In this document: positions 1 to 41,752 of the stretch, in pieces
Layout: each line of letters starts with the position of its first letter
How positions within the stretch are numbered: the first letter of the stretch is position 1
Assembly: GCA_032718475.1 (NCBI GenBank)
Contig: JAUCBJ010002596.1
Coordinates: 1 to 41,752 of the forward strand
Source: Nemertoderma westbladi
Taxonomy: Eukaryota > Animalia > Xenacoelomorpha
Direction: 5' to 3'
DNA length: 41,752 nucleotides
Translations under genes and position numbers: made by a program
Notes under the pieces: generated by a model
Databases searched by the model: none
The model's input: the letters and a program-made list of their open reading frames with translations, nothing else
Told to the model about the DNA's origin: nothing

Positions 1-136
1 GGAATAAAGATATTAAATATGTGGTATTGGTGTTTGTATGATGTGTTTTAGTAATGTAATGGTATCAAAACCAAAGTGTTATTTCATGTAATTTATTACT
101 TTCGATTTATGATTTCAATATTGTTTTTATTTCCAG

Positions 137-3100
137 GGCAACACATTGACCATCCTCAGGAAGGTGTACTACCGCCGTTGCCATGGGATATAAAGGTACA
201 TTACCATGGATATATAAAATTATCATTGTTCTTAATGAAATAATGAAAAGGAATTGAGTTCTGGACACATACAGTAGTAACTCACCTTGAGACTGATTGT
301 GGAGCGAGCCAATCAGTCAGTCGCCCTGACTGATTGGCTCGCCCCACAATCAGTGCGCTAAGGCTCGCCGCTTTAGCGCACAATTTTATGTCCGCCTGTC
401 TGTCTGTCTGTCTTTACGTCTGTCTGTACGTCTGTCTGTTCGTCTGTAATGAAAAATTAATTCGTAAATAACTTTTGAAGATTTTAACCATTTTCAACCA
501 AATTTTGTATGGGCATACTAGAGAAAAAGTTCCAATACTTTTGAAAGTTACGGGCAAATGCCTCTCGAAGTTTTGACTCCAGATGTTCCAGGTTTTGACT
601 CAAATCGAACTTGTTTCGAACTTGCTCAAGTTCGCGTGCTGCGCGACTCCCCACGAACGTGTATCTGTGTACAAGGTCGGTCGTGTCACACCGAAAAATT
701 ATTCATTCCTTTACTTGGGTGAAACAATCTAAGCCGCTAATTAAATTATTTTGATGAGTTTGGATACCAGATACTACAGTAGGCCTATTGCTAGCAGTTT
801 GGAAAACTTTGTATTAGGGGAAACGTGACATTAGAAAATACCCTTAATGTATTTATAACTATTAACTAATTTTTTAATTGTTTAATAACCAAATAATTAA
901 TTGTAAATTCACATTAAAACATTTTTCATTATTTAATGTTTTTTATCTCGCAGGTTCCACCTCCAACAACTTTTAAGGAATCGATGCAAAATGTTGAGGT
1001 TCCCCAAACAGCCAGCATTAAGAACTGCCATAACTGCCAAGGTAAAAGGAAAGAGGTATGCTACACATGTGGTGGAAACGCAAAGGTAAGAGGATAAGAT
1101 AATATTTAAACTGTAAGATTTTTTTTTAATTTGGAATGTCAAATTTTTTCACTTCATGTAGAGCAGATTTTATGGGGATTCAAAATCTGAAAACCGCTTA
1201 ACAAAATATTTTTTACTTCTCGAGATATTACTGTCTGTCCTCTGATGTCGGTCTATCAGTCAAAACATTAGAATGCGCCTTGTCTGTCTAAAAATGTGGT
1301 GCGTGGGTTTTCTGGTCAGTGATTTAATTTCCGATGTCAGTTTGAAAATAAAATATTTAAGTGCCATTGTAAATAGTCACACAGGCGATAGTGTAGGGTA
1401 CTAGTTGAGTTTAGTTATTCAGTAATAATCTTGGATTGGTTTTTCTGGAATAATTATAATACTAATAGAAAAATTATTCTATATAGTTATTTGAATAAAC
1501 ACTCTCAACAAAGGCAGCTATATTATTTTGATCTTCAGGTGACCTGCAAAGGATGTAACGGTGACGGAATGGAGCCTACATTTGAGGAAGGATTCAGTAA
1601 GCACATGCTGTGTACAGTGTGTACCGGTACGGGTAGGAAGCAGTGTACTAAATGTGTGGGAGAAGGACTAGTAACCTGTGCTACCTGCACTGGGAAAGGC
1701 GCCCTCAAGTGTTACATTAATTTATCTATTATATGGTAAGTGTATCTAGATAATTGGAAATAGGGACAACACCCAAAAACGGTGACAACTTCCATACTGT
1801 TATTCGTAGTATTTGTTGCCATTGATGACTAGTCTAGTGTTATTTTTTACTGTGGCTGAGTGTTGTCACCGTATTAACTATATGTTAATTAATCAATTCC
1901 CTGAAGCAAATTCGATTAGATTTTTTGTATGTCTCAAACTGTGCTGTGGAAATACACCATCAACATGTTTGTCTGTTTGCTCACTGATTGAACATCATTG
2001 TAAAGTAATCTTTCGGTCAAATTTGATAAAATTTTCCACTGAAAGAAAGGTCTTCATTCTTCGACAAAATCATCTATGTTCGTTTACTAAAGATTTGCAC
2101 TGCCTCTTTAGACTGTATAAAACTAGGGATAATATTCAATTGACACTGACTTTGTACGCGATAAGTTCCCTTATTTCAGATCCACATAGACTGGGTCAAA
2201 TTCCGCCAAGTCGTCGAATATGTCTCGTGATTATCACTATGGTTGATCCCTTCTTAATTACCCACATAATCCCACGGTTTCTATTAACTTTCAGGAGAAA
2301 CCATGTTGAGGAGAGATTCATAGAACGTCAGCACATGCTGCCTAAAGAGGTTTCCATTCTTGCGGCTACTCCCCAAACTGTTTATCATGAAAAGGATAGT
2401 CGGGTTAGTGATGTAGGCCTACAGTGATGTAGGCCTACATGAATTGCTTTTGTATTCGCTATGCATTGATTTAATTTATAATTTTAATATTTAATTTTAA
2501 TGACTACTATAATCGGGCTGCCGCCTTATCAACAAACTTGCGCAGCCACAACTCCATATCTCCTATGACTTTCGCGATATTATCCGTATCTTCAAGTCCA
2601 GTGTCCTTTAAGAGGCGCCTCAAGAATAATCAAACCAAAAAGCCATCCAGAGATTTGGTGCCCTCAGCAGTTTGACCCTAGCATCGAGGAGTACTGGTTC
2701 TACTGCTGCTCTAATTAATAGATTCAGATGTATTCGATATTACTTCCAAATCCTGGACCTCCAAACAATTGGAAACAAATAAGCCATCACACAAACAAGT
2801 GTACCGACTATTAAATCATCCGGGGATATATAGCAACCTACAAATGATACAGGACTGAAAATTAGTTGCTATATATATGAATATCATTTGAGTTTGGTGT
2901 ACGGCATTCATTTGTGTTTGCTGTATATGGATTTATTTTGTGTTTGCTGTACATGGCTTTCATTTGTGTTTGCTGTACATGGCTTTCATTTGTGTTTGCT
3001 GTATATGGATTTATTTTGTGTTTGCTGTACATGGCTTTCATTTGTGTTTGCTGTATATGGATTTATTTTGTGTTTGCTGTACATGGCTTTCATTTGTGTT

Positions 3101-6100
3101 TGCTGTACATGGCTTTCATTTGTGTTTGATGTACATGGCTTTCATTTGTGTTTGCTGTATATGGCTTTCATTTGTGTTTGCTGTATATGGATTTATTTTG
3201 TGTTTGCTGTACATGGCTTTCATTTGTGTTTGCTGTACATGGCTTTCATTTGTGTTTGCTGTATATGGCTTTCATTTGTGTTTGCTGTATATGGATTTAT
3301 TTTGTGTTTGCTGTACATGGCTTTCATTTGTGTTTGCTGTATATGAATTTATTTTGTGTTTGCTGTACATGGCTTTCATTTGTGTTTGCTGTACATGGCT
3401 TTCATTTGTGTTTGCTGTACATGGCTTTCATTTGTGTTTGCTGTACATGGATTTATTTTGTGTTTGCTGTACATGGCTTTCATTTGTGTTTGCTGTACAT
3501 GGCTTTCATTTGTGTTTGATGTACATGGCTTTCATTTGTGTTTGCTGTATATGGCTTTCATTTGTGTTTGCTGTATATGGATTTATTTTGTGTTTGCTGT
3601 ACATGGATTTATTTTGTGTTTACTGTGTACGTGTATATGGATATATTTTGTATTTGCTGTACATGACTTTCATTTGTGTTTGCTGTACATGGCTTTCATT
3701 TGTGTTTGCTGTATATGGATTTATTTTGTGGTTGATGTATATGGATTTATTTTGTGTTTGCTGTACATGGCTTTCATTTGTGTTTGCTGTACATGGCTTT
3801 CATTTGTGTTTGCTGTATATGGCTTTCATTTGTGTTTGCTGTATATGGATTTATTTTGTGTTTGCTGTATATGGATTTATTTTGTGTTTGCTGTATATGG
3901 ATTTATTTTGTGTTTGCTGTACATGGCTTTCATTTGTGTTTGCTGTACATGGCTTTCATTTGTGTTTGCTGTATATGGATTTATTTTGTGTTTGCTGTAC
4001 ATGGATTTATTTTGTGTTTGCTGTACATGGCTTTCATTTGTGTTTGCTGTATATGGATTTATTTTGTGTTTGCTGTACATGGCTTTCATTTGTGTTTGCT
4101 GTATATGGATTTATTTTGTGTTTGCTGTACATGGCTTTCATTTGTATTTGCTGTATATGGATTTATTTTGTGTTTGCTGTACATGGATTTATTTTGTGTT
4201 TGCTGTATATGGATTTATTTTGTGTTTGCTGTACATGGATTTATTTTGTGTTTGCTGTACATGGCTTTCATTTGTGTTTGCTGTACATGGATTTATTTTG
4301 TGTTTGCTGTACATGGCTTTCATTTGTGTTTGCTGTACATGGCTTTCATTTGTGTTTGCTGTACATGGCTTTCATTTGTGTTTGCTGTACATGGATTTAT
4401 TTTGTGTTTGCTGTACATGGCTTTCATTTGTGTTTGCTGTACATGGCTTTCATTTGTGTTTGATGTACATGGCTTTCATTTGTGTTTGCTGTATATGGCT
4501 TTCATTTGTGTTTGCTGTATATGGATTTATTTTGTGTTTGCTGTACATGGATTTATTTTGTGTTTACTGTGTACGTGTATATGGATATATTTTGTATTTG
4601 CTGTACATGACTTTCATTTGTGTTTGCTGTACATGGCTTTCATTTGTGTTTGCTGTATATGGATTTATTTTGTGTTTGCTGTACATGGCTTTCATTTGTG
4701 TTTGCTGTATATGGATTTATTTTGTGTTTGCTGTACATGGCTTTCATTTGTGTTTGCTGTACATGGCTTTCATTTGTGTTTGCTGTACATGGCTTTCATT
4801 TGTGTTTGCTGTATATGGCTTTCATTTGTGTTTGCTGTATATGGATTTATTTTGTGTTTGCTGTACATGGCTTTCATTTGTGTTTGCTGTACATGGCTTT
4901 CATTTGTGTTTGCTGTATATGGATTTATTTTGTGTTTGCTGTACATGGATTTATTTTGTGTTTGCTGTACATGGCTTTCATTTGTGTTTGCTGTATATGG
5001 ATTTATTTTGTGTTTGCTGTACATGGCTTTCATTTGTGTTTGCTGTATATGGATTTATTTTGTGTTTGCTGTACATGGCTTTCATTTGTATTTGCTGTAT
5101 ATGGATTTATTTTGTGTTTGCTGTACATGGATTTATTTTGTGTTTGCTGTATATGGATTTATTTTGTGTTTGCTGTACATGGATTTATTTTGTGTTTGCT
5201 GTACATGGCTTTCATTTGTGTTTGCTGTATATGGATTTATTTTGTGTTTGCTGTACATGGCTTTCATTTGTGTTTGCTGTATATGGATTTATTTTGTGTT
5301 TGCTGTACATGGATTTATTTTGTGTTTGCTGTACATGGCTTTCATTTGTGTTTGCTGTATATGGATTTATTTTGTGTTTGCTGTACATGGCTTTCATTTG
5401 TGTTTGCTGTATATGGATTTATTTTGTGTTTGCTGTACATGGCTTTCATTTGTATTTGCTGTATATGGATTTATTTTGTGTTTGCTGTACATGGATTTAT
5501 TTTGTGTTTGCTGTACATGGATTTATTTTGTGTTTGCTGTATATGGATTTATTTTGTGTTTGCTGTACATGGATTTATTTTGTGTTTGCTGTACATGGCT
5601 TTCATTTGTGTTTGCTGTACATGGATTTATTTTGTGTTTGCTGTACATGGATTTATTTTGTGTTTACTGTGTACGTGTATATGGATATATTTTGTATTTG
5701 CTGTACATGACTTTCATTTGTGTTTGCTGTACATGGCTTTCATTTGTGTTTGCTGTATATGGATTTATTTTGTGGTTGATGTATATGGATTTATTTTGTG
5801 TTTGCTGTACATGGCTTTCATTTGTGTTTGCTGTACATGGCTTTCATTTGTGTTTGCTGTATATGGCTTTCATTTGTGTTTGCTGTATATGGATTTATTT
5901 TGTGTTTGCTGTATATGGATTTATTTTGTGTTTGCTGTATATGGATTTATTTTGTGTTTGCTGTACATGGCCTTCATTTGTGTTTGCTGTACATGGATTT
6001 ATTTTGTGTTTGCTGTGTATATGGATATATTTTGTATTTGCTATAGACATGTATTACTGAATAATTACACTTTATTTTAAATACAGGTGTCGAGCATATC

Positions 6101-6347
6101 GGTACCAACAGAACCGGACATAACATATGCCACAGAAGAGGCGGTAAATAAATCACATACACCGTCAAACGTCTACGAACTAATACTGTGTCAGAGACAC
6201 CAGTTACGGTGCGCACCAGCACATCTCATACAATACCATTACAAAGACGTTAGAGGAATATTCTATGTTGCTGGTTTCAATAAATCAGTACATTGCCCTG
6301 ACTATCCCAAATCGTGGGCTTGCGCTAATTATTGCACTATTCTATAG
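137..6347 (+). CDS. SSUH2: SSUH2 (ssu-2 homolog)-like protein, 3' part; exons 137-195, 954-1085, 1539-1735, 2295-2403, 6087-6347 (5' exons lie upstream of the window)
   Basis: All exons are bounded by AG/GT with compatible phases (1/0, 0/0, 0/2, 2/0, 0/stop). The spliced product reads GQHIDHPQEGVLPPLPWDIK-VPPPTTFKESMQNVEVPQTASIKNCHNCQGK...CYTCGG...CKGCNGDG...CTVCTGTGRKQCTKCVGEGLVTCATCTGKG...W-RNHVEE...-...HCPDYPKSWACANYCTIL*. The DnaJ-like CxxCxGxG repeats, the PWDI..VP motif and the C-terminal YP...CTIL resemble SSUH2 as I recall the family; no search was run. Confidence 0.85.
292..560. mobile_element. Probable DINE-1/Helentron-like non-autonomous element in SSUH2 intron (boundaries approximate)
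   Basis: 29-bp stem hairpin 292-320/326-354 with one mismatch, a second hairpin GCGCTAA..TTAGCGC 355-379, then a GTCT/GTCC microsatellite (about 390-447) followed by 'ccattttcaaccaaattttg'. This layout is typical of DINE-1/HINE elements. Confidence 0.5.
2505..2755 (-). mobile_element. Internally deleted 3' fragment of the same RTE LINE family as 17761-27379
   Basis: The reverse complement contains cttaaaggacactggacttgaagatacggat...ggagttgtgg (cf. 27214-27280), caccaaatctctggatgg (identical to 26950-26967) and ttagagcagcagtagaaccagtactcctc (cf. about 26886-26914). Confidence 0.8.
2885..6046. repeat. 26-bp minisatellite, about 120 copies, in the last SSUH2 intron
   Basis: Units CATTTGTGTTTGCTGTA(C/T)ATGGCTTT and ATTTTGTGTTTGCTGTA(C/T)ATGGATTT are interspersed. 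They account for all the long Cys/Phe-rich ORFs in the track. Confidence 0.98.
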
Positions 6348-6415
6348 CAATCATTCAGATAGTGTTTTTAGTACCGTAGTGCATGCTGTGCTGATGTAGC
6401 CTAACTCTTTATTGC

Positions 6416-6421
6416 AATAAA
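6416..6421 (+). terminator. Candidate polyadenylation signal AATAAA of the SSUH2-like gene
   Basis: First AATAAA, about 70 nt after the TAG stop, with GT/T-rich sequence downstream (6480-6500). Confidence 0.45.
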
Positions 6422-6714
6422 CCTGCATTGTACTGTACAATTGAAATTATATACTACAGTAGGCCTACATTGGGCAATAATTTTTGTGTTGTGTGATATT
6501 TGAGCAATTAAAAAAAATATCTGGATTGCTTTCAATTTATTATTTTCTATTGACAGATTAGTCTGAAAGAACGAATGGTCTTAATAAATAATGGTTAATT
6601 AATAATAAACAAATTGAATAAAGATAAAAAATATAAATATAATCGTTTGTCGATTATACAAAAGAAATATTGAGAATCAGATAAATAAAAGTAAAAGTAA
6701 CCGCCATTCTTTTT

Positions 6715-7696
6715 ATCGACAGTTTTTTTAATATTTTTTCCGATGTAAAAATTTTTTCATGGAGATTCCGAATCAGAAATCGAGTTAGGGCAGCATTTTT
6801 AATTTTCACTCAAAATTTTCAAATTTGTAATTTTGTTGCAGTACCACTTTTAACACCAAATAAAAACCACCAAACACCCAAATTTTTTGAAATATTTTGC
6901 TATTTTCGGAATCCGCGCCGAAAATTACCCTATACTGCAGGTATTGAAACCATAAAAGAAATATCATTTTTGAAATTTTTTTTTAATTGTTCACTTTTGG
7001 TGCTTGTTTGGTGAGTTATAATCAGGAGGAAATTTAAATGTAATTAAACGCCTTGGTTTTTTTGGGACACTTTCTCTATATTGTGTTGACATAACTTTTA
7101 AATTTTGTTTTAAAAAAAAGTTAGGCATTTTTTGTGTAAAAAATAGCGAAATTTTCTATTTTTGTAGATTTTTGGGTAATTTTGAAACGAAAAATGAAAA
7201 TCTTTTTTAAACATTATTTGAATTAAACAAAATTTCAAAATTCCAACACAATTTTTGCGCGGAATATTCCTCTACGTAATTCGGCAAACAGAATGAAAAT
7301 CGGTTGAGTAGTTAAAAAGTACCGTAGATAGAGAAAGTGTCCCAAAAAAGCCAACGCGAGAAAAATGACATTAAAACTTTCTCCTGATTACAACTGAGCA
7401 AACATGCACCAAAAGTGAAGAATTTTCAAACCCTCTTTTTGATGATCTTCTTTTATGGTTTTAGATACCTATATGGTAGTTTTTTTCGGTGTCAAAAGTA
7501 GTGCTGCACCAAAATTACTTACAAATTTTGGGTGAAAATTACAAACGTTGCCATAACTCTACATAGAACGAAACAACTTAAAATCGAGAAACTGATTTCA
7601 GATTCGGAATAACCATAACATTTTATTCACATCGGAAAACACATTAAAAACTGTTTAAAAAAACTATGTGTGACCCCCCCTCACCCCTCCCTTAAT
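6715..7696. mobile_element. Degenerate long-TIR (foldback) non-autonomous DNA transposon, possibly Kolobok-like
   Basis: About 6715-7085 is the imperfect reverse complement of about 7325-7665 (e.g. tttttgggacactttctcta / tagagaaagtgtcccaaaaa; ttcacttttggtgc / gcaccaaaagtgaa). The right end terminates CCCCTCCC-TTAA; the left terminus is not recognisable. Confidence 0.65.
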
Positions 7697-8588
7697 GATA
7701 AATTAACATTTGCGTCAAGTTTCGAACTGGTCTAAAAAAAACGCAATCTTACAACAATCTTACACTTAAGCTTTAATATAAACAATTTTATACATATTAA
7801 TATAAATAAGAAAAAAGTACATTTATCTCAAAACTTGACTTTTCGCTGATATTTGCAAAAAAACATAGTGAGAGTGACATTATACTGTATAGTAGTGATA
7901 GAAAGGAAATTACAAAGTAGCATGGACGAATGGGTTGACAGGTTTCAAATTCGCCATCTGCACCAGAGGATTTTTCGCATGTGGAGATTGTGTTGATTTA
8001 TTAAAAACTTGTATGTTTTCTCTAATGCGTAGGGTAGGCCTACAGTTATATATTTAGTTACTGTAGTTACTGGGCCTAAACTTGTCCCAATAACGCATTT
8101 ACTGTATAGCTCCCAGACCCCCCCCCCCCCCCCCCCGCCCATTAATGGTTATTTATTGGACCAGTAATACCGTAGTTTATCAGACAAGGAATCAGACTGT
8201 GTTTTCCACATTACTGCTCAATTACAATCTCACAGTGATTATCACCTTTATCTAAAGTAGACAAATAAGATCAAGTTGTTATTTACAGCTTGTGTTAAGG
8301 TAGAAAACATCTTGTAGCGAATTCTGGCATTTAAAATTATTATTGAAGAACTCATTAATTTCATTTCATTAGGGCAGCAACCCGATCTAGCCGGTAATTT
8401 ATTTACTTTATATAACAAAAACAACATTGTTACTGATAAAAGTTACTGTAAAATCAATGCAACAGCAATAAATATCAACTTGGATGGAAATCAAAACATA
8501 TTAAAAGTTGAAATCAGCAGTAAAAGTTCTTTCGATTTAATCGATCTCGAGAATTAGAGAGCTTTAAAGACAAACATAGTATCCTCTC

Positions 8589-9431
8589 CAGGGGAAAATC
8601 GACGCAATGGTCGGCTATGTGAACCCAATAACAATGCGTCTAACCTAATTACTGTAATTGTAATGTCTCTCATTATCATGTACAGCATTTGATTGGTTAA
8701 TTGGTATAACTACGTACTATTTTATATTAGTTGGCCAGTTATTACTATTTACTATTAATTATATATTTAATGTCGATTTGAATTATTGTGTATGTGTTAA
8801 CTATTATATATGAAAACCGACCAGCCGATCACAGGTGACTTATGGAGGATAGCTAGAAGTCGGCTAGTTTACCTAAGGGAGTAATTTTGGTTAGGCCAAG
8901 TTCCAACCACTCTTGGGTTATGTATAAAGGCGACTATTCGACCCCAGTGAACTGCAAGTAAGTCGCAAGTGGTCGGCTGTTCGGCTTACATATATCATCA
9001 TAGGTCTGAAGAGTCGAATTAGTCGGCAAAGTCGGCTCCACCTATAGTCTCTATGTAAAGTTTTGCGACTTTTAGCGACCCTCCATATAGTCTATTGTAG
9101 ACCTATGATGATATATGCAAGACGAACTGACGACCACTTATGCGACTTACTCTCAGTTCACTGGGTCGAATAGTCGCCTTTATACCTGTATAATATATAT
9201 AAGAATAATATAATTATCATATTAATAGTATTACTTATAGTTTATTATTTAGTACTTTATTAAGAAATTATTATTTAGCCGTACAGTAAGCATTACACCA
9301 ATCATATTGCCTAAAACGTGATGAGTTAATTACAAAAGAAGGCTTGTGATAGGCTGCGACCTGCCGACTGGGTGCGACCATTATTTTTCAAAGAAGGGTC
9401 GATTGGGATTTGCGTCGAGTTTCACCCCCTG
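8589..9431. mobile_element. Foldback MITE with CAGGGG...CCCCTG ends and candidate 4-bp TSD TCTC
   Basis: The ends caggggaaaatcgacgcaa / ttgcgtcgagtttcaccccctg are inverted. There is an internal ~85-bp inverted repeat at about 8922-9008 / 9098-9185. TCTC flanks both sides (8585-8588, 9432-9435). Confidence 0.7.
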
Positions 9432-9626
9432 TCTCCAAACAGCAGAACGAGAACAGAGCATCACACATATAAACTTTGTAAAATCCTACTGTGCATAGTT
9501 GTTGTACTTATTTGTGTAGCTTTCTAGAATAAACTTGCGATTCAGTATGCAGGGATATATTTTACTTTATATCCCAGTTAGATCACCGATAGACTTTAAT
9601 GCAGATCCCACCAGACAGTTTCGATA

Positions 9627-12600
9627 GCTGCAACCTGAAGGTAGGGGTGGGCGCTACTCCTATCTGCAACACGAAGGTATGGGTGGGCGCTAATCCTATC
9701 TGCTACCCGAAGGTTGGGGTGGGCGTTACTCCATCTGCTACCCGAAGGTAGGGGTGGGCGCTACTCCTATCTGCTACCCTAAGGTAGGGGTGGGCGCTAC
9801 TCCTATCTGCTACCCGAAGGTAGGGGTGGGTGCTACTCCTATCTGCTACCCGAAGGTAGGGGTGGGCGCTCCTCCTATCTGTCACCCGATGGTAGGGGTG
9901 GCGCTACTCCTATCTGCTTCCCGAAGGTAAGGGTGGGCGCTATTCCTATCTGCCACCCGATGGTAGCGAAGGCGCTACTCTTATCTGCTACCCGAAGGTA
10001 AGGGTGGGCGCTACTCCTATCTGCCACCCGATGGTAGGGGTGGGCGCTACTCATATCTGCTACCCGAAGGTAGGGGTGGGCGCTACTCCTATCTGATACC
10101 CGAAGGTAGGGGGTTGGCGCTACTCCTATCTGCTACCCGAAGGTAGGGGGTGGGCGCTACTCCTATCTGCTACCCGAAGGTAGGGGTGGGCGCTACTCCT
10201 ATCTGCTACCCGAAGGAAGGGGTGGGCGCTACTCCTGTCTGCTACCGGAAGGTTGGGGTGGGCGTTAATCCATCTGCTATCCGAAGGTAGGGGTGGGCGC
10301 TACTCCTATCTGCTACCCGAAGGTAGGGGTGGGAGCTACTCCTATCAGCTATCCGAAGGTAGGGGTGGGCGCTACTCCTATCTGCTACCCGAATGTAGGG
10401 GGTGGGCACTACTCCTATCTGCTACCCGAAGGTAGGGGTGGGCGCTACTCCTATCTGCTACCCGAAGGTAGGGGTGGGCGCTACTCCTATCTGCTACCGG
10501 AAGTTTGGGGTGGGCGTTAATCCATCTGCTACCCGAAGGTAGGGGTGGGCGCTACTCCTATCTGCTACCCGAAGGTAGGGGTGGGAGCTACTCCTATCTG
10601 CTACCCGAAGGTTGGGGTGGGCGTTACTCCATCTGCTACCCGAAGGTAGGGGTGGGCGCTACTCCTATCTGCTACCCGAAGGTAGGGGTGGGCGCTACTC
10701 CTATCTGCTACCCGAAGGCATGGGTGGGCGCTACTCCTATCTGCTACCCGAAGGTAGGGGTGGGAGCTACTCCTATCTGCTACCCGAAGGTTGGGGTGGG
10801 CGTTACTCCATCTGCTACCCGAAGGTAGGGGTGGGCGCTACTCCTATCTGCTACCCGAAGGTAGGGGTGGGCGCTACTCCTATCTGCTACCCGAAGGTAG
10901 GGGTGGGTGCTACTCCTATCTGCTACCCGAAGGTAGGGGTGGGCGCTCCTCCTATCTGCCACCCGATGGTAGGGGTCGGCGCTACTCCTATCTGCTTCCC
11001 GAAGGTAAGGGTGGGCGCTATTCCTATCTGCCACCCGATGGTAGCGGTGGGCGCTACTCCTATCTGCTACCCGAAGATAAGGGTGGGCGCTACTCCTATC
11101 TGCCACCCGATGGTAGGGGTGGGCGCTACTCATATCTGCTACCCGAAGGTAGGGGTTGGCGCTACTCCTATTTGATTCCCGAAGGTAGGGGGTGGGCGCT
11201 ACTCCTATCTGCTACCCGAAGGTAGAGGGGTGGGCGCTACTCCTGTCTGCTACCGGAAGGTTGGGGTGGGCGTTAATCCATCTGCTACCCGAAGGTAGGG
11301 GTGGGCGCTACTCTTATCTGCTACCCGAAGGTAGGGGTAGGAGCTACTCCTATCAGCTATCCGAAGGTAGGGGTGGGCGCTACTCCTATCTGCTACCCGA
11401 AGGTAGGGGGTGGGCGCTACTCCTATCTGCTACCCGAAGGTAGGGGTGGGCGCTACTCCTATCTGCTACCCGAAGGTAGGGGTGGGCGCTTACTCCTATC
11501 TGCTACCGGAAGGTTGAGGTGGGCGTTAATCCATCTGCTACCCGAAGGTAGGGGTGGGCGCTACTCCTATCTGCTACCCGAATGTAGGGGGTGGGCGCTA
11601 CTCCTATCTGCTACCCGAAGGTAGGGGTGGGCGCTACTCCTATCTGCTACCCGAAGGTAGGGGTGGGCGCTACTCCTATCTGCTACCGGAAGTTTGGGGT
11701 GGGCGTTAATCCATCTGCTACCCGAAGGTAGGGGTGGGCGCTACTCCTATCTGCTACCCGAAGGTAGGGGTGGACGCTACTCCTATCTGCTACCCGAAGG
11801 TAGGGGTGGGCGCTACTCCTGTCTGCTACACGAAGGCATGGGTGGGCGCTACTCCTATCTGCTACCCGAAGGTAGGGGTGGGAGCTACTCCTATCTGCTA
11901 CCCGAAGGTTGGGGTGGGCGTTACTCCATCTGCTACCCGAAGGTAGGGGTGGGCGCTACTCCTATCTGCTACCCGAAGGTAGGGGTGGGCGCTACTCCTA
12001 TCTGCTACCCGAAGGTAGGGGTGGGTGCTACTCCTATCTGCTACCCGAAGGTAGGGGTGGGCGCTCCTCCTATCTGCCACCCGATGGTAGGGGTCGGCGC
12101 TACTCCTATCTGCTTCCCGAAGGTAAGGGTGGGCGCTATTCCTATCTGCCACCCGATGGTAGCGGTGGGCGCTACTCCTATCTGCTACCCGAAGATAAGG
12201 GTGGGCGCTACTCCTATCTGCCACCCGATGGTAGGGGTGGGCGCTACTCATATCTGCTACCCGAAGGTAGGGGTTGGCGCTACTCCTATTTGATTCCCGA
12301 AGGTAGGGGGTGGGCGCTACTCCTATCTGCTACCCGAAGGTAGGGGGTGGGCGCTACTCCTATCTGCTACCCGAAGGTAGGGGTGGGCGCTACTCCTATC
12401 TGCTACCCGAAGGTAGGGGTGGGCGCTACTCCTGTCTGCTACCGGAAGGTTGGGGTGGGCGTTAATCCATCTGCTACCCGAAGGTAGGGGTGGGCGCTAC
12501 TCTTATCTGCTACCCGAAGGTAGGGGTAGGAGCTACTCCTATCAGCTATCCGAAGGTAGGGGGTGGGCGCTACTCCTATCTGCTACCCGAAGGTAGGGGG

Positions 12601-14885
12601 TGGGCGCTACTCCTATCTGCTACCCGAAGGTAGGGGTGGGCGCTACTCCTATCTGCTACCCGAAGGTAGGGGTGGGCGCTTACTCCTATCTGCTACCCGA
12701 AGGTAGGGGTGGGCGCTACTCCTGTCTGCTACCGGAAGGTTGGGGTGGGCGTTAATCCATCTGCTACCCGAAGGTAGGGGGTGGGCGCTACTCCTATCTG
12801 CTACCCGAAGGTAGGGGTGGGCGCTACTCCTATCTGCTACCCGAAGGTAGGGGTGGGCGCTACTCCTATCTGCTACCCGAAGGTAGGGGTGGGCGCTACT
12901 CCTATCTGCCACCCGATGGTAGTGGTGGGCGCTACTCCTTTCTGCTTCCCGAAGGTGGGGTAGGCGCTACTAATATCTGCTACCTGAAGGTAGGGGTGGA
13001 CGCTACTCCTGTCTGCTACACGAAGGTAGGGGTGGGCGCTACTCCTATCTGCTACCCGAAGGTAGGGATTGGCGGTACTCCTATCTGCTACCCGAAGGTA
13101 GGAGTGGGAGCTACTCCTATCTGTTACACGAAGGCATGGGTGGGCGCTACTCCTATCTGCTACCCGAAGGAAGGAGTGGGAGCTACTCCTATCTGCCACC
13201 CTATGGTAGGGGTGGGCGCTACTCCTTTCTGCTTCCCGAAGGTGGGGTAGGCGCTACTAATATCTGCTACCTAAAGGTAGGGGTGGGCGCTACTCCTGTC
13301 TGCTACACGAAGGCATGGGTGGGCGCTACTCCTATCTGCTACCTGAAGGTAGGGGTGGGCGCTACTCTTATCTGCTACCCGAAGGTAGGGGTGGGCGCTA
13401 CTCCTATCTGCTACCCGAAGGTAGGGATTGGCGGTACTCCTATCTGCTACCCGAAGGTAGGAGTGGGAGCTACTCCTATCTGTTACACGAAGGCATGGGT
13501 GGGCGTTACTCCATCTACCACCCGATGGTAGGGGTGGGCGCTACTCATATCTGCTACCCGAAGGTAGGGGTGGGCGCTACTCCTATCTGATACCCGAAGG
13601 TAGGGGGTTGGCGCTACTCCTATCTGCTACCCGAAGGTAGGGGGTGGGCGCTACTCCTATCTGCTACCCGAAGGTAGGGGTGGGCGCTACTCCTATCTGC
13701 TACCCGAAGGAAGGGGTGGGCGCTACTCCTGTCTGCTACCGGAAGGTTGGGGTGGGCGTTAATCCATCAGCTATCCAAAGGTAGGGGTGGGCGCTACTCC
13801 TATCTGCTACCCGAAGGTAGGGATTGGCGCTACTCCTATCTGCTACCCGAAGGTAGGGGTGGGCGCTACTCCTATCTGCTACCCAAAGGTAGGAGTGGGA
13901 GCTATTCCTATCTGCTACACGAAGGTATGGCTGGGCGGTACTCCTATCTGCTGCCAGAAGGTAGGGGTGGGCGCTACTCCTATCTGCTACCCGAAGGTAG
14001 GGGTGGGCGCTACTCCTATCTGCTACCAGAAGGTAGGGGTGGGCGCTACTCCTATCTGTTACCCGAAGGTAGGGGTGGGTGCTACTCCTATCTGCTACAC
14101 GAAGGTATGGCTGGGCGGTACTCCTATCTGCTACCAGAAGGTAGGGGTGGGCGCTACTCCTATCTGCTACCCGAAGGTAGGGGTGGGCGCTACTCCTATC
14201 TGCTACCAGAAGGTAGGGGTGGGCGCTACTCCTATCTGCTACACGAAGGTATGGGTGGGCGCTACTCCTATCTGCTACACGAAGGTATGGGTGGGCGCTA
14301 CTCCTATCTGCTACCCGAAGGTAGGAGTGGGAGCTATTCCTATCTGCTACACGAAGGTATGGCTGGGCGGTACTCCTATCTGCTACCAGAAGGTAGGGGT
14401 GGGCGCTACTCCTATCTGCTACCCGAAGGTAGGGGTGGGCGCTACTCCTATCTGCTACCAGAAGGTAGGGGTGGGCGCTACTCCTATCTGCTACACGAAG
14501 GTATGGGTGGGCGCTACTCCTATCTGCTACCCGAAGGTAGGGATTGGCGCTACTCCTATCTGCTACCCGAAGGTAGGGGTGGGCGCTACTCCTATCTGCT
14601 ACCCGAAGGTAGGAGTGGGAGCTATTCCTATCTGCTACACGAAGGTATGGCTGGGCGGTACTCCTATCTGCTACCAGAAGGTAGGGGTGGGCGCTACTCC
14701 TATCTGATACCCGAAGGTAGAGGGTGGGCGCTACTCCTATCTGCTACCCGAAGGTAGGGGTGGGCGCTACTCCTATCTGCTACCAGAAGGTAGGGGTGGG
14801 CGCTACTCCTATCTGCTACACGAAAGTATGGGTGGGCGGTACTCCTATCTGCTACCCTAAGGTAGGAGTGGGCACTACTCCTATC
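9627..14885. repeat. 36-bp GC-rich minisatellite, about 145 copies, with higher-order structure
   Basis: Consensus CTGCTACCCGAAGGTAGGGGTGGGCGCTACTCCTAT, head-to-tail with no spacers. It produces the 12-aa periodic ORFs (YPKVGVGATPIC, LLPEGRGGRYSY). Confidence 0.98.
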
Positions 14886-15036
14886 CCAAGTGTTGCTCCC
14901 AGTAGTTCAACTGGTCTATATTTTGGCGACCCTAGTGAATGAGAGGCAGAGTGGTCCCTGACGGGGCTCGAACCTACGACCCATAGATTGCCAGCCTGGT
15001 CATCTCAACATACTTAATCTACTCAGCCTTAATACC
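14886..15036 (-). mobile_element. tRNA-derived SINE head whose body runs directly into the 36-bp array
   Basis: On the minus strand there is an A-box-like GGCTGAGTAGATTAAG (from 15028) and a B-box GGTTCGAGCCC (14974-14964). About 80 nt of body follow, ending ACACTTGG-GATAGGAGTAG, which is the first repeat unit. Confidence 0.65.
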
Positions 15037-15251
15037 ATTTTTAATTTAAGTATCGCCAAAAGTCCCATTCAGAATTTCAAGTCCCTCTGGGTTAAAACTA
15101 TTGAGGCGCAAAATTTGAATCTAAAATACTGAGACCACATGTAGGGAGGGGGGTGGGGGGTGGGGGTGGGGGATGGAGGGGGTGTATAATGCTTTGGCTT
15201 TTTAAGTAATTTTAAATTGAATTAATTTATGTTAAGCAATATACTCTTTAA

Positions 15252-15987
15252 GGGGGGGGGGGGGGGGGGGGTACACCATTTTGGTCCAAAATATGTAGAA
15301 ATTTTTTTATGGTCTACTGTATTATAATGCACCATTGAATGGTGTTTCCAAATCTGAAAACCGCTATTTAATAGCTCTTTTAGTTTTCATGTTATGTAAA
15401 TTTCCATTTAGGGAATCCTATTGAAATTACTATTACTATATATAATGAAAGGTCGATTATCTCCAAATATTTTTTTCATGAAATGTCAACTTCAAAACCC
15501 TACTTCTTCTACAATTTTTGAGTAATTAGTCTGAAACTTCCTGTGGGTGTCTAGATAGCCACCCTGCATAAAAGTATCAGACAACTTTTCGAAATTTTTT
15601 GTTAATAAAATTTAATACTATTTATATAAAACCTAAAAATTTGCATAAATTTGCAGCGCCACCTAGCGGTGCAGAATTATTTTAACAAAATTTCGCCTGA
15701 AAGTTATGTTGCCCCATCTTTGATCTATCATATAAAAAAACTTTCATGTGATTATGTTCAAAACTGTAAAAGCCTTAGGGTTTTAAGCGCAACCAAGTTT
15801 TTTTTGTTGTTAACTAGTATTAACTAATATTAAATAGCGAAAAAAAAAATTATGACCTGTCATGTAGAATAGCATCTTAGGCACCTACTGTATATGCCAA
15901 ATTTTAGCCACAACTAAACAATTTTGAAACGCTGAGAGTCATAAATCTAAGAATTGTCCGAAAATGGTGTACCCCCCCCCCCCCCTT
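15252..15987. mobile_element. Non-autonomous TIR element with TTAA TSD (Kolobok-like)
   Basis: TTAA-(G)n-TACACCATTTT ... AAAATGGTGTA-(C)n-TT-TTAA, with TTAA at 15248-15251 and 15988-15991. Purine-purine termini plus a TTAA TSD fit Kolobok. Confidence 0.75.
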
Positions 15988-16255
15988 TTAAGCATTATAA
16001 GCTCAGGTCTATCATAACATTGCAATCTTCGAGTTTACGAATATGGCAACGAAATTCTCGAGAACCTACCGAAACGATTTCAATTCTAAGAAAAAAGTTT
16101 GAAAAAGAAAAAAATTGGAGGGTAAAATGTGTAAACTTCAGAATACTTCAATTCGCAGAATAGCAAGTTTACATCCTCCGGTTGAAATTGTATATACACT
16201 ACAGTAGGAACAATAATATGTATATTTTTAATTCTCCTTATTACTGTAAGTGTTT

Positions 16256-16410
16256 TATTGCGCTCATTTCTTCCCACCTTATAACAGGTACGGATACTGA
16301 CTGATACGTTTATTGTTTTGGTGAGATTCAGCCCTAATAATCTGGATTATTAGTGACAACTTGATGTTCCTCAAGTGGAGGTAAACTGCAAAGTGAAATA
16401 TATCATAAAA
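16256..16410 (+). repeat. Dispersed repeat, second diverged copy at about 32235-32385
   Basis: Both sites share cgtttattgttttggt..gattcagccct..taa and actgcaaagtgaaatatatca. Confidence 0.7.
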
Positions 16411-16940
16411 AGCGTAAACGTCCGCGTCTACTGACGCATGAACTGTCTAATTAACAAATTATTAACAACAACAAAGGGACAAAGGTCAGGTCTGTCAGGT
16501 CAGGTGTTGTCAGGTCAAAGGTTGGATTACAATCGAACCAAATATAACATGTCCATCTATATTAAAAACAATTTTAAGCCAACAATTAAATTGGAGATAA
16601 GTTAAAAAAACTCGGAAAGGAGAGTCGATAAATATCAAGAGGTCGCTGGAGTATTTCTTCTTTGTTAAAGGTTTTTAAATTTCAAACATAAGTGTTTTTA
16701 TACGTTTGGGGCATCCAAATAAATAGTTCTGGTGTATATTTGTTAACAATATAAATATAAAATTACATTGGAAATACCGCAAAAACTTCAGCTGACATTC
16801 CAAATATATTTATAACCAAAATTGAATAGATATAAATTACCACGCAGTATCCTAACTAACAGTAAATTATGTCTCCTTACATCAATACCAGGATTACACA
16901 ACATACTGTATATTGCACGGGGAATATACTGTACAGTAAG

Positions 16941-17355
16941 TAGTGTTTAATTAAACGGGATCCCGATCCCGAAAAACTGGGAGCCCGGCGAAAAATACAA
17001 CCCCGGTCCCGATCCGACTTTTTTTGTGACGGGATCCCGAAGTATAAATAGTGAAGTAAATTTGTTGAATAAACAGTTCCAGCGCGAACGGAAATGTTTT
17101 TATTGAATTGAATTTTTATGTCAGGAAACCATCCAGTAATCAATTGCAAAATAATTTAAATATAACTTTATCTTACTAATAGTTCAGAAGTATAACATAA
17201 AGTTAGTGTTACCCAAAACAAGCCACATACTGTTGTATAATACAGTATTAACTTTAAGGAATTTAATTCAAAATTACAATCCCGTTCACTATCTCGAAAA
17301 ACGGGATGCCGAGAGATAATCCCGGTCCCGAAAATCTGTTCCCCTTTAAACACTA
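16941..17355. mobile_element. hAT-type MITE
   Basis: TIR TAGTGTTTAA/TTAAACACTA with subterminal (A/G)TCCCG/CGGGAT motif clusters. The 8-mer GTACAGTA is on both flanks (16931-16938, offset 2 nt from the TIR, and 17356-17363). Confidence 0.7.
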
Positions 17356-18270
17356 GTACAGTATTAGTAGGCCCTAATCCCTATATACTGTAGGTATTTT
17401 TTTTTTACCAGGGGGCCCGTTTGAACCCATGTCATGGTAGAATAAGGTCGTTTTCCGCTGTTATAATTATTATATGTCATTGTACGCGAGTATTAGTAAA
17501 TTAATATTGCCAATATGCTATTAATTAATACCACTGTGTACCGGTGAGTCAACAGAGCGGACTGGAGGCCAAAGTTAATATTGCTTATTTATTATTTGAT
17601 AATATTTTATATTTTTCAAAATTTAACTATCTTATCTTGAAAATGACAAGGATTTATATACAATTTAGTGAACTACTCGAAAAAGAAGGTCAATTTCTAC
17701 CTCGTAAAATTAAATATGGCCCAAGGGACTGTATCCCTGGATACAATGTTGTAAGTACCAGTTGGAAGTAAAAGTGTCTGAGTCTGTACTCCCAGATATT
17801 CCCATTGGCGATATCTCCTTTGCAGAAGTGAAGGCTGCTGCTGCAAAGAGCATCAAGACCAATCGTGCCAGTGGAGTAGAAATACCTGAGTGTTTAAAGC
17901 GTATCTATCCCATCATAGTAGACATGTACCGAACGGCAAGAGTCCCACAAGAAATGAAAACAAATAAGTTGGTGCCAGTTCCCAAGAAGGGCAACCTAAC
18001 ACTCTATGGTTCTTTTCGGGGAATCTCATTGATCTCGATTGCTGCAAAGCTATACAGTAGAGTTCTATTAAATAGCATCAGGGATCCCATTGAGAGACTG
18101 CTCCGTGGAAATCAGAATGGGTTCCGTAAAGGTCGTGGGACCATGGAGCCCATTTTGGCACTTAGAAGAATAATTGAAGAGTTATCAAAAAAGAAAGACA
18201 GGCATCTGGCTGTTATCTTTGTTGACTTCTTCAAGGCCTTTGATTCAGTCTCTCGCTCACGTATGTTCAG

Positions 18271-19676
18271 TAGGGCGGTGCATTTTTTACTTTTTTTCGA
18301 TTTCATTGTTCTACCGGTGCACAAAAGTTGCCAAATGGTAAAAAAAATAAGGCAAAAAAAATTTCTTTCAATTTCGTCTATATCTTCACGGATCCCAAGA
18401 GGGTTGAAATTTTGTGCCATCGCGATGCACCATAATGAAATTTATAACAATATAACACATTGATGAAAGATCAATGAGTCAAAAAAGAACTTCCTGCATA
18501 TATCAAATGTCATCAAATGGGTCCAAACTTAGTTAGATACCAAAATTTTAATTTTTGGATTAAGGGAAGTAGTGCCACAGGCACATGACCAGAACTTACT
18601 CTTTGGCGCAAGTGATGATTATTCTCAATTTTGGTGATGGACAACTTTTAGTTCTCCTACGGCATTAATATTATGCTCATTAGAACCGCAATGACCGATT
18701 TAGTGGAGGTAGCCACCATCAAAACAAGCATAGAGCGAATAGATCTTGATATATTGCAGAAAATGTAAAGTACGGCACAAGTCAACATTACCGCCTTGAT
18801 GATTTATAGACAAATACACAAAAATGTTACTTCTAATTATCTTAAGGCATCAAAAATATACACATCACTCCAACAAATTGATTTAGTGTATACAAACAAC
18901 TTCAAAATTAAAGAGTAGTGATTAATTCACTATAGTATTTGTACAAAATCTGTGGAATGGGTCAACTCAATATCAAGTATTAATTGGTGGACATAGTCTT
19001 GACATTTTGTAAAATAACTCAAGAACTAATGACTCTATTCTTAGTTTGAAGGTGTCTTCACCCACTATATCGATCATTTCTGTGATGTGTCTATTCGTGA
19101 TTCCTTGAGATAATTCAAAATATCATTTTTAGTATATTTGTCCATATCACATCAAGGTGGTAATGTAGACTTGTGCCGGACTTCACATTTTCTGCGATAT
19201 CTCAAGAACTATTCGCTCTACGTTTGTTTTGAAGGTGTCTACCCACTAAATCGGCCATTGCGGTTCTAATGAGCATAATATGAATGCAGTAGGAGAACTC
19301 AAACTTGGCCATCGCAAAAATTGAGAATAATCATCACTTGCGCCAAATGGTAGGTTCTGGCCATGTGCCTGTGGCACTAGTTCGCTTGATCTAATAATTA
19401 AAATTTTGGTATCTAACTAAGTTTGGACCCATTTGATGACATTTGATGCATGCAGGAAGTTCTTTTTTGAGTCATTGATCTTTCATCAATGTGTTATATT
19501 GTTATAAATTTCATTATGGTGTATCGCGGTGGCACAAAATTTCAACCCTCTTGGGATCCGTGAAGATATAGACGAAATATAAAGAAATTTTTTTGCCTTA
19601 TTTTTTTACCATTTGGCAACTTTTGTGCACCGGTAGAACAATGAAATCGAAAAAAAGTAAAAAACGCACCGCCCTA
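18271..19676. mobile_element. Non-autonomous long-TIR DNA transposon (hAT, possibly hATm-like) inserted in the RT
   Basis: Ends TAGGGCGGTGC...GCACCGCCCTA. About 600-bp inverted arms (18271-~18870 / ~19080-19676). 8-bp TSD ATGTTCAG/ATTTTCAG with one mismatch. Confidence 0.9.
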
Positions 19677-21040
19677 ATTTTCAGCATACTTTCATTATAT
19701 GGGATTCCTGATGAAATTATTGCAGCAATCAGATCAGTATACGATGGTTCGACAACACTTGTGTCTATTGTTGACGGTGACACAGAACCATTTGAAGTGT
19801 TATGGGGCGTCCTCCAGGGAGACACACTTGAACCATTCTTGTTCATAATTGTTGTTGACTATGTTCTACGCATGTCCTTAGATCATCAAAATGATGATGG
19901 GGTGATGATAACTCCACCTATTGGCTCCAGAAGTCGAGGAAATCCTGCCAAATACCTAACTGATCTAGACTTTGCTGATGACTTAGGAGTACTCTCAGAA
20001 TCACTAGAGGGAACTCAACGGCAGTAGTAGGGTCTTGGGCGGCTCTGCGACAGTTAGACCCCACTGACACCCATTGGGTGTCATATGACACCCAATTATC
20101 ACCCTATGGGTGTCATTGGGTGTCATTGGCGCCAGACTGTCTGGGTGACACCTCCCAATTAGGCTAATTAGACCCTAATTGAAAGGTGTCATCAATTAAT
20201 TAGTACAATTAAACCCTAACAGGTGTCATATGACTCCTAATTAGGGTTTAATTGATTATCCTAATTAATCAGACTGATTAGCGCCCTGACACACAATGGG
20301 TCATCAGTGTTGTCCAAGTGTCACAGAGCCGGGGGAAGAGGGTGTCATAAGTGACACCGCAGCTCTTTTATTCATTAATACTTATTTATTCGTATTTAAT
20401 TCTAAATTAATTATTCATTTGTACTTTATTTTAAATTAATTAATTGTATTACTTTTACTTTATACATTGATTTCTTAGCCATACTTAGCCATAGGGTATA
20501 CAGCTCCCCCACTGGCAACTAATTACTCTTATCTATATCCAGACAGCTTTATCGTTGACCTTTAACCCCCCAATTAGCTTTAACCAAGCAACAGCTTATT
20601 AATAATAGTTGTATCCAAGCGCCCCGCCCCCCCTCTCGTGACAGCTCTGATTACTAATTACTCTTACCTATATCCAACCGTCTGCAGGTCCATAGTCTGC
20701 CGCTAGAGGGCGTATTATCTGAAAATTAACATCTTCTCTAACTTTGTTATTTACAATCCGCAAAACTATGAAGTTATATTGCTTAAGAGTTCTAAGGGGC
20801 GAGCCATGAGGCAAGATGTTTGAGACTTATTTAGATATATTATTACTTAATTTGACCCCCCAATCGGCATCTACTACGGCATAGGCTATATCTTTTGCAG
20901 AGTCACAGAGTAGTATGAAGTTCCCCAGTCTGCCGCTAGAGGGCGAAATGTCTCAAAGTGAAAACCATACGGTAGCCATGAATTGGTTACTAGGCAATAA
21001 TACTGCATTTTGCAACGTTAGGCCTATTGCTGACCGAACG

Positions 21041-21122
21041 AAAACTGCCCTGGTTCATGCAGGGATCGAACCCATGACATACGGGAGATGTGAATTCAAC
21101 GCAACCACTACACCAAGGTGGA
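21041..21122 (-). ncRNA. tRNA-like Pol III unit / SINE head in the left TIR (mirror of 24510-24590)
   Basis: Minus strand: A-box TGGTGTAGTGG, B-box GGTTCGATCCC, then TTTT. Confidence 0.5.
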
Positions 21123-21185
21123 ACAGTAACCTTCGAATTTGTTCGTTGACGTTCGAATTTGTAAGACTCTCATTTAAGACCTGAC

Positions 21186-21776
21186 ACAGACTATGCCTCA
21201 CTGAGGCACTGAGGCATAGACTATGCCTCACTGAGGCACTGAGGCATAGACTATGCCTCAATGAGGCATAGACTATGACTCACTGAGGCATAGACTATAC
21301 CTCACTGAGGCACTGAGGCACTGAGGCATAGACTATGCCTCACTGAGGCATAGACTATGCCTCACTGAGGCATAGACTATGCCTCACTGAGGCATAGACT
21401 ATGACTCACTGAGGCATAGACTATGCCTCACTGAGGCATAGACTATGCCTCACTGAGGCATAGACTATGCCTCACTGAGGCACTGAGGCATAGACTATGA
21501 CTCACTGAGGCATAGACTTTGCCTCACTGAGGCATAGACTATGCCTCACTGAGGCACTGAGGCATAGACTATGCCTCACTGAGGCATAGACTATGCCTCA
21601 CTGAGGCATAGACTATGACTCACTGAGGCATAGACTATGCCTCACTGAGGCATAGACTATGCCTCACTGAGGCATAGACTATGACTCACTGAGGCACTGA
21701 GGCATAGACTATGCCTCACTGAGGCATAGACTATGACTCACTGAGGCATAGACTATGCCTCACTGAGGCATAGACT
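21186..21776. repeat. 22-bp palindromic tandem array in the left TIR
   Basis: Unit ACTGAGGCATAGACTATGCCTC. TGAGGCATAG-A-CTATGCCTCA is a perfect inverted repeat. Occasional 8-bp ACTGAGGC duplications occur. Confidence 0.95.
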
Positions 21777-22217
21777 TGCTTCACCATGGATGGGCTTTAC
21801 CACTGTACTCGCATCTGCTGTCTCATTGGCTGCTCGATGCCTCAGATTAAGGGTCTAAGGCCTTCAAGCTGATCATTTGCTTAGTTTTCTAATTAGAAGG
21901 TCGTGAGTTCGAACCCTAGAAGAGCATTATTCTTTTTCCTAGCTCTTGGCTAACTCTAGCATACACTAGCTTCGACTCTCCCAGCTATAGTGATAGTATG
22001 CAACCTTGGGAGTTAATGTGAGTAAAGGCCAAGAGATTAGACTTCAGGCTCCCTCTAATGGTTCATTCTTCTTAACTTTAGAAAATAGCACAACCCGTAT
22101 TTAAAGTTTTAAAAATTATGACTTAGTCGACCAATTTTCCAAGGTATATTATAAAACATATAATTTCTTGAATAAATAGGCCTAATAGTAATAAATATTG
22201 TGGGGTAAATACATTTA

Positions 22218-22326
22218 TAATACTAATATAATTATTATGGATAAATAGTCCTAATACTAATATAATTGTTATGGATAAATAGTCCTAATACTAATATAAT
22301 TGTTTTGGATAAATAGCCCTAATACT
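22218..22326. repeat. 34-bp tandem repeat x3 just downstream of the cargo ORF
   Basis: TAATACTAATATAATT(A/G)TT(A/T)TGGATAAATAG(T/C)CC at 22218, 22252 and 22286. Confidence 0.85.
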
Positions 22327-22341
22327 ATTATGAAAGGAACT

Positions 22342-23409
22342 TCAACAAACAAATGTCAATAGCGTCGTCCTGCGCGGGCATATACTGAACGAGAGTTTTT
22401 TTATCATAGGTCTTCGAAAATTAGTAAAAGCTGGTTGATTTACTTTACTTTCATCTTCCTCATTACCCAACTGTTTCTTAATTTTATTCAATTGCTCATT
22501 AATTTTCAGTAATTTACTTTTATTTCCCATAACCTGTCTTAATATCTCTTCTCTATTTTCCTCATTTTCTTCCATTTGTTTAATAAATTTCCGCATTTGA
22601 TTTTTGTTTCCTAATATTTGTCTCAATATCTCTTCTTTATTTTCATCATTCTCTTCTAAATGTTTAATACATTTCTGTAATTTAATTTTACTTCCTAGAA
22701 CTTGGGTCAATGTCGCCTCTTTATTTTCTTCATTTTCCTTCAAATGTTTAATAATTTTCCGCAATTGATTCTTATTTCCAAGTAATTGCCTCTTTATTTC
22801 CTCATTATCATCATTTTCATCCTCTTCTCCACTTTCCTGATCTTCACTTTCTTCACCCTCTTTCTGACCTTCACTTTCTTCATCCTCTTCCCCGCCTTCA
22901 CTTTCTTCATCCTCTTCCTGTTCTTCACTTTCTTCATCCTCTTCCTGTTCTTCACTTTCTTCATTCTCTTCCTGACCTTCGCTATCTTCACCCTCTTCCT
23001 GTTCTTCACTTTCTTCATCCTCCTCCTGATCTTCACTTTCTTTGTTCTCAACTTCACTCTCTTCAACTTCATCCTGACCTTCACTATTTTCATTCTCCAT
23101 CTCATCATCCTCTTCTTTTCCATCTTTCTCACTCAAAGTTTCCTCATTTTCTAGGGGTAACTGTTTTTGTATCCCTTTCAAAATATTCATAACTTTATGA
23201 AATTTATTTTCCATTGTCTGTTTTATATTTAATATATCACGCTCATCTCTCTTTTTCTTTTCATCTTCACTAAAAATATCTTCGGATTTTTTAAATTTTT
23301 TTGGTAATGGAGCCATTAGTTTTTCCTTTCTATGCGTTTCCATATGGCGAGATAAATTGTCTTGTCTCATTTCTTTATTACAAACCAAACAACTTTCATG
23401 TCTATGCAT
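22342..23409 (-). CDS. Cargo protein of the Polinton-like element: N-terminal C2H2-like zinc finger, acidic tract, 28-aa coiled-coil repeats (355 aa, unknown function)
   Basis: Intact intronless ORF starting at ATG with A at -3. Features: CLVC-x11-H-x3-H (CLVCNKEMRQDNLSRHMETH), basic PKKFKK, about 120 aa E/D-rich with 9-aa repeats, and four about 28-aa repeats (N-K/R-EE-I-LRQ-x-LG-NK...). Upstream promoter elements are present. Confidence 0.8.
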   Translation of the reverse strand: MHRHESCLVCNKEMRQDNLSRHMETHRKEKLMAPLPKKFKKSEDIFSEDEKKKRDERDILNIKQTMENKFHKVMNILKGIQKQLPLENEETLSEKDGKEEDDEMENENSEGQDEVEESEVENKESEDQEEDEESEEQEEGEDSEGQEENEESEEQEEDEESEEQEEDEESEGGEEDEESEGQKEGEESEDQESGEEDENDDNEEIKRQLLGNKNQLRKIIKHLKENEENKEATLTQVLGSKIKLQKCIKHLEENDENKEEILRQILGNKNQMRKFIKQMEENEENREEILRQVMGNKSKLLKINEQLNKIKKQLGNEEDESKVNQPAFTNFRRPMIKKLSFSICPRRTTLLTFVC

Positions 23410-23521
23410 TATATAGCAATGTCAATTAATAATATTGAATTTTAGCTAAATGATTTTACAAAATTTTAAATAAATTAAACTTTTATGAAAATAAATAAAA
23501 CTTTTTAATATAAAACTTAGA

Positions 23522-23647
23522 GAATGACTGGGAATGCGTTGAACGGGGGTTATTATAGAGGGAGGCTAGAATGGATTATCCAATCAGAGTGCGAGGGTGA
23601 GTTAGGCAGCCAATCAGGACTCGAGGGAGGAAAGTTAGACAGCCAAT
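23522..23647 (-). promoter_or_regulatory. Candidate Pol II promoter of the cargo ORF: 3 CCAAT boxes + TATA + Inr
   Basis: CCAAT at 23580, 23610 and 23643 (30 and 33 bp apart). Minus-strand TATAATAA starts at 23557. Inr TCATTC has A+1 at 23525, placing the TATA at -32. Confidence 0.6.
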
Positions 23648-23761
23648 GAGAGAGTAGATGCGAGTACAGTGGTAAAGCCCATCCATAGTGAGATAACGTC
23701 ACACTAACTCTCAAGGATAGTTATACTCACTATTCAAATATCCCTCGCAAACCAGATTCCC

Positions 23762-24443
23762 CTGAGGCACTGAGGCATAGACTATGCCTCACTGAGGCAT
23801 AGACTATGCCTCACCTGGGCACTGAGGCATAGACTATGCCTCAGCTGAGGCATGCTATGCCTCAGTGAGGCATAGTCTATGCCTCAGTGAGGCATAGTCT
23901 ATGCCTCAGTGCCTCAGTGAGGCATAGTCTATGCCTCAGTGAGGCATAGTCTATGCCTCAGTGCCTCACGTGAGGCATAGACTATGCCTCAGTGAGGCAT
24001 AGTCTATGCCTCAGTGAGGCATAGTCTATGCCTCAGTGCCTCAGTGAGGCATAGTCTATGCCTCAGTGAGGCATAGTCTATGCCTCAGTGAGGCATAGTC
24101 TATGCCCAGTCAGTGAGGCATAGTCTATGCCTCAGTGCCTCAGTGAGTCATAGTCTATGCCTCAGTGAGGCATAGTCTATGCCTCAGTGAGGCATAGTCT
24201 ATGCCTCAGTGCCTCAGTGAGTCATAGTCTATGAGTCATGCTTCAGTGAGGCATAGTCTATGCCTCAGTGAGGCATAGTCTATGCCTCAGTGAGGCATAG
24301 TCTATGCCTCAGTGAGGCATAGTCTATGCCTCAGTGAGGCATAGTTTATGCCTCAGTGAGTCATAGTCTATGCCTCAGTGCCTCAATGAGGCATAGTCTA
24401 TGCCCCAGTGAGTCATAGTCTATGCCTCAGTGAGGCATAGTCT
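23762..24443. repeat. 22-bp palindromic tandem array in the right TIR (mostly inverted relative to the left)
   Basis: Unit GAGGCATAGTCTATGCCTCAGT. The first few units (23762-~23850) are in the left-arm orientation. Confidence 0.95.
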
Positions 24444-24509
24444 GTGTCAGGTCTTAAATGAGAGTCTTACAAATTCGAACGTCAACGAACAAATTTGACG
24501 GTTACTGTT

Positions 24510-24590
24510 CCACTTTGGTGTAGTGGTTGCGTTGAATTCACATCTCCCGTATGTCATGGGTTCGATCCCTGCATGAACCAGGGCAGTTTT
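24510..24590 (+). ncRNA. tRNA-like Pol III unit / SINE head in the right TIR
   Basis: A-box TGGTGTAGTGG 24516-24526, B-box GGTTCGATCCC 24559-24569, T4 at 24587-24590. It resembles the head of the SINE at about 40792-40885. Confidence 0.5.
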
Positions 24591-27500
24591 CGTTCGGTCA
24601 GCAATAGGCCTAACGTTGCAAAATGCAGTATTATTTCCTAGTAACCAATTCATGGCTACCGTATGGTTTTCACTTTGAGACATTTCGCCCTCTAGCGGCA
24701 GACTAGGGAACTTCATACTACTCTGTGACTCTGCAAAAGATATAGCCTATGCCGTAGTAGATGCCGATTGGGGGGTCAAATTAAGTAATAATATATCTAA
24801 ATAAGTCTCAAACATCTTGCTTCATGGCTCGCCCCTTTGAACTCTTAAGCAATATAACTTCATAGTTTTGCGGATTGTAAATAACAAAGCTAGAGAAGAT
24901 GTTAATTTTAAATAATACGCCCTCTAGCGGTAGACAGGGGAACTTCATACTACTCTATGGCTCCGCAAAAGATATGGCCTATGCCGTAGTAGATGCCGAT
25001 TGGGGGGTCAAAATTAAGTAATAATATATCTAAATAAGCCTCAAACATCTTGCCTCATGGCTCGCCCCTTAGAACTCTTAAGCAATATAACTTCATAGTT
25101 TTTAAGGAAAACTGGTAAATGAGATGTGTTAATTACGCATACCTCGCAGTTTTAAGTAATTAATTATACAGTGGGTTAGATCGTTTTGAGAATAGGACCA
25201 TTGGAAAGAGCGCCCTCGATAACCTCAGTACAAAGAAAATTAATACGGATTAACCGGATATAGCTTGTTATTATAAAACATAAATTACAGTAGAACAATT
25301 AGGGTTGTAAATAAAAACAAATTAAATTGAAGATAAACTGTATATATAAACTTATGTATTAAAAGAGGGCCCTATTTAATTATACAGTATACTGAAAATG
25401 GTTAGCGATACCATAATTAGATTATCGATAGGGATGCGGTTTCCTTAAATGAGGCAATCCTGACGCAGCATAAAGAATTTTAAGAGGGGCCCCGATAAAT
25501 TGCTCATTCATGCGTAACTGGTAACCTAGGCGATAGCTTGTCTTAAGTTTAAGCCCTTTGCTAACATTATCTCCAAAATAGTTACCAGTAGGGGAGCTGT
25601 ATACCCTAGGGCTAAATAAGGCTGCAAGTCTATGGTTAGATGCTTCCAATAATGATCTCATTTAGTAGCGGTAAGTAATATAAAAACTAATTAATCTAAA
25701 AATAGAAATCAATGTATAAAGTAAAAGTAATACAATTAATTAATTTAAAATAAAGTACAAATGAATAATTAATTTAAAATTAAATATGAATAAATAAAGT
25801 AAAATAAAATATAGATAATTAATTAAAATTAAATATAAATAAATAAGTCTCAAACATCTTGCCTCATGGCTCGCCCCTTAGAACTCTTAAGCAATATACT
25901 GTAACTTCATAGTTTTGCGGATTGAAAATAACAAAGTTAGAGAAGATGTTAATTTTCAGATAATACGCCCTCTAGCGGCAGACTATGGAACTGCAGACGG
26001 CTGGATATAGGTAAGAGTAATTAGTAATCAGAGCTGTCACGAGAGGGGGGCGGGGCGCTTGGATTCAACTATTATTAATAAGCTGTTGCTTGGTTAAAGC
26101 TAATTGGGGGGTCAAAGGTCAACGAAAAAGCTGTCTGGATATAGATAAGAGTAATTAGTTGCCAGTGGGGGAACTGTATACCCTATGGCTAAGTATGGGT
26201 AAGAAATCAATGTATAAAGTAAAAGTAATACAATTAATTAATTTAAAATAAAGTACAAATGAATAATTAATTAAAATTAATGAATAAAAGAGCTGCGGTG
26301 TCACTTATGACACCCTCTTCCTCCTCTTTGCGACAGTTGGACATCACTGATGACCCATTGTGTGTCAGGGCGCTAATCAGTCTGATTAATTAGGTTAATC
26401 AATTAAACCATAATTAGGAGTCATATGACACCCGTTAGGGTTTAATTGTACTAATTAATTGATGATACCTGTCAATTAGGGTCTAATTAGCCTAATTGGG
26501 AGGTGTCACCCAGACAGTCTGGCGCCAATGACACCCATAGGGTGATAATTGGGTGTCATATGACACCCAATGGGTGTCAGTGGGTTCCAACTGTCACAAA
26601 GAGGAGGAAGACCCTACTACTAACGGCTCCTCAGATCATTAGAACATGCTGGTTCTAGTGTTGGTCTTTTTATTAACTCCAGAAAGACCAAAATTTTGAC
26701 AGTTAACTCTGAAAGTCCTCAGCAAGTATCTGATCGGATGAGCATAAGCTCAAAGGATGGTATGCTTGAGCTTGTGGACGACTTCTGTTACCTGGGATCA
26801 TGGATCAAGGCATGGGCAGCCTTGAATAGGCTTTCCTGGATTTGGAAGTCACCGAGAATTAATCGGAAACTTAAGGTCCGATTATTTAGAGCAGCAGTAG
26901 TTCCAGTACTCCTCTATGGGAGTCCATGCTGGGCTCTAACTACTGGGGACACCAAATCTCTGGATGGCACATTCACAAGAATGCTACGCCGGGTTCATTG
27001 TGTCAAGTACAATGCACACATCTCCAACCAGACACTATATAACATTGGAGGTGTCTCATTGGTTCCCCCAAGCTTGACACTAGAACAAAATCGCCTCCGC
27101 TTTGCAGGACATTGCTTTCGCCGTGAGGATCAGCCAGTGCATAATCTTGTACTTTGGCAGCCTCATGGAGTGAATAAGCAGGGTGGACAGCCCATGACTT
27201 TCCTGAGACGCATCTTAAAGGACACTGGCCTTGAAGATGCGGATGATCTAGCAAATGTCATGGGTGATAGGGAGTTGTGGCGGAGCAATTTTGTCGACAA
27301 GCCGGCACGCTTTCTTAAAATTGCAGCTGCAATGCAGCATGCCGATCCTAGTAGTAGTAGTAGTACCACACACACATAAGCAATGATGTGCTCTATAAGC
27401 ACCTCATTGCCAAAACCCAGCTTCACCCTGCACTCCCACCGTTTAAAGCTAGTCGCACTCTGTTATCGCCGATAGCCGGTTCACGACTGGTGTTTTAGCA

Positions 27501-27879
27501 ACCCACTGGATTGAACAGGCGTGGCGACCGTTCAATAACTTTCCATCACTGGCTTCGCAACGACACTAGATTTCGAACGTCCCCAAACTTAAGTGTACGG
27601 CTGTCAGAAATATTTGGGATGGCGTTGCTTCTGGGGCTACCGGCATTGCACCATAGTGTATGCGGACCACATATGGGTCAATGTGAAAATAAAAATCAAA
27701 TGTCCCATTCGTGGCAGAAAAATAATAAAATCTTAAATTTATTCATGTAAACTTTGTGGTAATACCGCTCACACCATTGTGTAGTCTCTCTGGGCGCAAG
27801 CAACAGATGGCTCCAGAGAAGTGAAGCTCGTTAAAAAGTAATCTACTTAAGGTGATGAGTGTGGGGCGAACCACGAAAG

Positions 27880-28080
27880 TAAGCGAGCTTAGCATACGGT
27901 TACTACTATCCCATCGGTGTGTCTGTAGATCTGTCGTTCTGTAGGTCCGTATTTTTAAACGTTAACTCAGCCAATCCTCGATGAAATCTAACCAAACTTG
28001 GTAGACATGTTGTTTAGCAAAAGTTTAGAAATTTACTAAGTATAAATTGCTAGGGGCCTTCAGGACGAGGGCAACGAGGC
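27880..28080. mobile_element. Probable DINE-1/Helentron-like fragment
   Basis: GTCTGT-type low-complexity stretch followed by 'aactcagccaatcctcgatgaaatctaaccaaacttggtagaca', similar in layout to the element at 292-560. Confidence 0.35.
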
Positions 28081-28502
28081 TAATGATTGAGCCGACACAA
28101 TTTCCAAAATCAATCTTGGAATTACTGCTTTTCCTACTATTTATCATACAGTACGTGTATGTATTCGGTGGTGGGTGTATTATAGGTGTGGTGTATGTAG
28201 GCTATGTGGTGTCTAACTTACCACAATCTCTAAGACAGGACAGGACTGCAGTATGTGTAAGTGCCACTTATAGTGGAGTGTGGGTTTGCGTTTCTCAACC
28301 CACCCTTATATCACATAGTGGTACTTACATACTATATTGTGACTTCAGAGTTCTATGTTCACCTACCGTTATTGTTGGTATTTTTAGTTATTAAGTAATC
28401 TTATAATTAATTAATTATTAAATATATTTATTAATATTTTTAATTCCAAATATTTTTAAATATATTTATAAATTAATTAATAAAATAATAAGTAATTTTC
28501 GT

Positions 28503-28680
28503 TTGACAAAGTTGAGCAAAATCGGCATTGAAATCAGGTGGGATCGAACTGCTGACCTCCAGGTTGGAAGTCTACCTGTCCAACCATTACAGAAATGGTT
28601 AGAGCGCCAGTCTTATACACTGGAGGTCACCAGTTCGATCCCACCCGTACATCAATGCCAACTTTGCTAAACTGTGCCAA
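28503..28680. repeat. Hairpin of two head-to-head tRNA-like sequences (core of a degenerate foldback element)
   Basis: ggcattga..ggtgggatcgaactg.tgacctccag..aaccatt pairs with aatggtt..ctggaggtca.cagttcgatcccacc..tcaatgcc. Each arm has a B-box GTTCGATCCC. An outer match ttctcaaccc (about 28292) / gggttgagaa (about 28843) suggests the arms extend further. Confidence 0.7.
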
Positions 28681-31188
28681 AAAAAATTACAATTATAAAA
28701 ACTACAAAATAAATGTAACTTATTTAGAGACCTCCCCTCAATGCTTCCCTATATATGCAAATCATGATTATAATAACTTTTAAGTGTCGCAGTACAATCA
28801 ATAATGTTCACACCGCGTAGAAGTGCGACCATGCGGTCGTGAGGGTTGAGAACCACAAGATACTTTACCAAAATCACACTTACCGAAGTGACGAGTGCTA
28901 GCTATATCATGTTATAGACATACCAACTGCAGGTGTTATGTATTTGCACAGCTTATTCTGCCTGGAGTTATAGTGAACTCAAATAGTTTCGTGCTAATCC
29001 GACTGTCTGTTTTTTATCTGTCTGTCTGTTCGTCACAGTATAACCAAGGAGAGCAGATCTTTGGGGTACCCACTACCCAAGAAAGCTATAGACCCCAATG
29101 AGAATAAATTATACCTCAATTATCCATGTTTTATTCAAAAATTTAATATTATAATATATTATAATTATTACTAGATACGCAATGTTTTTGTACAGCATTT
29201 AACGTTTAATATAATCTTATTGATATATCTATCTATATATACATGTTAAAGGGAACAAACAATATCGTAGAAAATGAGTCCAGTGTGAGTTTAGTGCAAG
29301 TTTAGTAATACAAACGTCAAAACATTAAAAGTAGAAATAATGGAGCACTTTAAGTTAGTTAGCATACAACATAATTACCAAATGCATATTAGCGACAAAT
29401 CAATCCCATCAGCTTTCATTAAAAAAAATTATTATAACAATAATGTTAAGTGCGCTTTAGTGACTTAAGCGAGAAACTTAAACATTTTTTCAAAAACGAA
29501 GAACAATAAGTTCGCGTTTTATGTATCGCGTATTAGTTTCATGGATGCCAGAAAAACCTTAGATTCACATTATTAAATTAGTTGAAGCATAAAAGGTAAG
29601 AACTAACAAAAATATACGTACATATTATATAAAAATAATATATAAAGTGAATTGAACACTTTAGTTGGGCTGCTACGCAAACACTAGTCAATCGACTTAT
29701 AATTGAATATAATACTGAATAGTCAAATATTCAAATATACCGGTAGTCAATATTAGTTTGCACAAAAAGACTGAATTAAATATTTATATACTTATTGTGC
29801 AAGGGTATTTGGAGCAAAATCTTATTTTTACAGACAACCTATTTGATACTAATAAGTAATAATAACAGATTACGTTTGTAAATTATGGTAAGAAGAGTTG
29901 TACAATACAAATTAACCCAAAAATAATTTGCCAATATGCGATGTGATACCTAAACGAAAATGAAACCAAACTCTGACGAAAAAACTATTAATGCCAGTAA
30001 CACCTCGCTGAAAATTCGCAAAGGTGGGAAATGTATCACCAATCCAATATTAAAGAAAAATTTAATAATTTAATGTATCATTAAATGTCATGACAGACCG
30101 GCAAGGAAAAATTTCAATATTTTGCCCAAAATAAGTAGAAACATAGCATTTTTAAACTCTAACAAATAACAATATTATTAATTCACATAAGTCGTATAAT
30201 TTACGGGCAGAAATGTGATTTAAAAAAATCGAATAGGCGGTTCTCGCCAAATTGATGCCAAAATTAATCCAAAAAGGTGAGGTAAATGAAAATATGCATA
30301 AAAATTATATAAAATAATAAATTTATTTACCGACATATTATCCATATCGTGCAATACTTGTTAATTAGCGGTGCTGATTAAATATTACACTTTTTATCTT
30401 AGGATTGGAGCCCACACCACAATCATATTTATATATATATATATATGAAATGTGCGTTGTGTCATTCAAATAGAAAATCTTAGATCTTAAAATCTGAAAT
30501 CGAAGATCTTAACCCGAAAAATACAAATTAATAGGCTCTAGTTAAACTTCGTTAACAAACTATTTGTTTTACTGAAAACAAAATGTGCAATAAACTAAGT
30601 ATTAAAAAAAACATTATAAGCAATAAATATAATATATACTGCATAAGTGCCATACTACTGATGACATTCTGGGCGAAGCAAACCCAACCACAAAAACACA
30701 CAATATAATTATATATTTTATAAAAAGTCGAAAAATTTACTTTCAAATTCAAATATCATTAATATTCTATAACCCAAACGCCAGTAATTGACTATGCAGA
30801 TAAAAATAAAACATATGACATTTAAAGAAACTATCATTATTGAGACATTAGTTGGGCCTAATATGTAAATGTTCTAAGTATATTGTAATATTATATTATG
30901 TAACAAATAAAGATATATTATGGTGATGACGTATGTACTAAAAATAGCAACATTGAAGCACTTAAGTGATATAATATGGCGACTTTAACCGAGTGTGTGA
31001 TAAACCTTCAAACAACTTAGTCTTCGCATTACGATAAAAAAATTGCCAAACACAATATCCATTGGAAATATATTACGAGGGATTATTGTATTATTGTTCG
31101 TGGCACCGAAAAATAAAAATACTTATTTTTTATTGTTAAATATCGAATTGTAAAAAACATTTAAAGGATCATAACTGCGGTTTTGAAT

Positions 31189-31287
31189 TAGGGATGTCCA
31201 GGAATTGATATTTTGATTCCAACCGGAACCGGAAATGGAAAAAAAACAGCCGTAATTCAGGCCAAACAGAATTCCAGACCATCCCTA
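31189..31287. mobile_element. Small old hAT-like MITE
   Basis: TIRs TAGGGATGTCCAGGAATT / AATTCCAGACCATCCCTA with internal AACCGG repeats. TSD not preserved. Confidence 0.5.
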
Positions 31288-34200
31288 GCATTAATAAGGA
31301 AGTTTCTACTTGATTCTTTCGGGGAGTTATAAAGTTTTATAAATAATAAAACCAAAATTCGGTAAACTATCTAAGTTGGATAAACCATAGCGAGATATGC
31401 CAAAATAACACATAATGAAATATCAACCTGTAGCGATATATATGCGATCTGTTAATAAGTATTGGGACTATATACTTTTTATATTAACTGACCTGAGTAA
31501 TAGATAAGGGAACTTTTAACTCACACACATACCGAGCCGAGAGTTTGGGACAGATAAAACGTAAATAAATACAATTAATACCGAAATCAAATCTTGCCAA
31601 CGCCTTTGTTTGTACCTTTAATTATGTATTTTAATTAACATGAGAAAAAAAATAATAAAAGTTGATGAACAAAAGAAGAAATTACGATATGGAATAAAAT
31701 ACAACAATGATTATTGATTACTTTACTAGGCTAAAGTAATACGAAGACACGTGGCATTATGTTAGTGGATTCCATAAAGCCAAGCTATTAAAGAACCCGA
31801 GCCATCCTTCCGTTTCTTTACGCTTTTATTAGGACCATATCGCCCCAAATTAAGAGCTTTAATAAATGAAACGGGATGTTAAAACTGTCACAACATTGCA
31901 CTTTAATTCCCTTTTAATATATTTAATTGGCTTTCAGGTGGAAAACAAATTGATTACAGTATCAGCGATGTCAGTGAGAGAAAAAAGGCGGTGGGCCAAA
32001 AGCAATAAAATAAAGTTGTATAGTTGGGATTTTGATTACCGATATTTCGAACAATTTAAATTGTGCGCCGATGCAATCTGAACTGAAAGTATTACAATGT
32101 CTGCGGTAGTATAGGTATCAAAGGAGTACTATAGAGCTGTCTAGAAAATATAAAGAATACCAGGTTTTCACTTTTCGGTCGAAATTTTATAACAATTTCA
32201 TACGAAAAATTAGATTTTACAAAGTGTTTTATAGCGCTTATTTCGGTGTTATAACCTGTACATATACTAATTCGTTTATTGTTTTGGTTCGATTCAGCCC
32301 TTATAAAACCTGGGATATTAGTGAAAAGAAAACCTTGTACTCTTCACACGCTCTTCACACTGCAAAGTGAAATATATCAACATAAAGTTTCGTATACTCA
32401 CATATATTCACTCACATGGGCCTCGAATTTAATTTCAGTGTTCATCACTAAATGATTTTATTTTCTAATTTAATTAATGTTCAGCAGGGCAGGTTACATT
32501 TAGTCCAAATATCCGCGAAATTTATTGATAATATTGATATCAAATGACTTCAGGGTTAAAGATTAATTAAACTAATTAATTTTTTAATTAGAGTTAAGTC
32601 AAGTCCATGACACATTGACACTCACCCTATTTATAATAACTAAACTCACATAGACTCAACAGCGATGCATGTGGTAGGCCTACCTGCCCGTCATTAGCCA
32701 TTTCAATATAAAACAGCGTTCTATGACATCAGAAATACCATTAAAAAGAAATAAAAATGTGTGAACTATTTATGTAAATTATAAGAAAAACAAGGCAATA
32801 ATACATATTCTACAGACTTTCTTAAACAGGACGTCACAATTTCTATCCCACCTGGCTGAAAGCCTTTCTAAGCTTTCATGAACGAAAATGTATAATAGAT
32901 ATTCTTGGAACAAAGTCAAAGTATGTAGTTACTACTGGACTGGACAGTTGTACATAATGACACCCGCCCCGCATGTTTCGTAAAAAAAAAACCAGTTTAA
33001 GGGGACCTAAATAGCGCCATAACAGAACATTACAGTTAATATATTGGCGGCAAAATGGTAAAAAAAACATGAAAAACGGACAAGTCAGGACAAGGGGGGA
33101 AGGTAATTGTACTTGTTTTAAAAAATAATACCAAATAATAGGGTTGGAAAGTTTGGTAGTAAATTAAAATAACTTCCCATAGGACATATTATTACTTCAT
33201 TTTGAATTTAGGTAGTTGAATATGGTCTTTAAGACAATATTTGTTCACTAACCTATTCTAGGGATATTCATATATCATTTAATTATTATTCTTACTTAAT
33301 ACATTTAATACCATGGAAGACATTATAAATTAAGCGCGCCCTTTGTATTAAATAATAACTATTGCCAGTGAGTAAAATAATGTATAACGAAGAACTAAAT
33401 AACAAACTCCACGGTACACATTGCTACAACGGGCCAGCCATACAGCGTTGGTGGTACTCCGGATTATATATTATTACTTTTCACTTTGTCATTTCCACGG
33501 AATCTATCGATTCCAATAAATACAGTAAAAAATCAAAAGGCAAAACTTTTCAGTTTTCGCTTTTAAGAACAAAAAAAATGAAGTTATTGAACTGATAATT
33601 AAGTTATGTGCAAATCAAATTCCAAGTTTCGATCTATCATTATTAACTTATCGATAGATTATTTGAGTTCATCCAAGTGTAGGAAAAGCGCTTCGGTAAA
33701 CGAAAAGTGCGGAAACTTCGGACATAATCGTATTTTTCGCCTATTTTATTAAACCGCCTGCTAATTAACATAATGTAATGTTTCCTCTGTGACATTTAGT
33801 GGGATAGAGTAATGAAAGACCGCGAAGAATATATACCAATAATTATAAACCAACGTACCGGTATACTCATTACGTGAGGGAGTACAATAATAACAACATA
33901 CAATCACTCTTCTACACATGCAAAAAAATTAATTAAAGTATTAATTTATTATATTACACTTATTTCTTTAATGGAGTAAAAAACATGAAAAAAATGAAAG
34001 ATATGTGAGCGAACTACTACAATAGGCCTGCGACGGCAGACAAAAAATATATATATCCGTAAAGGGCCATCCATCAGCGCCACTAAATAAAAGAAACCAC
34101 AAGGCTGGCGGAATAAACTGCGACGGTAGAGCCACACCGACACACACCCAGCAGCACTTAGGGCTATACGATATAACTAATCTATAATATTATATATGTA

Positions 34201-34420
34201 CAAAAAAATAATTGCAATTTCGAAAGAACCCGAACTGAAACAGAAAAGAAAACGTTAAATAAACGCCGAAGTTTCATATATAAATAGATATTTAAACATA
34301 CCAACGGCGTCCGCGGACCGCTGAGTGGCACTTTTTATACTTTAAATCATTTCCGCAGCACCAAAATGATATCACTACATGCGAACAATAGCAACTACTA
34401 GCGCGATGGATCGGCGAGGA

Positions 34421-36352
<1,932 letters not shown>

Positions 36353-38409
36353 TTATACAATAAATCGTAGGTTTCGGCCTTTCAAATGGCGGGTAACAAT
36401 TACATGTCCTTTCAGTTTTTAAGAGTTATAATAATAAATAGGTAAGGATAAAATATTACAAATCAAATACTGAAATACACTGCCAAATCTGAAAGTGTGT
36501 CACACAATCTGACAATACGAGCTACCGGCTGACCGGTACAGCACTTACAGTAAAACAACAGGTACCGTACATATTTATCAGTCTGACACTGCCAGTTAAT
36601 CCTGTAATCTACCCTATGCCCTACCAACCAACAGCTGAACAGTTGTCTTTATGCTTAAGATTAGGCCCTACGCCCCTACCCTAAACAAAACAGGTATCGA
36701 TACCGGTACCTTAAAATATTTGATGATCACATTCCTTCCCTATTCCCATGATATTCCTTTTTGTGGCGCAAGCCGCAAAAGTACCTACCGGTACCTATTT
36801 AATTAATTAATTAACCTAATTAATTCATTGACAATAAATTACTTTAATGTAGCGGTAGAAAAAATGAATTAATCTATTCCCAACAGCCTAATCCCAATCA
36901 CAAGCAGATAAATTAATTTATTGTCAGATTGTAGATATACCCCAGCCAGCAGGCCAGACTGGAATCTCTATGTATTATTGCAGTATTGCACGCCGGAGGT
37001 GCGCCGGGCGTAGAATAATTTGCGTCAACCGACACTGAATTTACGCCAACCAAAAAATATGTTCCTACAGTTAGCACATAAAACAGTAAAACGTGTGCAC
37101 AATGAACTGAAGAACGTTTAAAAACTAATATTAATTACGAATTATATCATTTAGAATTCAGGAATTGATTTATTAAGTTAATAATTTATACAGGCAGACA
37201 GGGGCGAATACAGAATATAAAATGTGTGAAATTACAGTAGATATACCCTACACACTTCAGCACACAATAACAGAATGAAAAATTACAGTCAGGCAATACC
37301 GGTAGATAAGACAGCAAGTACTGAAGTAGGCCTATAGTATTGCAGTATTGATCTGTATTACCCAAAAAAACACAAAAATACACAAAAAAATATAAAAAAT
37401 TACCGGTACACAAAAGAACACAAAAAATTACACAAAAAAACACAATATTACCCAAAACAATACAGCAATAAACGATAACCAAAGAACACAGGTTACAGTC
37501 TTATTTTTCCAACCCTGCAGCCCTGTCAGAGGTAGAATAAAATGTCTGTCCTTATCTGATCTGATCTGATCTGATGGCATCTGATCCTATAACCAATCAG
37601 AAGACAGAGATATAATATTGTATATAAGGTACTGTCTGACTGTCAGTTAGGTAAATAGCCAATAGGGGATCAGGTTGCTAAGTTACATCAGTAGGCCTAC
37701 ATAGCACCATGGATTGTGACATACTGACATACTGCAGTACTGTTACAACGGCATACTGCAGTACTGCTGTATTGGTATGCATCAGTAGGCATGGTAGGCG
37801 GATAGGCCTACAGCCTGACAGCATAAGTGATAGGTTTAGCCTATCTGCCTATACCACTATACTGCTATAGGCAGATAGGCCTAGCTTATGCAGTTACTTA
37901 CTGAGTTATGTACCGTACCCTACTGCAGTACTGTCAGACTGTTACCGGTACTTACCAGCTTACTATGGCAGGTTCCGCGTCGTTGGGTCCTTTGGTCGTT
38001 AGGTCCTGCGTCGTTAGGTCCTGCGTCTTTAGGTCCTGAGGCATTAGGTCCTGCGACATTAGGGCCTGCGTCATTAGGTCCTGTTGTGTCATATCGTGCG
38101 ACGTTAGGTCCTGTGGAGCGTCGTTAGGTCCTGCCTGCCTGCGTCGTTAGGTCCTGTATTCCACTACTGTACAGTGAACAGGCTGACAGCAGGACAGGTA
38201 CCGGTGTCCGGTAGGCCACTGTATACTGGTATACAAGGTATATCATCAGTATATGGCAATATCGTAGGTACCGGTAGTAGAAAGGGTAGGTCGGTACTGC
38301 AACGGCAGGTAGGCCAACCTACTGCCGTTGCGAGGCAGTGTGCTGGGGTGGTAGATCCTACAGTCTACCTATCTGGACACTGGACTGTGGGTGGGCTGTA
38401 CTGCAGTAG

Positions 38410-39575
38410 GCTGGAATCAGGAGGTCATTTGAACGAGATAGACGAAAAAATATACCCGTAATTGAAGATGTGGAAAACATACCGGATGACCTAAGGATCA
38501 CGTATCGGGCCAAGATTGCAAATGCTGGGGATGTGTTTGAAGACGAGTTAATGATCATTTATCAAAGCTCAGACCCGAGTCCATTAATTATCATGGGTAG
38601 CATTGAAAATCTGGGTTGGTTACATAATGCTCCGGATATAGTGTGCGATGGAAACTTCAAGTACAACCCTCTAAAACCACATCCCTTCAATCAACTGTAT
38701 ACTAATCATGGATTTGTGTCAGGGGAATGCATGCCTTTGTTTTATGCACTAACTTCTAATAAAGACACTGAAACGTATAGACAGATAGAATTATATTTAA
38801 GACATTTAGCGATAAGATGATTGAGAATTTTGGAGATGTCGGCTTGCCAGGAACCAACGCCTGCACTTGGCACCTTGACTATGAAGATGCAGCCATTGCC
38901 TCATGTAAGTTTATTTTCCCTGATGCTCGAATCAAGGCAGCAAGGGGTGTTCGTTTCATTTCGTCAAAGCTATTGTGTCGAAAATTGGAGAGTTAGGCCT
39001 GAGAACAGCCTACCGTGACAACCCCGCAGTAAAGAGGTGGATTCGAAGGGTTGTAGCTCTTTGTATGTGGTTCCTGTCCCGCTGTCCCCTTAGTGCTTCA
39101 TGTCTTCGAGCAATTAAAGACAGATGAACCAGTTGTAGGACCACCCGGCGATATACAATTACGTGTTTTCATTGACTACTTTGTGTGGTGGCTGCGCCCT
39201 GATATGTTAGAAATATGGAACCATTACGACAATAATGGACCACGAACGACCAACCATGCGGAAGGTTGTCATAATGCTCTGCGAACGCATTTCCACCACA
39301 AACATCCTGATTTAGGGGAGTTCCTGTTTGTTGTTCAACAACTTATTCACAACTGCGCAATTCGGGGACGTCAATTATTGGTTGGCACAGCTGTAGCCCA
39401 ACCAAAGCGACCAAGTTATCTACGAATTGATCGCGAAATAAAGTTGGCGAGGGATGATCTTGCTTCTAAATTGGACCACATGGCAGACAACATTATTCCA
39501 ATCCTAATACCCCAGCTACTGTATCCATACCTTGATCGAATGGAAAAGTTAGTCGCAGGGAAATCATTGCTGTAA
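38410..39575 (+). pseudogene. Frameshifted MULE DDE transposase
   Basis: CDGNFKY..PFNQLYT.HG..PLFYAL..K..ETY (first D), LDYEDAA (second D, about 38874, other frame), KGCSFHF (CxxH, about 38942) and WNHY..PRTTNHAEGCHNAL (E) are spread over several frames. No N-terminal DNA-binding domain is seen. Confidence 0.85.
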
Positions 39576-39952
39576 GGATCCAGTTCTTATTGTTGGATTA
39601 CTTCTTAACCGTGAACTTGAAAGAACTACTTAACTGAGTTATTTTTGTATACCGGTACCATTCAAAATCGTTCCAATTTTTACTTTAATCATTTATTCAT
39701 TCTTTATAGTGTTGTGTTTGTGTTATCATATGTTAATGTTGTTGAATATATGTGAAAATATGTGTTAGTAATGTTGAAGATAAAAGTAGTGCGGCTATTT
39801 GAATCAAGTTTTGAGTGGGCGTTTATTTGGGAGCGGGAGGGAGGGGGAACTTTTTTCTATTTATGTGAACTATTTTTGTAGGTCGTATGAGCAGTGCTCA
39901 TGGGAACTGTGCTAGTCAATTGGTTTAGGAGAATGGTTTAGGGACGCAGTAC

Positions 39953-40131
39953 TCGTCGCCATAGAACATTACAAGCCTCGTTGCGCTCGTCCTGTTTTAT
40001 CCGAAAATATATTTCATAACGTAGACTGACGATGAACTGAAGATAGACTGCAGATACACTGTCGTCACCATAGAACATTACAAGCCTCGTTGCGCTCGAC
40101 CTGTTTTAGTCGAAAATATTTCTCATAACGT
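39953..40131. repeat. About 70-bp direct duplication (offset 109 bp) inside the MULE
   Basis: tcgtc(g/a)ccatagaacattacaagcctcgttgcgctcg.cctgtttta..cgaaaatat...tcataacgt occurs at 39953 and 40062. Confidence 0.85.
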
Positions 40132-40740
40132 TAACTTTATAACTATGAAAAATGACAAAATGAAATGTGAAATGAAAAATTAAAAAAACTGAAAAATCTG
40201 GAAACCCCCCAATCGCCAAAGCCGCAGAGGACCTAATGACGCAGGACCTAACGACCAAAGGACCTAATGACGCTATTATAGAAGACCTAATGTCGCAGGA
40301 CCTAATGACGCAGGACTTAACGCCGCAGGACCTAATGCCGCAGGACCTAACGACCACTCACAGGACCTAATGACGCGGGACCTAACGACCAAAGGACCTA
40401 ATGACGCGTTACCCTATGGCAGTATGGTACTTACTGTAGGTAGTTACCGACCAACCGGTACCGGTACCTAACTGCCTGACTAAGCTAGATATAATTTTAA
40501 TGATTTAACAGTAAAAATAAATTGTAGGCCTATAGTTTAGTAGTTCAGTAGTTATGTCGCAGATACTGAAATACAAATACCGGTACCGGTACCTATCCAC
40601 TACCAGCTACCACGGTCAGACGGTAGTTCACAATTGCGGTAGTCAGGTAGTGGTACGTCTACGGTATCAAAAGGCGTGGTATTTACAGTAGCGCTAGTAA
40701 AGTAGGCCTACATTCCAGGTATCCCCGCTGTTGCAATGTT

Positions 40741-41149
40741 CTAAAAGTAAAGTAAAAAAGTTTCCATCTTGACCTTGCTGCATTGGCAGATCGGTGTACC
40801 GTAGTGATTGTGTATTGAATTCACATCTCTCGGATCGGAGGTTGTATGTTCAATCCCCGCATCGACCAGTGTAGTTTTCGTTTCAGCACGAATGATTTCG
40901 AACAGCCCGGCACGAATGCTTTCGAACTGCCCGGCACGAACAGCCAGGGCGCATCTTGGCCTTGCATGTCAGCATGTCCTAAAGTGGTAACTAAATGAGT
41001 ACCGGTACTGGAGTTTACTCTGAGGAGTATAGTTCCGGGGAGACCGCACTGGAAATAAGTCGTTAGACTTTGTGCATAATCCTTCAGTCATTGGTGGCTT
41101 AACGCAGTATCGGCCCAAGAAAATTTACTTTTTACTTTACTTATTTTTT
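40741..41149 (+). mobile_element. tRNA-derived SINE with (TTTAC)n tail and 19-bp TSD
   Basis: TSD TCCC(C/T)GCTGTTGCAATGTT at 40722-40740 and 41150-41168, differing only at a CpG. Degenerate A box, B box GTTCAATCCC (about 40848), AAATGAGTACC (Nin/Deu-domain-like, about 40994), tail TTTACTTTTTACTTTACTT. An internal 24-bp tandem duplication is at about 40886-40940. Confidence 0.8.
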
Positions 41150-41169
41150 TCCCTGCTGTTGCAATGTTA

Positions 41170-41428
41170 GGGAATAGGGGACCTAATCAATTTGGTGCAC
41201 ACCACTTGTGATTTTTTTTCAAAAATGCCCATTTATAGGGAAAGGAGCAGGTTACAGGGGCGGACTTTTCTAACCAAAACAATAAACGATCACTTTACCA
41301 ATTGAGGGAAACCATATGGTCAGACACAGACAGTCAGTCAGTAATCACATGGTCAGACAGTCAATAGTCACTCTATAACCAAAAAAATCAGGCAGTCAAG
41401 TGGTGTGCACCAAATTGATTTGAGCGCC
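41170..41428. mobile_element. MITE with 24-bp perfect subterminal inverted repeat
   Basis: AATCAATTTGGTGCACACCACTTG (41185-41208) / CAAGTGGTGTGCACCAAATTGATT (41397-41420). Candidate 8-bp TSD CAATGTTA (41162-41169, 41429-41436). Confidence 0.7.
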
Positions 41429-41627
41429 CAATGTTATGTTAGTCTAGTACTGTATTAGGGTACCCGGGGTAGGCCTAGTCAGCTAGTAAAACTGTTCTGT
41501 TAACCTAAATATATAATATTATTATATATAGACCTAATCTCCTCAATACTGTAATGGAAAATAGCTGGGAATGGGAGAGTGTTCTGAGAACTCCAACTCC
41601 ACCAAGGCCTAAGAGGGCAAAACTTAC

Positions 41628-41752
41628 TTGCAGTATAATGGAGGGCGATGGGTTGTTGCAAAGTGATGATGCCGTTATCCCTTCACCACCGGTTTCACAA
41701 TCATCGATAACTTCGGACAATGATTTTTTTGATGAAACTTTACCATGGGCCA
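41628..41752 (-). other. Possible exon running off the window end
   Basis: Strong donor CAA|GTAAGT on the minus strand at 41628. One frame is open to the window edge (AHGKVSSKKSLSEVIDDCETGGEG...IILQ). No recognisable homology. Confidence 0.3.

Follow-up and report, generated by a model that had tools for sequence, protein, structure and literature searches.

An element inserted in a reverse-transcriptase frame

The window analysed here, a 41,752-bp stretch of Nemertoderma westbladi DNA, contains a host reverse-transcriptase (RT) frame split by an element of 6,599 bp at positions 20023–26621. The frame and the boundaries of the insertion are as follows.

19641–20022, plus strand: left part of the host RT frame, including the FADD box
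20017–20022, no strand: left copy of the target-site duplication (TSD), AACGGC, which occurs once in RT paralogue contigs
20023–20036, plus strand: left terminus AGTAGTAGGGTCTT, (AGT)2AG, a Maverick-type end motif
26608–26621, minus strand: right terminus, ending in CT(ACT)2, its 14 nt perfectly inverted relative to the left terminus
26622–26627, no strand: right TSD copy, AACGGC; the loose contig end before 26622 is left-flank sequence in 4/4 runs
26628–27379, plus strand: right part of the host RT frame

The insertion is precise, with 5'-AGTAGTAG...CTACTACT-3' ends, and the element edges read AGTAGTAGGGTCTT... on the left and ...AAGACCCTACTACT on the right. Because the bases flanking the two AACGGC copies differ, the TSD is exactly 6 bp long, as measured at one insertion, the copy at 20023–26621. 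The 14-nt terminal sequence has two exact matches in the window, both at the element ends, and positions 15–26 are not alike between the left and right ends.

At the junction, the left side of the host frame ends in ...EGTQR, a split codon C|TC encodes Leu, and the right side resumes with LRSLEHAGSSVGLFINSRKTKIL.... When compared with an intact 964-aa APE and RT homologue, the left flank extends to residue 732 and residue 734 is the first of the right flank, such that the host frame is colinear with the homologue to single-residue precision across the insertion. RT paralogue contigs from all four public DNA runs pass uninterrupted from the left flank through one AACGGC to the right flank, and loose contig ends at 20022 and 26622 mark these empty-site paralogues. 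The sequence-only reading, which had described an AACGGC duplication, matching terminal motifs and an RT frame restored without the element, was borne out in every component, with one correction: the left TSD copy lies at 20017–20022 and not at the start given for the element.

The motif 5'-(AGT)2//(ACT)2-3' is given in PMC8097293 as the commonest end motif of vertebrate Mavericks (Polintons), with (AG)3//(CT)3 as the alternative, and together with a perfect 6-bp TSD it identifies Mavericks. The ends and TSD match this description exactly, in agreement with the Polinton-type ends proposed earlier, and the element has the identical end motif, perfect 6-bp TSD and long inverted ends in common with that class. 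A random inverted end would begin with either of the two published hexamers with a chance of about 2/4096. Assignment of the ends and TSD to the Maverick/Polinton type is supported by this sequence match. The end motif of arthropod Mavericks was reportedly described by Kapitonov and Jurka in 2006.

Unequal inverted arms surround a single-ORF middle domain

Between its termini, the element consists of two long inverted arms and a short unique loop.

20023–21832, plus strand: non-coding left arm (1,810 bp) of the inverted pair, frames without a Pfam domain
20023–20453, plus strand: left terminal module, 10 GGTGTCA/TGACACC motifs followed by an AT-rich stretch
21237–21784, no strand: 22-bp tandem array of the inner left arm, repeat unit CACTGAGGCATAGACTATGCCT
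21833–23639, no strand: loop of 1,807 bp forming the unique middle domain, 32% GC
22342–23409, minus strand: ORF of 355 aa with one putative C2H2 finger (residues ~7–26), a helix, an acidic tract and a helix of ~120 residues
23578–23650, plus strand: three CCAAT-box-like motifs spaced 30–33 bp apart, 170–240 bp upstream of the minus-strand ORF start
23640–26621, minus strand: non-coding right arm (2,982 bp) of the inverted pair, frames without a Pfam domain
23768–24443, no strand: right-arm counterpart of the 22-bp array
24935–25832, no strand: ~0.9 kb confined to the right arm
26273–26621, minus strand: right terminal module, 8 GGTGTCA/TGACACC motifs

These lengths agree with the arms of about 1.8 and 3.0 kb and the single-ORF core of about 1.8 kb that had been reported from the sequence. 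The arms are unequal, have a substitution identity of ~96% and together form 72.6% of the element. Within the window, 18 of the 20 GGTGTCA/TGACACC sites are concentrated within the outermost ~330 bp of the arms, where ~0.09 would be expected; those of the left module are mostly arranged in palindromic pairs, and the terminal 148 nt fold into a series of hairpins (z = −4.87). Each 22-bp unit of the inner array is itself a small palindrome. In the segment confined to the right arm, a 232-bp unit and an AT-rich piece are each duplicated, and ~600 bp is of lower copy. Beyond the terminal ~430 bp, the arms are made up of segmental duplications, hairpin arrays with the 22-bp unit and filler of lower copy number, a Foldback-like composition. 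The earlier description of about 70% of the element as cis-acting arm was accurate for the share of arm and overstated for its function, given that top copy number is confined to the terminal ~430 bp.

In the middle domain, the disordered acidic tract of the ORF is built from 27-bp repeats and its ~120-residue helix from 84-bp repeats, and all of its repeat periods (27, 81 and 84 bp) are divisible by three. None of 2,000 shuffled cores reached a 359-codon open frame, the longest being 126. Further ORFs of at least 80 aa are limited to a 109-aa alternative-frame shadow in the ORF repeats and, in either arm, one ORF of 89 aa. The finger, of the form C-x2-C ... H-x3-H, scored 15.5–16 bits against Pfam zf-C2H2 (E ~0.02), under the cut-off; relatives that share its motif CLVCNKEMR.DNL.RHM..H scored 25.2–26.9 bits and reached the cut-off. 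The finger is common to four small unnamed proteins. Searches of 5.8 billion and of 1.84 billion proteins gave no full-length homologue of the ORF, the matches being of the single finger to other small multi-finger proteins. The position of the CCAAT-box-like motifs gives only a hint of a possible promoter, and window-wide such motifs are not above chance (8 matches, 4.3 expected). The ORF may be either a gene of the family or a captured fragment. Of the proposal that the element is a vehicle for one regulatory-looking gene, the real-looking ORF with one putative C2H2 finger stands, and the wording as a vehicle went too far.

The end module exceeds the rest of the arms in summed depth

To gauge abundance, contig depth was summed in public DNA runs X1–X4, of which X4 is of low coverage. 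Single-copy depth baselines were 22–34 in X1, 50–67 in X2 and 31–33 in X3, and the summed depth over 20082–20329 was 138,000–255,000, 135,000–434,000 and 16,000–44,000, respectively. Expressed as copy-equivalents, which are summed depths and not copy numbers, the end module amounts to roughly 5,000–10,000 in X1, 2,300–7,500 in X2 and 500–1,400 in X3; in the low-coverage X4 it reached only ~20–35, with zero in one bin. On the same summed scale, the inner arm (20454–20701) gave ~160–1,500 and the right-arm-only segment (25248–25646) ~60–630 copy-equivalents.

The left terminal module (~430 bp) is the highest-copy portion of the arm in this depth profile, the end module being ~4–8 times as abundant as the adjacent 250 bp. 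Overall, the depths correspond to roughly 1,000–10,000 copy-equivalents for the terminal ~430 bp and to hundreds for the inner arm. They suggest that the copies of the end sequences number around a thousand or more, and that the majority of the family are far shorter members sharing the end module alone. The description of the element as minimal was overstated in view of this profile, in which the shorter end-module-only members appear to predominate.

The same step in abundance could also arise if the 6.6-kb arrangement were a one-off, in which a short, abundant end-module element, present twice in inverted orientation, moved or simply flanks unrelated DNA and the ORF derives from a fragment captured from the host, not from a gene of the family. 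Such an origin, which bears on the architecture and would be consistent with ends of Maverick type, is rather unlikely. It would account for an ORF that lacks a full-length homologue in either protein collection and for acidic and coiled repeats typical of fast-evolving or decaying sequence. It fits poorly with arm homology that extends to 1.8 kb, the inner parts being themselves in hundreds of repeats, with one clean 6-bp TSD bracketing the whole 6.6 kb, and with an ORF that is unbroken for 355 codons despite repeats whose periods are multiples of three.

The element carries no Maverick core gene

No domain of a polymerase, an integrase, a capsid protein or a transposase was detected in the element. 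Neither the 355-aa ORF nor any of 24 further frames of at least 45 aa gave a Pfam match at E ≤ 0.1, confirming the earlier statement that core genes are absent. No Maverick gene was detected among the frames scanned in the 41.7-kb window, and scans of viral and metagenome sequences for a Maverick with shared terminal sequence gave no match. Since the core genes are absent, membership of the Mavericks/Polintons is possible only as a non-autonomous derivative.

Maverick-type ends without genes might also be left by post-insertion deletion within one full-length Polinton. This is very improbable, as three data sets put arm sequence at copy-equivalents in the hundreds to thousands, Maverick gene remnants are absent from all frames scanned, and the arms far exceed the TIR range of 46–1,447 bp given in PMC8097293. 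The element is non-autonomous, as the sequence-only reading had held, and the high repetition of its arm sequence in three independent DNA data sets argues against a single-copy deletion relic.

Comparison with Mavericks, Foldback elements and other superfamilies

In PMC8097293, Mavericks measure 12.7–24.6 kb (about 12–25 kb) with the TIR range given above, whereas the element measures 6.6 kb and its arms, at 1.8 and 3.0 kb, are unequal and internally repetitive. It also differs from Mavericks in its very high copy number and in lacking the genes for pPolB, integrase, ATPase, protease and capsids that Mavericks encode. The concept of a Polinton-ended element without core genes has a match in the non-autonomous names of Repbase usage, Polinton-1N1_DR (as named in PMC9341505) and Polinton-N1A_NV (likewise in PMC11296320), compared here by name only; PMC11296320 indicates that Polinton-N1A_NV retains a capsid protein gene, in contrast to the element. 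No gene-poor, foldback, high-copy Maverick derivative was described in the open literature covered by phrase searches.

FB and Galileo have the same Foldback plan as the element, and their TSDs are 9 and 7 bp, respectively. Foldback elements are defined by a short middle domain between long, internally repetitive TIRs that often differ in length (PMC4079207), and the element has this structure. Most Foldback elements belong to Mutator and Galileo to P (PMC4079207). Among Foldback elements, Tetris and DAIBAM of Drosophila virilis have in common with the element an outer end domain, tandem repeats within long unequal TIRs, a small variable middle domain, a non-autonomous nature and a shorter MITE-like relative with the end portion only (PMC4079207). 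Tetris is a Mutator element with TSDs of 8–10 bp (PMC4079207), as opposed to the 6-bp TSD, AGT-repeat ends and intact middle-domain ORF seen here.

A Foldback-type cut-and-paste transposon of another, perhaps undescribed, DDE superfamily making 6-bp TSDs was weighed, in which AGTAGT would be coincidental and the GGTGTCA motifs would be transposase-binding sites. The unequal long arms, internal tandem arrays and small middle domain fit that plan (PMC4079207), as do the 18 subterminal motif copies and a MITE-like, very high copy number, and the shape is said to arise independently in several lineages (PMC4079207). Against it, exact (AGT)2 at both termini has a chance of only ~1 in 2,000–4,000, the known TSDs of Foldback relatives differ in length, as in Tetris (PMC4079207), and the combination of a 6-bp TSD with AG..CT ends is found, in the descriptions compared, in no superfamily but Polinton. 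Such a transposon is an unlikely source of the element.

Individual superfamilies were also compared and set aside, among them the others that make 6-bp TSDs, namely IS3EU/GingerRoot, Ginger2 and Dada. The Foldback/Mutator lineage (Tetris, FB) makes TSDs of 8–10 bp, compared with 6 bp here. IS3EU/GingerRoot elements have a 6-bp TSD but termini of TA..TA, occasionally TG..CA, as against AG..CT (PMC10045372). Ginger2 has TGTNR termini and an AT-rich RTATAY target, in contrast to AGTAG ends and an AACGGC target (PMC2836005). Dada elements have no TIRs and target small-RNA genes (PMC3706591), whereas the element has long TIRs and lies in an RT frame.

A probable non-autonomous foldback-type Maverick derivative

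The element at 20023–26621 is likely a non-autonomous, foldback-type Maverick derivative. Its ends and 6-bp TSD match those of Mavericks/Polintons, and it was therefore likely inserted, and is predicted to have been copied, by a full-length Maverick in trans. The integrase of that Maverick would perform the insertion and its protein-primed polymerase the copying. The terminal module (~430 bp), with 8–10 GGTGTCA motifs in hairpin-forming pairs, would be the cis-acting part bound by the helper proteins, and the AGT repeats may be used in the jumping-back step of protein-primed initiation; Maverick terminal repeats are tied to jumping-back replication in PMC8097293. The long unequal arms, with their 22-bp arrays and duplications, may have grown by replication slippage or copy-back together with unequal exchange, as in Foldback elements.

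Several observations stand against the Maverick reading. Copy numbers in thousands are unusual for Maverick-related DNA. Dense subterminal repeats and long, unequal, repetitive arms are a hallmark of cut-and-paste Foldback elements (PMC4079207). The published end motif compared (PMC8097293) is that of vertebrate Mavericks. Positions 15–26 differ between the two ends, the 6-bp TSD comes from a single insertion, the low-coverage run X4 gave few copy-equivalents, and the frames scanned in the window hold no Maverick gene.

As a more speculative analogy, Foldback 'satellites' of Mavericks might form a separate high-copy class of mobile DNA in animals, originating as copy-back defective genomes from protein-primed replication that are integrated by a helper integrase, with the C2H2 protein of the element binding the terminal GGTGTCA repeats to capture the helper machinery. 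This is a long shot, modelled on the snap-back defective genomes known from adenoviruses.

Mavericks/Polintons are usually viewed as giant, low-copy, gene-rich and virus-like. If the derivative proposed here is correct, Maverick integration and replication machinery could support MITE-like parasites, the Foldback shape would have arisen in one more lineage, and such elements would be misassigned when repeats are annotated from structure alone. As a simple handle, the exact end motif could be used to spot pairs of helper and satellite.

Boundaries of the insertion and the interrupted reverse-transcriptase frame

The element occupies positions 20023–26621 of the window (6,599 bp), starting with AGTAGTAGGGTCTT and ending with AAGACCCTACTACT. 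Its 14 terminal nucleotides are perfectly inverted and have no further occurrence within the window. The hexamer AACGGC lies directly outside both ends (20017–20022 and 26622–26627), and because the two copies differ in the base that adjoins them, outward as well as inward, the target-site duplication (TSD) is exactly 6 bp. The alternative of an 8-bp TSD at a hAT-like end, TAGGGTC, was rejected, as the flanking octamers are not repeated.

To the left of the element, the reverse-transcriptase (RT) frame of the host retrotransposon ends ...FADDLGVLSESLEGTQR, with the codon C|TC split by the insertion, and to the right it resumes LRSLEHAGSSVGLFINSRKTKILTV...FCYLGS. RVT_1 and Exo_endo_phos domains occur together in homologues of the right part, as in APE-type non-LTR elements. 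In an alignment to a 964-aa homologue, the left flank extends to residue 732 and the right one resumes at 734, with the split codon between them, so that the frame is continuous without the element, as the sequence-only reading had held. Outside support was drawn from Logan contigs of four public DNA runs (X1–X4), from three studies with the same organism label. In all four, paralogous RT contigs depart from the window at 20022 and run on as the sequence of 26628, and contigs entering at 26622 carry the sequence of 19990–20016 before the entry point. As the paralogue contigs of all four runs bridge both flanks, the retrotransposon in its uninterrupted form possesses a single AACGGC, the insertion having generated the second, which bears out the earlier claim of an exact 6-bp TSD.

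Nesting or rearrangement has also affected the host retrotransposon region. It contains an RVT_1 ORF at 17714–18460, and just upstream of the insertion lie two inverted 365-nt stretches (18342–18706 and 19243–19607) that are 92% complementary.

Foldback anatomy of the arms

Features of the element
20023–21832, left arm, 1,810 bp
21237–21784, array of 22-bp units in the left arm
21833–23639, unique middle (core), 1,807 bp
22342–23409 (−), long ORF, 355 aa
23640–26621, right arm, 2,982 bp
23768–24443, array of 22-bp units in the right arm
24935–25832, extra ~0.9 kb in the right arm

These lengths agree with the inverted arms of about 1.8 and 3.0 kb, enclosing about 1.8 kb with a single ORF, that had been described from the sequence. 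Together the arms account for 72.6% of the element; their substitution identity is ~96%. From outside to inside, each begins with a terminal module of ~350 bp (43–46% GC) containing GGTGTCA/TGACACC motifs, 10 on the left and 8 on the right, many of which pair as short palindromes such as TGACACCCATTGGGTGTCA. The two modules hold 18 of the 20 such sites in the window, against ~0.09 expected. Folding of the first 148 nt of the element gives a series of hairpins (z = −4.87) whose stability none of 200 shuffles equalled; bases 15–26 are not alike between the two ends. Inward follow an AT-rich stretch of 16% GC, ~750 bp with 232-bp units and the 22-bp arrays, whose repeat unit is a short palindrome. 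Of the extra ~0.9 kb in the right arm, ~600 bp is sequence peculiar to that stretch, and the rest is a duplicated 232-bp unit together with a duplicated AT-rich piece. The overall layout is that of the Foldback plan of outer domain, internal tandem repeats, inner domain and middle domain, as set out in PMC4079207. Neither a tRNA nor an Rfam match was found in the element, and a tRNA- or SINE-like origin of an arm ORF (the 'GIEP' frame) was dropped on that ground.

Assignment of the element

Mavericks have 6-bp TSDs and long terminal inverted repeats (TIRs) (PMC8969392; PMC10748475). In vertebrate Mavericks the end motifs are conserved, 5'-(AGT)2//(ACT)2-3' being the commonest, and these ends together with a perfect 6-bp TSD serve as a recognition criterion; the end-motif repeat is read as a requirement for jumping-back in protein-primed replication (PMC8097293). 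The ends and TSD of the element agree exactly with this vertebrate signature, in line with the Polinton/Maverick-type ends reported earlier. IS3EU and GingerRoot likewise produce 6-bp TSDs, but their termini are TA..TA (PMC10045372). Those of Ginger2 are TGTNR (PMC2836005). Dada lacks TIRs, in contrast to the long TIRs here, and targets small-RNA genes (PMC3706591). Tetris, a Foldback element assigned to Mutator, has a TSD of 8–10 bp rather than 6 bp (PMC4079207).

Since the 6-bp TSD narrows the candidates and the ends choose among the documented ones, the element is most likely a Foldback-shaped, non-autonomous derivative of Mavericks. For integration it would rely in trans on a Maverick integrase, and replication is predicted from its AGT-repeat ends. 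The strongest alternative is a cut-and-paste family, so far unrecognised, that has Foldback structure, and it gains support from the dense subterminal repeats and the MITE-like abundance; the exact Maverick-type ends and TSD favour the Maverick derivative. Overall, the observations of the sequence-only reading were confirmed and its interpretation was supported in part.

No Maverick genes were found among the frames scanned within the window, and the reported lack of core genes in the element holds, as no Pfam family was matched by any of its frames. The terminal pattern had no matches in viral contigs, nor did a 26-mer from the element in metagenomes. An 18-mer palindrome was found at 11 loci, which were taken as chance because, among the matches listed, BLAST likeness was confined to the motif.

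Abundance and prior descriptions

Baseline depths were taken from long single-copy contigs over 28.5–36.4 kb (X1, 22–34; X2, 50–67; X3, 31–33). Matches were counted from 90% likeness, and each element holds two arms.

Copy-equivalents, given as summed contig depth divided by ~26 (X1), ~58 (X2) or ~32 (X3); summed contig depth is, by the tool's own statement, not a copy number
End module, 20082–20329: X1 5,300–9,800; X2 2,300–7,500; X3 500–1,400
Inner arm, 20454–20701: X1 1,050–1,520; X2 670–880; X3 160–360
Right-arm-only, 25248–25646: X1 ~630; X2 ~150; X3 ~60
Host retrotransposon, 26844–27242: X1 ~93,000; X2 ~39,000; X3 ~39,000

The element belongs to a family and is not a relic. Contigs with internal deletions (for example of 58 and 64 bp) demonstrate that variant members exist, and the depth profile implies that the majority of the family share the terminal ~430 bp alone, long forms like this element being a minority. 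End-module depth is ~5-fold apart between runs; in X4, a low-coverage run, it reached ~20–35 copy-equivalents only, with zero in one bin.

Non-autonomous Polintons are present by name in Repbase usage (PMC9341505; PMC11296320). The papers found in the open literature on non-autonomous or derived Polintons/Mavericks describe no short, high-copy or foldback derivative, and a search combining foldback with Polinton/Maverick returned no such element among the top-ranked matches listed. A prior description in Repbase Reports, Kapitonov & Jurka 2006 or Pritham et al. 2007 is possible.

Coding content of the core

The 355-aa ORF is no compositional accident. The longest open frame among 2,000 core shuffles was 126 codons, so that none reached 359; the frame of the ORF has no stop but the terminal one, against 22 and 68 stops in the other two frames of the strand, and its internal repeat periods (27, 81 and 84 bp) are all multiples of three. 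Pfam returned nothing above cut-off for this ORF, and nothing at E ≤ 0.1 for 24 further stop-to-stop frames of at least 45 aa. Three CCAAT-like motifs lie 170–240 bp upstream and are a hint only, as the window-wide count (8, against 4.3 expected) is not enriched.

No full-length relative was found, either among near-length proteins in a set of 5.8 billion or by exhaustive HMMER against 1.84 billion representatives, and the N-terminal region gave no match to shorter proteins. The HMMER search yielded eight matches at E ≤ 0.001, all weak, with none at E ≤ 1e-10. Three of these (68, 148 and 144 aa) and one cluster-mate have the N-terminal CLVCNKEMR.DNL.RHM..H of the ORF at 52–67% identity, carry the motif in at least two copies and reach the Pfam zf-C2H2 cut-off; the C2H2 finger of the ORF itself stands at E ~0.02, under that cut-off. 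The remaining five aligned solely to its acidic or helical low-complexity parts. The sole relatives found for the N-terminus are P0022, P0025, P0027 and P0028, small proteins from ENA contigs of 586–1,115 bp in which at least two copies of the finger CLVCNKEMRKDNLQRHMKIH are followed by other C2H2 fingers. ESM Atlas matches scored below 0.9 and are therefore leads only. A single-sequence AlphaFold model (mean pLDDT 63.6), taken for secondary structure only, predicts a helix at residues 48–83, a disordered acidic tract at ~87–196 and a long confident helix at 199–320.

Other features of the window

A 3.3-kb satellite at 2766–6080 comprises ~118 registers of a 26-bp unit at 85–96% identity, with strong strand skew (GC skew +0.37 to +0.44, AT skew −0.58). 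At 10579–14757, a block of 57–60% GC in an AT-rich background contains repeated ORFs matching Chitin_bind_4, an insect cuticle protein domain (E 1.7e-13 for 13678–14754), on the strength of which the host was described as arthropod-like. Amid single-copy DNA, a high-copy repeat at 32031–32429 has a summed depth of 46,000–129,000 against the baseline of 22–67; one contig connects arm position 24542 with 32266 over a 24-nt side, possibly by chance. The minus strand at 34421–36352 carries an ORF of 643 aa, without introns, that is of the Cid1/TUTase poly(A)-polymerase type (MTPAP-like_central, PAP_assoc and NTP_transf_2 domains); this ORF has 56–58% GC against 30% in its surroundings and single-copy depth. 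Finally, inverted arrays of a 15-bp unit (GCGTCGTTAGGTCCT) at 37970–38157 and 40228–40413 surround ~2.2 kb with two ORFs (38410–38820 and 39057–39575) that have no Pfam match, and this arrangement (37970–40413) is possibly a second foldback-like element.

Follow-up and report, generated by a model that had tools for sequence, protein, structure and literature searches.

The locus examined here raises the question of whether a long open reading frame (ORF), P0001, within a highly repeated stretch of the Nemertoderma westbladi genome is a gene under selection and, if so, what its product might do for the DNA that carries it. The ORF was found in a region of 41,752 nucleotides (contig JAUCBJ010002596.1, assembly GCA_032718475.1), which in its entirety we refer to as the window. 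A first-pass annotation, made from the letters alone, had proposed that the ORF is the cargo gene of a mobile element, possibly a Polinton, and that it encodes a nuclear DNA-binding oligomer. The features on which that proposal was built are all present (Table 1). The frame is stop-free for 355 codons and is read from the minus strand, which had been left unstated; the finger can be read in the translation as C7-x2-C10-x11-H22-x3-H26, as can the PKKFKK cluster; the 9-residue (27-bp) repeats rich in Glu and Asp keep the frame; and the four repeats of about 28 residues are apparent from both codon layout and heptad pattern. The broader interpretation fared unevenly, in that a cargo-type gene of a mobile element and the Polinton idea both held up, whereas a search match in a Polinton or adintovirus did not materialise.

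Table 1. Features of the inserted element, its ORF and the encoded protein (positions are those of the window)
Feature	Position	Strand	Basis
Left target-site duplication AACGGC, inside LINE reverse-transcriptase frame	20017..20022		flank comparison
Inserted element, 6,599 bp, 5'-AGTAGT...ACTACT-3' ends	20023..26621		end and empty-site comparison
Right target-site duplication AACGGC	26622..26627		flank comparison
Left terminal inverted repeat arm, ~1.8 kb	20023..21832	plus	self-BLAST
Right terminal inverted repeat arm, ~3.0 kb, including ~0.9 kb internal duplication 24935-25832	23640..26621	minus	self-BLAST
GGGTGTCAT motif cluster, left subterminal, 5 copies	20076..20348		motif scan
GGGTGTCAT motif mirror cluster, right, 5 copies	26307..26568		motif scan
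Left array, 23 x 19-bp palindrome GAGGCATAG-W-CTATGCCTC, mostly 22 bp apart	21211..21761		motif scan
Right array, 24 copies of palindrome GAGGCATAG-W-CTATGCCTC	23772..24428		motif scan
34-bp tandem repeat, 5.1 copies, just 3' of ORF stop	22158..22331		Tandem Repeats Finder
Promoter-like stretch	23527..23651	minus	motif reading only
ORF P0001, 355 codons + TGA stop	22342..23409	minus	sequence, stop scan
Zinc-finger module, residues 7-26, C-x2-C-x11-H-x3-H	23332..23391	minus	sequence, Pfam, alignments
PKKFKK basic cluster, residues 36-41	23287..23304	minus	sequence
Predicted helix, residues 48-83	23161..23268	minus	AlphaFold2, block pLDDT 86-91 over residues 51-80
Acidic tract, ~11 x 9-residue repeats, residues 105-203, predicted disordered	22801..23097	minus	repeats, AlphaFold2
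Four 28-residue heptad repeats, residues 203-314, within predicted helix 199-320	22468..22803	minus	codon layout, AlphaFold2
C-terminal tail, residues 315-355	22345..22467	minus	copy comparison, variants

A repeated insertion carries the ORF as its only gene

The element interrupts the frame of a LINE, which breaks off at 20022 and continues from 26628 (ORF continuation 26624-27379). The empty site is represented by paralogous LINE contigs that cross from 20022 directly into the sequence after 26627 (76 contigs in X1, 27 in X3, and 3 in X4). The ORF lies within a 6,599-bp insertion with a target duplication, in keeping with the cargo-type gene that had been proposed. When the element was compared with itself by BLAST, 20023-20841 matched 26621-25832 at 92%, 20695-21783 matched 24935-23823 at 91%, and 21185-21832 matched 24262-23640 at 82%. 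An apparent joint of opposite strands at 21861/23640 was considered as a rearrangement and rejected, as the boundary of the stretch had fallen within the inverted repeat. Two kinds of short repeat are concentrated in the arms. Ten of the 11 matches to GGGTGTCAT in the window are located in the two subterminal clusters (0.25 expected by chance), and all 47 matches to the 19-bp palindrome lie inside the two arrays (0 expected by chance). As a single strand, the left palindrome array folds far better than shuffled sequences (z = -16.5).

P0001 is the only gene of the insertion. Genes for a polymerase, integrase, capsid, packaging ATPase, or protease were absent from the element, and no ORF in the element or in the rest of the window encodes a protein-primed polymerase B or retrovirus-like integrase. 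A Pfam search with 42 ORF translations from the window plus P0001 returned only RVT_1, a weak DUF6451, and nucleotidyltransferase families, all of them outside the element. Rfam and ARAGORN gave no RNA-gene match, despite tRNA-B-box-like words in the arms and 3' flank.

The family to which the element belongs is highly repeated in the source organism, with 2261 contigs in X1, 483 in X3, and 77 in X4 on the central 1.8 kb alone. The depth of the arm is ~5-fold that of the centre, which is only a hint of an autonomous element with shared ends.

Evidence for the ORF as a probable selected gene

We consider it probable that P0001 has been selected as a gene of a non-autonomous element of the Maverick type. 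The explanation that competes with it best, although it is rather unlikely, is that P0001 is dead cargo: a low-complexity frame, captured or arisen de novo, that is of no benefit to element or host and has stayed open since the copies are recent and stops seldom arise in GAA-rich repeats.

The openness of the frame exceeds chance. Based on base composition only, 355 open codons have a chance of ~1e-15, and the remaining five frames carry between 9 and 68 stops across the same span. Tandem Repeats Finder detected two repeats with 0% indels in each, one of 27 bp at 22834-23042 (7.7 copies, 86% matches) and one of 84 bp at 22500-22779 (3.3 copies, 75% matches). The acidic repeat, which accounts for ~1/3 of the protein, is open in two further frames (112-145 residues), so that on its own it is weak coding evidence, as the idea of dead cargo would have it. 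However, by base composition, the non-repetitive N- and C-terminal parts on either side would be open by chance with a probability of only 2.6e-5 and 1.7e-7, respectively.

A comparison of the four 28-residue repeats with each other also speaks for selection. They have diverged by 25% in DNA, yet have kept their residue pattern, with 0.46-0.74 silent differences per silent site vs. 0.14-0.35 differences per replacement site, a silent excess of 2- to 8-fold that is missing in the other two frames. Differences between copies of the element point the same way, less strongly. Among the common variants listed for codons 1-312, nine are silent and ten are replacements, where 15-23% silent would be expected (P 0.001-0.016); these counts come from 40 of the 134 variant rows, and the split at codon 312 was chosen after seeing the data. 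For the whole ORF, the variants listed amount to 10 silent and 18 replacement changes, a modest silent excess (P 0.009-0.09) and only weakly non-neutral, which leaves some room for dead cargo. The ORF has fewer frame-shifting indel sites than the flanking sequence (1 in 1068 coding bases vs. 6 in 773 flanking bases; P 0.046), and the remaining coding indels sum to multiples of three. The length of the acidic tract varies among copies, as exemplified by a 135-base skip in one contig.

The common variants preserve the frame except in the C-terminal tail, where one silent and eight replacement variants are listed and no constraint is seen; the tail therefore looks poorly constrained. The A-run at ~22396 is one base longer or shorter in the majority of other copies than in the copy in the window, and all contigs covering 22342/22343 differ from it. 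In the window copy, the stop and the ~19 codons before it are atypical of the family, with these codons in another frame than in most copies, a divergence that is in keeping with dead cargo.

A search of 1.84 billion representatives gave no relative of the protein as a whole; there were eight weak phmmer matches, none at or below 1e-10, and five of the eight reflected low complexity in the acidic or repeat part. This, too, would suit a frame without function, and because the whole protein has no relative in these searches, there is likewise no match in a Polinton or adintovirus. Word-index searches with the whole protein, with residues 1-100, and with the relative P0009 retrieved only P0007 and P0011. 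Protein-based scans yielded 594 pattern matches in metagenomes and 63 in viruses, of which none was confirmed, and a 28-base word from the arms had 0 matches in metagenomes. In contrast, the 24-residue finger module alone recurs in four short unnamed proteins (P0004, P0007, P0009, and P0010) with the same spacing and 44-62% identity, and such conservation is not expected of dead cargo. Three of the four reach the Pfam cut-off for zf-C2H2 (P0007, 25.2 bits; P0009, 26.9 bits; P0010, 25.5 bits), while P0004 misses it at 20.6 bits. The relatives that attain the cut-off are those with two or more modules.

Upstream of the ORF is a promoter-like layout, complete and at the right distance, which also counts against dead cargo. 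It consists of three inverted CCAAT boxes (ATTGG from 23647, 23614, and 23584 on the minus strand), a TATA-like box, TATAATAA, at 23557-23550, and an initiator-like CCAGTCA with its A at 23529. Neither AATAAA nor ATTAAA occurs within 500 bases 3' of the stop. None of the listed runs that contain the sequence is recorded as RNA, which would also fit dead cargo. Contigs in X5, a putative RNA run (n = 17, depth 2-5), are uninformative on transcription, since they span the promoter and 3' flank too.

The first-pass annotation had named random frameshifts in other copies or a dN/dS near 1, in either case with no expression, or a fragment of a known host gene as outcomes that would speak against it. 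For the most part, these outcomes were not borne out: frame-shifting indels were not random, silent changes were over-represented among the repeats and the listed variants, and the searches gave no host-gene relative.

Layout of the predicted protein

Given a single sequence as input, AlphaFold2 modelled the full protein as helices and disorder. Residues 199-320 form one long predicted helix (pLDDT 83-94), in which 54-62% of heptad a/d positions are hydrophobic vs. 28% overall, with an unbroken register. The amphipathic repeats noted earlier can be read as a helix of the coiled-coil type, and the protein is predicted to self-associate. The possibility that the helix at residues 48-83 is a fifth, diverged 28-residue repeat was rejected (z <=1.7 vs. 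shuffles).

The finger is less straightforward. Its x11 spacing is non-canonical when compared with the C-x2-4-C-x12-H-x3-5-H of Pfam zf-C2H2 (PF00096), for which it scored below threshold (12.8 vs. 25.2 bits; E 0.18). It does align with the family consensus and with fingers of ZBTB20 and Zif268 at the cost of one single-residue gap (E 0.002-0.02), and it is this alignment to classical DNA-binding fingers, along with conservation of the module in four proteins, that upholds the earlier description of a DNA-binding-type layout. AlphaFold2 with a 5-row alignment modelled the stretch as helical with no beta-beta-alpha fold, at a confidence too low to be informative (pLDDT 63). Atlas gave leads only: the top cluster has zf-met in 11% of its members (score 0.87-0.90), and the look-alikes with names are all C2H2-clan clusters (0.85-0.90). 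In the alignment to classical fingers, helix positions -1 and 6 are both Arg, position 2 is Asp, and position 3 is Asn, a combination that reads GAG under the zinc-finger recognition code. As GAG is the outer triplet of each palindrome half, we note as a weak lead that the finger might read it there, bearing in mind that a 3-base word is expected by chance in ~1/4 of 11-bp units. The single finger may instead bind protein or RNA, to which the zf-met lead would point.

If the protein does not bind the arrays, its acidic tract could be the active part. This tract comprises ~100 residues of Glu, Asp, and Ser and is predicted to be disordered. On such an account, the tract would act on histones or host regulators in an anti-silencing, chaperone-like, or DNA-mimic capacity, with the finger and helix serving only for targeting and oligomerisation. 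The varying tract length, including the in-frame 135-base skip, suggests a greater role for overall charge than for the precise sequence, the PKKFKK cluster fits a nuclear-localisation pattern, and an element with so many copies would presumably gain from escaping silencing. Nevertheless, we judge a chromatin- or host-directed factor to be quite unlikely, given that nothing links the tract to histones, that nucleoplasmin, NAP, SET, and other chaperone families gave no Pfam match at E up to 10, and that the palindrome arrays bracketing the gene are left unexplained.

Assignment of the element

In the accessible text of a survey of vertebrate Mavericks, the commonest end motif is 5'-(AGT)2//(ACT)2-3', the duplications are perfect and 6 bp long, and the inverted repeats measure 46-1447 bp (PMC8097293). 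A 6-bp duplication is typical of Polintons/Mavericks (PMC8969392; PMC10045372), which by definition, in the accessible portion of a further source, encode a protein-primed polymerase B and a retrovirus-like integrase (PMC5499653). Support for the Polinton idea comes from one insertion, through the length of its target duplication (6 bp) and the (AGT)2/(ACT)2 motif at its ends. Because it has no polymerase, integrase, or capsid gene, the element is at most a non-autonomous derivative, and on the strength of those ends a Maverick/Polinton derivative is its most likely identity.

Repeated subterminal 9-mers are typical of cut-and-paste transposons, and the duplications of Galileo and Foldback are 7 and 9 bp long. 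Membership of another inverted-repeat superfamily (IS3EU/GingerRoot, the 6-bp hAT group, or a Foldback-like group), with the ORF as accessory gene of an internally deleted copy, would accommodate the repeated GGGTGTCAT 9-mers and the 1.8-kb repetitive arms, which resemble those of Foldback/Galileo (PMC3573991, accessible text) and exceed the vertebrate Maverick range, and the Maverick case does come from one insertion; we regard it as highly improbable, however, since the outermost six bases at either end are identical to the Maverick motif, the duplication is of the wrong length for Foldback/Galileo, and IS3EU/GingerRoot, which shares the 6-bp duplication, has ends TA..TA or TG..CA (PMC10045372), not AG..CT.

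A tentative model and its meaning

Taken as a whole, our account of a single selected gene whose product binds the arrays is offered tentatively, as a possible reading short of a probable one. The element would be moved by the integrase of a helper Maverick. Judging from the upstream motifs (three CCAAT boxes, TATA, and initiator), the ORF would be driven by an RNA polymerase II promoter of its own, and the product is predicted to enter the nucleus by way of PKKFKK and to self-associate through its 120-residue heptad helix. The single C2H2-like finger would bind the phased palindromes in the two arms, on either side of the gene that encodes it, a step that we think doubtful in its own right. 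Such binding would resemble that of accessory DNA-binding proteins of other transposons, which assemble on subterminal repeats and either pair the element's ends or shield them. The 100-residue acidic tract would then be a charged spacer or a tail that binds histones or other partners.

A bolder version, which we hold to be very unlikely, treats the element as a satellite of Mavericks: a pared-down, many-copy derivative that has retained or acquired a single selected gene, whose GAG-reading finger, coiled coil, and acidic tail would coat the arrays into a nucleoprotein that hijacks the helper's integration, replication, or packaging, or that shields the element from silencing. If true, no single-gene "hyperparasite" of a virus-like transposon would have been known from a eukaryote genome before.

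Mavericks/Polintons have usually been studied as virus-like elements of 15-25 kb. High-copy short derivatives stripped of all core genes are barely mentioned in the searchable literature on non-autonomous Polintons/Mavericks, and no such family is described there. If the element is helper-dependent, it offers a handle on the DNA signals needed by the Maverick integrase and polymerase, for which the (AGT)2 ends, the GGGTGTCAT clusters, and the palindrome arrays are candidates. If the gene is active, it would encode an accessory protein of a kind that is not known for the Maverick class, in a family without annotated relatives; even if it is dead cargo, the element would still be a useful new repeat family for genome annotation.

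Comparison with known systems

The element is like the vertebrate Mavericks, as far as the accessible source describes them, in its six terminal bases at both ends, its 6-bp duplication, and its long inverted repeats. It differs in its size (6.6 kb vs. 12.7-24.6 kb), in having one orphan gene only and no protein-primed polymerase, integrase, capsid, ATPase, or protease gene, and in its 1.8-kb arms, which are longer than the vertebrate maximum of 1447 bp and contain palindrome arrays. The cargo-carrying Mavericks of Caenorhabditis, judging from the accessible part of their description (bioRxiv 10.1101/2022.07.12.499685), are likewise Maverick-type vehicles with a non-core gene; compared with them, the element has lost every core gene, has reached a very high copy number, and has a cargo without known relatives or phenotype. 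With Drosophila FB and Galileo (PMC3573991, accessible text) it shares kilobase arms that consist partly of short tandem repeats, and a short centre, but not the duplication length or end motif, and those families rely on P- or MuDR-type transposases.

As for the protein, its finger has the Cys2-His2 ligands and hydrophobic positions conserved in the classical C2H2 finger (PF00096), and its helix can be aligned with helices of the DNA-reading type, but it has one residue fewer between the second Cys and first His. GAGA factor is a DNA binder with a single finger, and P0001 is similar in having one finger beside a basic stretch. Counterparts in proposed function are TnpA of En/Spm and the Myb-like protein of Harbinger, which are non-catalytic second proteins that bind repeats in the arms of their own element. 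Although P0001 has no sequence similarity to either, belongs to a different superfamily, and has a binding role that is inferred, it would, by analogy, be a further non-catalytic, element-encoded protein that binds its own arms as a multimer.

A probably selected reading frame

The ORF is open and its protein (P0001) bears marks of past selection; the ORF is probably a selected gene belonging to a non-autonomous element of Maverick type, the insertion that carries it. The first-pass annotation had described a 355-aa frame with an x11 finger, PKKFKK, in-frame acidic repeats and four 28-aa repeats, all of which were borne out by translation and Tandem Repeats Finder. From the N-terminal side, the protein has the finger (C7-x2-C10-x11-H22-x3-H26) and PKKFKK (residues 36-41), followed by an acidic tract of ~11 units of nine residues (residues 105-203) and four units of 28 residues (residues 203-314). 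The underlying 27-bp repeat (7.7 copies, 86% matches) and 84-bp repeat (3.3 copies, 75% matches) are both without indels. Estimated from base composition, the chance of the whole frame being open is ~1 in 1e15, and taken separately the first 104 codons and the last 153 come to 2.6e-5 and 1.7e-7, respectively. The other five frames contain 9-68 stops across the span; the open acidic tract is little proof by itself, since two of them are also open there.

Upstream of the ORF, the coding strand has three CCAAT boxes in inverted orientation, spaced 30-33 bp from one another, and then TATAATAA, with CCAGTCA 28 bases past it and the ATG ~120 bases later. Read from motifs, this is a putative RNA polymerase II promoter layout. 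No AATAAA or ATTAAA occurs within 500 bases after the stop.

Coordinates of the features in the window
Feature	Position	Strand	Size or content
Satellites	2884-6016; 9628-14885		26-bp unit, ~120 copies, 88% matches; G+C-rich 36-bp unit, ~146 copies, 89% matches
LINE pieces	17714-18463; 19572-20027; 26624-27379	plus	one reverse-transcriptase frame
Inverted-repeat pair in LINE	18342-18706 / 19243-19607		365 nt, 92% complementary, 536 nt apart
Element	20023-26621		6,599 bp
Left arm	20023-21832		inverted repeat
Right arm	23640-26621		inverted repeat
Extra right-arm sequence	24935-25832		
89-residue frame, both arms	20885-21184; 24447-24746		
Left palindrome array	21211-21761		23 copies
Right palindrome array	23772-24428		24 copies
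Unique centre	~21833-23639		ORF as sole content
ORF	22342-23409	minus	355 codons, stop TGA
TENT4/PAPD5-like frame	34421-36352	minus	643 codons, uninterrupted
Open frame	38410-38820	plus	136 residues
Open frame	39057-39575	plus	172 residues
Arm-like piece	40801-40888		90 bp, 74% identical to the arm segment with the 89-residue frame

Variation among copies

The central 1.8 kb is present in four DNA runs of one organism, with 2261 contigs in run X1, 483 in X3 and 77 in X4. Summed depth over the arms is ~5x that of the centre; the two arms per element account for part of this, and the remaining excess suggests further derivatives without the gene.

The first-pass annotation proposed a nuclear DNA-binding cargo protein, whose copies should be free of random frameshifts, and this held in part. 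Counting indels that reach at least a tenth of depth in any run, we found six single-base sites in 773 flanking bases. Within the 1,068 coding bases there were a single frame-shifting site, a -2/-1 pair at a distance of three bases and a -3, so that frame-shifting sites are rarer in the ORF (Fisher P 0.046). In one contig, 135 bases of the acidic tract are skipped in frame, and two single contigs have skips whose lengths cannot be divided by three. The frame-shifting site is an A-run at ~22396, where ~61% of the X1 and X3 depth is one base off the window, as is the sole covering contig in X4 and in X5, a run labelled as another organism, B. At 22342/22343, all covering contigs differ from the window, and the window's last ~19 codons and stop are therefore atypical. 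The alternative tail frame has 12 more residues before a stop, so the two forms end within ~20 codons of each other; the A-run difference could also be an assembly error in the homopolymer.

At the DNA level the four 28-residue repeats are only 75% alike, but they keep their residue pattern. Comparing them gives 0.46-0.74 silent differences per silent site versus 0.14-0.35 for replacement sites (ratio 0.12-0.53), a silent excess that is not seen in the two other frames. Variants among copies were taken from 40 of 134 rows, chosen by the variant tool, and the 28 within codons comprise 10 silent and 18 replacement changes. Among these rows, codons 1-312 hold 9 silent and 10 replacement variants, where 15-23% silent would be expected (P 0.001-0.016), and codons 313-355 hold 1 and 8. 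Because the boundary at codon 312 was set with the data in view, the rows were selected by the tool, and codons past ~337 were read in the window's atypical frame, the silent excess lends moderate support to selection on the ORF. That the ORF is dead cargo is possible but doubtful given the rarity of frame-shifting sites and the silent excess among the repeats.

Two further observations concern the copies. One X4 contig (442 nt, depth 24) joins 23661 directly to ~21841, promoter side to 3'-flank side of the central unit, which suggests at least one copy with the 1.8-kb gene unit head-to-tail, or a rearranged form without arrays between. In X5, low-depth pieces of 22020-23677 are nearly identical to the central unit (3/161, 3/120 and 4/217 letters different); a close relative, shared family ancestry, transfer or contamination are possible.

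Relatives and predicted structure of the protein

No Pfam family scored above cut-off in the ORF protein, the best relevant match being zf-C2H2 (12.8 bits, E 0.18; cut-off 25.2). Among 1.84 billion representatives, phmmer gave eight hits at E up to 0.001, of which none had E <= 1e-10. Five are low-complexity matches, and in the other three, the short unnamed proteins P0004, P0007 and P0009, the match is confined to residues 4-41. Together with P0010, these come from short unnamed contigs and carry a finger module of the same x11 spacing, usually two in tandem, that is 44-62% identical to the ORF N-terminus with 14 invariant columns; of the four proteins, all but P0004 (20.6 bits) reach the zf-C2H2 cut-off. 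Word-index searches for further relatives added only one protein, P0011. The ORF protein is an orphan, and its function is hypothetical.

The N-terminus aligns to consensus, ZBTB20 and Zif268 fingers (E 0.002-0.02). The alignment has one gap, directly after the conserved hydrophobic residue, and it assigns helix positions -1, 2, 3 and 6 to Arg, Asp, Asn and Arg, respectively. AlphaFold2 gave low confidence for the finger, also with a 5-row alignment; from the single sequence, it predicted a helix at residues 48-83 (block pLDDT 86-91 over 51-80), disorder at 87-196 and a single helix across 199-320 (pLDDT 83-94). Heptad a/d positions in the helix are 54-62% hydrophobic versus 28% overall, and the register is unbroken because 28 residues make four heptads. 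The acidic tract would also suit a chromatin or host-directed acidic factor, which we consider improbable.

The insertion and its class

The LINE reverse-transcriptase frame runs up to 20027 and again from 26624. The left junction reads AACGGC then AGTAGTAGGG, and the right one CCCTACTACT then AACGGC. Contigs from other LINE copies (76 in X1, 27 in X3, 3 in X4) cross 20022 directly into the sequence after 26627, an empty site that defines the insertion and its 6-bp target duplication.

The element starts with AGTAGT and ends with ACTACT. According to one paper, the commonest conserved end motif of vertebrate Mavericks is 5'-(AGT)2//(ACT)2-3', with perfect 6-bp duplications, and arms measure 46-1,447 bp (PMC8097293); 6 bp is the typical duplication of Polintons/Mavericks (PMC8969392; PMC10045372). 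The element thus has both of the Maverick-type integration signatures tested, like vertebrate Mavericks in end motif and duplication, and we regard the assignment as solid, though from one insertion. Membership of another superfamily is very unlikely, since IS3EU/GingerRoot, the other 6-bp superfamily, has ends TA..TA or TG..CA (PMC10045372). A protein-primed polymerase and an integrase are part of the definition of Polintons (PMC5499653), whereas an ORF scan and Pfam found no polymerase, integrase or capsid genes in the element or the rest of the window. With the core genes missing, we infer a non-autonomous Maverick-type derivative that would need a helper.

The target LINE (RVT_1, E 5.5e-11; tail DUF6451 weak, E 2.9e-4, below cut-off) is extremely repeated, with summed word depth up to ~1.6 million in X1. 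The inverted-repeat pair within it may be another foldback-type insertion.

Arms and palindrome arrays

The right arm is ~0.9 kb longer than the left through internal duplication; its extra sequence is partly duplicated arm segments and partly A+T-rich DNA containing tandem repeats of 25-78 bp. Each arm has five GGGTGTCAT motifs within its terminal ~330 bp, and 10 of the 11 window matches are in the arm ends, versus 0.25 expected by chance. The inner arms carry arrays of a 19-bp palindrome, GAGGCATAG-W-CTATGCCTC, with centres mostly 22 bp apart; it occurs nowhere else in the window (chance expectation, none). Each array consists of an 11-bp half-unit alternating in two orientations, with 10- and 12-bp spacings, so that a second palindrome, GCCTCA-S-TGAGGC (33 window matches), lies between the first. 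As a single strand, the array folds back on itself as a whole (z = -16.5). Under the recognition code, the four aligned residues of the finger helix would presumably read GAG, which is also the outer triplet in each half of the palindrome; this is a weak lead because three-base words are common.

The 89-residue frame common to both arms contains tRNA-B-box-like words, and neither ARAGORN nor Rfam found an RNA gene in these segments. Given the similar piece near the end of the window, a SINE-like module may be part of the arms.

Other features of the window

The 36-bp satellite unit is ~60% G+C, versus ~35% otherwise in the window. The TENT4/PAPD5-like frame, a non-canonical poly(A) polymerase (MTPAP-like central domain, E 5e-20; PAP_assoc, E 3e-14), is ~57% G+C in surroundings of ~30% and may be a retrogene or intronless gene. 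For the two plus-strand open frames, Pfam gave nothing at E up to 0.1; their motifs may resemble those of a MULE-type transposase.

Proposed role and comparison with known systems

Mavericks with cargo are already known (bioRxiv 10.1101/2022.07.12.499685). The literature that we found on non-autonomous Polinton/Maverick elements, including Tlr1 elements, does not describe a short, many-copy, single-gene derivative in its accessible text.

We envisage that a helper Maverick would integrate the element and that the ORF would be transcribed from its own putative promoter. The protein would enter the nucleus, self-associate through the predicted long heptad helix and bind the phased palindromes of both arms, the acidic tract serving as a spacer or partner-binding tail. 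Binding to the element's own arrays is a tentative proposal, and we would not be surprised to see it fail. Accessory proteins of En/Spm and Harbinger gather on subterminal repeats, and the action proposed here for the ORF protein would resemble theirs.
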